Assembly (NCBI GenBank): GCA_041652335.1 | Contig: JBAZHL010000001.1 | Coordinates: 1-46,851 of the forward strand | DNA from: Patescibacteria group bacterium | GTDB taxonomy: Bacteria; Patescibacteriota; Kazan-3B-28; UBA10110 | DNA length: 46,851 bases | Direction: 5' to 3' | Part shown: positions 1 to 46,851 of the stretch, in pieces | Position numbering within the stretch: the stretch's first letter is position 1 | How the letters are laid out: every line of letters begins with the position of its first letter | Position numbers and translations under genes: made by a program | Notes under the pieces: generated by a model | Told to the model about the DNA's origin: nothing | The model's database searches: none | Seen by the model: only the letters and a program-made list of their open reading frames with translations

Positions 1-1
1 A

Positions 2-736
2 TACCTCAACAGCGGCCTCATCACCGAGGACGGCTTCTATAGTGATAACATCATCAATGATGATGAGGTTAGCGGTTCCCCCATCAATACTCAGGCCGGC
101 AGCAACCCAAACGATTTTGACGAAGATGGCATCCCCAACGCCACCGATCCCGATCCTTACAACCCGGATACCGACGGCGACGGCTTAGCCGATGGACAGG
201 ATCCAGCTCCAGTGGATCCCACTGTGGGACAAACTGCTACCCCCATCCCCACCCCGCCAGTCGATACTAAAAAAGTGGGTGAACTGAAAGTGGGCGATTT
301 CTACACCAACGTTCGTAACCTTGGTCGAGGTGCCACCCAATGGGCCACCCACACCGAATCACGCCCCGGCGACCAGATCGCATTTATTATCTACGCCGAA
401 CTGACCAACACCAGCGATTACGTTACTTATGAGGCCATTATTACCGATCGGCTACAATCAACCCACTTAGAATACAGCGGCTCGGCTACCGTCGAGATCA
501 ATCACAGCCTGCCTCAAACTCTCGCGGGCGATAGTTGGATGAACGGCTACACTATTAAGGTCCCGGCCGGACAGACTAAGATCGTGGAGATTCGCTTTAC
601 CGCCACCGCGGAGTTGGACCAACCCAATCAAGTGGTAGTCGATACTAATTTCGCTTGGGTAGATACCGACAGCAACAATGATCGGAAAACTGACGTCGCA
701 TTTGTTACGATTGATTCGTACCCATTAACTAATTAA
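2..736 (+). CDS. Surface/secreted protein, C-terminal fragment (5' end outside window): Asp-rich calcium-binding (thrombospondin type 3-like) repeats plus a DUF11/CARDB-like beta domain
   Basis: Frame 2 is open from the window edge to the TAA at 734-736; the track ORF at 212 starts at an internal GTG. My translation of 2-211 gives ...DEDGIPNATDPDPYNPDTDGDGLADGQDPAP..., a DxDxDGxxD repeat pattern. The C-terminal ~170 aa are beta-rich, and PGDQIAFIIYAELTNTS...ITDRL resembles DUF11-type repeat domains. Confidence 0.6.
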   Translation, partial: YLNSGLITEDGFYSDNIINDDEVSGSPINTQAGSNPNDFDEDGIPNATDPDPYNPDTDGDGLADGQDPAPVDPTVGQTATPIPTPPVDTKKVGELKVGDFYTNVRNLGRGATQWATHTESRPGDQIAFIIYAELTNTSDYVTYEAIITDRLQSTHLEYSGSATVEINHSLPQTLAGDSWMNGYTIKVPAGQTKIVEIRFTATAELDQPNQVVVDTNFAWVDTDSNNDRKTDVAFVTIDSYPLTN

Positions 737-739
737 TCA

Positions 740-2449
740 ATGGCTCCCCGCAAATCCCCCTCCAATCAGACCCCTGCCCCCGATCCCGAGAACGCTCCGA
801 TCGGCAAGATCGTTAGCGATATCCAGCGGAAGTCCGAAGAAGAGCAGACCCAAAAAACAGCCGCCAGCTTGGGGTTGCCTTATCTAAATTTGGTCAACTT
901 CCAGCCCGAACCTGGCGTGGTGGAGATCGTTCCCAAAGAATTGGTAGAAAGTGGTGGCGTCTTTGCTTTTAAAAAGGAGGGACAGAAGATCCATTTAGCC
1001 ATTACCGATCCGCGGAGACCAGCCACTTTAGCCGCTCTGCAACAGTTAGAAGCAATGGACGAGTACGAGTTTGTCCCAGCTTTAGTCTCCGAGTCCAGTC
1101 TTAAATATTTAGCCGCGTTATACGATATTTTTGCTCCTAAACAGGTGGTCAGAGAAGATATCCACCTGACTACCGATCAACAAAAACAGGCATTAGACAC
1201 TATCCAAAATTGGAGCTCTTTGGGGGATGAGGCAAAACGCTTAGCCATTAGTAACCTGTTCGAGACACTACTCTCTGGTGCCACTTATCTCAACGCCTCA
1301 GATATTCATATCGAGCCAACCAAAGACAGTGTTCATCTCCGCTTCCGGGTAGATGGCGTGTTAAACGATATGGCCGATCTACCTCACGAGCTACTGCGCA
1401 ATATTGTCTCCCGGGTTAAATTATTGGCGAGTCTAAAACTAAACATTACCGACTCTGCCCAAGACGGTCGCTTTAGCATCAAGGCTGGCGACGCCGATTA
1501 CGACCTTCGCGTTTCTATTCTGCCGACCGCGTACGGTGAATCGGTAGTACTACGACTGCTCCCTCAATCTGGAAGTAAATTTATCAGCCTAACTAAACTG
1601 GGCCTAACCGGACATAATGCCGAGATAATCGAGGGTGTCATCCGCCAACCTAACGGGCTTATCCTGAACACCGGTCCCACTGGCTCTGGTAAAACCACTA
1701 CCCTCTACGCCGTGTTGGCCGAGATCAACGAGCCTGGTAAAAAAATTATCACCATCGAAGACCCGATCGAGTATCGCTTGGCCGGTATTACCCAAAGTCA
1801 GGTTAATGTGGACGAAGGCTATACCTTTGCCAATGGATTAAAATCTATTCTTCGTCAGGATCCCGATGTGGTGTTAGTGGGAGAGATCCGCGACAACGAT
1901 ACGGCAGCAGTGGCTATTAACGCCTCGCTCACTGGTCACTTGGTACTATCCACTCTGCACACCAATGATGCGGCTGGAGCGATCCCTCGTTTGGGCGATC
2001 TGGGATTAAAACCAGAATATTTCATCGAAGCGATTTTGGCGATCATCGCCCAAAGACTGGTTCGCCGGATCTGCCCCGACTGTGCCGAAGACTCCGCTCC
2101 CACCAATGAGGAGTTGGCGATCATTAATCAGGAGTTAGCCGCCTGGCCAGCTAATATTGAAAAACCGACAGCGCCTAACACAATTAAGCGTATCCATGCG
2201 GACAAAGCCAAGAGCTGCTCAAGCTGCAATGGCACAGGTTATAAAGGTCAGATCGGTATCTTCGAAGTATTACAGCCCAACGACGCCATCATTAAATCGG
2301 TGTTAGCCAAATCAACCACCGGAGAGATCCAACGTTTGGCTGTTGAGTCCGGGATGGTTACCCTAAAACAGGATGGGATCCTTAAGGTTATCGCCGGTGT
2401 TACCACTTTGGATGAGGTAGAACGGGTAACCGGCGAAGCGACCGTCTAA
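740..2449 (+). CDS. pilB: Type II/IV secretion ATPase, PilB/GspE family (type IV pilus assembly ATPase)
   Basis: Walker A GPTGSGKTTT, Asp box and Walker B (VLVGEIRD), His box (GHLVLSTLHTNDA), and a C-terminal tetracysteine CPDC...CSSC. The N-terminal T2SSE_N-like region contains LGLPYLNL. Confidence 0.9.
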   Translation: MAPRKSPSNQTPAPDPENAPIGKIVSDIQRKSEEEQTQKTAASLGLPYLNLVNFQPEPGVVEIVPKELVESGGVFAFKKEGQKIHLAITDPRRPATLAALQQLEAMDEYEFVPALVSESSLKYLAALYDIFAPKQVVREDIHLTTDQQKQALDTIQNWSSLGDEAKRLAISNLFETLLSGATYLNASDIHIEPTKDSVHLRFRVDGVLNDMADLPHELLRNIVSRVKLLASLKLNITDSAQDGRFSIKAGDADYDLRVSILPTAYGESVVLRLLPQSGSKFISLTKLGLTGHNAEIIEGVIRQPNGLILNTGPTGSGKTTTLYAVLAEINEPGKKIITIEDPIEYRLAGITQSQVNVDEGYTFANGLKSILRQDPDVVLVGEIRDNDTAAVAINASLTGHLVLSTLHTNDAAGAIPRLGDLGLKPEYFIEAILAIIAQRLVRRICPDCAEDSAPTNEELAIINQELAAWPANIEKPTAPNTIKRIHADKAKSCSSCNGTGYKGQIGIFEVLQPNDAIIKSVLAKSTTGEIQRLAVESGMVTLKQDGILKVIAGVTTLDEVERVTGEATV

Positions 2450-2460
2450 CCCCCCTCCCT

Positions 2461-2606
2461 GTCATTGCGAGCGAGGGCGAAGCAATCTCTGAGATTGCCA
2501 CGGGCTAAAGCCCTCGCAATGACAATTTGTCATTCCCGCGACTTGCCTGCCACGAGTAGAGACGGGAAGCCGCCGCCCCCTCGTCATTCCTGCGCAGGCA
2601 GGAATC
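2461..2606. repeat. Cluster of three GTCATT-type palindromic repeat units (REP/MITE-like)
   Basis: The first unit (2461-2523) is gtcattgcgag...ctcgcaatgac with 11-nt terminal inverted repeats. The second (2529-~2570) is a gtcattcccgcg... unit. The third (2583-2606) is gtcattcctgcgcaggcaggaatc, with hairpin attcctgc/gcaggaat. The same family recurs at 11252, 14901, 16537-16670 and 43370. Confidence 0.8.
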
Positions 2607-2688
2607 TATTTGATCGGCTATTTAAGGTATAATTAAATCGTTAGGAGGTGATGCCGCTTAGGGAAGTGGCCATAACCTTCTTTTTTGT

Positions 2689-3390
2689 ATGCCAAAACCG
2701 CTCCATCTGATATTTTTCTTTCTTATCTTAGGCGTTATCTACGCTGAGTTTTTGCCAACTCTTAGATCAGAACAAAACAGCATCGCCTACTCCAAAGATG
2801 AACCCTTTACCCAGAGCGAACTGATCCTGTCTTGGCTAAAACGTAGCTCTAACTCCACCGCCACTAACGCGGCGGTGGCTGGCGAGCAAGACTTCCTTAG
2901 CGACATCGCCATCCCCACCAACTTAGGTTCCGTCGCTGGAGATACCACCAGCTCACTCTCTTATAATTACATCGCTCCTCGCACCACCGTTAACCCAACC
3001 ACTGGTTACACCAGCCCATCGACATCACCCGTGCCCACCCAGGATCAACCATTTATTGGGAGCGTTATCCCGCCGTCCGGCACCCCCCTATTCGAAGCTT
3101 ACGCCAAGGGCGGATACGCTTGGTATGACGAGAACGATAACGTTATCGTGATGATGGCCGATGGCACCTTGCACAGCTTTTTAAAATCGGACGGCTCAGA
3201 AACCAATTGGCAGCAAGACCGTTTGGCTTACGATCCGATCAGCTCCGCCAATGCCTTAGCAAACTACTTAACCAACTATAACGGCAAAGTCGTAGCCGAA
3301 ACCGCCACCTGGGCTTTTGTTAAGTTCCCGTCCGGCGGCTTTCTTAAAATCGCCAAATCAAACGGTGGGCAGTTCTTGAGTCAGCAGTAG
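2689..3390 (+). CDS. Hypothetical membrane-anchored or secreted protein
   Basis: ORF with an N-terminal hydrophobic segment (LHLIFFFLILGVIYAEF) followed by a Ser/Thr/Pro-rich linker. I recognise no family. The 3' end overlaps convergent valS by 33 nt. Confidence 0.5.
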   Translation: MPKPLHLIFFFLILGVIYAEFLPTLRSEQNSIAYSKDEPFTQSELILSWLKRSSNSTATNAAVAGEQDFLSDIAIPTNLGSVAGDTTSSLSYNYIAPRTTVNPTTGYTSPSTSPVPTQDQPFIGSVIPPSGTPLFEAYAKGGYAWYDENDNVIVMMADGTLHSFLKSDGSETNWQQDRLAYDPISSANALANYLTNYNGKVVAETATWAFVKFPSGGFLKIAKSNGGQFLSQQ

Positions 3391-5487
3391 GCCCTCATCT
3401 TCGTACAGGGTCTGCCACACTGCTTCCGTCACAAACGGCACAAACGGATGTAACAGTTTTAGACTGTTTTTTAGAATATGGCCTAACACTGCGGTGGCCG
3501 CCTCCGCCCGCTCTCCGTCCAGTTGCGTCTTATATTCTTCGATCAGCTTGTCGCAGAAGGTGTGCCAAAAATAATCATAGAGTTGCTCGCCAGCTTGACC
3601 CAACTGGTACTTGTCCATCATCCCGATCACTTCTTTTGTCTTCTGGCCGAACTCAGATAGAACCTCTTTATCGCGATCATTTAAATTGGCAGTGGCGATA
3701 TCCCCACCTGTTCCTTTTAATGTAACAAAGCGGGCGGCGTTCCAGATCTTATTGGCAAAGTTGCGATAAGCCCTAATCTTATCTTCATCCACGTGGGTAT
3801 CCTGACCAGCTGCTGTACCCATCATTAAACCCATCCGCAAAGCATCGGTACCATACTTGTCGATCATCTCGATCGGGTCGATCACATTACCTTTAGATTT
3901 AGAGATCTTTTGATTTTCTTTATCGCGCACGATCCCATTAAGGTAGACCAGCTCAAACGGAATTTTGCCAGTGCAGTAGAGCCCAAACATGATCATCCGA
4001 GCTACCCAGAAAAAGATGATCTCATGCCCCGTCTCCATCACGGTAGTGGGGTAAAAATATTTAAAATCTGGCGTATTGTCGGGCCAGCCCAAAGTGGTAA
4101 ACGGCCATAAACCAGAAGAAAACCAAGTATCCAAGGTGTCCGGGTCTTGTTCCACCTCGCCCCCCAACGCCTTGGCGGCCTCACCCTCGTTCTCCGCTAC
4201 CGCAAATTTACTGTGGTCTGTTTTAAGATAATAAACCGGTATGCGATGCCCCCACCATAGTTGCCGACTAATATTCCAATCCCGGATATTCTCCATCCAG
4301 TTGAGATAGGTCTTTTCAAATCGCTCCGGAATAAATTTGATCTGGCCGGTTTTAACCGCTTCGATCGCAGGCTTAGCCAACGGAGCGATCTTTACAAACC
4401 ATTGCTGGGAGATCAGCGGCTCCACTACCGTTTTGCATCTTTCGCAATGGCCAATATTATGAGGATATTTCACCTCTTTTTCGATCAAATTCTGTTCTTT
4501 AAGATCGGCCAATACTTTATCGCGCGCTGCATTGATCTTAAGTCCGGCATACTCACTCCCGGCTGCTTCCGTCATCTTATAATCTTGCCCAATCACCGAG
4601 ATGATCGGCAATTTGTGGCGCTGACCGATCTCAAAATCAGTTGGATCGTGTGCCGGAGTAACCTTGACCGCCCCAGTCCCAAACTCTTTATCGACCGCCT
4701 CATCCGCCACGATCGGGATCTCTCTATCAGTTAGCGGCAACTTAAGCATCTGGCCAACTAACTTGCTATAACGCTTATCGTCCGGGTTCACCGCTACCGC
4801 CGTATCCCCCAACATCGTTTCCGGACGAGTAGTAGCTACGGTGACAAACCCCGACCCATCACTTAACGGATACTTTATATAAGTCAGCTGACCCTCAACC
4901 TCTTTATGCTCTACCTCTAAATCCGATAGACCAGTGGCACATCGCGGGCACCAGTTAATGATCCGTTCGCCCTGGTAGATCAGCCCTTCGTCGTACATCT
5001 TTTTAAACGTGTGGTAGACCGCCGCGCTTAACGAAGGATCGAGCGTAAACTTGTTACGCGTCCAATCACAACTGGCTCCTAAACGCCGCAGTTGTTCCTC
5101 CATAATCCCCCGTTTACCTAAGACAAACTCCCGGAGGCGATCCACAAACTTTTCGCGACCCAAATCGTAGCGAGTTTTATCTTCGTCCTTTTTTAAGATC
5201 TTCTCAAAAAATACTTGGCTGGCGATCCCAGCGTGATCTGCGCCCGGCAGCCATAGTGTCGGCTCCCCTTTCATCCGATGATAGCGCACCATCACATCTT
5301 CCAACGTGACAAATAGCGCATGCCCAATATGCAGCCGATCATAGGCGTTGGGCGGCGGCATAATAATGGTGTAGGGCTGTTTAGCTTTATCGATCTTGGG
5401 CGTAAACCCACCTGAACTCTCCCACTGTTCGTAGATCTTTTTCTCCCACACTTTGGGATCAAATGTTTTAGGCGTTTCGGGTTTCAT
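3358..5487 (-). CDS. valS: Valine--tRNA ligase (short form, no C-terminal coiled coil)
   Basis: HIGH region PPPNAYDRLHIGHA, LWLPGADHAGIASQ, KMSKS as KISKSKGN, and a class Ia editing-domain region. At 709 aa it is about 170-240 aa shorter than typical ValRS. Confidence 0.9.
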   Translation of the reverse strand: MKPETPKTFDPKVWEKKIYEQWESSGGFTPKIDKAKQPYTIIMPPPNAYDRLHIGHALFVTLEDVMVRYHRMKGEPTLWLPGADHAGIASQVFFEKILKKDEDKTRYDLGREKFVDRLREFVLGKRGIMEEQLRRLGASCDWTRNKFTLDPSLSAAVYHTFKKMYDEGLIYQGERIINWCPRCATGLSDLEVEHKEVEGQLTYIKYPLSDGSGFVTVATTRPETMLGDTAVAVNPDDKRYSKLVGQMLKLPLTDREIPIVADEAVDKEFGTGAVKVTPAHDPTDFEIGQRHKLPIISVIGQDYKMTEAAGSEYAGLKINAARDKVLADLKEQNLIEKEVKYPHNIGHCERCKTVVEPLISQQWFVKIAPLAKPAIEAVKTGQIKFIPERFEKTYLNWMENIRDWNISRQLWWGHRIPVYYLKTDHSKFAVAENEGEAAKALGGEVEQDPDTLDTWFSSGLWPFTTLGWPDNTPDFKYFYPTTVMETGHEIIFFWVARMIMFGLYCTGKIPFELVYLNGIVRDKENQKISKSKGNVIDPIEMIDKYGTDALRMGLMMGTAAGQDTHVDEDKIRAYRNFANKIWNAARFVTLKGTGGDIATANLNDRDKEVLSEFGQKTKEVIGMMDKYQLGQAGEQLYDYFWHTFCDKLIEEYKTQLDGERAEAATAVLGHILKNSLKLLHPFVPFVTEAVWQTLYEDEGLLLTQELPTV

Positions 5488-6466
5488 ACTTTAGCTTCCA
5501 ACTGTTAGTCTTAACCTCCACATTATACCACCCACGTTTGTCTGCCTTACCCAAAAAATATGCTGCCAGAGCCACCATCGCTGCATTATCCATACAATAT
5601 TTAAATTCCGGAATGTAATAAGGCAGCTTAAATTTGCTGGCGACCTGGCCCAACTTTTCGCGCAATACTTTATTGGCCGCTACCCCACCAGCTAACAACA
5701 AAGCTTTTGGTTGGTACTTTTTAATCGCTCGAGTTACTTTAGTGGTTAGCACGTCCTTTACCGCTTCCTGGAATTCGTAGGCTAACTCAGCCTTCTTGGC
5801 TGGTTTAGCTACTCGACCCAACGCCGTTTTTAATCCAGAAAAGCTCATATCCAAACCCTTCTCTAACATCGGCCGAGGCAGTGGGTCGATCCTGCCTTGG
5901 CGAGCTGCCTTAGCGATAGCTGGTCCGCCTGGATAACCTAAGCCTAACAACTTGGCTGCCTTATCAAACGCCTCGCCCGCCGCATCATCTAAAGTAGCAC
6001 CCACCACTATCAAATTGGTCTTACTTTTTATTAGCACTAATTCGGTGTGCCCTCCGCTCACGATCAAAGCCAACATCGGGAATTTGGCGGGAAACTTTCG
6101 CTCAATAAAATTACTATAGATATGCGCCGATAAATGATCTACTTCTATCAACGGTTTCTGCCAAAGATAGCTTAGTGCCTTGGCCGTGTTTACCCCCACC
6201 AACAACGACCCAGATAACCCCGGCCCGCTCGTTACTGCAATGGCATCAATCCGGCCGATCCCGATCTTAGCCTGACCTAACAGTTGATCGATCAGCGGCA
6301 GAATGTTTTCCAAATGTTTACGAGAGGCCACCTCGGGTACTACCCCGCCAAACTTACGGTGAAGATTAACCTGCGAAGACACTAAAGAGCCTAAAACCTC
6401 CCGGCCATTTTTGACGAGAGCCACGGCCGTATCATCACAGCTACTTTCGATTCCCAAAATTATCAT
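5468..6466 (-). CDS. tsaD: tRNA N6-adenosine threonylcarbamoyltransferase TsaD (Kae1/Gcp family)
   Basis: MIILGIESSCDDTAVALV..., SGGHTELV and GYPGGP motifs. I place the start at the internal ATG (6466) because the family N-terminus begins at ILGIESSCDDT, and the longer track ORF would run into the divergent femX-like gene. Confidence 0.9.
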   Translation of the reverse strand: MIILGIESSCDDTAVALVKNGREVLGSLVSSQVNLHRKFGGVVPEVASRKHLENILPLIDQLLGQAKIGIGRIDAIAVTSGPGLSGSLLVGVNTAKALSYLWQKPLIEVDHLSAHIYSNFIERKFPAKFPMLALIVSGGHTELVLIKSKTNLIVVGATLDDAAGEAFDKAAKLLGLGYPGGPAIAKAARQGRIDPLPRPMLEKGLDMSFSGLKTALGRVAKPAKKAELAYEFQEAVKDVLTTKVTRAIKKYQPKALLLAGGVAANKVLREKLGQVASKFKLPYYIPEFKYCMDNAAMVALAAYFLGKADKRGWYNVEVKTNSWKLKYETRNA

Positions 6467-6509
6467 CAAATAAAATATATCACACCCGTAGCGGAAAATT
6501 GAGCGCGCT

Positions 6510-6518
6510 TGGTATAAT
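6510..6518 (+). promoter_or_regulatory. Extended -10 like element (TGgTATAAT) 9 nt upstream of the FemAB-family ATG
   Basis: ttGGTATAAT lies at 6510-6518 and the ATG at 6528. There is no Shine-Dalgarno sequence between them, which suggests a near-leaderless transcript. This is motif evidence only. Confidence 0.3.
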
Positions 6519-6527
6519 ACGTATGAT

Positions 6528-7550
6528 ATGAAACTCCATACTAATACCAATTTCGACCCCCAGGGCTGGGATCAGTTTATCCTTCGCCACCCCGAGGGCA
6601 ACCTGCTCCAAAGCTGGGCTTGGGGCGAATTTCAGGAGACTTTAGGCAACCCCGTCTGGCGGCTCCAAGTAATTGGCAGCGACGACGAGGTGCTGGCTCA
6701 ACTCCTGGCGCTCAAGCTTAGTTTGGGCTTTGGCAAATTTATTATCTACACTCCGCGGGAGGTGCTGATCAACAGTTCCGCCCCCATCCAACATCAACGA
6801 GACGCCATGGAGTTGATCGTAAAAAAAATGAAAGAGATTGGCCGGGTAGAACGGGCGATTTTGTGGCGCACCGACCCTCCCCTCAAAAATGGGGACACCA
6901 CCGCGTTATCCATCTATAAAGCTTTGGGATTTATTCGCAGCAAAAAATCGATCCAACCTCAGATCAATTGGGTATTGGATATCACCGCCGGTGCCAATAA
7001 TCTGCTAACCGCGATGAAACCTAAAACTCGCTACAATATCCGCTTAGCAGAAAAGAAAGGGGTTAGAGTAGTTGTTTCTAAAAACTTAGAAGATATCCGG
7101 ATCTTTAATCAGCTAAACAAAGACACCGCCACTCGCGACGGCTTTACCCCGCATAGCGACGGTTACTATAAGAAACAACTTGAGACATTGGGGAAAAACG
7201 GCGAACTCGAACTATTGATCGCCTACCTCGAACAGACGCCGATCGCCGCTATTTTGGTATCCTTCTTTGGTAATAAGGCTACCTACTTACATGGCGCTTC
7301 CAGCAACGAATACAGAGAGGCAATGGCCAACCACGCTATCCAATGGACAGCTATTCAGACCGCCCAAGTTAGGGGCTGCGCCACTTACGATTTTGGCGGG
7401 ATCGATCTGGATGGGACTCACCCCAGCTGGACTGGCATCACCAGATTTAAACAAGGATTTGGAGGACATGCAGTAGAATATGTAGGCGTCTTAGAGCTTC
7501 CGCTCTCTCGTCTGTGGTATCGCTTCTACAAGATATTGCGAGGCAACTAA
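6528..7550 (+). CDS. FemAB-family peptidoglycan interpeptide-bridge aminoacyltransferase (FemX-like)
   Basis: About 340 aa with NLLQSWAWGEF and KPKTRYNIRLAEKKGV, a C-terminal YLHGASS...HAIQW, and the GGI..F..GFGG pattern typical of FemAB/lipid II aminoacyl transferases. Confidence 0.8.
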   Translation: MKLHTNTNFDPQGWDQFILRHPEGNLLQSWAWGEFQETLGNPVWRLQVIGSDDEVLAQLLALKLSLGFGKFIIYTPREVLINSSAPIQHQRDAMELIVKKMKEIGRVERAILWRTDPPLKNGDTTALSIYKALGFIRSKKSIQPQINWVLDITAGANNLLTAMKPKTRYNIRLAEKKGVRVVVSKNLEDIRIFNQLNKDTATRDGFTPHSDGYYKKQLETLGKNGELELLIAYLEQTPIAAILVSFFGNKATYLHGASSNEYREAMANHAIQWTAIQTAQVRGCATYDFGGIDLDGTHPSWTGITRFKQGFGGHAVEYVGVLELPLSRLWYRFYKILRGN

Positions 7551-7554
7551 CTCG

Positions 7555-7635
7555 TCCCGTTAGAAATCACTTACCGGGACAATCAACTTAACCCAACGCA
7601 AATGAATATATACGCTAAGTAGATTTCTAACGGGA
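7555..7635. repeat. Inverted-repeat element with CCGTTAGAA core (14-nt perfect arms, ~53-nt spacer) abutting the murE start codon
   Basis: tcccgttagaaatc (7555-7568) pairs with gatttctaacggga (7622-7635). The murE ATG starts at 7636. A related element is at 20530-20652. Confidence 0.7.
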
Positions 7636-8970
7636 ATGGAACCTATCAAAAAGATATTTCGCCCCATCGTCCGCCAGACAGCGCCCTGGATGTTTGATAT
7701 CTATCACCATCTGCGTGGGATGACAGCGGCTACCATATACGGATTCCCCTCGGCCAAGATGCGAGTGATCGGCGTCACCGGCACCAACGGCAAAACCACC
7801 GTCTGTAATATGCTGGCGCATATTCTCGAAGCTAACGGCGAACGGGTCGGCTTGGCCACCACCGTTAACATCTGGACCGGTAATCGCAAATGGATCAACG
7901 AGACCAAGATGACCACCCTCTCCCCCTTCGCCTTGCAAGGGCTACTGCGCAAAATGGTTAACCACAAATGTACCTATGCCATTGTGGAGACTACTTCACA
8001 CGCGCTCGACCAGCATCGAACTTGGGGCATCTTCTATGATGTAGCGGTATTCACCAATCTCACCCACGACCATCTCGACTATCACAAAACCTTAGAACAA
8101 TACCAAACCGCTAAAGGCCTACTGTTCAAGAATTTAGCCGATAGCCTACGCAAGCCCAACCTACCCAAAACCGCGATCATTAACATCAGCGATCCGGCGG
8201 GTGAATATTTTGATCAGTTTATCACCGACCAAAAGTTTTATTTTGCCATTGATGATATCAACACACCCGCGACACCAGACAAAACCCTCTGGGCAACTGA
8301 TGTAAAAGAAGACCGAGACGCTACTCATTTTATTCTGCACACACCAAATGGCAGTGCGGACATTACTCTGCACCTGCCCGGCAAGTTTAACGTTTACAAC
8401 GCTTTAGCGGCCGCCTCCGCGGCACATGCTCTGGGCATCCCTCTGATCAAAATCCAACAAGGCTTAGATAGTTTATGGCAGGTTCCTGGTCGGATGGAGT
8501 ATGTACCCAACACTAAAGGAATCGATATCATCATCGATTACGCTCATACTCCCGATGGGTTCCAAAAAGTTTTTGAAGCGCTTAGACCGATCGTCAGCGG
8601 CAAGATCATCGCCGTGTTTGGCGCTTCCGGTGAGCGCGACAAAACCAAACGGCCCATCTTAGGACAGATCGCTTCTCACTTTGCTGACGAAATTATTCTG
8701 ACGGAAGAGGATCCGGCCAGCGAAGATCCGTTTGAGATAGTTAAAGAGATCGGCGTGGGATTAGATCCTAACAAGTTTCAAGCCGATAAAAATCTGCACA
8801 TCATTATCGATCGAAAAGAAGCGATCAAAAAAGCCCTGTCCATAGCAGTTACTGGAGACTTGGTGCTGTGCCTCTCTATGGGGGCCCAAACAGTAATGGC
8901 GAAGGGTGGCAGCAAGGTTCCGTATAGCGAACGCGCCACAATTGAAGATGCTCTAAGGGCTATGTCATAA
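7636..8970 (+). CDS. murE: Mur ligase, MurE type (UDP-MurNAc-L-Ala-D-Glu : diamino acid ligase), short N-terminus
   Basis: GVTGTNGKTT P-loop, IDYAHTPDGF, and GASGERDKTKRPILG (MurE-like GxGGxRDxxKR). The residue-selectivity region reads TEEDPASEDP rather than DNPR. Confidence 0.8.
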   Translation: MEPIKKIFRPIVRQTAPWMFDIYHHLRGMTAATIYGFPSAKMRVIGVTGTNGKTTVCNMLAHILEANGERVGLATTVNIWTGNRKWINETKMTTLSPFALQGLLRKMVNHKCTYAIVETTSHALDQHRTWGIFYDVAVFTNLTHDHLDYHKTLEQYQTAKGLLFKNLADSLRKPNLPKTAIINISDPAGEYFDQFITDQKFYFAIDDINTPATPDKTLWATDVKEDRDATHFILHTPNGSADITLHLPGKFNVYNALAAASAAHALGIPLIKIQQGLDSLWQVPGRMEYVPNTKGIDIIIDYAHTPDGFQKVFEALRPIVSGKIIAVFGASGERDKTKRPILGQIASHFADEIILTEEDPASEDPFEIVKEIGVGLDPNKFQADKNLHIIIDRKEAIKKALSIAVTGDLVLCLSMGAQTVMAKGGSKVPYSERATIEDALRAMS

Positions 8971-8999
8971 TAGACTGTCTATAAAAGAAAGGAGATCAG

Positions 9000-9953
9000 A
9001 TGGAATTTGATGAGAACCTAAATCCGATCGAACCCCCGTTGGAGCCCGATTGGAAACAGACCCCTCCCCCGGCGGGCCCCAGTTTTAATTATCAACAGCC
9101 GGCACAACCCGCACCGGAACCACCCAGGCCTCAAACCCCTCCCGCTCCGCCCCGGCCTCCGGTAACTCCTCCGCCACCACTCGCCCCCCAGCGCCCCCCA
9201 ATGAACGGCGGTAATGTGGTTAAGCGGTTCTGGGATCTTTTGACGATAGTAGTGTTGATCGGCGTAGTGATCGGCGTAATTGGTTTCTTTGCCAATTTGG
9301 GCAACAAGCAGGCCACTACATCAGCCACTACCGATCAAGGCCTTACCGTTACCGGCGAAGGCGAAGCTTACGTTACACCCGATGTAGCTAAGATCGATTT
9401 TGGCGTTAGCACCGAGGCCAAGAACTTGGCCGATTCGCAAAAAGCTAACAGCGAGGCGATCGCCAAAATTAAAGATGCCCTGCAAGGTTACGATATCGAA
9501 GCCAAGGATATCAAAACTCTCTACTACACCATCAACCCGGAGTACAACTACATCACTAATCGCGCACCGATCCTCCGCGGCTACACCACTCGTCATACCG
9601 TTCGGGTAACTGTGCGCAAATTAGAAGATTCGGATGGCGTGGTGCAGACCTTGGGCAACGCCGGCGCTACCGAGATCAGCCAGGTACAGTTTACCGTGGA
9701 TGATCCAACCGATATCCAAAAAGAGGCTCGCGAAAAAGCTATCGATGCCGCCAAAGAAAAAGCCAAACAGTTGGCTAACTTAAGCGGCGCCAAGTTGGGT
9801 CACATCATCTCGATCAGCGAGAACACCCCCAGTCTGGACGGTGGAGTAGTACCAAAGTATGCCGAAGGAATGGGCGGCGGCTCCAGCATTGGGTTAGAGG
9901 AAGGCAGCATGGCTATTACCTCTAACGTCACCATCACCTACTCTCTCAACTAA
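9000..9953 (+). CDS. SIMPL/DUF541-domain protein with Pro-rich N-terminus and one TM helix
   Basis: AAGGAG Shine-Dalgarno 7 nt upstream. The Pro-rich segment is followed by a TM segment (LLTIVVLIGVVIGVIGFF). The following region, GEGEAYVTPDVAKIDFGV...ANSEAI..., and the C-terminal pattern resemble the SIMPL (26-kDa periplasmic immunogenic protein) family. Confidence 0.7.
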   Translation: MEFDENLNPIEPPLEPDWKQTPPPAGPSFNYQQPAQPAPEPPRPQTPPAPPRPPVTPPPPLAPQRPPMNGGNVVKRFWDLLTIVVLIGVVIGVIGFFANLGNKQATTSATTDQGLTVTGEGEAYVTPDVAKIDFGVSTEAKNLADSQKANSEAIAKIKDALQGYDIEAKDIKTLYYTINPEYNYITNRAPILRGYTTRHTVRVTVRKLEDSDGVVQTLGNAGATEISQVQFTVDDPTDIQKEAREKAIDAAKEKAKQLANLSGAKLGHIISISENTPSLDGGVVPKYAEGMGGGSSIGLEEGSMAITSNVTITYSLN

Positions 9954-9961
9954 CACCTCTT

Positions 9962-9984
9962 GTCCTCGGGCTCGACCCGGGGAC
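9962..9984. repeat. Short imperfect palindromic repeat (gtcctcgggctcgacccggggac)
   Basis: Near-perfect 9-bp arms around ctcga. It is of the same general class as the other GTC... palindromic units. Confidence 0.5.
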
Positions 9985-10009
9985 CCAGGCAGAAAATAAC
10001 ATAAAAATA

Positions 10010-10031
10010 GGGCGCTCCGCATTGGAGCGCC
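10010..10031. terminator. Bidirectional rho-independent terminator candidate between the convergent SIMPL gene and gmd
   Basis: gggcgctcc-gcat-tggagcgccc forms a 9-bp GC-rich stem. It is flanked by an A-run upstream (aaaaata) and a T-run downstream (ttttg). Confidence 0.55.
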
Positions 10032-10054
10032 CTTTTGTATGCGCGCGAACCAGT

Positions 10055-11164
10055 TTATCGGACCCCGGCCGACAACGCAGCGACATCGTGAGCCACCATC
10101 ATTCTGACCATCTGGTTAAAAGTGATGGTTGGCTCCCAGCCCAGATCCTGTTTGATCAGTCTGGGGTTACCCTGCAACGCGGGGAGCTCGTTGGGGCGAT
10201 AAAGAGCCGGATCAACCGCTACACAGACCTCGCCGTTTACCACCAGGTGTTCCTTCTTGAGCTCGCCCTCCCACTTGAGAGACGGCTCTCCTTTACCGGA
10301 TAGTCTCCCGGCAGCCTTAAAGGCCTCTGTCACGAAATCCCGCACGCTGTGTGTCTCTCCCGTGGCCACGAGGTAGTCTCGCAGATGGTACGGATTTTTG
10401 ACCGGCTGATTGAGAATCTGCCACATCGCACGAACATAGTCGCCCGCGTAGCCCCAATCGCGCTGGGCATCCAGATGGCCCAACCGCAAAACGACACCTC
10501 TCGTCCCACATAACCACTGTGCTACCGCCAGCGTGATCTTACGTGAGACAAACCTCAATCCGCGATGCGGCGATTCATGATTGAACAGGATCCCGGAACA
10601 CGCCCAGAGCGGGATATCCCGACGACTGCGCGCCATCACCATCAGCCGATGGGCTGCCGCTTTGCCCGCGCCATAAGGCGAGACGGGCAAAAACGGGGTG
10701 CATTCGTCTTGTGGCGTGACAGATTTCGCTGCGTCTCCGAACATCTCGGAGGTAGACGCCTGGTAGATCCTCACGTCGAAGTCGGTCATGGCCACGGCCT
10801 TGAGAATGTTCAGCACGCCGTTGATGCTGGTGGCGATAGTCATCTCTGGCAGGTCGAACGACTTGCCAACATGGCTCTGGGCTGCCAGGTTGTAGATCTC
10901 GTCTGGACCGTACTGTTCCAGTACCGTCACCAAGCTATGCAGATCAAGCACATCGCCAGTGGCCAACACCAATCGGCCAGTTTGCAGATAATCCCGCAAT
11001 GTGGGCAGCCGCAGCCTCTGCTCGGGCTCGTCGTCGCTGGTCCGGCGAACCAGCCCAACCACTCGATGATATCCCTGCTTATGCAGCAGGAACCGGGCTA
11101 AGTACGAACCATCCTGACCAGTAATACCGGTGATCAGGGCGATCTTTTCACTATTAGCTGTCAA
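10055..11164 (-). CDS. gmd: GDP-mannose 4,6-dehydratase
   Basis: ALITGITGQDGSYLARFLL (Rossmann GxxGxxG), YNLAAQSHV, YQASTSEMFG, SPYGAGKAAAH (YxxxK), GILFNHESPHRG and LGHLDAQRDWGYAGDYV. GC is visibly higher than in neighbouring genes. Confidence 0.9.
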   Translation of the reverse strand: MTANSEKIALITGITGQDGSYLARFLLHKQGYHRVVGLVRRTSDDEPEQRLRLPTLRDYLQTGRLVLATGDVLDLHSLVTVLEQYGPDEIYNLAAQSHVGKSFDLPEMTIATSINGVLNILKAVAMTDFDVRIYQASTSEMFGDAAKSVTPQDECTPFLPVSPYGAGKAAAHRLMVMARSRRDIPLWACSGILFNHESPHRGLRFVSRKITLAVAQWLCGTRGVVLRLGHLDAQRDWGYAGDYVRAMWQILNQPVKNPYHLRDYLVATGETHSVRDFVTEAFKAAGRLSGKGEPSLKWEGELKKEHLVVNGEVCVAVDPALYRPNELPALQGNPRLIKQDLGWEPTITFNQMVRMMVAHDVAALSAGVR

Positions 11165-11251
11165 AGCAGCACCTCCGTTACGGTCATGTTTCGGCCCCAG
11201 TATGGCAAAAGTGACCCAAAAGTCAATCTGGGAGCGAAAACTCCATCCACC

Positions 11252-11325
11252 GTCATCCTGAGCGCTAGCGAAGGATCTAGCGGAGCGGCCTTATGGCCTA
11301 GATTCTTCGTTTCACTCAGAATGAC
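11252..11325. repeat. GTCATCCTGAGCG-type palindromic repeat unit upstream of polA
   Basis: gtcatcctgagcg...cactcagaatgac terminal inverted repeats with an internal ggcc ttat ggcc hairpin. It is read through by the spurious N-terminal extension of the polA track ORF (..VILSASEGS...SLRMTG..). Confidence 0.75.
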
Positions 11326-11356
11326 AGGTGAAAGACAGGTTATAATTAACTTAGAT

Positions 11357-13552
11357 ATGGCTACCAGACGGAAAAAATTAGTGCTAATCGACGGGAACTC
11401 TCTGGTTCACCGAGGCTTTCATGCCTTTTCCCGCCTGGGGCTAACCTCCCCTACTGGCGAGAACACCACCGCCACCTATGGTTTTGCTTTTATCCTGCTC
11501 AACATCCTGGGTAGATTAAAACCAGATTACATTGCGGTAACCTTCGATACCCAGGCCCCCACCTTCCGCCACGAGGAATACAAGGAGTATAAGGCCACCC
11601 GCATCAAGGCGCCACAAGAGCTCTACGATCAGATCCCACGCATCCAAGAGCTAGTCGAGGTATTTAATATTCCGATGTTCTTAAAAGAAGGATTCGAGGC
11701 GGATGACATCATCGGCACCCTATCAGCCCAAGCGCCTAAGGATTTGGATACCTACATCGCCACCGGCGATATGGACACTCTACAGTTGGTGGATAACAAC
11801 ACCTTCGTTTACGCTCCGCGCAAAGGCTTTTCGGATATGATCATCTTCGACGCCGATACGGTAAAAAATCTCAAAGGTTTAGCGCCCGAGCAGATGATAG
11901 ATTACAAAGGTTTGCGGGGCGACCCTTCGGACAACATCCCGGGCGTTCACGGCATCGGCGATAAAGGCGCACTGCAACTGCTGCAAGAATTTGGCTCGAT
12001 CGAAAACCTGTATAAAAATTTGGACAAAGTCCCCGATCGCTACCGCAAACTATTAGAAGCAAATCGCGATATGGCTATCCAAAGCAAGCGGCTCGCTACT
12101 ATTGTGCGAGACGTGCCGGTCAAATTAGACCTCAACAAGGCCGTGCTCAAAGAGTACGACGAAAAGAAGGTACGCGACCTGTTCTACAAACTCGGCTTTA
12201 ACAGCCTGATGAACAAACTGCCCAAAAGCGACGCCGAGATGGCTCTACCCTTAGCTGAAGAGGCCACCCCACCCAACCTCCCCTTATCAAGGGGAGGAGA
12301 GGAGGGGTCAATCAAAAGAACTATCAAAAATCAGGCGGATAGAATTGATGCCGAACTCGACCCCGTGCTTAAACGGATCGAGAACGCCGGCGTATTGTTA
12401 GATACCAAATGGCTGAACCGGCTAACCAAAGAAGTTAGCGAAAAACTGCTAACCTTAAGCGGCCAGATCTACAAACACTCCCATCAGGATTTTAATATCA
12501 ACTCCCCCTCCCAGTTGGCGACGGTACTATTTGAGAAACTACATTTACCCACCGAGGGCATCGGCAAAACTAAAACCGGATTTTCCACCGCCGCCTCGGA
12601 ACTGAATAAACTTAAAGGTGTTCACCCCATCATCGAACCCATCTTGGAGTACCGCGAGTTAGAGAAACTGCGGAACACCTATTTAGAGACCCTACCTAAA
12701 TTAGTAGATAAAGATAGCCGCCTCCACACCCACTTTGCCCAGAACACTTCTACGGGGAGACTTAGCTCTTCCGAACCTAACCTGCAAAACATCCCGATCC
12801 GCACCGAATTGGGCGCCGAGATCCGCAAAGCATTTATCGCGCCCAAAGGTTACGAACTGATCTCCGCCGACTATTCGCAGGTAGAGCTCCGGGTAGTTGC
12901 CCACATCTCGCAGGATAAACGGTTGATCGAAACCTTCCTCAAAAACGAAGACATCCATACCGCTACCGCGGCTGAGATCGAAGGCGTACCGATGGATGAG
13001 GTTACCAAAGCTCAGCGCCGCAAAGCTAAGGCCGTTAACTTCGGGATCGTGTACGGGATCAGCGCTCACGGTTTAGCCGAAGGCACCGGGATGAGCTACG
13101 GCGAGGCAAAGAACTATATCGATAAATACTTTACCCTTCATCCGGGCGTTAAAAAATATGTTAAAGATACCATTCTATTTGCCCAACAAAAGGGTTTTGT
13201 ACAAACCCTGCTTGGCCGTAAGCGCGAACTCCCGGAAGTAAATTCAAATATCGTGAATGTTCGGTTAGCCGCTGAGCGGATGGCTATTAACGCCCCGATC
13301 CAAGGTACCGCCGCCGATCTGATCAAGCTGGCGATGATCGAGATAGATAAGAACTTGGCCAAGATCAGCCCCAAATCCAAGATGGTGCTTCAGATCCACG
13401 ACGAGCTATTATTTGAGACGCCCGATAATGAAGTGGCCAAGGTAGCCGACTTCGTCAAAGAGACTATGGAAAACATCTACCCGTTAGATGTACCCTTAAC
13501 TGTTAATATCGAATCCGGCCCCAGTTGGGGCGACACGAGAAAAATTGGGTGA
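11357..13552 (+). CDS. polA: DNA polymerase I (5'-3' exonuclease plus family A polymerase; no recognisable 3'-5' exonuclease domain)
   Basis: The start is set at the ATG giving MATRRKKLVLIDGNSLVHRGFHA (canonical 5'-nuclease N-terminus). Also present are GDPSDNIPGV, polymerase motif A (ISADYSQVELRV), motif B (RRKAKAVNFGIVYG) and motif C (LQIHDELL). A TATAAT at 11341-11346 lies 10 nt before the ATG. Confidence 0.92.
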   Translation: MATRRKKLVLIDGNSLVHRGFHAFSRLGLTSPTGENTTATYGFAFILLNILGRLKPDYIAVTFDTQAPTFRHEEYKEYKATRIKAPQELYDQIPRIQELVEVFNIPMFLKEGFEADDIIGTLSAQAPKDLDTYIATGDMDTLQLVDNNTFVYAPRKGFSDMIIFDADTVKNLKGLAPEQMIDYKGLRGDPSDNIPGVHGIGDKGALQLLQEFGSIENLYKNLDKVPDRYRKLLEANRDMAIQSKRLATIVRDVPVKLDLNKAVLKEYDEKKVRDLFYKLGFNSLMNKLPKSDAEMALPLAEEATPPNLPLSRGGEEGSIKRTIKNQADRIDAELDPVLKRIENAGVLLDTKWLNRLTKEVSEKLLTLSGQIYKHSHQDFNINSPSQLATVLFEKLHLPTEGIGKTKTGFSTAASELNKLKGVHPIIEPILEYRELEKLRNTYLETLPKLVDKDSRLHTHFAQNTSTGRLSSSEPNLQNIPIRTELGAEIRKAFIAPKGYELISADYSQVELRVVAHISQDKRLIETFLKNEDIHTATAAEIEGVPMDEVTKAQRRKAKAVNFGIVYGISAHGLAEGTGMSYGEAKNYIDKYFTLHPGVKKYVKDTILFAQQKGFVQTLLGRKRELPEVNSNIVNVRLAAERMAINAPIQGTAADLIKLAMIEIDKNLAKISPKSKMVLQIHDELLFETPDNEVAKVADFVKETMENIYPLDVPLTVNIESGPSWGDTRKIG
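12277..12297. repeat. Short perfect hairpin (cctcccctt-atc-aaggggagg) inside the polA inter-domain linker
   Basis: A 9-bp perfect stem that encodes PNLPLSRGGE, between the 5'-nuclease and polymerase domains. Confidence 0.6.
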
Positions 13553-14190
13553 ATAAATCGCAAAATACGATCCAAGTTGCCACCGAAAGCGCAGACGAAC
13601 GTGTGCGATATTTTAATGAGTTTTATGAAAAGCATATCGCACACGAGGATAGTCTCTTAATTGTGACTCTAAAATTCCACCTATTTGCAGAGGAACAGCT
13701 CAGTAGAATTATACAAATGATTTTCCCTAACCCTAAAGCGGTATTAGATAAATCTACTCAATTCCGCGATAAGGTCAGATTATTTAGGGCGATAGCACGG
13801 CCTCGGGACAACATCGTGGCATCCCAAATAGAAGGACTGGGCGAAATCAGAAATAAATTTGCGCACAATATGAGTTTTGATTTTCGAGGCAGGGATGATG
13901 GATTCTTGAATGGTTTTGCTAAACTTTGTCAATGCAATCAATCAGAAGTTCCTAATGATCTAAACAAACGATTGCTCAAATTCAAGAGCGGGCTTGGTAG
14001 CCTATCTGGGAATCTCTCTGGCATCGTAAGCCGTGTAGAGATATCTCCAATGTCATACCTCATAGAAGCGGGAGGACATTTGAAAAATGACCGGCTAATC
14101 CCCGTAGATGATATATATCCAGGAGATGAAATAAAAAATATATCTGTGGCGGTAAAAAGGCATATGCAAGAAACGACCGATAACACTTAA
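13549..14190 (+). CDS. HEPN-motif protein (MtlR/Abi-like Rx4H), AT-rich
   Basis: ORF with EIRNKFAHN (R-x4-H, nt 13849-13866) at the end of a predicted helical bundle (LIVTLKFHLFAEEQLSRIIQ...FRDKVRLFRAI...). I counted about 38% GC in one line, versus ~45-53% in host lines. The start is uncertain: GTG 13549 overlaps the polA stop (GTGA), and the track gives TTG 13525. Confidence 0.55.
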   Translation: MNKSQNTIQVATESADERVRYFNEFYEKHIAHEDSLLIVTLKFHLFAEEQLSRIIQMIFPNPKAVLDKSTQFRDKVRLFRAIARPRDNIVASQIEGLGEIRNKFAHNMSFDFRGRDDGFLNGFAKLCQCNQSEVPNDLNKRLLKFKSGLGSLSGNLSGIVSRVEISPMSYLIEAGGHLKNDRLIPVDDIYPGDEIKNISVAVKRHMQETTDNT

Positions 14191-14198
14191 AATGAGTC

Positions 14199-14624
14199 AT
14201 GAAATACCTACTCACATTCTGCAGTAACGATCAGGATCCGCGGGAAGAGCTACTCCCCGCTCGGGAGCGCTACCAATCCAAATTTATGCAACAGGTGATC
14301 GAAGAGGGCGAGCGTACCAATACTCCGGTTTTAATCCTGTCCGGCAAATTTGGCATACTAACTCCAGACACCGAGATCCCTCACTACGACCACCTTCTCC
14401 TTGAAGAGGAAGTTGATGATAAAGTCGCAGAAGTTATCGTGCAGCTGGAGAAATTAGGGGTAGATGATATTGAGGCTTACATCAAGAAAGGGCGCGAGGT
14501 CGAGGGCTGGAACCCATACTACGAAGTATTAGAAAGAGCCGCCCGAGCTATTGACGCCAAATTAGAATACGCCGAACTCCCCGAAGCATCCGAACCCCGC
14601 TCCGAAATCACCCGCCTTCATTAA
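14199..14624 (+). CDS. Hypothetical small acidic protein (possibly DUF6884-like)
   Basis: 141-aa ORF. From memory, the N-terminal pattern LLTFCSNDQ..LPARERYQS.F.......PVLILSGKFGILTPDTEIPHYDHLL resembles the DUF6884 pattern (C-S-x-K...PA-x-x-Y...ILSAKYGL..PD..I.PYD). This is unverified. Confidence 0.45.
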   Translation: MKYLLTFCSNDQDPREELLPARERYQSKFMQQVIEEGERTNTPVLILSGKFGILTPDTEIPHYDHLLLEEEVDDKVAEVIVQLEKLGVDDIEAYIKKGREVEGWNPYYEVLERAARAIDAKLEYAELPEASEPRSEITRLH

Positions 14625-14661
14625 CTTATCACCTATCACTTGTCACTTTTAACTATTTTTT

Positions 14662-15573
14662 ATGCCTGAACTTCCCGAAGTAGAAACAGTTGTTCGCGGC
14701 CTCTCCCGACACATCGTCGGGCAGAAAATAAAACATATCCATATACCAGCCAAAACCAGCTTTAAAGGCACAGCCAAAATGGCTGAGGGATTAAAGATAA
14801 AAAAGATCACCCGCCGCGGCAAGGGCATTATTATTGATCTCGCCAAAGATCAAACCATCCTGGTCCATCTAAAGATGACAGGGCAACTTATATATGTTCC
14901 GTCATTGCGAGGAGGTAAGCCGACGAAGCAATCTGGATTGCCACGCTACGCTCGCAATGACGAAAAAAGACTCAACTATGGCCACCCTACCGACGATTTT
15001 ACCAACACCATGCCCTCCAAACACACGCGGGTTTGGTTTGAGTTATCAAAAGGTAACCTCTATTTTAACGACCAGCGCCGTTTTGGCTGGGTAAAATCGG
15101 TTGCTACCAAAGATGCCCTAAAAGATAAATTCTTTGCCGGGCTTGGGGTGGAGCCGTTCGATACAAAATTCACTCCCGCCTTTTTGTATGTGGCTATTCA
15201 ACGTCGACCCAAGAGCAATATCAAGGCCATCATTTTAGACCAATCGTTAGTAACCGGCATCGGCAACATCTATTCCGACGAGGCACTATTTTATGCTCGC
15301 ATCCGCCCTACCCGCTTAGGCAGATCCATCACTAAGCCGGACTCCACCAGGCTTGTTGGCGCCATCAAAAAGGTACTAACAAAAGGGATCAAATATTCGG
15401 GGACAAGCATCAACACCCACCGCACCCCCGAAGGTTCGATGGGCCGAATGCAGGGCTACCTGGCAGTGTACGATCGCAAAGGCCTCCCCTGCCGCGGCAC
15501 CTGCAAAGGTAAAGTCGAAAAGATCCGCCTGAATGGTAGAGGCACCCACTTCTGCCCCAGTTGTCAGAAATAA
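14662..15573 (+). CDS. mutM: Formamidopyrimidine-DNA glycosylase (Fpg/MutM) carrying an in-frame repeat-derived insertion
   Basis: MPELPEVETV N-terminus (catalytic Pro2/Glu3), H2TH region (GIGNIYSDEALF) and a C-terminal zinc finger (CxxC...CPSCQK). An extra ~22 aa, SLRGGKPTKQSGLPRYARNDEKR, is encoded by the repeat at 14901-14961. Confidence 0.9.
   Translation: MPELPEVETVVRGLSRHIVGQKIKHIHIPAKTSFKGTAKMAEGLKIKKITRRGKGIIIDLAKDQTILVHLKMTGQLIYVPSLRGGKPTKQSGLPRYARNDEKRLNYGHPTDDFTNTMPSKHTRVWFELSKGNLYFNDQRRFGWVKSVATKDALKDKFFAGLGVEPFDTKFTPAFLYVAIQRRPKSNIKAIILDQSLVTGIGNIYSDEALFYARIRPTRLGRSITKPDSTRLVGAIKKVLTKGIKYSGTSINTHRTPEGSMGRMQGYLAVYDRKGLPCRGTCKGKVEKIRLNGRGTHFCPSCQK
14901..14961. repeat. GTCATTGCGAG-type palindromic repeat unit inside the mutM coding sequence
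   Basis: gtcattgcgag...cgaagcaatct..gattgccacg...ctcgcaatgac. It shares all four blocks with the intergenic unit at 2461-2523. Confidence 0.85.
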
Positions 15574-15599
15574 AAGAACCCCCGCGTGGCTGCAGGGGC

Positions 15600-16199
15600 T
15601 TAGGTTGTAGCTTCAGGTATGGCGGGAAGATCCTGCGGATTAACATGGGTATGGCTCTGTAGCACCAGATCAACGACTGTACCATAGTACCAATGCTCGG
15701 CTATGTTGACGCGGGCCTGCAGAATTTCGGCAGTATCGCCAGATAGCACAGGTACAGGGAAAACGAAGATGGGCGGACCAGCATCATATTCGGCCGTAAC
15801 AAAGTGGATGGTAACTGCCGAATGGGATCTGTTAGAATTTAATACTGCCTGATGAACACGCATCCCGTACATACCGGGACCGCCAAACTCCGGCAGGGGG
15901 CCGGGATGAATGTTGACCGTTTTTTTGGGATCAAGCCCAACAGCTAACTTTAGCCATCCAGCAAACACCACCAAATCCGGCTTGTATTTCTCGATAAAGT
16001 AACCATATCCGGCCTCATCATATGGTCCGATAAATAACTCGAACGGGATACCTAAATCCTGAGCCTTTTGATAGACCCCGCCGGCCGGATGATTAGACAC
16101 TACCGCCACCACAACAAATCGAGGATCCCGCGCCAAATACTCAAACCCTGAGCCACCACCGCTCTTAGTGCCTGAAGCAAATACTAAGATCTTTTTCAA
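15600..16199 (-). CDS. purN: Phosphoribosylglycinamide formyltransferase-like (PurN / Formyl_trans_N family)
   Basis: MKKILVFASG, VVSN, VFAGWLKL, NIHPGPLPEFGG, TIHFVTAEYDAGPPI and ARVNIAEH together match the PurN motif order. Confidence 0.7.
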   Translation of the reverse strand: MKKILVFASGTKSGGGSGFEYLARDPRFVVVAVVSNHPAGGVYQKAQDLGIPFELFIGPYDEAGYGYFIEKYKPDLVVFAGWLKLAVGLDPKKTVNIHPGPLPEFGGPGMYGMRVHQAVLNSNRSHSAVTIHFVTAEYDAGPPIFVFPVPVLSGDTAEILQARVNIAEHWYYGTVVDLVLQSHTHVNPQDLPAIPEATT

Positions 16200-16233
16200 T
16201 GGCCACCTCCTTTACCACTCGCCAGTATAACAC

Positions 16234-16530
16234 TTACGTCAGATAACGAACCGTCTTAATTAAGTTGGTTCCGAGGGCTTGATTGATCAGACGGGTGATC
16301 TTGCGTTGCTGATAACGAATGTCTGTTAGATAGGTCGCGTCGGTTACCGATACGGTTAAAACACCATCGCGAAAGTTGATCGCCTCGTGTGCAGCCATCG
16401 CTTTGTCTAATAAAAATTTGGCCGCGTATTCTTGCCACAATTTACACACCTGCCCACTATCGATCGCAGCGTTTTGCGAGATGTTCTTAGCGTCACTCGG
16501 AATGGTTTCGGTCAGTTTTTGCCAAGTCAT
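16234..16530 (-). CDS. dciA: DUF721 / DciA-like protein
   Basis: 98 aa, immediately downstream of recF as in the canonical dnaA-dnaN-recF-DUF721 arrangement. KLWQEY...INFRDGVLTVSVTDATYLTDIRYQQRKITRLINQALG..IKTVRY fits the DUF721 pattern. Confidence 0.65.
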   Translation of the reverse strand: MTWQKLTETIPSDAKNISQNAAIDSGQVCKLWQEYAAKFLLDKAMAAHEAINFRDGVLTVSVTDATYLTDIRYQQRKITRLINQALGTNLIKTVRYLT

Positions 16531-16536
16531 TTTTTA

Positions 16537-16670
16537 GTCATTCCCGCGAAAGCGGGAATCCAGACAAGAACATAAATTTTTTATTTTTATTTCTGGATCC
16601 CCGACCCGGATGCTCCGCTCCGATCGGGGATGACAACTGGGAGTTATATTCCTGCCTTCGCAGGAATGAC
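16537..16670. repeat. Cluster of three palindromic repeat units between dciA and recF; the last one supplies the recF 3' end
   Basis: The units are gtcattcccgcgaaagcgggaatc (16537-16560), ggatccccga...tcggggatgac (16595-16634) and attcctgccttcgcaggaatgac (16648-16670). An AT-rich spacer separates the first two. Confidence 0.8.
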
Positions 16671-17756
16671 AGAGGAGGTTATTTCGCCGGCCACCACATT
16701 AAGCACGTTGGCACCTTTAGATATTTTATGTCGATCGGTAGTGGTAACCACCACCTGAGCGTCACCCAAAAATTCCACCACTCGCCTACTATTACTCTCG
16801 TCTAACTCCGAAAAGATATCGTCCAACAAATAGATCGGTTGCTCTTGCAACTGCTTTTTAATATATTCACCCTCGGCCAATTTGAGTGCTACCATCATCA
16901 GGCGAAACTCCCCTTGCGAGGCGATCTGTTTGGCATCTAAATCGTTAAGTAAAAACACCAGATCGTCCCGATGGGGGCCAAAGGTAGTATGGCCGTACCG
17001 GATATCTTCATCTCGGCTTTTGATCAAGCGGCTAATATATTGCTCCGGCGTAATCACTCCAGCGTCCGTCTGGTAAACTACTCGAAAGCGGCTATCGTGC
17101 TGTCCAGAAACCTGCGAATAGACCGGGCCAACCCAAACGCCCAAGGCATCAACCAGCGCTTGCCGTTTTTTGATGATCAGCGAGCCCAAGGCCGACATCC
17201 GATCATCCCAGGGACTTAGCTCCTCCACTTCGGCCTGGCGCCGCCTGATCTGCACCAATAACTGATTGCGCTGCCGAAGTGCTTTGGCGTAGGCCATCAG
17301 ATCGTCGTAGTAGGTCGGATCCACTTTGGTAATGATGTGGTTCATAAACGCACGACGAGTAATCGATTGCAATCGCATTAAGCTAACATTCTCCGGCGCA
17401 AACAGCACCATTAAAAAGCTACCCAAAAAATCCGCCTTACTTACTTTGGCGTTATCTAAGCGAAAGTTTTTAGTGATCCCTAATTCGTCTCGCTCTAACA
17501 CTACACTCACAATGCGAGGGTTGCCGTTATCTAATTCGAAGCTGGCCTCGATCCGGGCAAACAGTTCGCCGGTTTTGATCGCCCAAGCCTCTCGCGAACT
17601 TCTAAACGAATCACCGGCCGAGAGATAGTAGAGCGATTCTAATACATTGGTCTTGCCCTGGCCATTGTCCCCCACTAAAAAATTCTGGCCATCAAAGCTA
17701 ATCTCAGCCGTAGAGATGTTCCGAAAATTAGCGAGCTTAAGTGAGACACACTTCAT
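16644..17756 (-). CDS. recF: DNA replication and repair protein RecF
   Basis: Walker A GDNGQGKTNVLES, SMC/RecF signature region and Walker B LLDDIFSELD. The last residues, VIPAKAGI, are encoded by the repeat unit. The start overlaps the dnaN stop by 1 nt. Confidence 0.9.
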   Translation of the reverse strand: MKCVSLKLANFRNISTAEISFDGQNFLVGDNGQGKTNVLESLYYLSAGDSFRSSREAWAIKTGELFARIEASFELDNGNPRIVSVVLERDELGITKNFRLDNAKVSKADFLGSFLMVLFAPENVSLMRLQSITRRAFMNHIITKVDPTYYDDLMAYAKALRQRNQLLVQIRRRQAEVEELSPWDDRMSALGSLIIKKRQALVDALGVWVGPVYSQVSGQHDSRFRVVYQTDAGVITPEQYISRLIKSRDEDIRYGHTTFGPHRDDLVFLLNDLDAKQIASQGEFRLMMVALKLAEGEYIKKQLQEQPIYLLDDIFSELDESNSRRVVEFLGDAQVVVTTTDRHKISKGANVLNVVAGEITSSVIPAKAGI

Positions 17757-18847
17757 TAGCTCCGCAGCGGCATAATGATGTAGGTCAGACCAGATTTCTC
17801 ATCAGCCGGACGGATCAACCCTGGGTTAAGCTTGCCCACCATCTCCACCGCTACACTCTCACCACCGATACCGTTTAGAGCATCCAAGACGTACCGAGCG
17901 TTGAAGCCGATCTCGTTATCGTCACCGGTTACCTCGGCCGATACGCTGGATTTAAAGTTGCCCAACTGTGACGAGCTGGCCTCCACATTAATTCCGCCTT
18001 TGCCAAAAGTAAGTTTAACGTTGTTGGCACTCTCTCTGGCAAAGAAGCTGGCGGTCTTAACTACCCCTAATAGATCGTGGGCAGAAACGATCGCCTTAGT
18101 CTTAAAGTTTTTGGGGATCACCTGAGTGTAATCCGGGTATTCGCCTTCGATCACCCGTGATACCAGATCCATATCCGGGAAACTAAACATGATCTGGTTA
18201 TCCGAAACTGTGATCTTGATCTTCTCCCCTCCACTGATCACCCGATAGATCTCTTGGATGGTCTTGATCGGGACAATAAATTTAGCCTCTTCCTTGGTAG
18301 GAACGGATAGCACCTTCTCCGCCAACCGATAGCTATCGGTAGCGGCCAGCTTTAGGGTGTTGTTTCCAACTACAAAGTAGACACCAGTTAAAATCGGTCG
18401 CGACTCATCAAACGACGCCGCAAACCCCACCTGGTTGATCGCCGACTTTAATAGGTTGCCGTCGATCTCCAATACCTCCTTACCCTTAACCTCCGGGATA
18501 CTGGGGAACTCATCAGCCGGCATACCATTAAGGTTTGCCTCACTCTTATCCGTTTTGGCGTAGAGGATACTCTCTCTGTCCTCGAGCTCGATCTTATCTT
18601 CCACCAAACTCCCTACAAAACTACTCAGTACTCGACCCGGCACGGTAATTGAACCAGGCTGCTCGATCTTCCCTCCTAAATAGTAGCTGATACCCATCTC
18701 TAAATCGGTGGCGGAGAGAATCACCTGATTCTCGTCCACTTTGATCAGCACATTATTAAGAATCGGCAAGGTGCTTTTACTGGCAACGATCTTATCTAAG
18801 ACCAATAGCCCCCTTTTTAGCTTTTCTAACGAGACAGATATCTTCAT
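17756..18847 (-). CDS. dnaN: DNA polymerase III beta subunit (sliding clamp)
   Basis: 363 aa with the three-domain clamp pattern (LPILNNVLI.., ATDSYRLA, MPLRS C-terminus). Its position is downstream of dnaA. Confidence 0.92.
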   Translation of the reverse strand: MKISVSLEKLKRGLLVLDKIVASKSTLPILNNVLIKVDENQVILSATDLEMGISYYLGGKIEQPGSITVPGRVLSSFVGSLVEDKIELEDRESILYAKTDKSEANLNGMPADEFPSIPEVKGKEVLEIDGNLLKSAINQVGFAASFDESRPILTGVYFVVGNNTLKLAATDSYRLAEKVLSVPTKEEAKFIVPIKTIQEIYRVISGGEKIKITVSDNQIMFSFPDMDLVSRVIEGEYPDYTQVIPKNFKTKAIVSAHDLLGVVKTASFFARESANNVKLTFGKGGINVEASSSQLGNFKSSVSAEVTGDDNEIGFNARYVLDALNGIGGESVAVEMVGKLNPGLIRPADEKSGLTYIIMPLRS

Positions 18848-19036
18848 TTCCTTTGCCTCTTATTAATAATTATCTTTATAAATTAATTAATCTAATAGTA
18901 ATAGAGAGTGGGGATTTGCGTATAAGTAATTTTCTGATGGCTGAGTTTAACTAAATTCTGTTTTGGCCTGGTGATGGATGGTGGATGGATTGTTGATAAA
19001 GTTTTTAGCTAAATACTCTCCCCACCCTAATCCACA
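18848..19036. other. Candidate oriC segment (AT-rich unwinding region plus degenerate DnaA boxes) in the dnaA-dnaN spacer
   Basis: A very AT-rich stretch lies at 18858-18905 (tattaataattatctttataaattaattaatctaatag). TGTTGATAA (18991-18999) and TAATCCACA (19028-19036) are each one mismatch from TTATCCACA/TGTGGATAA. GGTGGATGG-type degenerate copies lie at 18971-18990. Confidence 0.45.
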
Positions 19037-20421
19037 GCGTATAGTTTATCTTTAATAGTTTTAATCTCACTCTCTAAATCATTACTCTCCATCAGTAAGT
19101 TTTTGATCTTGTTGTAGTCGTGGATGATAGTAGTGTGATCCTTCCCCCCCAACTCTCGCCCGATGCTCTTATATGGCAGATCTAATTCTTCGCGCAGCAG
19201 GAAGATCAGCACCTGACGAGGAAAGACAATCTCTTTGTTACGCTTCTTACCCAACAGCTCATCTTTTTTAATGTCGTAGTGTTTGCAGATAGCTTTTACC
19301 ACATCGCTAACTTTGACTATCCGCTTGCCCGGGCTGAACAAGATCCCGCCCAGCAGATTCTCTACCTCGTCATTGGTGGGGATGGTGTTGTTAAGCTGCC
19401 CATAAGCCACCACGCGAGTTAATGCTCCCTCTAACTCTCTGATGTTGTTTTGGATCTTTCCAGCGATCGCCTCCAAAATGTAGTCTGGTAGCTGGAAATC
19501 CAAGTTCGATGCCTTTGAGCGTAACACGGCCAAGCGCATCTCATAGTTGGGGGCGGAGATATCGGCGATCATCCCCCACTCAAACCGAGAGCGTAACCGC
19601 GACTCTAACGTGGGGATGGCTTTAGGTGGTCGATCAGAGGCCAAGATGATCTGTTTGTTACTTTCGTAAAGCGTATTAAAGGTGTTAAAGAACTCTTCTT
19701 GGGTAGCTTCGCGTCCGGCCAAAAATTGGATATCGTCAATTATCAAACAATCCGCTTTGCGGTACTTCTCCCTAAACTCTTTAGTGGTTTTTTTATGGAT
19801 AGCGTCTACCAACTCGTTAGTAAATCTTTCGGAGGTGATGTAGACCACTTTCTTTTTAGGGTAGAGAGTTAGGATCTCATTGCCAACCGCCTGCAACAAG
19901 TGGGTCTTGCCCAAACCAACTCCACCATAAATAAATAGTGGGTTATAGGTGATACCCGGGGTTTTAGCCACCGCATTAGCAGCGGCGTTGGCCAGCTTGT
20001 TGCTCTCCCCCACCACAAACGTTTCGAAAGTGTAGCGCTGGTTTAAACGCTCTATCGAGTCGTTGGGGGTTGTGGTTTTGGTAGCGGTGCTGATGCGAGC
20101 GGCGGAGCTGCTGATCGGCATAGGCGCCGAGAATAACGTCGCCTGCTCTTGCTTGGGTGAACCGCCTACCATGTATTTGATATTAGTGAGGTTGGGTAGG
20201 CTTTTTGTTAAACAACGTCGTAGCTCTTTCTCGTACTTCTTCTGTAGCCACTCTAAAGTAAATACGTTTGGTACGCGAAGTAGCACCTCAGTGTCGGTGA
20301 TGTCTACGATCTCAGTGTTTTTTAACCAAGTGTTGAAGTTGGCCTTGCTCAAAGACACTTCGGCTTCACCCAAAACGTTTTGCCACAAGCGCTGTTTATC
20401 CACTACCCTTTCTTCACCCAC
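19027..20421 (-). CDS. dnaA: Chromosomal replication initiator protein DnaA
   Basis: AAA+ Walker A GGVGLGKTHLLQA, Walker B LIIDDIQFL, sensor motifs, and the C-terminal DNA-binding domain (DHTTIIHDYNKI). Confidence 0.95.
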   Translation of the reverse strand: MGEERVVDKQRLWQNVLGEAEVSLSKANFNTWLKNTEIVDITDTEVLLRVPNVFTLEWLQKKYEKELRRCLTKSLPNLTNIKYMVGGSPKQEQATLFSAPMPISSSAARISTATKTTTPNDSIERLNQRYTFETFVVGESNKLANAAANAVAKTPGITYNPLFIYGGVGLGKTHLLQAVGNEILTLYPKKKVVYITSERFTNELVDAIHKKTTKEFREKYRKADCLIIDDIQFLAGREATQEEFFNTFNTLYESNKQIILASDRPPKAIPTLESRLRSRFEWGMIADISAPNYEMRLAVLRSKASNLDFQLPDYILEAIAGKIQNNIRELEGALTRVVAYGQLNNTIPTNDEVENLLGGILFSPGKRIVKVSDVVKAICKHYDIKKDELLGKKRNKEIVFPRQVLIFLLREELDLPYKSIGRELGGKDHTTIIHDYNKIKNLLMESNDLESEIKTIKDKLYAVD

Positions 20422-20529
20422 AAGGTAATTTTATTACAGTTATCCCCAAACAACAATCGGTGTTGACGCCTCATTATACGCTAAATTGGGAAGGGGCAAA
20501 TTAAATTGACCGTTTTAAAGCTTTACGGC

Positions 20530-20652
20530 TATACCCCGTTAGAAGTCCGACGGACCTTCTGGCCAATTTCCTCTGGTCTGGCCTCACGGAAAATGCTTCG
20601 CTTACCGATTTGGAGGTTTGGGATTTGTCCGGTAAACTTCTAACGGGGTATA
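20530..20652. repeat. Inverted-repeat element with CCGTTAGAA core (16-nt perfect arms, 91-nt spacer) in the dnaA-rpmH spacer
   Basis: tataccccgttagaag (20530-20545) pairs with cttctaacggggtata (20637-20652). An inner hairpin agaagtcc..ggaccttct follows the left arm. The core is shared with the element at 7555-7635. Confidence 0.7.
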
Positions 20653-20682
20653 CTAAACAGGTAGTACCCCTTAATCAACCAT

Positions 20683-20817
20683 ATGAAACGGACATATCAA
20701 CCCAAAAAACGCAAGCGCCAACGCAAGTTCGGGTTCAAGGCTCGGATGGCCACCAAAGGTGGGCGCAAGGTGATAGCCAGACGGAGACTGAAGGGCAGAA
20801 AGAAGCTCTCGGAGTAA
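20683..20817 (+). CDS. rpmH: 50S ribosomal protein L34
   Basis: Not in the ORF track because it is under 60 aa. My translation is [44 protein letters not shown], the canonical L34 sequence, directly upstream of rnpA. Confidence 0.95.
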
Positions 20818-20839
20818 TCCTTAACTCGTAGAGGAATCT

Positions 20840-21109
20840 ATGTATAGAGGATCCCAAGGATACGCCGATAGCCCAGCCTTTACTTTAAAATACCCGCCCG
20901 CCCGAGATGCTGCCCGTCGGATCCGGATCGTGGTGAGTGCTAAGGTGGCCAAAAAGGCGACCCAGCGAAATCTGATCAAGCGTCGTCTGCGTCACATCTG
21001 GCAGTCGATCGGGAGTGGTCCCCTGCCCCACATCTATGTTAAGAAGGCAGCTCTGACCATGACCTTTGCCCAACTAAAATCCGAATTAGCTCGTCTAATA
21101 AATAAATGA
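20840..21109 (+). CDS. rnpA: Ribonuclease P protein component (short)
   Basis: Position after rpmH, a basic RNR-like motif (KKATQRNLIKRRLRHIW), and ATGA overlap with yidD. Confidence 0.8.
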   Translation: MYRGSQGYADSPAFTLKYPPARDAARRIRIVVSAKVAKKATQRNLIKRRLRHIWQSIGSGPLPHIYVKKAALTMTFAQLKSELARLINK

Positions 21110-21342
21110 TCAAGCACCTAACTCTATCGCTTATTCGTCTCTACCAACTTACCTTGTCACCCGATCATAGTTGGTTAAAAGGAACCCACCCATACGGTTA
21201 CTGTCGTTTTTCTCCCAGTTGTTCCGAGTATGGCCACCAGGCGATCGAGCGTAAAGGGGTGATTAAGGGTCTTATCCTTATGATTTGGCGGTTGCTCCGT
21301 TGCAATCCATGGAATCGAGGCGGCATTGATCCGGTAAAATAA
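21106..21342 (+). CDS. yidD: Membrane protein insertion efficiency factor YidD
   Basis: LIRLYQLTLSP...CRFSPSCSEYGHQAI...RLLRCNPW..GGIDPV. Confidence 0.9.
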   Translation: MIKHLTLSLIRLYQLTLSPDHSWLKGTHPYGYCRFSPSCSEYGHQAIERKGVIKGLILMIWRLLRCNPWNRGGIDPVK

Positions 21343-21345
21343 ACT

Positions 21346-22113
21346 ATGAATAACACAGTCCTTAACTACACCCTGAACGAGAGCTCTTGGATGACCAAGC
21401 TGCTGTATAAGCCGCTGTTAAACATTCTGATGCTACTCTACGTTTATATCCCGGGCCACGATTTTGGTGTGGCGATCATTGCGATTACGCTGATCATCCG
21501 CGCTATCCTCTTCCCGTCTTATTTAGGGACGCTTAGATCGCAGTGGGCGCTAAAGAAGATCCAGCCCAAATTAGATGAGATCAAAAAGCTTCATCAAGAC
21601 GATAAGACCAAACAATCGCAGGAGATGATGAAGGTCTATCAGGAGCACAAGGTTAATCCTTTAAGCAGCTGTCTGCCGCTATTGATCCAACTTCCAATTC
21701 TATACGCCTTATATCGAGTGTTCTCAGTTGGTCTGACTGCCGATAGTCTTACTCATTTATATAGCTGGTTTCCCAGAGTGCCCGAGACGATCAATACTAC
21801 CTTCTTGGCCTTTACCCATGTCTCGTGGCTACAGATCGATCTGGCCCACCCCAATATGTATTTAGCCATTGGGGCTGGATTAGCCCAGTTGCTGCAGAGC
21901 TGGCTGACCACCAAGTTTCAACCCATCCAGGGTGAGGGAATGGCCAAGATGATAAACACCCAGATGTTATATATCTTCCCAGTGATGACTGGATTTATCG
22001 CTTGGAGCCTGCCAGCCGCATTAGCGTTATACTGGGTAGCTACGACCGTGTTTACCGTCATACAACAACTATTTGTAATTACTCCAGCAGGTCGAAAGTT
22101 AATCGAAAAATAA
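21346..22113 (+). CDS. yidC: Membrane protein insertase YidC/Oxa1 family (short form)
   Basis: Multi-TM protein with the QPKLDEIKKLH..D..K...EMMKVYQEHKVNPLSSCLPLLIQLPI motif. Synteny is rnpA-yidD-yidC-jag. Confidence 0.9.
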   Translation: MNNTVLNYTLNESSWMTKLLYKPLLNILMLLYVYIPGHDFGVAIIAITLIIRAILFPSYLGTLRSQWALKKIQPKLDEIKKLHQDDKTKQSQEMMKVYQEHKVNPLSSCLPLLIQLPILYALYRVFSVGLTADSLTHLYSWFPRVPETINTTFLAFTHVSWLQIDLAHPNMYLAIGAGLAQLLQSWLTTKFQPIQGEGMAKMINTQMLYIFPVMTGFIAWSLPAALALYWVATTVFTVIQQLFVITPAGRKLIEK

Positions 22114-22114
22114 T

Positions 22115-22570
22115 ATGGAAAAGCTTGTTGATTACATCAAGGAGAGTGTGGCCGGGATGTTTGCCGAATGGCCGATCAAGGTTAGTGTTGAGGCTTCGCA
22201 GGAAGATGATTTTGTGATGGTAGATCTAAAGACCAGCAACGATGCGCTGTTCGTTCAGCCTAAGGCGGATCCCCTGTTGGCGCTTCAGCACTTGATCCGA
22301 TTAATGGTGCGGCAGAAATTTCCCGAAACATCAGTACATCTCACCGTTAACATCGGCGATTTTCACCAACGTCAACGTGACGCTCTAACCAAAGTGGCGG
22401 AGGATGCGATCAAACAGGCCAAACAAAACGGTGCTCCGGTTTATCTATCTCCGATGTCTTCGTTCGAGCGTCGGATCGTGCATATGGTGGCCGCAGCGGA
22501 TAATGAAGTTGTCTCGGAGAGCTCCGGGGTCGGGCCCGGCCGGCGGGTAATAATTAAGCCTGCCGCTTAG
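22115..22570 (+). CDS. jag: Jag/KhpB-like RNA-binding protein (KH plus R3H)
   Basis: C-terminal R3H motif (LSPMSSFERRIVHMVAA) and position after yidC. Confidence 0.8.
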   Translation: MEKLVDYIKESVAGMFAEWPIKVSVEASQEDDFVMVDLKTSNDALFVQPKADPLLALQHLIRLMVRQKFPETSVHLTVNIGDFHQRQRDALTKVAEDAIKQAKQNGAPVYLSPMSSFERRIVHMVAAADNEVVSESSGVGPGRRVIIKPAA

Positions 22571-22581
22571 GGAGGTTTTAG

Positions 22582-24009
22582 ATGAACGTTTCGCGCCGGA
22601 TCGCTGGTAACACTATCATCCAGATATTTAGCAAAGCGGTTACGGCCGCGACTTCGGCATTAGTCTTAGCCTACTTAGCCCGGTATTTAGGGGTTAGCGG
22701 CTATGGCGATTACACCACTGTATTTGCCTACTTAGGCATCTTTGGCGTGCTGGTGGATTTAGGCATCTTTGTCACCAGCGTTCGAGAGATCGCTAAACAC
22801 CCAGAACAAGAGCGCTCGATATTAGGCAACGTGTTGGGCCTTAGGTTTGTGGTGGGAATAGTGGTGTTTGCCGTCGCCATCGCCGCGTCGTTGTTTATCC
22901 CCTATCCCCCGGTAGTGCGTTTGGGTATCTTGGTGGGATCGGTCTCTCAATTATTTATGGTAGTTAACCAAGCGCCGGTTAGTTTGTTTCAGGCGCGTTT
23001 AATTATGCATCGGGCAGCGATCGCCGATATCGCTGGTCGTCTAATCTTATTGGTTTTGGTGTGGTGGTTTATCAAATCGGGGTTAGGGTTTATCCCGATG
23101 ATCTGGGCGGTAACCGTTAGCACCTTTGTCACCTTTATTGTCAGCATGGCGTTGGCCGCCTCGGTCAATCCGATCTGGCCCCGATTTGATTGGGCGATCT
23201 GGCATCGAATTCTAAAGTTAGCTCTGCCGATGGGGGCGGTGATGATCTTAAGCACCGTCTATTTCCGAATCGATACGGTGTTACTGTCCATTATGAAAGG
23301 TAGCTTTGACGTGGGGGTCTACGGTGCGCCTTACAAAATCTTAGAGGTGCTATTAGCTGTGCCCACTATTTTTATGAGCTCCGTTTTGCCGGTAATGACC
23401 AGAGCGCTGGACGAGAATAGTAAGGAGCATGCTTTAGGTATCTTTAGGCGGTCATTTGATTTTATGAGTTTAGTATCATTACCGTTGGTGGTAGGAACAA
23501 TGCTGTTAGCTACGCCCATTATGGTATTGATCGCGGGGACGGACTTTGCCGTCTCCGGCCCAGTGTTGGCGATCATCATGTTAAAACTGGTTGGATCGGC
23601 GTTAAACAGCGTGATGATCTATACCATTATTGCGGCTGGCGAACAGCGGCGATTGTTGCTCCCCTACAGCATCGCCGTGGGGTTCAATCTGATCGCTAAT
23701 TTAATATTTATTCCGCAATACAGTTATATGGCGGCTGCGGTTATTACCGTGCTAACAGAGATCTGGGTACTGATCGCCGCTGGCTACTTGGTGGGCAAGC
23801 GACTTAAATTAACGCCGACCTTTGGGGTGTTGTTAAAATGCTTGGTGGGCAGTTTATTAATGGGTGGCGCCGTTTGGTACTTATCTGACCTCAACCTCTG
23901 GTGGCGGATTGCCGTGGGCGCCGTTATCTATGTATTGGCGAGCCTAATTATGCGAGCGGTTCGGATCCAAGATATCTACGAGCTGATGCCTAAACTGCGC
24001 CGATTATGA
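22582..24009 (+). CDS. Polysaccharide/oligosaccharide flippase (MOP/Wzx superfamily)
   Basis: 475 aa, about 12-14 predicted TM helices, and an N-terminus NTIIQIFSKAVTAATSALVLAYLARYLG typical of Polysacc_synt family flippases. Confidence 0.75.
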   Translation: MNVSRRIAGNTIIQIFSKAVTAATSALVLAYLARYLGVSGYGDYTTVFAYLGIFGVLVDLGIFVTSVREIAKHPEQERSILGNVLGLRFVVGIVVFAVAIAASLFIPYPPVVRLGILVGSVSQLFMVVNQAPVSLFQARLIMHRAAIADIAGRLILLVLVWWFIKSGLGFIPMIWAVTVSTFVTFIVSMALAASVNPIWPRFDWAIWHRILKLALPMGAVMILSTVYFRIDTVLLSIMKGSFDVGVYGAPYKILEVLLAVPTIFMSSVLPVMTRALDENSKEHALGIFRRSFDFMSLVSLPLVVGTMLLATPIMVLIAGTDFAVSGPVLAIIMLKLVGSALNSVMIYTIIAAGEQRRLLLPYSIAVGFNLIANLIFIPQYSYMAAAVITVLTEIWVLIAAGYLVGKRLKLTPTFGVLLKCLVGSLLMGGAVWYLSDLNLWWRIAVGAVIYVLASLIMRAVRIQDIYELMPKLRRL

Positions 24010-25082
24010 TTATTGGGATAGATGTTAGAGAGGGGGTTAGACCAAATCACGCCGGCAAGGGCGAGTATGTTTATCAGTTGGTAACTCGATTGATCAAGCA
24101 GTCCGAACACCAGTTTGTCCTATTTAGCGATGCAAAGCTTCCACCCGAGTGGCGGCTGCCTAATGTTAGAAGCCAGGTTTGGCATACCCCCAGCTGGTTG
24201 TGGCAGGGGCTAATGATCCTGCAACTCAATTTCTATCCCGGGGTGGATGTTTATCTCTCCACTACCAGCGTTATAGTGCCGGCGTTAACTTGGCGGGTGC
24301 CGGTAGTAACGGTGCTGTTTGATTTGGTTAGCTTTCTCTTTCCCGATCGGCATAAATTAAAAGCGGTATTGTTCGAAAAGATTTGGATGCGTCCGGCTTT
24401 AAATAGATCGCGATCCCTCTTGGCTATCTCTAACTCCACCAAAAACGACGCCGTACAACTTTTTGGGATTAACCCCAATAAGATTACTGTTAGTTATATT
24501 GGACCGGCCGTGGTGTCTCAGGCTACTCCAGTTAATCTCCCTTCCTCTCCCATCATCTTATTTGTGGGTACTTTAGAGCCGCGGAAAAATGTGGTGACAT
24601 TAGTAGAAGCGTTCAATCAGCTGCGCCGCCAGAACGTTTTTTGCAATTTAGTATTAGCTGGCGGTTGGGGTTGGCAGAGCGAGGAGATCAAATTAGCGAT
24701 CGATCGTAGCCCCTACACTTCCGACATTAAGGTATTGGGATATGTCTCCGAAGAACAAAAAACCTTCCTTTACCAGCACGCCACCTTGTTAGCTTTTCCC
24801 TCTCGCTACGAGGGTTTTGGGATGCCGCCGTTAGAGGCGATGAGTTTGGGATTACCAGTAGTTACCACTAACGTCTCCTCTCTCCCGGAGGTGGTGGGTA
24901 ATGCGGCCATCTTGGTTAGTCCCGATTCCGTCAGTGAGTTAGCTAATGCCATTAACCAAGTATTAACCGATAGCGATCTGCGCCAACGTTTAGTGGCGGC
25001 CGGTTTAGTCCAGAGTAAAAAATTTAATTGGCAGGCAACCTCCGATGCTACACTAAGAGTGTTAACTTTACGGAGTGCCTAA
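24006..25082 (+). CDS. Glycosyltransferase family 4 (GT-B, Glycos_transf_1)
   Basis: GTLEPRKN, and the EGFGMPPLEAMSLGLPVVTTNVSSLPEV (E-x7-E) motif. Shows ATGA start/stop overlap with the flippase gene. Confidence 0.85.
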   Translation: MIIGIDVREGVRPNHAGKGEYVYQLVTRLIKQSEHQFVLFSDAKLPPEWRLPNVRSQVWHTPSWLWQGLMILQLNFYPGVDVYLSTTSVIVPALTWRVPVVTVLFDLVSFLFPDRHKLKAVLFEKIWMRPALNRSRSLLAISNSTKNDAVQLFGINPNKITVSYIGPAVVSQATPVNLPSSPIILFVGTLEPRKNVVTLVEAFNQLRRQNVFCNLVLAGGWGWQSEEIKLAIDRSPYTSDIKVLGYVSEEQKTFLYQHATLLAFPSRYEGFGMPPLEAMSLGLPVVTTNVSSLPEVVGNAAILVSPDSVSELANAINQVLTDSDLRQRLVAAGLVQSKKFNWQATSDATLRVLTLRSA

Positions 25083-26253
25083 ATCAATTTATTTTGTCAG
25101 TTTTGTCGTTATTAGTGCTGCCCTAATCGGTGGGCAGTTATTACGATTCTCGCTCTTTGGTTTTACGCTCACCGCTTTAGACATCGCCGTTTTGGCTTGG
25201 GCGATCTTTTGGTTGGGGGGTCTGTTGACCAGATTCCGTCGCTACCCCACCCCCCGCTTTCTATGGTGGAGCATCGGTTTTGCCTGCCTGGCCGTAGTCT
25301 CATTGATCGGAGCGCTGCGTTTTATTGGTGTGCCCGAGCTGGTGGTAGCCTCCAGCTATTTGATCAGATGGGTGGCCTACGCCCTGTTGGTTTATTTAGG
25401 CTACGCCTTAGCTAAATCATCTCAGCTCCTACCGGCATTAGGCTTAGTGTTTGGACTGATCGCGACCTTGGGCATACTCCAGTGGCTGATCGTCCCCGAT
25501 TTAGCCTTTTTAGAGAGGTTTGGTTGGGATCCCCATCAGGGTCGCTTAGTATCCACCTTTTTAGACCCTAATTTTGTCGGTGGATTTTTGGCGATCGGAG
25601 TAGCGTTGGCGATACCCCAGTTCCTAACTAACAAAACCACCCGTCTCCGGTGGTATTGGGGGGTAATCTTATTACTATCGTTAGTGGGGATCTACCTCAC
25701 CTTCTCTCGTAGTGCGTTGTTGGCGCTGTTTGCTGTTATTGTGATCATTGGTGTCCTCCGCTACCGATTATTTTCCGCCGCTCTCCTAATCGTGGTGATA
25801 TTAAGTTGTGCGGCATCGCCCAGATGGCTGGAGCGAGGCAAGGGGGCGGTAACGATGGATCAGACTGCGCGCTACCGAATTGAATCTTGGGTAGAGGGGG
25901 TTAATATTATGCGACATGAACCTCTGATCGGTGTCGGTTTTAATACCCTGCCTTACACTCGCGCGAACTATGGCTATCCCATTACGGGGCATTCGGCCAG
26001 TGGGTTCGATAGTAGCCTCTTAACTGTTGGCGTTACCACTGGCGGCTTGGGATTGTTGGCGTACTTGGGGTTATTGGGTAGTGCTTTATTATTAGCTTGG
26101 AAGAAATGGCGAAGGTCATCCGCACCAGTAGCGCTTAGTTTTATGGCTGTTACCCTTGCCCTGCTGGTTCACTCTCTATTTGTTAACAGCTTGCTCTACC
26201 CTTCGGTTCTAACGGTCTGGTGGATTATATTGGGTTTAGTATGGGCGATCTAA
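25075..26253 (+). CDS. O-antigen ligase-like / Wzy_C-family polytopic membrane protein
   Basis: About 10-12 TM helices and the central LTFSRSALLALF segment typical of the Wzy_C domain. Confidence 0.65.
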   Translation: MPKSIYFVSFVVISAALIGGQLLRFSLFGFTLTALDIAVLAWAIFWLGGLLTRFRRYPTPRFLWWSIGFACLAVVSLIGALRFIGVPELVVASSYLIRWVAYALLVYLGYALAKSSQLLPALGLVFGLIATLGILQWLIVPDLAFLERFGWDPHQGRLVSTFLDPNFVGGFLAIGVALAIPQFLTNKTTRLRWYWGVILLLSLVGIYLTFSRSALLALFAVIVIIGVLRYRLFSAALLIVVILSCAASPRWLERGKGAVTMDQTARYRIESWVEGVNIMRHEPLIGVGFNTLPYTRANYGYPITGHSASGFDSSLLTVGVTTGGLGLLAYLGLLGSALLLAWKKWRRSSAPVALSFMAVTLALLVHSLFVNSLLYPSVLTVWWIILGLVWAI

Positions 26254-27494
26254 CTATCTATCTCGGTATCTTTCTATTAGTCTTCGCCGCGGTGAGTTGG
26301 CGCAATCTTCGAGTTGGGGTTTATTTGATCTTAATAGCGTTACCTCTCTATTTAATTAAGTTCAAGTTTGGCCCCATCCCCACTACCCTATTAGAGTTAA
26401 TGATCTATGTAACCACCTTGATGTGGTTAATTAAGGTATGGCTTAAAAGATCATTCATCAACTGGTCGGCAGTTCGAGCTTATGGCTACCCTCTGTTATT
26501 GATCTTGATCGGTCTGATCTTAGGTACCTATGTCTCGGCCGATCGCATGGTCTCACTCGGCATAATCAAGGGATGGTTTATTGACCCAATTTTGTTATTT
26601 GTTCTAATAACGAGCGTGTTGGATCGCCAGCTGCATATCAAAAAAGCGACCGTTGCCCTAATGTTGCCGGCCACCATCCTCTCGGGATTAGCGATCTATC
26701 AGGCGATCACAGGAGAGTTTATCACCGTTGATAACCGCGCTTCGGCCGTGTTCAGCTCGGCCAACTACCTCTCGTTATTTATCGTCCCGGTGATGGTATT
26801 GGGGTGTGGTCTACTTGGATCGATCGCCAGACGGTGGCGGTGGTGGGTAGTGGTGTGTCTTCTAATAATGGCCGGAGGTTTGTATCTGACTTTTTCGTAC
26901 GCTGGCTGGTTAGGATTAATTGTGGGGATCGCAGTGCTGGTGTTTTGTCGAATACGTTTTTGGTTGGCAACCATCAGCTCAGCAGGTGTAGTATTGGTGG
27001 CGGTGTTATCCCAGTGGCAACATCCTAAGTTTCAACAGATGCTCGATCTGGTGGGTCGGTCGTCTTCGCACGTTAGATTGCAGGTCTGGCAGACCGCCCT
27101 GCTGATGATCAAGGAAAATCCTTTTACCGGGATCGGTTTGGGGCTGTTTGAGCAGAGGTACTTAGAGTTTGCCCAGCGGTTATTTAGCCCACCGATCGAA
27201 CTGCGGATGTTACATTCCCACAATATTTTGTTGCAGTTTCTGGTCAACACCGGGCTGAGCGGGGGGATAGGATTTATCTGGCTGGTAGTTAATTTTGTGA
27301 GGCGGATCTGGCGATCGGCAGTCGGCGCCGGGGATGTATTAGCCACCGCCACCCTGGCAGCGATGGCGGCCCTCTTGGCTCACGGGATGCTGGATCTGGC
27401 CTACTGGAAAAATGATCTCTCGGCTCTGTTCTGGGTGGTGATGGCGTTTGGTATAATACTATGTTCTCAACATAGTCATGCCGGAAACAATTAA
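26220..27494 (+). CDS. O-antigen ligase-like / Wzy_C-family polytopic membrane protein (second paralogue)
   Basis: Polytopic. YLTFSYAGWLGL, then NPFTGIGLGLFE and HSHNILLQFLVNTGL, fit the Wzy_C/O-antigen ligase signature. The start is either GTG 26220 or ATG 26241. Confidence 0.7.
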   Translation: MDYIGFSMGDLTIYLGIFLLVFAAVSWRNLRVGVYLILIALPLYLIKFKFGPIPTTLLELMIYVTTLMWLIKVWLKRSFINWSAVRAYGYPLLLILIGLILGTYVSADRMVSLGIIKGWFIDPILLFVLITSVLDRQLHIKKATVALMLPATILSGLAIYQAITGEFITVDNRASAVFSSANYLSLFIVPVMVLGCGLLGSIARRWRWWVVVCLLIMAGGLYLTFSYAGWLGLIVGIAVLVFCRIRFWLATISSAGVVLVAVLSQWQHPKFQQMLDLVGRSSSHVRLQVWQTALLMIKENPFTGIGLGLFEQRYLEFAQRLFSPPIELRMLHSHNILLQFLVNTGLSGGIGFIWLVVNFVRRIWRSAVGAGDVLATATLAAMAALLAHGMLDLAYWKNDLSALFWVVMAFGIILCSQHSHAGNN

Positions 27495-28617
27495 TACAAT
27501 TGGGATTGATGCGCGCCTGTTCGGCACCGCCCAAGCGGCCGGCATCGGCCAGTACGCCGAAGAATTGGTGCGGTATCTGGTCAAACACGATGCTGTCAAT
27601 CAGTACAAGGTTTTTGTTACTGGGGAGGCTGGCCCCACTTTTCCGATCTATGCTCCAAATCTAACTAAATTAGTTGTCCCATTTCGCCACTATACCTATA
27701 GCGAACAGTTCTTGTACCCCAATATCTTAAAGCGTGCGGGGCTGGATTTAATTCACTACACCAACTTTAATACGCCCATCTTTTTTAGGAAGATCAAAAG
27801 CGTTGTTACTATTCATGACCTAACCCTTTGGTTTTTCCCAGGGCGTAAACAGAAGGGGGCTATTAAACAGCTGTTGTATCGAATAGTGATAGGACGCGCT
27901 TGCCGCAATGCTAATCACATTATCGCCATCACCGAAGCCACCAAGCAGGATATTGTTAAGTGGCTCAAGATCGATCCCGCCAAGATCACCGTAGTCTACG
28001 AGGCGGCTTCCGAGCGCTATCATCAGTTAATTCAGCCAGCCAACTTAGAGCAGGTCAAGCGGAAGTTTAACATCACTAAACCCTACTTTTTATATACTGG
28101 GCAGTGGCGGGCGCACAAAAATGTGATTCGGTTAATCCGCGCCTTTGCGCTGTTGCGGCGGCGCTATCAGCTGGACCATCAGTTAGTATTGGTTGGCAAA
28201 GTTGACTCGGTTTATCCTCAGGTTATGGCTACCATTAAAGAGTTGGGCCTTCAGGATGATGTCGTCTTAACTGGCTATGTGGCTGATGACGAGCTGCCTT
28301 ATCTCTACAACGGCGCCGATTGTTTTGTATTTCCCTCCCTCTACGAAGGTTTTGGCTTGCCCCCCTTGGAGGCGATGGCTTGCGGCGCACCAGTAGTTTC
28401 TTCTAACGTATCCTGTATGCCAGAGGTGTTGGGCGACGCAGCCATTTACTTTGACCCATTAAGTGTTGAGGATATGGCTAAGGCGATGGCCGAGGTAGGC
28501 AAAAATTACACCCTCAAACGAGAGTTAAGAGCCAAAGGGCTTCGGCAGGCCAAGCTCTATTCGTTCGATCGAATGGCCGAGGAGACCCTGGCTGTTTATC
28601 GGAAGGTACTGCAGTAG
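27478..28617 (+). CDS. Glycosyltransferase family 4 (GT-B)
   Basis: [36 protein letters not shown]. Confidence 0.85.
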
Positions 28618-28626
28618 ATCTTAGTT

Positions 28627-28655
28627 TTGGTTTTGTTAAACGCGCATACTATAAT
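28627..28655 (+). promoter_or_regulatory. Sigma70-like promoter candidate for hppA (TTGGTT-17 nt-TATAAT)
   Basis: ttggtt at 28627-28632, a 17-nt spacer, and tataat at 28650-28655, 32 nt before the hppA ATG. This is motif evidence only. Confidence 0.3.
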
Positions 28656-28687
28656 GAAGCGTAGTCATATTAGTTAAATTAATCAGC

Positions 28688-30694
28688 ATGGACCTCACCA
28701 ATACCGCACTACTGATCGCTTTAGGGGCAGCCGTTTTAGCTCTGCTCTATGCCACTGCTTTAATAATTTGGGTTTTAAAACTGCCCGCCGGTAACGCCAA
28801 GATGCAGGAGATCGCGTTGGCCATTCAGCAGGGGGCAAAAGCATACCTAACGCGTCAGTACACTGCTATTGCTATAGTTGCGGTGGTGTTGGCGATCTTG
28901 CTATACCTAACTCTGGATCTAAACACGGCATTGGGATTCTTGGTGGGGGCGATACTGTCTGGCTTAGCCGGGGTGATCGGTATGAACGTATCGGTGCGCG
29001 CTAATGTTCGAACCACCGAAGCTGCTAATCACGGTATGGCGCGAGCTTTAGATGTGGCGTTTAAGGGTGGCTCCGTTACCGGGTTGTTTGTGGTGGGTTT
29101 GGCGCTTTTGGCGGTTAGCGGATTCTACTACATCTTTCGCGACATCCCCGCTTTAATTGGTTTAGGTTTTGGCGGTAGTTTGATCTCCATCTTCGCAAGA
29201 TTAGGTGGTGGTATCTACACCAAGGCAGCCGATGTGGGAGCGGATCTGGTAGGTAAGGTAGAGGCCGGTATCCCCGAGGATGACCCCAGAAATCCAGCCG
29301 TGATCGCCGATAACGTGGGCGATAATGTGGGTGACTGTGCTGGTATGGCGGCTGATTTATTTGAAACTTATGCAGTTACTGCGGTAGCTACGATCGTATT
29401 AGGCAACTTAGTCTTAGGCGGGGCACCTGCCGCTCTCACCTACCCGTTGCTCTTAGGTGCGGTCTCGATCGTGGCTTCTATTATTGGTACCCTCTTAGTT
29501 CGATTAGGCAAAAGTAAAAACATTATGGGGGCGCTCTATGTTGGGTTAGTGGCGAGTGGGATCCTGTCGGCCATCGGGTTCTATTATGTGTCGATCAATA
29601 CACTATCTGGCCTTATCCTTTCTCCGATGAGTTTGTTCTACACTTCACTGATTGGGTTGGTCGTTACTGGGTTGATGGTAGCGATCACGGAATACTACAC
29701 CTCTACTTCGTACGGTCCGGTTAAGAGTATTGCTAACGCTTCGGAAACCGGTCATGGTACTAACATTATTCAGGGCTTAGCGGTTGGTATGAAATCGACA
29801 GCTCTGCCGGTGTTAGTGATCATCGCTGCTATTTGGGGAGCGTATGCATTAGCCGGTCTCTACGGTGTCGCGATCGCGGCGATGTCGATGTTATCTATGA
29901 CCGGCATCATCGTGGCAATTGATGCCTATGGCCCCATTACCGATAACGCTGGCGGGATCGCCGAGATGGCCAATTTGCCAGAGAAGGTGCGCAATGTCAC
30001 CGATCCGTTGGATGCGGTCGGTAACACCACTAAGGCCGTTACCAAGGGTTATGCTATCGGCTCGGCAGCCTTGGCTGCTATTGTGCTGTTCGCGGCTTAC
30101 GCCCAAGAGCTACAGCATTTGGCCGGTAAGAGTTACGACTTTATGTTGGGGGATCCCAAGGTACTGATTGGGTTGTTTATCGGCGGGTTACTCCCCTATC
30201 TATTTGCCGCTATCTCAATGGAAGCGGTAGGTAAAGCCGCCGGCAGTGTGGTTAAAGAAGTTCGCCGGCAGTTTAAATCGATCAAAGGAATTATGGAAGG
30301 AACCGCCAAGCCCGACTACGCCAAAGCGGTTGATATTGTTACCCGCTCAGCCATCAAAGAGATGGTTGTTCCAGCGTTAATACCCGTGGTGGCTCCGATC
30401 GTGGTGGGCTGGTTGTTGGGTCCGGTAGCTTTGGGCGGTATGTTAGTGGGTAGCATTATTACCGGCATCTTTGTGGCGATATCGATGACCACCGGTGGAG
30501 CCGCGTGGGATAACGCCAAAAAATATATTGAGACTGGCCACTTGGGCGGCAAGGGTTCCGAGGCTCACAAAGCGGCAGTTACTGGCGATACGGTTGGTGA
30601 CCCCTACAAGGACACTGCTGGTCCGGCCATTAACCCGATGATCAAGGTTATTAACATCGTTGCCTTACTCATCATTGGTTTATTGATCAAATAA
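28688..30694 (+). CDS. hppA: Membrane-bound proton-translocating pyrophosphatase, K+-independent type
   Basis: [41 protein letters not shown] and [16 protein letters not shown]. The discriminating motif reads [10 protein letters not shown] (Lys variant, nt 30020-30049), which marks K+-independent enzymes. Confidence 0.92.
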
Positions 30695-30697
30695 ATA

Positions 30698-30925
30698 GTG
30701 GAGACTGTTAGGTTAGTCGACCATCAAATTCGAGTTGTTGTTACCCAGACCGAGGGGGTGATCACCATTAAATTACCGGATGGGTCATGCGTGGCATGGC
30801 CCGTTCGGGATGTGTCGGTGGTGCCGGGTGTAATGTATCTCACCCTGTCCCCTCAACCCACTCTGCCCGATAAAGCAGCCTTGGCTCGGCAGGTATTGCA
30901 GGAGATATTGCAGATTAACCAATGA
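30698..30925 (+). CDS. Hypothetical small protein
   Basis: 75-aa ORF with a GTG start and no recognisable motif. ATGA overlap with the VanW-family gene suggests translational coupling. Confidence 0.35.
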   Translation: METVRLVDHQIRVVVTQTEGVITIKLPDGSCVAWPVRDVSVVPGVMYLTLSPQPTLPDKAALARQVLQEILQINQ

Positions 30926-32766
30926 AGAAGACCACCAATCGTTATTTAGTTTGGTTAGCCCCCATTACGCTTGGGGTGCTCTTTTTGTTAGTTATCAGCT
31001 GGTATGTATCTTTTGACATTGTGTATGCTAACCGAGTTATGCCGGGCGTCAGTTTGGGCGGTCGTCAAATTAGCGGGCTATCGTTAACCGCCGCAGACGA
31101 AGTAGTCACCGATATGATCATTAAGGCCAAGGTATCCAAATTAAATCTTGCCTATCAGTCGGATCGCTACGCTTATACGATCGACCAACTGGGGATGGAG
31201 TTAGATCAAGCGGCTACTCTCGAACTGTTACATCGTTTTGGTCGGACTACCAATTTAATCACTAATCTGCGCGAACGATTTGGCGGAGCCTTGGGGTTGG
31301 CTTCATTCGCCGCAGTGTATCGTTTTACCCCCGGTTTTGACACAGTCGTTAATAACTTAGCCAAAAAATATAATCAGCCGGCGGTCGAGGCTACGGTAAA
31401 TATTAAGCAACAACGAGCTATCGCCTCCCCTGCTCAGCCCGGGCTCCAACTATCCGTCGAAACGTTTAAGCAGCTTTTGGGTGAGCGGATGGGGCAACTT
31501 AGGTTCACCGATCTTACCATACCGATCGTTGATAGTAACCCAGCGATCTCAACCGAGGTGGCTACGGCTACAGCCGATCATATTAATCAGGGTTTAAGCA
31601 CAGAGTTAACTTTAACTGCGCGTGGCCAAGCATCGTTTACCCTCTCTCCGGCGGAGATGTGGGAGTGGTTAGAAGTTTTTACCGATCAGTCGGCGTTGGT
31701 GGTACGGCTCAAACCAGCCGAGTTAGAAAAGTTTGTTAGGGGCCTGGAGCCTAAAGTAAACCAACCGATGCAGAATGCGATCTTTAAAATGAACGATAAA
31801 AAATTAGTGGCCTTTCAGCCAGATCGTCCGGGTCGGGTACTGCGAACGGAGGACGCCATCCAGGGTGTTCAGCAAAACTTTTTAGGTGAGACTCGTGAGG
31901 TGGAACTGGCGGTTAACTATCTGGAGGCAAAGACTAAGTTAGCCGATCTCAATAATTTGGGAGTCAACGAATTAGTCGCCTCTGGAGTATCTAATTTCGC
32001 AGGCAGCCCAGCTAACCGTCGCCATAATATTAAGACCGGCGCTTCAAAGTTTAATAACGTGATCGTGGCTCCGGCCGAACCGTTTTCTTTTAACAAAACA
32101 TTGGGCGTGGTCGATCAGACCACCGGTTATCTACCGGAGTTAGTGATCAAAGGCGACGAGACAATTCCGGAGTTTGGCGGTGGTCTCTGCCAAGTATCAA
32201 CTACCGCCTTCCGTGCCATTCTCAACGGCGGCTATCCGGTGACGGAACGGCATAATCATTCGTACCGGGTGGTTTACTACGAACCGGCGGGCACCGACGC
32301 AACCATCTACCCCCCATCACCCGACCTTCGGTTTATCAACGATAGCCCAGGCCACATTGTGATGCAGACATATATTGATGGCAATAATCTTCACTTTGAT
32401 TTCTATGGCACTAAGATGGATCGTAAGGTGGTGATCGAAGGCCCCAAGATATTTAACATCACCGAACCCCCCGAACCGGTGTATATTGAAACGTCCACTA
32501 TCCCCGAGGGCGAGACCAAGCAGATCGATACCGCTCATCGGGGAGCCAACACTGTTCTCTACCGTCGAGTCTATGATGCCAAGGGTAAAGAGATCAGCCA
32601 TGACGAGTTTAAAAGCTATTATGTTCCCTGGCCGGCCAAGTTCTTAGTTGGAGTTAAAGCCGCTCCGCCAGTGTCGACCGATTTAGGGAACGTACCGCCA
32701 GAGTCCAGCGGATCGGAAGAGGCGCCAGTGGAGATCGCTCCGCCAGAGACGCCCGCTAATCCATAA
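30922..32766 (+). CDS. VanW-family protein (N-terminal TM anchor, VanW domain, C-terminal extension)
   Basis: TM segment YLVWLAPITLGVLFLLVISWYV. VanW core PFSFNKTLG...GGGLCQVSTTAFRAILNGGYPVTERHNHSYRVVYY. Confidence 0.8.
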   Translation: MKKTTNRYLVWLAPITLGVLFLLVISWYVSFDIVYANRVMPGVSLGGRQISGLSLTAADEVVTDMIIKAKVSKLNLAYQSDRYAYTIDQLGMELDQAATLELLHRFGRTTNLITNLRERFGGALGLASFAAVYRFTPGFDTVVNNLAKKYNQPAVEATVNIKQQRAIASPAQPGLQLSVETFKQLLGERMGQLRFTDLTIPIVDSNPAISTEVATATADHINQGLSTELTLTARGQASFTLSPAEMWEWLEVFTDQSALVVRLKPAELEKFVRGLEPKVNQPMQNAIFKMNDKKLVAFQPDRPGRVLRTEDAIQGVQQNFLGETREVELAVNYLEAKTKLADLNNLGVNELVASGVSNFAGSPANRRHNIKTGASKFNNVIVAPAEPFSFNKTLGVVDQTTGYLPELVIKGDETIPEFGGGLCQVSTTAFRAILNGGYPVTERHNHSYRVVYYEPAGTDATIYPPSPDLRFINDSPGHIVMQTYIDGNNLHFDFYGTKMDRKVVIEGPKIFNITEPPEPVYIETSTIPEGETKQIDTAHRGANTVLYRRVYDAKGKEISHDEFKSYYVPWPAKFLVGVKAAPPVSTDLGNVPPESSGSEEAPVEIAPPETPANP

Positions 32767-32770
32767 TGCT

Positions 32771-33712
32771 ATGATCTATTTCTTGTACGGCGAAGACGAT
32801 TTTCGGATCAGACAGCGCTTGGCCGAGCTCCGGGCGGGGTTGCTTAAAACCGATGCCAATTTAGACATACAGATCAAAGATGCGGCCGACCTAACTGCCG
32901 CCGATCTTAGCAGCTTGGTAATGACCCAATCATTACTGTCGATCAGTAAGCTGATAGTTATTAATCAGCCGATCGAGGACGGTGCCGACGATCTTCGTAA
33001 TGGTTTAGTTGAGCTATTGGGTCGTCCTCTACCGGAGGGGGTGGTGTTAGTATTGATCGAACGGCAGCCAGATCAGCGCACCAAATTATTTAAACTACTT
33101 AATAAATTTATGGCTGAAGCTTATCCACTACTCAGAGCTCCGGAGGCCAAGAAGTGGTTGCAAGATCGGGCCAGAGCCCAGGGCGTTCCGATCGATGATG
33201 CAGCTACCAGCATATTGGTTGAAAGTTTTAGCGACGATCTCTGGAGAATGAGTAGTGAGTTAAATAAGCTCTCTACTTTTACTGCTAACCAACCGATCAC
33301 AAAATCCACAGTTGACCAGCTAACTCCCCGAACCCTTACCGACAATATCTTTGCGACCATCGAAGCATTAGCCAGGAAAAACTTCTCTCTATCTAATCAA
33401 TTGATCAATCGGCAGTTGTTGTTGGGGATGGCCGAGCAGCAGTTAATCGCTATGATCGCCTACCAGTTTCGTAATATCGTTTTAATCCGGGCCTGGCTCG
33501 ACCAGGGAATTAAACCGGCTGATCTGGCCGCTAAAACTGGACTTCATCCTTATGTGGTTCAAAAGACGACCGAGCTGTCGCGTCGGTTCTCCATATCGGA
33601 GTTGGCCAAAGTGTTTTACCTGCTTCAACGGGTGGATGCGGCGATCAAAACTGGTAAAACCCCACCGCGAGTGGGTTTGGATATTCTAACGGCGCAAGTA
33701 GTTAGTGCTTAG
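32771..33712 (+). CDS. holA: DNA polymerase III delta subunit
   Basis: MIYFLYGEDDFRI start, length, and the C-terminal helical domain pattern (DNIFATIEAL...). This is a moderate-confidence motif match. Confidence 0.7.
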   Translation: MIYFLYGEDDFRIRQRLAELRAGLLKTDANLDIQIKDAADLTAADLSSLVMTQSLLSISKLIVINQPIEDGADDLRNGLVELLGRPLPEGVVLVLIERQPDQRTKLFKLLNKFMAEAYPLLRAPEAKKWLQDRARAQGVPIDDAATSILVESFSDDLWRMSSELNKLSTFTANQPITKSTVDQLTPRTLTDNIFATIEALARKNFSLSNQLINRQLLLGMAEQQLIAMIAYQFRNIVLIRAWLDQGIKPADLAAKTGLHPYVVQKTTELSRRFSISELAKVFYLLQRVDAAIKTGKTPPRVGLDILTAQVVSA

Positions 33713-33950
33713 CGCTTTTGCGGGCAGCCTTAACTAATCGCGACTTCAATCGAGCTGCCTTATTCTTGTGGATCAGGCCGGTTTTGGCGGCCTTATCCAA
33801 AGATTTTTGAGCAGCCGATAGAGAGGCGCTCGTTGGCTTTTGGTGGGCGGTTTTCACCACCTTTTTGAGAGCTACCTTGATCTTTGAGGTAGCTACCCGC
33901 CTCCGGGCATCCCGCCGCATCTTCTTGATCGCTGACTTGATGATTGGCAT
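33702..33950 (-). CDS. rpsT: 30S ribosomal protein S20
   Basis: MPIIKSAIKKMRRDARRRV... is the basic helical S20 signature. The 3' end overlaps convergent holA by 11 nt. Confidence 0.9.
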   Translation of the reverse strand: MPIIKSAIKKMRRDARRRVATSKIKVALKKVVKTAHQKPTSASLSAAQKSLDKAAKTGLIHKNKAARLKSRLVKAARKSAKH

Positions 33951-33974
33951 AGTCGATAAATTTACTCTGCTATT

Positions 33975-36797
33975 CTATGTTAGATCCGTTTCATAGTAAA
34001 GGTCGGTGAGCGTGGGGCTGCCGCCAGTTTTTAAGATGTGAAGGTAAATATTGAGATAGACCTGGTTTACGAAGCTCCCCTTAACGACGTGGGCAGCGAA
34101 GCCCCCTGGGTGTCGACTAAAGCCAGCATAGAATTCCCCTAACGTTTTTGCGTTGCTACCTGCTGGAATCTGGTATCTCTCTGTACTGACTGTGTCGAGT
34201 ACCCTCGCCACATCTTCGCCGCTGCAGAGGATAACGCCACTCTTTGCGAATACCTCAATCGCCTGCTGGTTAATGGTCGATAGTGGTGAATGACTGACAA
34301 CGATCAATTTTTGGCCGCGATCTAACAGCGGTTGGTAGTGTTCCACAATATTTTGGGCAGTATCTTTGGTGATCGGTTTTAGATAGGCCTTAGAATCAAC
34401 CAGTAGGCTGACCGACTCGCCCGTGGCGTGATCGCGCAGATCGATAATAAAATCGGGGATAATATTCTCTTTTTGTTTGATGAGCCGGTTGAGGCCGGTA
34501 ACTGCCTTGACCCCATCGCCGTAGCGGTGGTCGATGTCAGCAAATCTGATCGAATACGTTAACTGATCTGGTAGCTCGCCGATACCCAATAATTTAGCCA
34601 GGCTGGTTTCGATCGCCAGTAATGTAAATGTCTCCCCCATTTTTCCAGTAACGTGTTTTAGCTCTCCCGAGATCTGGCTCATCGACTCGTAGTCTAACAG
34701 TTTACGGAGGCGTTGTTGCTCTGTTGGATCGGTAGTATAGCGGCTCAATAATGTTAGGGCATGGCTAAATAGGCGCTTGATCGCATACTGGGACGATTGA
34801 CCTTCCTGGGTGTTGATGTCGCGCCACAACACTCGTCCACGGTTGTAAAAATAGTTACCATCCACTTCCTGACCCTGAATGATTCTTGGCTCACGATCGC
34901 GGTGTAGGGCGTAGGTATTAGGCAGCATCCCCTCTTTATCGATTTGATCCACATATTCAACAAATAATCTGGCAAGCTCGTCACGATGCTCTCCGATTGT
35001 TGTTTCGGGGGGGAGGATATCAAATGCCCAAATTTTCTTTGGCCGCTGACAGCGGATAGCCAAATTAGGTGCTGGCTTGACCCATCGTTTAAATTTTTTT
35101 CCAACGCCAACATAATTTGGTTGGGGGGGTTGCATCCTGGGATGATAAAACAGTGTTGGCTCACTGACTAACAGTTCTCCCAACCAATGGGCGTCTGATC
35201 GGCGTGAAAAATAGTGAGGACGTAGCATCTCTTTCACCTTCCTCAGGGTAGCCACCCAGTCGGCGGTCGATATGTCTAATGCCTGAGGGTTGTCCCCCTT
35301 GGCTTGGCGATTGTATTCCGTCTCTAATGCCGACATAATAGCCTCGGCAGTACTGAGGCCAGCTGTAAATGATGGTCCATCGGGCAGTTCCTTATCAGTA
35401 GCAAAAAAGTAGACCAAATATGATAAATTTCGCAACTGCTGATCTCTACTTCGTTTGAGGACATAGTGTGCCACTTCTTTATTCGTCAGAATTGTCTTAG
35501 ATAGTCCCTCGGGGCCATGCTCGGTAAATATCCTTCGGAATATCGGATAGTACTGTGATTCAAATAATTTATATTTTTCCAATCGCCTTTCTGCATGGTC
35601 GTGCTTGGACAGATCCATTAATATATGAGCGAGGTAGCCATCCATGTGAACGTTGATACGCAAAGCCTTTGGGTATTTAATTTTGGATCCATTGCGCTGA
35701 CTCACTGACAGCTCACCCATACTGTCAAAGCTAAAATGAGGTTGCCAATGATGGCTAACCTTATATTCCCGATCAAGATTCTGTTTGATCCACTCAATAA
35801 AATGCCGACGCACCCATAACTTGTCTTCGGTAGGTACCTCGTCTACCAAATCGGTACAGTGGTTATAAAGGTAATGTTCTGGTGGCAGGTATTCTTCGCC
35901 ACTCAGGTTGCCGCTGATCAAGCCTGGCAATGTGCGATCTACTTTTCCCACCACGTTGCCCTGTCGATCCCGCTGGGTATAGTTGCCAGTTTTGCTACCA
36001 ATGTTCGCCTCAGCCAATAGATCCTCAGTAATCCGGATGTTGCCAGCCTGGTCATGTTCAACCTGGATCTTAGTAAAAGCCAGGTAGTTGGCGCCATAGA
36101 ATCCCCGCTCCTGGTTGATCGCCCGATCGTGGTCTTCGGGTGCTGGCTGGGGGTATTGGTAGTGAGCGATCTTCCTCTTGTTAAATCGGGTGATCTTATC
36201 TTTTGGCCCCCAGATTAAACTAACCGTCACGCGCTTGTCTGCGGCAATTGCCCGCTCGACCTGATCGCGGTCAGTGGCCGGTAGGTGATTGATGATAAAA
36301 CTTAGCTCTGTTTGTGGGTCATTAGGCTCCGGCCAATCAATCTTTCTCCCCTCGAAATAAGGTGGTAAAAAGTGTTTGCCGATTTTTGATGTGGAGCGAA
36401 AATGCTCCCAAAACAACCCTTCGTTACCAGGGAGTAAAAGCTCATCGCGGAATAAGGGCAGATTGTAGTCGGCCAGCGCCTGGTTAAACTCGCTCCTGGG
36501 TAAGACCACTACGCAGTTGTCGACGCTCTGGATATCTATCACTGTCCGCATGCGATGGCGGAACGGCTCACCGTTTAGGAACTCAGGCACCCCCGGCGCC
36601 CTGATTTCACTGACCGGCGTGGTGGGGGCAGTTTCCAAAGGATACAGTGCTTCGTAATCCGGTGTGAGCTCCTCATCGTCTAAATCGCGCGGCGGTCCCA
36701 GTTCGCCGATGTCATATTCGTCAGAGGGTGGTTGTTCAGACCTTCCGTTCATAGTTGGCAGGTGAAGTAACCATTTAGTGTAAACTGCTGGCTCCAT
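33975..36797 (-). CDS. Large uncharacterised protein with C-terminal PD-(D/E)xK (Mrr/restriction-endonuclease-like) domain
   Basis: Uninterrupted 940-codon ORF. Residues ~705-870 read GETFTLLAIETSLAKLLG...IPDFIIDL...SLLVDSKAYL...KLIVVSHSPLS..AIEVFAKSGVILCSGEDV, giving E722, D782/D786 and D801-S-K803. The N-terminal ~700 aa have no motif I recognise. The alternative start is M16. Confidence 0.6.
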   Translation of the reverse strand: MEPAVYTKWLLHLPTMNGRSEQPPSDEYDIGELGPPRDLDDEELTPDYEALYPLETAPTTPVSEIRAPGVPEFLNGEPFRHRMRTVIDIQSVDNCVVVLPRSEFNQALADYNLPLFRDELLLPGNEGLFWEHFRSTSKIGKHFLPPYFEGRKIDWPEPNDPQTELSFIINHLPATDRDQVERAIAADKRVTVSLIWGPKDKITRFNKRKIAHYQYPQPAPEDHDRAINQERGFYGANYLAFTKIQVEHDQAGNIRITEDLLAEANIGSKTGNYTQRDRQGNVVGKVDRTLPGLISGNLSGEEYLPPEHYLYNHCTDLVDEVPTEDKLWVRRHFIEWIKQNLDREYKVSHHWQPHFSFDSMGELSVSQRNGSKIKYPKALRINVHMDGYLAHILMDLSKHDHAERRLEKYKLFESQYYPIFRRIFTEHGPEGLSKTILTNKEVAHYVLKRSRDQQLRNLSYLVYFFATDKELPDGPSFTAGLSTAEAIMSALETEYNRQAKGDNPQALDISTADWVATLRKVKEMLRPHYFSRRSDAHWLGELLVSEPTLFYHPRMQPPQPNYVGVGKKFKRWVKPAPNLAIRCQRPKKIWAFDILPPETTIGEHRDELARLFVEYVDQIDKEGMLPNTYALHRDREPRIIQGQEVDGNYFYNRGRVLWRDINTQEGQSSQYAIKRLFSHALTLLSRYTTDPTEQQRLRKLLDYESMSQISGELKHVTGKMGETFTLLAIETSLAKLLGIGELPDQLTYSIRFADIDHRYGDGVKAVTGLNRLIKQKENIIPDFIIDLRDHATGESVSLLVDSKAYLKPITKDTAQNIVEHYQPLLDRGQKLIVVSHSPLSTINQQAIEVFAKSGVILCSGEDVARVLDTVSTERYQIPAGSNAKTLGEFYAGFSRHPGGFAAHVVKGSFVNQVYLNIYLHILKTGGSPTLTDLYYETDLT

Positions 36798-36818
36798 CCG
36801 TCAAACTGGCTCTCGGGG

Positions 36819-36847
36819 TTGACAGTCCCCCGGGGGTGTCGTATCGT
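36819..36847 (+). promoter_or_regulatory. Sigma70-like promoter candidate for nrnA (TTGACA-17 nt-TATCGT)
   Basis: ttgaca at 36819-36824, a 17-nt spacer containing the palindrome cccccggggg, and tatcgt at 36842-36847, with the ATG at 36867. The track ORF begins at this TTG, but I read that as the -35 box rather than a start codon. Confidence 0.3.
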
Positions 36848-36866
36848 TTACTATTCAAAGCACCAA

Positions 36867-38081
36867 ATGGAACTCACCCCAAAACAACAAGCCTTAGAGC
36901 TGATCAATAAATCCAAGCATATTCTGATCGCCCCCGGTCGAGCCGACGGCGATTCGATTGGTAGTGGGTTGGCACTCTATTTAGTCCTTTCTCGACTTGG
37001 CAAACAGGCCAGTTTAGTGGTGCTCGATCCCCTGCCGCCCAAGTTTAACTTTCTGCCCAATTTAGACGAGGTACAACATGAGTTTAACGGCCTGCGCGAT
37101 TTTGTAATTAGCTTGGATTGTACTTCGGCCTCCGCCGATAAGTTGGCCTACAACTTTCAGGACGAAAAATTGAACATTGTTATCACGCCTAAAGCTGGCG
37201 TCTTTAAATCGACCGATGTCAGTTTCTCCGAAGGCAATTTTCAGTACGATTGCTTGATCACTTTAGACGCTGCCGATTTAGAACAAGTTGGCTCGCTTTA
37301 TACGGACAACCCCAAGATATTTCAAAATGTACCGATCATTAACATCGATCATCATGCCAGCAACGACTACTACGGCGCGGTCAATTTAGTTGACCTAACC
37401 GCCACCTCCACGGCCGAGTTATTGGTCGGTTTGATCGAGGCGTTGGGCCCATCTTTGATCGATGCGGACGTAGCCACGGCTTTGTTGACCGGTATCATTA
37501 ACGACACCGGTAGCTTCCAGCATGCCAACACCACCCCAAAGTCCTTAACTATTGCCGCCCAGATGGTAGGTTTTGGCGCTCGCCATCAGGAGATTATCCA
37601 ATACCTATTCAAGACCAAAGCCTTTACGACCTTAAAGCTCTGGGGGCGAATCCTGACTAACGTCCAGCACGACCCCATTAGCCGACTGGTCTGGAGCTCG
37701 GCCTCCTTGTCCGATATCACCGAGACCGAGGCTACTGGGGAGCAGATCAGTGGGATTATTGACGAACTAATGACGAGCGTCCCAGAAGCTGATATAGTAG
37801 TTCTGTTGTCCGAGCGGGATCCTCAGGTGGTCTCGGGAAGCATTAGGACTAAAAAGGGAGTTGACGCTGCCGATATCGCCAAAATGTTTGGCGGTGGCGG
37901 TCACCATGGGGCCGCCGGCTTTAAGCTGTTAGATAGCGGTATTCCAGAGGCGGCAGCTACTGTGGTGGCCAAGATCAAGGAGTATCAAGCCAAGCGGCTA
38001 TCTGGGGCTACCCAGATCCCGGAAGAATCAGGAAATAATGGCTTGGAGCCTGCGATTCCCGACCTTGCCAAAAATGAGTAA
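36867..38081 (+). CDS. nrnA: DHH/DHHA1 phosphoesterase (NrnA-like oligoribonuclease/pAp phosphatase)
   Basis: GRADGDSIGSGLAL, INIDHHASN (DHH), INDTGSF, and FGGGGHHGAAGF (DHHA1 GGGH). Confidence 0.85.
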   Translation: MELTPKQQALELINKSKHILIAPGRADGDSIGSGLALYLVLSRLGKQASLVVLDPLPPKFNFLPNLDEVQHEFNGLRDFVISLDCTSASADKLAYNFQDEKLNIVITPKAGVFKSTDVSFSEGNFQYDCLITLDAADLEQVGSLYTDNPKIFQNVPIINIDHHASNDYYGAVNLVDLTATSTAELLVGLIEALGPSLIDADVATALLTGIINDTGSFQHANTTPKSLTIAAQMVGFGARHQEIIQYLFKTKAFTTLKLWGRILTNVQHDPISRLVWSSASLSDITETEATGEQISGIIDELMTSVPEADIVVLLSERDPQVVSGSIRTKKGVDAADIAKMFGGGGHHGAAGFKLLDSGIPEAAATVVAKIKEYQAKRLSGATQIPEESGNNGLEPAIPDLAKNE

Positions 38082-38104
38082 AAATGATATAATAAAGCAA
38101 AGAT

Positions 38105-38374
38105 ATGACACTCGCAACTACTAAAAAGAAGAAGATCATTGGCACCTACCAGGCGCATGTAAAGGATACTGGATCGGCTGAGGTTCAGGTGGCTTTGTTA
38201 ACAGAGAAGGTTAAAGAACTTACCCGGCACCTTAAGGTCCACCAAAAGGACTTTCATTCTCGCCAGGGTCTGTTTAAAATAGTGGGCAACCGCAGAAGGT
38301 TGCTTAACTACATCAAGACTAAGCACCCTAAAAAATATTCAGCTTTAATTGATAAGTTAAAAATCCGAAAGTAA
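38105..38374 (+). CDS. rpsO: 30S ribosomal protein S15
   Basis: 89 aa; DTGSAEVQVALLTEKVKELTRHLK.H.KD.HSRQGL is the canonical S15 sequence. Confidence 0.95.
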   Translation: MTLATTKKKKIIGTYQAHVKDTGSAEVQVALLTEKVKELTRHLKVHQKDFHSRQGLFKIVGNRRRLLNYIKTKHPKKYSALIDKLKIRK

Positions 38375-38507
38375 GGGCTGGGTGGGTTAAGAGAACCAGC
38401 ATAGAGCATAGAGCTCAGCGAATCTTTTTGTCAGGTTCGTTCGGTCCTACGCTTTATGTGCTGTCTCTTTCCTCCCATTTGCCCGGTTGCTTAGGATAGG
38501 AAGGAAC

Positions 38508-40616
38508 ATGATGGAAAAATTTGAGACGACGCTTGGAGATTCCAAGCTAATGATGGAGACCGGCAAACTTGCTCGGTTAGCTTCTGGTTCGGTCACGGTT
38601 CGTTTGGGCGATACAGTAGTTTTGGCTACCGCCGCGATCGCCGATAAGCCGCGGGAGGGAATCGATTTCTTCCCCTTGTTAGTCGATTTTGAAGAGAAGA
38701 TGTACGCCTCCGGCAAGATCTCCGGCAGCCGGTTTATTAAGCGTGAGGGCAGAGCTTCCGAGAACGCTATTCTCACCTGCCGCCTGACCGATCGTCCTCT
38801 GCGCCCCCTCTTCCCTAAGGGCTTCTATAATGATGTTCAGGTGGTAGTTACTGTGTTATCGGCTGATTTAGTTCACGATCCGGAAATACTTTCGATCATC
38901 GCTGCGTCAGCAGCATTGATGCTCTCGGGCGCTCCGTTCGAAGGACCGGTTGGCGCCGTTCGAGTAGGGCTGATCAATGGCGAGTTTGTAACCAATCCGT
39001 CTTACGAGCAGTTAGAAAACGAGAGTCAGCTCGATTTAGTGGTGGCTGGTACCAAAGATCGGGTAATGATGATCGAGGCTGGTGCCAACGAAGTTGACGA
39101 AGCCACTATGTTAAAGGCGATCAAGTTTGCTCATCAAGCGATGCAACCCAGTATTGATCTGCAACATCAACTGATCGCCGGTCGTGCGATCACCGAGAAA
39201 AAGAACTATCCCCTACATCTGCCGGACGACCAGTTGATCTCCAAGATCTCTGAATTCGTTGGTGGCAAGGCCGCCGAGGCGATCTATCATCCCGAAAAGA
39301 CCGAGCGCAATGCTCGTTTAGAAGAGTTGCGGTCACAGGTCTGGCAGACCTTTGTGTCCGAAGAGGCGCCCGAGGCGACCGTGGCCGAAGTCTTTTCGAA
39401 GATTGTATCCAAAGAGTTCCGCAAGAATCTGTTAGAAAAAGATCAACGGCCAGATGGTCGTAAATTAGACGAAGTCCGTCCGATCACTTGCGAAGTAAGC
39501 GTACTCCCCCGCCCTCATGGATCGGCTCTGTTTACTCGTGGCGAAACCCAGGCTCTCACTATTGTAACTTTGGGTTCGGCGGGCGACGAACAGATGATAG
39601 ACACAATGGAGCTTGATACCACCAAACGGTATATGCATCACTACAACTTCCCCCCGTTTGCTGTCGGTGAAATTAAACCGATGCGAGGTCCAGGTCGGCG
39701 TGAGATCGGCCACGGTGCGTTGGCTGAGAGAGCATTGCTCCCCATGATCCCGCCCAAAGATAGTTTCCCGTACACTATTCGCGTGGTGTCCGAGATCCTC
39801 TCCAGTAATGGGAGCAGCTCTATGGCATCGGTCTGTGGCAGCACCCTGTCTTTGATGGATGCTGGCGTACCGATCAAAAAACCGGTATCCGGTATAGCCA
39901 TGGGTGTGGTCACCGACGAATCTGGCAAGTTTAAGATCTTAACCGATATTGCTGGTATCGAAGATTTTAACGGTGATATGGACTTTAAGGTGGCCGGCAC
40001 TCGTGATGGTATCACTGCCATGCAATTAGATATGAAGGTAAAGGGCCTCGGCTTTGAGGTGTTTGAGCAGGCCTTTGCTCAAGCCTACAAGGGTCGGATG
40101 CACATCTTGGAAATTATGCAGCAGTGTTTGGCTGAGCCTAAAAAGGAGCTATCAATGTATGCCCCGCGGGTGACGGTGATCAAAATTCATCCCGACAAGA
40201 TCCGCGAAGTGATCGGCCCGGGCGGCAAGATGATCAACGATATGATCAGCCGTGCCGGCGGTAAGGCGGTTACCGAGATCAACATTGAAGACGATGGCAC
40301 TGTGTATGTGTCGTCGACCAATGCCAAATATGCTACCCAAGTGGTAGATGAGATCAAAAATATGACCCGTGAAGTGGAAGTGGGTGAGAAGTTTACTGGT
40401 AAGGTCACCCGGATTATGGATTTTGGCGCCTTTGTCGAGATCTTCCCTGGCACCGAAGGTTTGGTGCACATCTCGCAGTTAGCCAAAGAGCGGGTCAATA
40501 AAGTAACTGATATAGTAAAGGTAGGCGATACCTTGCCGGTGGTAGTTGTGGAGATCGATTCGATGGGACGCATCAATCTCTCCCATAAGGCTACCCTGCC
40601 GAACGACGGCCGTTAA
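38508..40616 (+). CDS. pnp: Polyribonucleotide nucleotidyltransferase (PNPase)
   Basis: Two RNase PH domains, KH (IREVIGPGGKMIN) and S1 (GKVTRIMDFGAFVEIFPGTEGLVHISQLA). The start is set at the ATG preceded by GGAAGGA. Confidence 0.95.
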   Translation: MMEKFETTLGDSKLMMETGKLARLASGSVTVRLGDTVVLATAAIADKPREGIDFFPLLVDFEEKMYASGKISGSRFIKREGRASENAILTCRLTDRPLRPLFPKGFYNDVQVVVTVLSADLVHDPEILSIIAASAALMLSGAPFEGPVGAVRVGLINGEFVTNPSYEQLENESQLDLVVAGTKDRVMMIEAGANEVDEATMLKAIKFAHQAMQPSIDLQHQLIAGRAITEKKNYPLHLPDDQLISKISEFVGGKAAEAIYHPEKTERNARLEELRSQVWQTFVSEEAPEATVAEVFSKIVSKEFRKNLLEKDQRPDGRKLDEVRPITCEVSVLPRPHGSALFTRGETQALTIVTLGSAGDEQMIDTMELDTTKRYMHHYNFPPFAVGEIKPMRGPGRREIGHGALAERALLPMIPPKDSFPYTIRVVSEILSSNGSSSMASVCGSTLSLMDAGVPIKKPVSGIAMGVVTDESGKFKILTDIAGIEDFNGDMDFKVAGTRDGITAMQLDMKVKGLGFEVFEQAFAQAYKGRMHILEIMQQCLAEPKKELSMYAPRVTVIKIHPDKIREVIGPGGKMINDMISRAGGKAVTEINIEDDGTVYVSSTNAKYATQVVDEIKNMTREVEVGEKFTGKVTRIMDFGAFVEIFPGTEGLVHISQLAKERVNKVTDIVKVGDTLPVVVVEIDSMGRINLSHKATLPNDGR

Positions 40617-40641
40617 AGCCAATAAGTACTCTGTGGCATCT

Positions 40642-40974
40642 ATGAAATGTGCTGAATGTGGTCATCGGAATCGCGTAGAAGATAACTTTTGTATGATCTG
40701 CGCGAGCCCGCTGACTCCAACTCCGTCCTCCAAAAATCGGGTGGCTCTCCCCCCGCAGAATATTTTAGACGGTCTCGAAGGTCGGATGGTGATGCGCACG
40801 ACCAAACCCACAACTGCCGCTCCGTCGTGGGCTTGGTGGGTAACCGCCCTGACCCTTGTGGCGATCGTTACCTCCATCTACTTGCTGTATTTTGTTGATA
40901 CCTATCAAGTTGAGGCAATCAACTACTCCCCCACATCTAATGACCAAACAGGAAGTCTTAGCTCAGATCTCTAA
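40642..40974 (+). CDS. Zinc-ribbon membrane protein
   Basis: MKCAECGHRNRVEDNFCMICASPL (CxxC-x10-CxxC) and a single TM segment (WAWWVTALTLVAIVTSIYLLYFV). The start is set at the internal ATG. Confidence 0.6.
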   Translation: MKCAECGHRNRVEDNFCMICASPLTPTPSSKNRVALPPQNILDGLEGRMVMRTTKPTTAAPSWAWWVTALTLVAIVTSIYLLYFVDTYQVEAINYSPTSNDQTGSLSSDL

Positions 40975-41563
40975 AGACATTAGAGAACACACTTGTTCTC
41001 TCCGCGCCGGATGTATCCAAGCTGTGCCAGGTGATGGTGACCCAGAAGCCGAAGTAGTTTTTATTGGCGAGGGACCCGGCAAAGTGGAAGATGAACAAGG
41101 GAGACCATTTGTTGGCCCTGCCGGCAAGGTGTTAGAAGGCCTGCTGAATAACATCGGCCTGCGACGCTCGGATATCTATATTACCAATGTAGTTAAGTGT
41201 CGGCCGCCCGAAAATCGTGACCCCAGTCCGTCCGAGGTTGCCGAACATGCCGAGTTTTTAAAGCGTGAGCTCGAACTAATTAAGCCAAAACTGATCGTAT
41301 TATTGGGTCGCCACGCTCTCCATTGGTTTATGCCCAACGAGCAGATCGGAAAGGTTAGAGGGAGAGCCAAAAGGCAGGGTGATAAAGTCTTTTTCCCGAT
41401 CTATCATCCAGCCGCGGTACTCCACAATCCTCCACTAATGAAGGATCTGCAAGAGGACTTTGCCAAGATCCCTATTCTGCTTAAAAAGGTTGATGAGTTG
41501 CCGCCGGTGGCGGACAAATCACAGCCCAACATCACTCAATCCAGTTTGTTTGAAATCAAATAA
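40940..41563 (+). CDS. Uracil-DNA glycosylase, family 4
   Basis: VVFIGEGPGKVEDEQGRPFVGPAGKVL and YITNVVKCRPPENRDP, followed by the HPAAVL motif. The start is set at the ATG giving MTKQEVL; it overlaps the preceding gene by 35 nt. Confidence 0.85.
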   Translation: MTKQEVLAQISKDIREHTCSLRAGCIQAVPGDGDPEAEVVFIGEGPGKVEDEQGRPFVGPAGKVLEGLLNNIGLRRSDIYITNVVKCRPPENRDPSPSEVAEHAEFLKRELELIKPKLIVLLGRHALHWFMPNEQIGKVRGRAKRQGDKVFFPIYHPAAVLHNPPLMKDLQEDFAKIPILLKKVDELPPVADKSQPNITQSSLFEIK

Positions 41564-41577
41564 TCTAAATTAGGTAA

Positions 41578-43362
41578 ATGAAAAATATGAAAAATGTTCG
41601 TGGACAAAAAATCCAACGTAGTGGCAAGGATCGTGGGCGCGCCCCTCAACGTCACAAAAAATATACTCCTCCTCGTCGTGGGGTTAGTCCCCAACCGGCA
41701 GCCAAGCGGGCATTAAAAGTAATGCCACTGGGCGGCTTTGGTGAGATCGGTAAAAATATGACCTTGCTCGAATACGGCGACGATCTGATCGCCATTGATT
41801 GCGGCATGATGTTTCCTGACGAGACGATGTTAGGGATCGATTACGTTATCCCAGATGCTACCTACCTGCGTAAGAATCGAGCTAAATTTCGGGGTATTAT
41901 CATTACCCACGGGCACGAGGACCACATTGGGGCGATCCCCCACATCGTGCCGGAGTTAAGTGTGCCGGTGTATGCCAGCCCATTGGCTAAAGCTCTGATC
42001 GAGACCCGCTTGGGCGAATATAAAGGCACCAAGCACGTCAAGATTAATACCTACCAACCCGAAGACGAGATTCGCCTGGGTGTGTTTAAGATCAGGTTCT
42101 TCAGGGTCAACCACAGTATTCCAGATAGTTTTGGCATCATTATTGATACGCCGGAAGGCGTGGTGGTGCACACCGGCGATTTTAAGATCGACCTCACCTC
42201 GCCGGATGGACTGGTTATCGATCTGCCCAAATTGGCCGAGGTCGGTCGTCGTAAGCCATTACTGTTGTTATCCGAAAGCACTAACGCCGAGACTCCTGGC
42301 TACACCATCTCTGAGAAAGCTATCGGCGCCAGTTTCGACGAGATCTTTGCCAAAGCCACTGGCCGTATTATCATCGCTTCATTTGCTTCGAGGATCGATC
42401 GAATGCAACACGCGCTTAACTCGGCAGTTAAGTTTGGCCGCAGGGTAACCATCTCTGGTCGATCAATGATCCAGTACTTTGAAGCCGCTTCAAAGCTGGG
42501 TTACATTAAATACCCGCGAGAGATTATGGTGCCGCTTAAAGAGATTGGTCACATCCCCGATTCTAAATTGGTGGTCTTAAGCACTGGTAGCCAGGGGCAA
42601 CAAGGATCCTCATTAGCCCGGATGGCTTTTAGGGAACACTCGCAGGTAAAGATCAAACCGGGTGATACCGTGGTGCTCTCATCCTCCCCTATCCCGGGCA
42701 ACGAGCGGTCTATCTCTGCCATCATCAACAATCTTTGTCGTGAAGGTGCCGAGGTGATCCATAACAAAAATATGCAGATCCATATTACCGGCCATGCCTT
42801 CCAGGAAGAGCTCAAGACCGTCCTTAATTTGGTCAAACCGCGTTACTTCATTCCTATCCACGGCGAGTATCATATGCGGGTTGCCCACAAGAAATTGGCT
42901 CGCGGGATAGGCCTGTCAGAAGATAGCATCTTCTTGCTGGAGAACGGCGATATTATGGAGTTTCACGAAGGTAAAGCTCGCAAGCTTAAGGATACTATTC
43001 CGGCCGGTATTGTGATGGTGGACGGCTTAGGCGTGGGTGACGTTGGCGAGATCGTACTTCGCGATCGGCAAGCTATGGCCGAGGAAGGGATGTTTGTCAT
43101 TATCGCTACTATCGAACGCAAGAGCGGCAGATTAGTAAACAACCCCGATCTGATCTCGCGGGGCTTCGTCTATATGCGCGAACAAGAGGAGTTGATTAAT
43201 CGCACTCGCATTGAAGTAAAACAGATCATTGCGCGGCATAGCGGTAAAGCACCGGAGGACTGGAGCAACGTCAGGTCACAGATTCGAGAAGAGATTGGCA
43301 GCTTCTTATATAAAGAAACTCAGCGTCGACCGCTGATCATTCCAGTCATCATCGAAGTCTAA
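41578..43362 (+). CDS. rnj: Ribonuclease J (metallo-beta-lactamase / beta-CASP)
   Basis: GGFGEIGKNMTLLEY, IITHGHEDHIGAIP (HxHxDH), HTGDFK and GHAFQEEL. It has a basic N-terminal extension. Confidence 0.9.
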   Translation: MKNMKNVRGQKIQRSGKDRGRAPQRHKKYTPPRRGVSPQPAAKRALKVMPLGGFGEIGKNMTLLEYGDDLIAIDCGMMFPDETMLGIDYVIPDATYLRKNRAKFRGIIITHGHEDHIGAIPHIVPELSVPVYASPLAKALIETRLGEYKGTKHVKINTYQPEDEIRLGVFKIRFFRVNHSIPDSFGIIIDTPEGVVVHTGDFKIDLTSPDGLVIDLPKLAEVGRRKPLLLLSESTNAETPGYTISEKAIGASFDEIFAKATGRIIIASFASRIDRMQHALNSAVKFGRRVTISGRSMIQYFEAASKLGYIKYPREIMVPLKEIGHIPDSKLVVLSTGSQGQQGSSLARMAFREHSQVKIKPGDTVVLSSSPIPGNERSISAIINNLCREGAEVIHNKNMQIHITGHAFQEELKTVLNLVKPRYFIPIHGEYHMRVAHKKLARGIGLSEDSIFLLENGDIMEFHEGKARKLKDTIPAGIVMVDGLGVGDVGEIVLRDRQAMAEEGMFVIIATIERKSGRLVNNPDLISRGFVYMREQEELINRTRIEVKQIIARHSGKAPEDWSNVRSQIREEIGSFLYKETQRRPLIIPVIIEV

Positions 43363-43369
43363 CCCCAAC

Positions 43370-43410
43370 GTCATTGTGAGGCTCCAGCTCTGGCCAGAGC
43401 TGGGGTGAGC
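43370..43410. repeat. GTCATTGTGAG-type repeat unit containing a 20-nt perfect palindrome; possible bidirectional terminator
   Basis: gtcattgtgag is followed by ccagctctggccagagctgg (43384-43403). It lies between convergent rnj and the 751-aa gene. Confidence 0.55.
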
Positions 43411-43480
43411 GTTTCAGGTTCCCTTCCCCAAGTTACGGTAGCAATATCGCCCGACCACAGTTCGCCCCTAAGCCACGTTT

Positions 43481-45736
43481 TTACAAGAAAGCGTTTAGCC
43501 GGGATATGTCGATTAGAGCGCGGTGTTTAAGAGTAAACATCTCCTCTTGCAACCGGGAAAATTCCCGCACTCGTTCAATTAATTTTACGTCACTACCAGC
43601 CAAGATCGGATCGCTAAGCTGCTCACCTAATATTCTTAAGCGAGTGCCAATCTTGCCGTACTCTCCGATAATCCCCTCAAGATCGGAGTAAGCGGTGGTC
43701 ACCATCTCTGGGGGTTCCTCGCCGTTACCGGCCAAGCCCCCCAGCCTTTGGTTTACCAAATCTTTTAGTGTACCCGCCTCGGGATTAGAGCCAGTGGGCC
43801 AATACTGTTCAACAAAATCAATCTGTACTTTTAACACCTCCTGTTCCTGACCAATATCTCCCCACAGTTCGACCCCTCCTCCACTTAGATAGTACTCAAG
43901 TCGCAAATCTTGCACCTCTCTCCATACCCCGATCGGTTGGCGAGTGCTACCATCCGATTCGTACAGTCGAGTGTCGGCCAGATCGATACCATGCCGCCGA
44001 CTATAGCGCTTAGCTATTTTATACAATCCCTTTGCCCACCAAAACAGTGACCAAGCTCTGGCTAATCTCCCCTCGCGAGAGATCAGTAGGTTGATGGGGA
44101 GTTTGTCTAACTGCTCCATAACCGAATCGATAGCTCCCGGCGTCGATTCGCGAAGCTTCGCTATCGCTGAATCCAGGATCTGCAAAAGTTTGTTGTTAGT
44201 TGTAGTCTCTGTTTCCTTATCCTCTTCGCGGACGATGTCAGCCGAGTGTCGGCTTTGGCCAAAAGCGTATTCCATGTTTTTGCGAACCTCCCCCAAGCGG
44301 ATCGGTGTCATCTGCCAGTCAACCAGTAATGGCAATTGGCGATCGGACAAAATCCTCCAGGCATTGCCCAAGGCGTGCTGGGCAGTCTGTTTTAATGATG
44401 CGACATAGGCAGCATCCTCCATCTTAGAGTCCGTAAACTGTTCGGATAGAAAGATGGCCTCACCTAAGTAGCGCCGCTCAATCCGATCAATCCGCTCATG
44501 GGCGGTTAACAGATTTTCCTCCCAAGTGGTTTTAATGCGCATCTCCAGTTCTTTTTCCGAGACAGATTCGCCGGTTGTCTGAGCCTCTGTCCTGATTCTG
44601 GCCTCGATCATCTTGAGATCCAACTCGAGGCCACTGAGTACTCCTTTGTATGACCCATCGGCGCTACCGTATAGCTCCATCTTAAACATCTGTTCCCACG
44701 AAGAGTTGTACGCCGCATTTAGCCGACGATTAGCGGAGTTAGCTCGTGGTCGGAAGGTTTCCATTAATAAACGTAGGCGATCAGCCGGATGCTCGCGGTA
44801 TTTCTCATACGATCTGGATTCGGGGTCTATCCCCAGCATTTTTTTTCGCAGCTCGTCTACGTTCCTTTCGATCTTTTCTGAGGCTTCCTGGAGCTGTTTT
44901 TTATCTTTGCTATCCGGCATCTCCGCGACGGACGATTGCTGATCTTTTTTAAATCCCTTTGGCCCAATAACTAACACCGGGTTGGGCTCAGCCTTCCCTT
45001 TTCCCTTTTTGGTCTGGGGGGATAACAGTGTATCGAGCTCAGCTAAGGTTAGCTGTTTTATCCCTGGCTTTGTTGGATCAGGTTGGAGGCGCGGATCTCG
45101 CATTAAAATCACCTGCTTACCAGTGGCCGGATCCTTGGCCATATGGATCAATACCCCGTGTTTTAACGGATGTCCTTGGCTGTCTAATCCCCCGTCCACT
45201 AATATGATTAATGCCCGACCCTGTTTAATATGTTCGTGTGCCGATATTGGATCTGTAGTGGTTTCGGCAAAATATCCATTCTCTTTGATCAATTGCCCTG
45301 CCTGATTTAATTTAATACCGCTTTTTTCATCAAAACCATGACGCTCGGCCATTTTTAGCAAAGTGTCTTCGAGTAACTTCCGGCCATCGGGATTTTCTAA
45401 TCCCTTTTCCGCAAAAACATATTGACGAGCGTTCATCCAACAAGCGACCACACAGGCAAAGGGGTGGGATTGTTTGTGAGTCTCGCCAAACTGTTCCGCT
45501 AAAGTCGCCCTAGCTGAACCTGACTCTGGTGTGGGCGCCGGGGTGGCTATTCTCCTCTCCGCTCGCAAGGGTTGGGTGGTAGCGGCCTCGGCCGCCGTTG
45601 CCTGCGATGGTAATCCTAAACTTTTAGTCAGAAACTCTTCCGGATCGTCCCCGCGATGGGGCGGCGTCGGATCGGTTGGGGTTGGAGGTATGCCCAGCTC
45701 CGTCAAAAAATCATTGGGGTCTAACGGACCACTCAT
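43481..45736 (-). CDS. Uncharacterised 751-aa protein with N-proximal papain-like (C39-like) cysteine peptidase signature and a long helical C-terminal region
   Basis: Pro-rich first ~80 aa. Then QSHPFACVVACWMN (Gln89, 6 residues before Cys95), LKHGVLIHMA (His193) and VILMRDP (Asp214), in the order and spacing of papain-fold/C39-like peptidases (nt ~45077-45484). The remaining ~530 aa are charged and helical with no motif I recognise. I see no signal peptide or TM segment. Confidence 0.55.
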   Translation of the reverse strand: MSGPLDPNDFLTELGIPPTPTDPTPPHRGDDPEEFLTKSLGLPSQATAAEAATTQPLRAERRIATPAPTPESGSARATLAEQFGETHKQSHPFACVVACWMNARQYVFAEKGLENPDGRKLLEDTLLKMAERHGFDEKSGIKLNQAGQLIKENGYFAETTTDPISAHEHIKQGRALIILVDGGLDSQGHPLKHGVLIHMAKDPATGKQVILMRDPRLQPDPTKPGIKQLTLAELDTLLSPQTKKGKGKAEPNPVLVIGPKGFKKDQQSSVAEMPDSKDKKQLQEASEKIERNVDELRKKMLGIDPESRSYEKYREHPADRLRLLMETFRPRANSANRRLNAAYNSSWEQMFKMELYGSADGSYKGVLSGLELDLKMIEARIRTEAQTTGESVSEKELEMRIKTTWEENLLTAHERIDRIERRYLGEAIFLSEQFTDSKMEDAAYVASLKQTAQHALGNAWRILSDRQLPLLVDWQMTPIRLGEVRKNMEYAFGQSRHSADIVREEDKETETTTNNKLLQILDSAIAKLRESTPGAIDSVMEQLDKLPINLLISREGRLARAWSLFWWAKGLYKIAKRYSRRHGIDLADTRLYESDGSTRQPIGVWREVQDLRLEYYLSGGGVELWGDIGQEQEVLKVQIDFVEQYWPTGSNPEAGTLKDLVNQRLGGLAGNGEEPPEMVTTAYSDLEGIIGEYGKIGTRLRILGEQLSDPILAGSDVKLIERVREFSRLQEEMFTLKHRALIDISRLNAFL

Positions 45737-46785
45737 TTGTTTTCCTCCTTATTCCAGACATACATACTGTTACGCAGGATTTCTCCACCGCGTTTTCTCT
45801 GCATCTCCCTAAATTGCTTTAGTAACCAGGGGTTGCCGTGGGCAAAGGCGGTAACGGAAGATAGGCTGCCAGCCGCGTCTAATCCCATAATAATCCTGCC
45901 GGTCACCCCGTTGACCATCAATATGTCAGTAGGATCTATGCCCATTATTTTTAATGGATCAGGCTCCGTGCTGCCTCTTTCCGGCTGCCACTTTCTCTTA
46001 TCAGTAAACACTTTATCCCCTCCTGGGGTGGGTCTAATATCGCCAGCTTTCTCCCATTCCTCGATCTTGGCCTGTGCCTTAGCGACATCCAGCCGCAAGC
46101 GTTTTAAAACCTTTTCCGGGTGCTTCATCCCCACCACTTGCTCCAATTGTTTTAGGGTAAACTGCCTTTTGTAATTACTTCCAGTCAGCATCATCAAACG
46201 CATAAATTCTTCCCGATACCCGCTCCCCAATTTGTAGTTTCCCCACCAGTCCTTTGGATTTATTTCCCCTCGCTCATCCGTCACTCGGGCATTCATTAAG
46301 CCGAAAGCATTAGTCAGCGTCTGATTAATGTCAAACTGTTCCCCAGAGTTACGATCGGGGTAATAATTCTTGTTATCTTGGGCGTCTACAAAATCCACTA
46401 AGTGTTTAATCCGTACGCCGCGGTTGCGCTCGCTTTTTATTACACTAAGATAGGCATCGGTTGGCATTTGAGCTAATCTATCTTCTGGAACCTCAGGCGC
46501 GGGCAAGGCTCCTAATTGTATCAGCCAGTCGTACACTTTTTTGGCGCTGCAACCAGTGTAGGGCGAAGACTGTCGCCCGTGGTGCTCAAAGTACATTCGG
46601 CCAAAAACTATTGTCTTGTCGTCTGGAGTAATCACCGTAGTCAAATGCGAGGCCAGACTGTCTCGGTGTGGATCCCGATATTTTTCTATTTCATCGTCCT
46701 CAAACAGTGGGGTCCAGACGTCGGTCTCAGACGATGCGGATATATCCATTATTATCCCGATCCCCAAGTGGCTGGGGTCAGCCAT
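45733..46785 (-). CDS. Uncharacterised protein, upstream partner of the peptidase-like gene (possibly 5'-truncated by the window edge)
   Basis: 350-codon ORF from the first in-window ATG. Its reading frame stays open all the way to 46851, so the true N-terminus may lie outside the window. Its stop overlaps the downstream start (ATGA at 45733-45736). I recognise no motif. Confidence 0.5.
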   Translation of the reverse strand: MADPSHLGIGIIMDISASSETDVWTPLFEDDEIEKYRDPHRDSLASHLTTVITPDDKTIVFGRMYFEHHGRQSSPYTGCSAKKVYDWLIQLGALPAPEVPEDRLAQMPTDAYLSVIKSERNRGVRIKHLVDFVDAQDNKNYYPDRNSGEQFDINQTLTNAFGLMNARVTDERGEINPKDWWGNYKLGSGYREEFMRLMMLTGSNYKRQFTLKQLEQVVGMKHPEKVLKRLRLDVAKAQAKIEEWEKAGDIRPTPGGDKVFTDKRKWQPERGSTEPDPLKIMGIDPTDILMVNGVTGRIIMGLDAAGSLSSVTAFAHGNPWLLKQFREMQRKRGGEILRNSMYVWNKEENK

Positions 46786-46851
46786 AAAGTCCTTAAATTC
46801 CTTATGTGAAACATAATGGACGGGGGTATCTTTGTTGATTACTCCGGCCTG

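What the first reader, a model, noticed from the sequence alone, without database searches (positions are those of the whole stretch)
33975..36797. Orphan 940-aa protein: about 700 aa of unassignable sequence fused to a C-terminal PD-(D/E)xK (Mrr-like) nuclease signature, sitting in a ribosomal-protein neighbourhood
Seen in sequence: this is an uninterrupted 2.8-kb minus-strand ORF that ends 24 nt upstream of rpsT on the same strand, so co-transcription is possible. It is divergent from nrnA. Its GC and CGATCG density look native rather than island-like. Residues ~705-870 (nt ~34188-34685) carry E722 (GETF), D782/D786 (IPDFIID) and D801-S-K803 (LLVDSKAY), followed by a beta-alpha unit (KLIVVSHSPLS..AIEVFAKSGVILCSGEDV). 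That order and spacing are expected of Mrr/restriction-endonuclease-like folds. The preceding ~700 aa have an acidic, Pro-rich head followed by mixed alpha/beta sequence. They contain no Walker A, helicase, methyltransferase, HNH or HEPN motif that I can recognise. Inference: this is a nuclease effector coupled to a large novel sensing or targeting module. It could be a single-gene defence or DNA-processing factor, possibly specific to this lineage. It is my top candidate for something undescribed in the window.
Basis: partly seen in the sequence, partly recalled or inferred. Interest (0 to 1): 0.72.

Follow-up and report, generated by a model that had tools for sequence, protein, structure and literature searches.

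The report
Dispensable lineage-specific nuclease with unknown N-terminus
This is a real gene for a large protein whose tail end is a conserved DNA-cutting (PD-(D/E)xK) domain and whose first ~700 residues match nothing known; it belongs to a tiny family of ultra-small (Patescibacteria/Kazan) bacteria, and close relatives lack it at exactly this spot, so it is an optional, probably restriction-like gene rather than part of the ribosomal-protein machinery.

Summary
The ORF (33975-36797, minus strand; 940 aa, more likely 925 aa from ATG 36752) is real and native in composition.

**Nuclease domain.** E722, P781-D782, D/E801 and K803 are conserved in all ten known family members (23-41% identity). 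AlphaFold predicts an alpha-beta-beta-beta-alpha-beta core around them. The only high-probability Foldseek matches are PD-(D/E)xK nucleases (MspJI, PaqCI, Can2, T7 endonuclease I-like). D786 is not conserved, and "Mrr-like" specifically is not supported.

**N-terminal ~700 aa.** This part is as conserved as the nuclease and is modelled with moderate to good confidence. It has no sequence or fold match.

**Family size.** An exhaustive search of 1.84 billion representative proteins found nine clusters including self. Every member that carries a source name is from Patescibacteria.

**New result.** The gene is a self-contained promoter-plus-ORF cassette. It fills the spacer between the divergent nrnA and rpsT promoters in four sampled lineages. 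It is cleanly absent from the same conserved block in six others, including the three closest relatives. rpsT keeps its own conserved promoter, so the rpsT link is positional, not functional.

**Interpretation.** It is the fastest-evolving gene in the block, and its divergence tracks the host tree, which points to vertical descent with repeated loss. My best reading is a dispensable stand-alone endonuclease with a novel targeting module, probably restriction-like defence. A non-essential repair or salvage nuclease is the main rival.

The parts
33975..36797 (-). Full ORF (940 aa with stop) for the nuclease-fusion protein, called X below
   Evidence: It is identical to NCBI 'MAG: hypothetical protein WC400_00170, Patescibacteria group bacterium' from residue 16 onward.
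36750..36752 (-). Likely true start codon (M16 of the 940-aa reading, giving 925 aa)
   Evidence: NCBI and JGI call the start here. The promoter-like site spans the upstream ATG. The starts and Shine-Dalgarno sequences of the L003 and L006 orthologues align with this position.
36777..36804 (-). X's own sigma-70-like promoter, TTGACG-N16-TACACT
   Evidence: TTGACG-N18-TACATT is present upstream of the orthologues in L003 and L006. It lies inside the X-specific insert.
34009..36839 (-). X-specific segment (2831 bp) that has no counterpart in the closest X-less relative, where a 143-bp spacer sits instead
   Evidence: blastn of window against L016: homology stops at 34008 and resumes at 36840. 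tblastn finds no remnants of X in six empty loci. There are no terminal repeats.
36603..36797 (-). Residues 1-65: acidic, Pro-rich tail predicted to be disordered
   Evidence: pLDDT below 50 for residues 1-65. Composition.
36690..36719 (-). Conserved short peptide EYDIGELGPP (residues 27-36) inside the disordered tail; possibly a docking motif
   Evidence: Conservation peaks locally within an otherwise variable tail.
36552..36602 (-). Residues 66-82: conserved basic motif PE.L..PFR(H/R)R.R
35163..36551 (-). Residues 83-545: folded N-terminal module of unknown fold. It has alpha/beta parts carrying the GPKWKITRF, GSNFV.FTK, LAEANIGTK, DRTLPGL and LYNQ motifs, then a long helical part that includes a ~50-residue helix at 388-438.
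   Evidence: The AF2 model mostly has pLDDT 70-93 here. Conservation equals or exceeds that of the nuclease core. There is no Pfam, PDB or Foldseek match and no internal duplication.
35034..35162 (-). Residues 546-588: basic linker (pI 10.8), variable in length, predicted to be disordered
   Evidence: pLDDT below 50 for residues 553-586..
34692..35033 (-). Residues 589-702: conserved alpha/beta segment before the nuclease (AFDI.P, YAL.RD..PR motifs)
34188..34691 (-). Residues 703-870: PD-(D/E)xK nuclease core. Order of elements: alpha (703-736), beta, alpha, beta (783-789), beta (795-803), alpha, beta (830-835), alpha, beta.
   Evidence: Secondary structure in both AF2 models. Foldseek top hits are MspJI, PaqCI, Can2, T7 endonuclease I-like, CDIN1-like and VRR-NUC. 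Motif conservation.
34632..34634 (-). E722 (GETF), the helix-1 acidic residue
   Evidence: Invariant in all 10 sequences. Codon checked.
34452..34457 (-). P781-D782, the 'PD' of the motif at the start of beta-2
   Evidence: Invariant. Checked.
34389..34397 (-). D801-S802-K803, the '(D/E)xK' at the end of beta-3
   Evidence: Position 801 is D or E in every member and K803 is invariant. Checked.
33972..34000 (-). Conserved rpsT promoter TTTACT-N17-TAGAAT. It overlaps the last codons and the stop codon of X.
   Evidence: The same element is present in the X-less relatives, so it belongs to rpsT, not to X.
33702..33950 (-). rpsT (ribosomal protein S20), downstream neighbour
36819..38081 (+). nrnA-type DHH/DHHA1 phosphoesterase gene with its promoter (TTGACA-N17-TATCGT at 36819-36847); divergent neighbour, likely start at 36864
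   Evidence: The promoter is conserved in X-less loci.

Best explanation
X is a stand-alone, metal-dependent PD-(D/E)xK endonuclease. Its catalytic residues are E722, D782, D801 and K803. The catalytic domain is tethered to a large module (~700 aa) that is specific to this lineage and most likely recognises the substrate and controls cutting.

That module has five parts:
- an acidic disordered tail carrying a conserved EYDIGELGPP peptide;
- a basic PFRHR motif;
- alpha/beta domains;
- a long helical domain;
- a basic flexible linker.

The gene is a self-contained cassette with its own promoter and ORF. It occupies the spacer between the divergent nrnA and rpsT promoters. It is dispensable, was inherited vertically, and has been lost repeatedly within a Kazan-type Patescibacteria clade. 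It evolves faster than every neighbouring gene.

The layout (recognition module at the N-terminus, cleavage domain at the C-terminus, no ATPase, no partner gene, no methyltransferase) matches Type IIS/Type IV restriction endonucleases and single-gene nuclease defences. I therefore infer that it cuts foreign DNA, whether phage DNA or imported DNA.

Shown here: gene reality, motif conservation, predicted fold, the presence/absence polymorphism and the separate promoters. Inferred: nuclease activity, DNA as the substrate, and the defence role.
For: **Motif.** E...PD...(D/E)xK is conserved across ten sequences that share only 23-41% identity.

**Fold.**
- The alpha-beta-beta-beta-alpha-beta core appears in two independent AF2 runs.
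- The second model has pLDDT 74.5 and pTM 0.64.
- D782 sits at the start of beta-2 and D801/K803 at the end of beta-3, as an antiparallel hairpin active site requires.

**Structural neighbours.** All Foldseek hits with probability of 0.9 or more are PD-(D/E)xK nucleases:
- MspJI, E = 7e-3, probability 0.99;
- PaqCI, probability 0.98;
- viral CDIN1-like and endonuclease I-like proteins, probability 0.96.

Can2 (probability 0.80-0.89) is also among the matches. Sub-threshold Pfam hits in two members fall on the RmuC and HSDR_N nuclease families.

**Accessory status.**
- The H+-PPase / VanW / holA / rpsT | nrnA / rpsO / pnp / UDG / rnj block is shared.
- X is present in the window, L003/L004, L005 and L006.
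- X is absent in L012-L017, including relatives whose NrnA is 82-87% identical.
- The boundaries are clean and no remnants remain.

**Rapid evolution.** X is 36-41% identical between lineages, against 48-79% for its neighbours.

**Vertical descent.** X identities track NrnA identities.

**No partner.** No conserved partner gene appears across nine loci. No methyltransferase lies in the window.

**Own promoter.** It is conserved in three loci.
Against: - No sequence profile from any known nuclease or defence family reaches significance.
- Foldseek E-values are modest (7e-3 at best), and I could not search the C-terminal domain on its own.
- I could not inspect the model coordinates, so clustering of the four catalytic residues is inferred from the secondary structure only.
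- The gene is not in a recognisable defence island. Only L002 has a KAP NTPase next to it.
- Staying at one chromosomal site while NrnA diverged by about 30% is longer than typical for defence genes.
- Its neighbours are nucleic-acid turnover and repair genes, which fits a salvage or repair role equally well.
- The family is tiny, so every conservation statement rests on ten sequences.
Confidence: 0.55

Rival explanations
1. X is a non-essential housekeeping nuclease for DNA repair, recombination or nucleotide salvage. It would cut damaged, recombining or imported nucleic acid. The neighbouring NrnA, PNPase and RNase J would then degrade the pieces to nucleotides, which these auxotrophic cells must scavenge.
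For: - Composition is native.
- Descent is vertical and congruent with NrnA.
- X is divergent from nrnA with closely spaced promoters.
- The surrounding block holds pnp, rnj, UDG and holA.
- Distant homologues lie beside ligA (L009), beside UDG and a DEAD helicase (L011), and near gyrB (L007).
- No defence-family hit was found.
Against: - The three closest relatives, and at least three other lineages, lack X at this site while keeping every neighbour. Any such role is therefore dispensable.
- X is the fastest-evolving gene in the block.
- The nrnA linkage is lost in the more distant members.
- These small genomes are so dense in nucleic-acid genes that adjacency carries little weight.
Confidence: 0.25
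2. The PD-(D/E)xK domain acts on RNA, or serves as a nucleic-acid-binding or regulatory module rather than as a DNA endonuclease. X would then be a lineage-specific RNA-processing or scaffold protein.
For: - The neighbourhood is rich in RNA-turnover and ribosomal genes: rpsT, rpsO, pnp, rnj and nrnA. In L007 the homologue follows rpmA.
- Some PD-(D/E)xK-fold proteins are RNases or non-catalytic. This rests on my own knowledge: the tRNA-splicing endonuclease, and the RPB5 N-terminal domain, which appears among the Foldseek hits.
Against: - The full catalytic tetrad is conserved in every member, which argues for an active enzyme.
- The high-probability structural neighbours are DNA endonucleases.
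- The ribosomal linkage is positional only, because the two genes have separate conserved promoters.
Confidence: 0.08
3. X is a selfish or mobile gene. It would be a free-standing homing-type nuclease or a transposon remnant that repeatedly targets the rpsT|nrnA intergenic site.
For: - X is present or absent at exactly the same intergenic site in different genomes.
- It is a compact cassette with its own promoter.
- It encodes a nuclease.
Against: - There are no terminal inverted or direct repeats, and no integrase or transposase.
- The copies are only 30-50% identical, and their divergence mirrors that of the host gene NrnA. This is the opposite of recent spread.
- Composition is native.
- No close copy exists anywhere in about 15 billion proteins.
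Confidence: 0.05

Closest known systems
Type IV / Type IIS restriction endonucleases with a C-terminal PD-(D/E)xK cleavage domain (MspJI, PDB 4f0p; PaqCI, PDB 8em1/8epx; FokI, PDB 1fok)
   Same: They are single polypeptides with an N-terminal DNA-recognition module and a C-terminal PD-(D/E)xK cleavage domain, and they have no ATPase. They are the best Foldseek matches to the model.
   Different: There is no detectable sequence similarity. X is about twice as long. Its N-terminal module matches neither the SRA-like domain of MspJI nor the recognition domains of PaqCI or FokI. No cognate methyltransferase lies nearby. The catalytic motif is E...PD...(D/E)xK; from memory, MspJI uses a D...QxK variant instead.
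Shedu (SduA, DUF4263) and similar single-gene nuclease defences
   Same: The concept is the same: a PD-(D/E)xK nuclease fused to a variable N-terminal sensing domain, encoded by one gene, with patchy distribution.
   Different: No PADLOC or Pfam match was found for any family member. X has the nuclease at the C-terminus after a much larger module that is conserved rather than variable. It is not located in defence islands.
RmuC family (PF02646)
   Same: RmuC is a large chromosomal protein with an N-terminal helical region and a C-terminal PD-(D/E)xK domain. One family member (P0003) gives a weak hit that falls exactly on the PDF...DSK region.
   Different: The hit is far below threshold (E = 0.15, 11.6 bits against a cut-off of 26) and occurs in one of ten members only. 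The N-terminal architecture is different.
   Same: Both have the generic PD-(D/E)xK core with an acidic residue in helix 1.
   Different: No Mrr_cat match was found at E of 10 or less. Mrr-like entries in BFVD rank low, with probability 0.15-0.69.

Membership tests
PD-(D/E)xK nuclease superfamily | Conserved catalytic signature: an acidic residue in helix 1, D at the start of beta-2, and (D/E)xK in beta-3 | tested here: met
   E722, P781-D782 and K803 are invariant, and position 801 is D or E in all ten members. Codons verified.
PD-(D/E)xK nuclease superfamily | alpha-beta-beta-beta-alpha-beta core fold | tested here: met
   The predicted secondary-structure order is the same in two AF2 runs, with pLDDT 78-91 over residues 780-900 in model 2. 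This is a prediction, not an experimental structure.
PD-(D/E)xK nuclease superfamily | Significant structural similarity to solved members | tested here: inconclusive
   All hits with probability of 0.9 or more are PD-(D/E)xK nucleases (MspJI, PaqCI; viral endonuclease I-like and CDIN1-like), but the best E-value is only 6.9e-3 with the whole chain as query. A domain-only search was not possible.
PD-(D/E)xK nuclease superfamily | Profile match to a curated family of the clan | tested here: not met
   Only sub-threshold hits were found: RmuC E = 0.15 and HSDR_N E = 0.041, each in one member. The PDB profile search found nothing.
PD-(D/E)xK nuclease superfamily | Divalent-metal-dependent phosphodiester cleavage | not testable with these tools
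   Needs biochemistry.
Mrr-type Type IV restriction enzymes | Mrr_cat (PF04471) catalytic domain | tested here: not met
   No Pfam hit in any of ten members.
Type II/IIS restriction-modification systems | Adjacent cognate DNA methyltransferase | tested here: not met
   No methyltransferase domain was found in any window ORF of 150 aa or more that was scanned. The 22.6-28.6 kb ORFs were not scanned, but in the relatives the corresponding genes are Wzy and glycosyltransferase genes. There is no consistent methyltransferase next to the homologues.
Known anti-phage defence systems (PADLOC-DB v2, including Shedu, Cap4-type effectors and HamA) | HMM match to a component protein | tested here: not met
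   There are no significant hits for the ten members. The best is DruD at E = 0.043 in one member.
Known anti-phage defence systems (general hallmark) | Patchy presence/absence among close relatives and rapid sequence evolution | tested here: met
   X is present in four and absent in six lineages that share the same gene block. It is the fastest-evolving gene of the block. This hallmark is not specific to defence.
Mobile elements / homing endonuclease genes | Terminal repeats, a recombinase, or near-identical copies in different genomes | tested here: not met

The most novel reading that the evidence does not exclude
The ~700-aa N-terminal region is a previously unseen sensor or recognition fold, and X is a new single-gene nuclease immunity (or foreign-DNA control) system. 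It would be confined to Kazan-type Patescibacteria, organisms in which few known defence systems are detected. The conserved EYDIGELGPP peptide in the acidic tail would act as a docking or auto-inhibitory switch.
Probability: 0.25. Interest if true: 0.65.

Novelty: new variant of a known kind. Interest (0 to 1): 0.45.

Why it matters
Patescibacteria (CPR) have tiny genomes, and known defence systems are rarely detected in them. How they discriminate or process foreign DNA is poorly understood, even though they depend on imported nucleic acids.

X is a ~107-kDa protein, expensive for a genome of this size. Some lineages retain it and sister lineages have cleanly lost it. It couples a recognisable cutting domain to 700 residues that match nothing known, either in sequence or in predicted fold.

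If it is a targeting or sensing module, it would add a new recognition domain to the nuclease toolbox and give one concrete, testable CPR-specific immunity or DNA-processing factor. If it is only a dispensable repair nuclease, it remains an ordinary lineage-specific member of a very large superfamily.

The work also removes a misleading cue. Adjacency to rpsT reflects where the cassette sits, between two divergent promoters, and is not an operon.

Tried and rejected
**Direct family assignment**
- I searched Pfam, NCBIfam, PADLOC, PHROGs and PDB sequences, with the single protein, with every family member and with family profiles. Nothing was significant.
- The armadillo-repeat and PEX5 hits of the profile searches fall on an insertion or on low-scoring helices. 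I rejected them as noise.

**Internal duplication or a second nuclease domain in the N-terminus**
- hhalign of six sub-domain profiles against each other gave all probabilities of 2.6% or less. Rejected.

**Operon with rpsT**
- Rejected as a functional link. rpsT has its own conserved promoter, which is also present in X-less genomes.

**Core housekeeping gene**
- This was my working idea after searches showed conserved synteny in four lineages. I rejected it once the NrnA-anchored loci showed six empty sites.

**Mobile element or homing**
- There are no repeats, no recombinase and no close copies, and divergence is congruent with the host. Rejected as unlikely.

**RNA element**
- An Rfam scan of 33000-38500 found nothing.

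**Integrase (RNase H-fold), GroEL, APOBEC and vWF-A Foldseek hits**
- Their probabilities are low (0.7 or less, mostly below 0.4), with high rmsd. I did not take them as evidence about the N-terminal fold.

**Searches that added nothing**
- A family-profile search of the 5.8-billion-protein word-indexed database added no members.
- The DNA-pattern scan of GTDB species representatives found one locus, and the scan of JGI metagenomes found two.
Full report

Yes. The minus-strand ORF 33975..36797 is uninterrupted for 940 codons. At 49% GC that cannot be chance. Other points check out as follows:
- The stop codon lies 24 nt upstream of the ATG of rpsT (33702..33950, Ribosomal_S20p).
- The gene is divergent from a DHH/DHHA1 NrnA-type gene.
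- Composition is native:
  - CGATCG is 1.06/kb in the ORF against 1.07/kb in the window.
  - GATC is 10.6 against 10.8/kb.
  - GC3 is 0.53 against 0.56.
  - Codon-usage distance lies within the range of 20 other genes.

Public annotation is 'MAG: hypothetical protein WC400_00170, Patescibacteria group bacterium', and it starts at M16, giving 925 aa. I favour that start for two reasons:
- A TTGACG-N16-TACACT promoter-like site (36804-36777) spans the first ATG.
- The same -35/-10 pair is found upstream of two orthologues. Their Shine-Dalgarno sequences and start codons align with M16.

**2. How isolated is it?**

No library gives a significant match, either for X or for any relative. This covers Pfam, NCBIfam, PADLOC, PHROGs and PDB sequences. 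Searches for relatives gave these results:
- An exhaustive phmmer pass over 1.84 billion representative proteins found nine clusters: self, seven full-length relatives of 923-1142 aa, and one 209-aa fragment from a 1-kb contig.
- A DNA-level scan of GTDB species representatives found one further orthologue, in candidate division Kazan bacterium RBG_13_50_9 (41% identity, L003).
- Every member that carries a source name is Patescibacteria.

X is therefore not a strict orphan. It belongs to a very small, deeply diverged family (23-41% identity to X).

**3. The C-terminal domain**

*Motif.* In the ten-sequence alignment, G721, E722, F724, P781, D782 and K803 are invariant. Position 801 is D or E in every member (DSK, ESK, DAK or EVK).

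*Predicted fold.* Two AlphaFold runs were made. The first used 3 sequences and gave pLDDT 46. The second used 10 sequences and gave pLDDT 74.5 and pTM 0.64. Both give the same element order:
- helix 703-736, carrying E722;
- strand 746-753;
- a helix;
- strand 783-789, starting just after D782;
- strand 795-803, ending with D801-S-K803;
- a helix;
- strand 830-835;
- a helix and a final strand.

This is the alpha-beta-beta-beta-alpha-beta core of PD-(D/E)xK nucleases. The acidic and lysine residues sit at the two ends of the beta-2/beta-3 hairpin, as expected.

*Structural neighbours.* With the whole chain as query, the only high-probability Foldseek hits are PD-(D/E)xK nucleases:

| Library | Hit | Probability | E-value |
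|---|---|---|---|
| PDB | MspJI | 0.99 | 7e-3 |
| PDB | PaqCI | 0.98 | 0.15 |
| PDB | Can2 | 0.80-0.89 | about 0.5 |
| BFVD | CDIN1-like | 0.96 | 4.2e-2 |
| BFVD | T7 endonuclease I-like | 0.96 | 9.5e-2 |

Lower-probability matches of the same fold include FokI and VC1899 in the PDB, and Mrr-like, VRR-NUC and UL24 proteins in BFVD.

*Limits.* E-values are modest, and I could not search the domain alone or inspect the coordinates. Two members give sub-threshold Pfam hits to nuclease families, RmuC and HSDR_N, on the motif region.

*Conclusion.* A PD-(D/E)xK domain with an intact active site is well supported, at about 0.85. "Mrr-like" specifically is not supported.

**4. The N-terminal ~700 residues**

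This region is not junk. Residues 161-384 are at least as conserved as the nuclease core. Most of residues 83-545 are modelled at pLDDT 70-93. The anatomy is:
- an acidic, disordered tail (1-65) that contains one conserved peptide, EYDIGELGPP (27-36);
- a basic PE.L..PFR(H/R)R.R motif (66-82);
- alpha/beta domains with long beta-hairpins and the motifs GPKWKITRF, GSNFV.FTK, LAEANIGTK, DRTLPGL and LYNQ;
- a helical domain that includes a ~50-residue helix (388-438);
- a basic disordered linker of variable length (546-588, pI 10.8);
- a conserved alpha/beta segment (589-702) leading into the nuclease.

No PDB or BFVD structure matches this region with useful probability. There is no internal duplication and no cryptic second nuclease domain. 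The function of this module is unknown. A substrate-recognition or regulatory role is inferred from its position only.

**5. Genomic context: the decisive result**

At first X looked like a core gene. These loci share the arrangement nrnA <- | -> X -> rpsT <- holA <- VanW:
- the window;
- L003/L004 (Kazan RBG_13_50_9);
- L006 (P0004);
- L005 (P0005), which is a 4.4-kb fragment and shows only X -> rpsT <- holA.

Using NrnA as a marker, I then fetched six further genomes with the same block: H+-PPase, a small ORF, VanW, holA, rpsT | nrnA, rpsO, pnp, UDG, rnj. None of them has X. In these genomes rpsT and nrnA are only about 130-400 bp apart (L012-L017). The six include the three closest relatives of the window organism, with NrnA 82-87% identical. 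The nearest X-bearing genome has NrnA only 70-72% identical.

Further detail on the site:
- DNA homology with L016 stops at window position 34008 and resumes at 36840. X therefore corresponds to a 2831-bp segment that replaces a 143-bp spacer.
- The empty loci hold no remnant of X.
- The segment has no terminal repeats.
- It lies exactly between two divergent promoters that are conserved whether or not X is present. These are the nrnA promoter (TTGACA-N17-TATCGT, 36819-36847) and the rpsT promoter (TTTACT-N17-TAGAAT, 34000-33972).
- The last 11 codons and the stop codon of X run into the rpsT promoter.
- X brings its own promoter.

The rpsT adjacency is therefore positional. Read-through into rpsT is possible but unnecessary.

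More distant family members sit elsewhere: after rpmA, between ligA and murA, after UDG/DUF7768, next to a KAP NTPase, and before a DedA-type gene. No recurring partner appears.

**6. Evolutionary behaviour**

X is the fastest-evolving gene in the shared block:

| Gene | Identity to window (%) |
|---|---|
| X | 36-41 |
| holA | 48-50 |
| VanW | 52 |
| S20 | 57-58 |
| NrnA | 70-71 |
| PNPase | 75-77 |
| H+-PPase | 79 |

Pairwise X identities follow the NrnA identities. L003 against L006 is 50% for X and 80% for NrnA. The window against either is 36-41% for X and 70-72% for NrnA. That argues for vertical descent with repeated loss, not for recent horizontal spread or homing.

**7. What it most likely is and does**

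*Shown:*
- X is a real, expressed-looking gene with its own promoter.
- It has a conserved PD-(D/E)xK signature and the predicted fold.
- It has a conserved but unassignable N-terminal module.
- It is dispensable, evolves quickly and is confined to one lineage.

*Inferred:*
- X is a metal-dependent endonuclease.
- Its N-terminal module selects the substrate.

The architecture is a recognition module followed by a C-terminal cleavage domain, with no ATPase, no partner gene and no methyltransferase in the window. This matches Type IIS and Type IV restriction enzymes and single-gene nuclease defences. Patchy retention and fast evolution point the same way. I therefore favour a restriction-like role against foreign DNA, at about 0.45 within an overall 0.55 for the stated model.

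The main rival is a dispensable repair, recombination or nucleotide-salvage nuclease (0.25). It is suggested by the nucleic-acid-turnover neighbours, and these data cannot exclude it. An RNA-directed or non-catalytic role (0.08) and a selfish element (0.05) are less likely.

**8. Comparison with known systems and novelty**

X works like a modular restriction endonuclease, but it fails the membership tests for Mrr, for Type II/IIS restriction-modification systems (no methyltransferase), for RmuC and for every PADLOC family. It belongs to the PD-(D/E)xK superfamily by motif and predicted fold only. I rate it a new variant of a known kind: a known catalytic domain joined to a large, apparently novel module.

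Interest is moderate, at 0.45. Uncharacterised nuclease fusions are common in metagenomes. On the other hand, a conserved 700-aa region that is confidently modelled and has no fold match, together with the clean presence/absence polymorphism in a CPR lineage, makes X a concrete candidate for a CPR-specific DNA-control factor.

Noticed in passing
window 33972-34000 (minus strand); L003, L005, L006 and L012-L017 at the equivalent place: A sigma-70-like promoter for rpsT (TTTACT-N17-(C)ATAGAAT, followed by GGCA/AGCA..GGTAAA) is conserved at DNA level across ten genomes, whether or not X is present. In the window its -10 box contains the stop codon of X.
   Followed up: yes
whole window: GATC occurs at 10.8/kb against 3.9/kb expected from base composition. 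CGATCG occurs at 1.07/kb against 0.24/kb expected. This strong palindrome enrichment is spread evenly over the window. No Dam-type methyltransferase was seen among the window ORFs scanned.
   Followed up: partly
window 43481-46785 (minus strand); L012-L017 downstream of rnj: Two large ORFs (751 aa and 350 aa) have no Pfam match. In related genomes the same position after rnj holds unannotated ORFs of very different sizes (299-1156 aa). This is a second variable spot in an otherwise conserved block.
   Followed up: no
window 16644-20421 and about 20.4-21.3 kb: recF, dnaN and dnaA lie on the minus strand, and the cumulative GC skew reaches its minimum near 20-22 kb. The replication origin is probably in the window, about 14 kb from X.
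   Followed up: no
L002 1005-3617: The distant homologue P0003 is preceded by an 870-aa KAP-family NTPase. This is the only neighbour in any locus that hints at a defence-type context.
   Followed up: no
window 36690-36719 (residues 27-36): A short peptide, EYDIGELGPP, is conserved inside an otherwise variable, acidic tail that is predicted to be disordered, even in members only about 28% identical overall. It looks like a docking motif, but it does not match the beta-clamp or SSB-tail consensus motifs that I know of.
   Followed up: partly
window 30694-30922; L012-L017 (for example L016 4483-4710): Relatives carry a conserved ~75-aa ORF without a Pfam match between the H+-PPase gene and the VanW gene. 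I did not examine the corresponding 228-bp gap in the window.
   Followed up: no

Follow-up and report, generated by a model that had tools for sequence, protein, structure and literature searches.

A split gene pair of a Kazan-type CPR bacterium encodes a predicted papain-fold peptidase and a putative DHH-like phosphoesterase

What do two overlapping genes at the edge of a patescibacterial contig encode, and do their products belong together? To our knowledge, few of the proteins that mediate the episymbiotic lifestyle of CPR/Patescibacteria have been identified, and Kazan-type organisms have yet to be cultured. The organism considered here is a Kazan-type CPR bacterium with a tiny genome. 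The window, i.e. the whole 46,851-nt stretch of DNA analyzed, which makes up the entire contig C1, ends in two minus-strand ORFs, one of 751 aa and an upstream partner of 372 aa whose frame is open at the window edge (Table 1). A reading made from the sequence alone had described them as a translationally coupled module of an unknown protein and a papain/C39-like protein that might continue beyond the window.

The overlap of the two ORFs was read directly in the sequence, and a Shine-Dalgarno element lies 7 nt upstream of the ATG of the 751-aa ORF. Because contigs spanning the junction from three independent metagenome runs showed 0 differences, the split is not an artefact of assembly or a frameshift, and the proposed overlap is real. 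The minus strand showed no promoter-like site between the genes. The module does extend past the window: the complete partner ortholog in a related genome, G002, has 659 aa, and the window copy lacks, as judged from relatives, ~290 N-terminal residues. The GC content of the module is 0.494 vs 0.481 for the genome. A lower density of CGATCG, suspected earlier, proved not to be significant: the module has 3 sites, and the frequency elsewhere in the window predicts 3.6 (P(<=3) = 0.51).

Table 1. Positions of the features of the gene pair in the window.
Feature	Position	Strand	Evidence
751-aa ORF: Pro-rich linker, predicted papain-fold Cys peptidase domain and 489-aa presumably helical tail	43481..45736	minus	ORF list of the window; G002 ortholog
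Linker, residues 1-70, Pro-rich, with duplicated short motif	45527..45736	minus	Sequence; alignments with fused relatives
Linker motif copies DPNDFLTELGIPP; DPEEFLTKSLGLPS	45683-45721; 45605-45646	minus	
Predicted papain-fold (clan CA, C39/staphopain-like) cysteine peptidase domain, residues ~75-262	44951..45514	minus	AlphaFold2, Foldseek, conservation
Catalytic-site codons of the peptidase domain: Gln89; Cys95; His193; Asp214	45470-45472; 45452-45454; 45158-45160; 45095-45097	minus	
Tail, residues 263-751, charged, presumably helical	43484..44950	minus	Family alignment of tails, composition
Conserved tail landmarks RLxxhhxx[FY]RP; ExRYLxE; Wx..L..YY; FxxLQ	44747-44779; 44459-44482; 43886-43927; 43541-43564	minus	Tail alignment
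Fission junction: Shine-Dalgarno AAGGAGG (45744-45750) and ATGA stop/start overlap (45733-45736)	45733..45750	minus	Sequence; three metagenome runs
Partner, C-terminal 372 aa, putative divergent DHH/DHHA1-like phosphoesterase, 5' end cut by contig end	45733..46851	minus	Model, Foldseek, hhalign
Partner motifs D(IS); RD; F-E-H-H-G; DFVDAQDNKNYY	46738-46749; 46657-46668; 46576-46590; 46360-46395	minus	
Partner motifs TNAFGL; LMMLTG; GGxxxRNxxY	46297-46314; 46180-46197; 45760-45789	minus	

In the 751-aa protein, the N-terminal domain is, as judged from its structural model, a papain-fold cysteine peptidase. In the AlphaFold2 model (pLDDT 86.4, pTM 0.84), the Cys is located at the N-terminus of a helix, and the His and Asp are on subsequent strands. 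The best 21 matches of the model in the PDB, identified with Foldseek, were all papain-fold, clan-CA peptidases. They included the staphopains (E=1e-4) and the C39 domains of PCAT1 and ComA (TM up to 0.66), which together span E=1e-4 to 1e-2, as well as PeiR and papain-like toxins, namely CdiA-CT (8ssm) and the toxin/immunity pair 9l5u (E=6e-4 to 6e-3). Matches to phage lysin peptidase domains in a viral library (E=3e-6 to 1e-3) reflect likeness at the fold level only.

The four residues picked out from the sequence as a papain/C39-like signature are present, and their equivalents are invariant across 8 aligned domain sequences that are 21–39% identical to the window copy. The Cys, His, and Asp are retained in 10/10 copies examined, including two further members of the order; in the G024 copy, Met replaces the Gln, with the other three residues kept. 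The Gln-x5-Cys spacing and the Cys...His...Asp order follow what we take to be the C39 and papain pattern. The window protein produced no match to Pfam C39 or C39_2 at E<=1, and the best full-length homologs scored 18.3 bits for C39_2 (cut-off 24) and 13.7 for C39 (cut-off 22). Domain-only scans gave sub-threshold hits for 3/7 members with each profile (best E 4.8e-4 for C39_2 and 1.3e-3 for C39). The model, the Foldseek matches, and the conservation of the triad bear out the fold that had been proposed.

The partner can no longer be described as an unknown protein. A template-free AlphaFold2 model of the partner domain of the G002 ortholog, built from 8 sequences (pLDDT 84.6, pTM 0.86), was compared with the PDB using Foldseek, and the best 13 matches were all DHH/DHHA1 proteins, among them PggH (7d62; E=9.7e-4, prob 1.0, TM 0.46), PPX1, NrnA, PF0399, DhhP, and Cdc45, with modest E-values and TM of 0.36–0.46. 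The motifs SDLDG, D(IS), [DE]HH, and DFVDAxDN are conserved in the order of DHH motifs I–IV. SDLDG is conserved wherever a partner copy covers that region, and no row of the alignment departs from D(IS), HH (after D or E), and FVxAxDNKxY; the split copies have E-H-H vs D-H-H in the fused copies described below. In the model, motifs I–III are at strand ends and motif IV is inside a helix. Where DHHA1 has its GGGH motif, the partner has GGxxxRN, and hhalign does not align the two.

Profile comparisons place the partner at a considerable distance from annotated DHH proteins. With a narrow alignment, hhalign against DHH gave Prob <=1.5%, and with a wide alignment against NrnA-type DHH it gave a co-linear match (Prob 5%, P=0.008) in which motifs II and III are aligned, III exactly. 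The partner proteins had no match to Pfam DHH (PF01368) or DHHA1, and a genome search with PF01368 recovered only two canonical DHH genes per genome and not the partner. The assignment as a very divergent DHH/DHHA1-like phosphoesterase is based on the 8-sequence model and on Foldseek E-values that are modest. The partner domain is part of a family that spans the Patescibacteria, lacks annotation, and includes stand-alone proteins of ~340 aa.

Of the remaining parts of the 751-aa protein, the N-terminal linker corresponds, in alignments, to the inter-domain linker of fused relatives, and its duplicated motif is found in G002 as well. The composition of the tail (A/E/L/K/R/Q/M 51%, G+P 9.6%) fits a helical protein, and residues 263–751 had no family match in Pfam, PHROG, NCBIfam, PADLOC, or PDB sequences, in agreement with the initial description of a charged helical stretch with no known motif. 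The absence of a signal peptide and of TM segments was also borne out: the maximum 19-residue Kyte-Doolittle means are 0.73 and 1.22 for the two proteins, and the N-terminus of the 751-aa protein is not signal-like.

In most relatives, partner, peptidase, and tail form one protein of 1,000–1,300 aa. Fused forms were found in G001 (1088 aa), P0004 (1023 aa), and P0005 (1339 aa), and the genome itself carries a second, fused copy of at least 593 aa at the start of contig C24, adjoining ftsK. A split counterpart occurs in G002, with a full-length ortholog of the 751-aa ORF (711 aa, 43–44% identity) joined to its partner by the same ATGA overlap. In the maximum likelihood tree of the partner domain, the split copies of the window and G002 form a 100/100 clade nested among the fused forms. 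Hence, the two split copies are one clade that arose from a single gene fission, with the cut in the linker. The ancestral form is a single 1,000–1,300-aa protein consisting of a variable N-terminal helical repeat, the DHH/DHHA1-like domain, the linker, the papain-fold peptidase domain, and the long tail. The fission created the ATGA stop/start overlap, and the halves are therefore predicted to be co-transcribed; in the window, the second start is preceded by a strong ribosome-binding site. The two genes, adjacent in G002 and fused elsewhere, are functionally linked, and the pair is kept together in other genomes.

Translational coupling and the resemblance of the peptidase to CdiA-CT and 9l5u would also be expected of a toxin-immunity (or toxin-antitoxin) pair, in which the upstream protein neutralizes a papain-like toxin. 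The fused forms disfavor this reading because in most relatives the supposed antidote is covalently attached to the peptidase. Furthermore, with 372 aa or more in the window and 659 aa in G002, the partner is a large protein; it keeps its full putative catalytic set, and some family members lack the peptidase (G025) or the partner (G005, G013, G020, G024). We consider such a pair extremely improbable.

The family of the 751-aa protein is very rare, with 5 matches among 1.84 billion (1.84e9) representatives. A single CPR order accounts for the whole peptidase subfamily, and within the same family and order most genomes lack the gene. All located copies lie in one slot, between rnj and ftsK, which in relatives is empty (G006, G010) or has other contents. 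Upstream of it are pnp and an NrnA-type DHH gene, and recA lies downstream. This constant position among genes of RNA and DNA metabolism, together with the action of the closest DHH structural neighbors on short RNA and dinucleotides, would suit a lineage-specific housekeeping factor, e.g. a nanoRNase-like/protease scaffold that takes part in RNA decay alongside RNase J and PNPase, or a factor that works on DNA together with FtsK and RecA, where removing protein-nucleic-acid adducts would need a protease and a phosphodiesterase. However, the patchy distribution and the empty slots speak against such a role, the pair is convergent with rnj and divergent from ftsK and thus co-oriented with neither, and each genome already has two canonical DHH proteins. 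The pair also evolves much faster than its neighbors: the flanking RNase J, FtsK, RecA, and YajQ are 87–95% identical with dN of 0.03–0.09, whereas the pair is 44–49% identical with dN of 0.43–0.54, about ten times higher, in a comparison where dS is saturated, only dN is usable, and the fast rate fits positive selection, relaxed constraint, or old paralogy with differential loss. A housekeeping function is, in our judgment, very unlikely.

We consider it reasonably probable that the two ORFs encode, in two halves, a soluble multi-domain hydrolase that is specific to the lineage of Kazan-type CPR bacteria and whose substrate comes from a conflict partner. In this model, the two polypeptides would reassemble. 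The DHH-like half, which keeps the acidic and His-His residues of a metal site and whose closest structural neighbors PggH, NrnA, and DhhP act on dinucleotides and nanoRNA, would hydrolyze a phosphoester, and the papain-like half, with its Gln, Cys, His, and Asp, would cleave a peptide or isopeptide bond. The tail may serve in oligomerization or target recognition. The substrate would originate from a host cell, a competitor, or a phage rather than from housekeeping metabolism, as suggested by the ~10-fold dN, the gain and loss of domains, the duplication in this genome, and the variable slot. The conflict role itself is an interpretation of evolutionary rate and locus variability, and the effector, toxin, or defence function proposed from the sequence likewise has circumstantial support, from these two features.

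Several observations would be compatible with export of the pair as a host-interaction or antagonistic effector from a contingency locus, the protease and phosphoesterase acting on molecules of the target cell. Besides the fast evolution and the variable slot, these are the structural neighbors of the peptidase among papain-like CDI toxins, toxin-immunity toxins, and phage lysin domains, and the recurrence in the slot of a family of signal-peptide-bearing proteins. In addition, an acidic Pro/Asn-rich N-terminus ('E-N-(N)-P'), possibly the mark of a non-classical route, is found in 12/16 slot occupants vs 3.7% of the 544 ORFs of this genome, an enrichment that may only reflect common descent, as the criterion was chosen after the sequences had been seen and several occupants are homologous. 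Two more members have such an N-terminus. On the other hand, the 751-aa protein starts with what was once an internal linker, and the N-terminus of the window partner is missing. Neither protein has a signal peptide, TM segment, or known secretion-associated domain, and there is no immunity gene, the convergent rnj being the gene downstream of the 751-aa ORF. We regard this alternative as unlikely. Its most specific form, in which the rnj-ftsK interval would be a dedicated contingency locus, its occupants would share the 'E-N-(N)-P' tag for an undescribed export route and act on host or competitor molecules, and the pair would be a two-activity effector, e.g. degrading a nucleotide signal or short RNA and cleaving a host protein, is offered as a speculation with a low chance of being correct.

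Many defence proteins combine a nuclease or phosphoesterase with a protease and a long helical region. The pair resembles them in composition and is predicted to be cytoplasmic; among close relatives, the family is present or absent, duplicated, and reshuffled in its domains, at a hotspot that conserved genes flank. It could accordingly be a cytoplasmic anti-phage sensor-effector in which the helical tail senses infection and the protease and phosphoesterase act as abortive-infection or signal-degrading effectors. Yet the window proteins had no match in PADLOC-DB 2.0 at E<=1, and neither did the homologs and most other slot occupants at E<=0.1; two other occupants had weak matches to ZorA (E=0.0016) and Cas11 (E=0.031), which are coiled-coil noise. 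Moreover, no neighboring defence or mobile-element genes were seen, the GC content of the module equals that of the genome, and the peptidase subfamily, confined to one order, has not spread horizontally. Defence is thus a distinctly doubtful explanation. A phage structural or lysis module was considered as well and rejected: PHROG matches appeared only at E>=0.6, no phage genes are nearby, and rnj, ftsK, yajQ, and recA flank all loci.

The preferred reading, a split two-activity hydrolase, brings together two recognizable hydrolase folds in an architecture undescribed in the libraries searched. The fusion/fission relationship indicates that the two genes work together, and the evolutionary rate and locus variability make the pair a candidate for organism-organism conflict. 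The partner also reveals that current profile libraries miss a family of DHH-like domains that extends across the Patescibacteria, in stand-alone form and as part of large proteins. Should the conflict role hold, the rnj-ftsK slot would be a convenient genomic marker by which to find genes for host interaction or defence in this lineage; otherwise, the pair still exemplifies a gene fission that fell in a linker between domains and preserved translational coupling.

No described family accommodates both proteins, and each half is related to known systems through its fold. The peptidase shares the papain fold with C39 and C39-like peptidases (PF03412, PF13529; ComA-PEP, PCAT1) and with the staphopains (C47); in structure, staphopains, PeiR, and papain-like toxins are at least as near to it as C39 is. 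C39 proper is the N-terminal domain of ABC exporters and cleaves double-glycine leader peptides. In contrast, no family member reaches the Pfam gathering cut-off for C39 or C39_2, no ABC transporter domain was detected in any family member or neighboring gene, no gene for a double-glycine leader substrate is nearby, and the peptidase is located within a soluble protein, between the DHH-like domain and the long tail. Papain-like interbacterial toxins (CdiA-CT 8ssm, 9l5u) and phage lysin domains resemble the peptidase at the fold level, whereas the pair lacks a delivery or secretion domain, a signal peptide, and an immunity gene, and occupies a fixed position between rnj and ftsK. The partner appears to share the two-lobed fold and the co-linear motifs DxD (SDLDG), D (DIS), [DE]HH, and the acidic motif IV-like DFVDAxDN with the stand-alone DHH/DHHA1 phosphodiesterases PggH (7d62), NrnA (5izo), DhhP (9r7o), and PPX1 (2qb6). 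Unlike these enzymes, it is missed by the Pfam DHH and DHHA1 profiles, has GGxxxRN for GGGH and, in the split lineage, E-H-H, has a helical repeat at its N-terminus, and is joined to a cysteine peptidase and a long tail by fusion or by translational coupling.

At the end of the window, the two minus-strand ORFs overlap by ATGA, as the sequence-only reading had described, and a ribosome-binding site, AAGGAGG, lies 7 nt upstream of the start of the 751-aa ORF. The junction shows 0 differences in contigs assembled independently from two landfill metagenomes and one groundwater metagenome, which establishes that the split is genuine and not the product of a frameshift error. The window is one entire contig (C1) of a 712 kb genome (G000; 60 contigs, 91% complete), and the GC content of the module (0.494) matches that of the genome (0.481). 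Gln89, Cys95, His193 and Asp214 of the 751-aa protein were found where they had been placed, and, in agreement with the earlier reading, neither protein contains a TM-like segment. Scans of Pfam, PHROG, NCBIfam and PADLOC returned no usable match for the 751-aa protein or for its partner, the product of the upstream ORF. No RNA run was found to contain this stretch. The public gene call for the partner, P0007 (338 aa, window 45733–46749), begins at an internal ATG. Because the alignment of the partner with its orthologs runs past this start to the contig edge, P0007 is an artefactually short fragment.

The proposed depletion of CGATCG in the module was not significant, with 3 sites observed and 3.6 predicted from the remainder of the window (P = 0.51). 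Window-wide, 50 sites were counted where dinucleotide-preserving shuffles predict 12.5 ± 3.2, a four-fold excess, and the genome-wide density is 0.73 per kb. Far from being avoided, this palindrome is strongly over-represented.

The two ORFs are the parts of one multi-domain protein that was split by fission. Members of the family are extremely rare: phmmer, run exhaustively against 1.84 billion representatives, found five proteins, and a word-indexed search of 5.8e9 proteins returned only the 751-aa protein itself and, with the partner profile, three proteins. Co-occurrence of the two genes across genomes, which the sequence-only reading had proposed to check, was observed both in split and in fused form. 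G002, a Patescibacteria MAG of the same genus, encodes the same split pair, with a 711-aa ortholog, a complete 659-aa partner and the same ATGA overlap. In G001, a candidate division Kazan genome of the same genus, the two proteins form a single 1088-aa ORF, and the database proteins P0004 (1023 aa) and P0005 (1339 aa) are fused too. G000 itself has a second copy, also fused, with which contig C24 begins and whose immediate neighbour is ftsK. In a maximum-likelihood tree of the partner domain, the two split copies form a clade (100/100) nested among the fused forms, a placement that points to a single fission, located in the linker between the domains. The domains also occur in partial combinations: G025 encodes the partner and tail without the peptidase, and four other genomes (G005, G013, G020 and G024) encode the peptidase and tail without the partner. 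A full-text literature search returned nothing relevant on a DHH plus papain-like combination in Patescibacteria.

Comparison with the complete split and fused relatives shows that the window partner lacks ~290 N-terminal residues, so the suspicion that the module extends beyond the window was correct. Logan contigs from four metagenome runs all end before or at the window end, and neither the missing partner N-terminus nor the tail of the fused paralog is present on any other contig of the MAG. It is probable that C1 and C24 adjoin each other across an assembly gap, in which case G000 probably carries a split and a fused copy in tandem. In partner-type proteins, a ~100-aa helical module ending in WFxxQLGE precedes the DHH-like domain, with one copy in G001 and G025, two in G002 and three in P0005.

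For structural analysis of the peptidase domain, residues 69–270 were modeled with AlphaFold2 from only 7 sequences (pLDDT 86.4, pTM 0.84). In this confident model, Cys95 lies at a helix N-terminus, with His193 and Asp214 either within the strands that follow or at their ends. The top 21 Foldseek matches in the PDB are all papain-fold cysteine peptidases, including staphopains A, B and C, the C39 domains of PCAT1 and ComA, the isopeptidase PeiR, and papain-like CDI and toxin-immunity toxins; among viral models, the matches are peptidase domains of phage lysins and morphogenesis proteins. A profile search of PDB sequences with this domain gave nothing significant. The Gln, Cys, His and Asp residues are invariant in 8/8 aligned sequences, at identities down to about 21%, and two further members keep Cys, His and Asp. 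One of these, a 658-aa ORF beside ftsK in G024 (locus L073), has Met in place of the oxyanion Gln (GETEPMSEDKDC). Pfam C39_2 and C39 each had hits to 3/7 members; no score reached the gathering cut-off, and the window copy was not among the members hit. Thus, of the papain/C39-like signature recognized earlier, the fold and the catalytic residues stand, and membership in C39 proper does not.

The partner, previously called an unknown protein, has no Pfam match. Its family alignments contain a DHH-like motif series (SDLDG, D-I-S, F-[DE]-H-H-G and DFVDAxDNKxY). Modeling this domain without templates, in the complete form found in the G002 ortholog, gave a confident structure (pLDDT 84.6, pTM 0.86). 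Its best 13 Foldseek matches in the PDB are all DHH/DHHA1 proteins, namely PggH, PPX1, NrnA, PF0399, DhhP and Cdc45, and family II pyrophosphatases come next; even the best E-value is a modest 9.7e-4, and the TM scores are 0.36–0.46. A PDB sequence profile search gave nothing significant, and an initial hhalign comparison with canonical DHH proteins reached a probability of at most 1.5%, against 100% for the positive control. With a wider alignment, hhalign against NrnA-type DHH proteins produced a near-global, co-linear but weak signal (P = 0.008), in which motif III coincides exactly with [DE]HH and motif II with the D-I-S aspartate. The partner is quite probably a very divergent DHH/DHHA1-fold phosphoesterase, an assignment that draws mainly on the modeled fold because the sequence signal is weak and appears with the wider alignment alone.

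A phylum-wide profile search revealed distant partner relatives in other Patescibacteria families, none recognized by Pfam, either as stand-alone ~340-aa proteins or as domains embedded in charged proteins of 850–1,570 aa. One 292-aa relative (L060, in G371) weakly matches ChrB_C (E = 3.5e-5) and DHH (E = 0.0045). Pfam DHH detects two canonical genes per genome and not the partner; these NrnA-like proteins (~312 and ~404–436 aa) are present in G000 and in every relative examined, so that the DHH-like partner supplements them rather than replacing them.

The tail (residues 263–751) is predicted to be helical, as suits its composition. Family members align there only at the landmarks [FY]RP, ExRYLxE, W..L..YY and FxxLQ, and no match was found in Pfam or, by profile search, among PDB sequences.

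Every placeable copy lies between rnj, which encodes RNase J, and ftsK, convergent with the former and divergent from the latter. The peptidase-domain profile matched 7/401 sampled Patescibacteria genomes, all in the order of the window. The rnj–ftsK interval is empty in G006 and G010; in further genomes of the family and order it is occupied by different large, charged proteins or by small proteins with a signal peptide. The other helical occupants (G003, G004, G014, G017, G005_729 and G025_620) gave no hmmsearch or hhalign match to the tail, a comparison in which even the genuine G013 tail scored no better than shuffled sequences. An acidic Pro/Asn-rich N-terminus, defined post hoc, was found in 12/16 slot occupants against 3.7% of G000 ORFs, and two more members fit by eye; this shared feature is suggestive, and its enrichment is not independent, since the occupants include several homologs and the criterion was set with the sequences already in view. 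The stretch often reads E-N-(N)-P and is also shared by occupants without detectable mutual homology. Signal-peptide-bearing proteins of ~300–350 aa recur in the slot beside a large protein; those of G016 and G017 are homologous (E = 1e-18), and the others were placed in this group for their position, size and N-terminus.

RNase J, FtsK, YajQ and RecA, encoded in the flanks, are 87–95% identical between G000 and G002, with dN of 0.03–0.09, whereas the pair is only 44–49% identical, with dN of 0.43–0.54; rates were compared by dN only, dS being saturated or undefined for all genes. This fast change, together with domain shuffling, duplication and the variable slot, suggests that the protein acts in conflict with another organism. 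Such a protein could be an exported effector or an intracellular defence protein, readings between which these findings do not discriminate; neither an export signal nor an immunity gene was found, nor any known defence domain or mobile context. The gene is absent from most relatives, and every genome already encodes two canonical DHH enzymes, which makes a housekeeping function in RNA decay or chromosome handling unlikely. Membership tests rejected a phage structural module and a toxin-antitoxin pair.

The protein has two globular parts, of papain-like and DHH-like fold, with catalytic-type residues retained. We hypothesize that the two halves of the split protein reassemble. By analogy with its structural neighbours, the DHH-like half may hydrolyse a phosphoester, probably of a nucleotide or short oligonucleotide; the papain-like half would cleave a peptide or isopeptide bond, and the tail might target or oligomerise the enzyme.

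Coordinates of the gene pair, its relatives and the rnj–ftsK slot proteins
Feature	Location	Strand
751-aa ORF	window 43481–45736	minus
Partner ORF, 372 aa, upstream of the 751-aa ORF, frame open to window edge	window from 45733	minus
ATGA overlap of partner and 751-aa ORFs	window 45733–45736	minus
Fused paralog (DHH-like domain + peptidase, C-terminus cut by contig start)	G000 C24, L010:2–1780	minus
Partner-type proteins with WFxxQLGE module	L008:9498–11474 (G002); L009:7084–10347 (G001); P0005	
Unannotated DHH-like family	L058:766–1782 (G108); L054:1012–2055 (G115); L053, L055, L056, L057	
Canonical DHH genes of G000	window 36924–37496; G000:C25:1717–2145	
Slot occupants, N-termini	L008, L009, L011, L016, L062–L068, L073, L074	
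Signal-peptide-bearing slot proteins	L009:5876–6820 (G001); L065:5887–6981 (G013); L067:7909–8910 (G016); L068:2095–2988 (G017); L021:11166–12065	

Both catalytic folds are already known. The novelty lies in the families themselves, which are unannotated, in the way they are joined to a long tail, in the fission/fusion pair and in the variability of the rnj–ftsK slot, and the pair represents a solid, testable lead in an uncultured lineage. A classical C39 bacteriocin-processing peptidase was considered and rejected: unlike C39 proper, the window peptidase reaches no threshold Pfam score and lacks an accompanying ABC transporter, and other clan-CA families are at least as similar to it as C39 is. 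Likewise, in contrast to canonical DHH enzymes, the split lineage has E-H-H, and the GGGH motif of canonical DHHA1 is replaced by GGxxxRN in the partner family.
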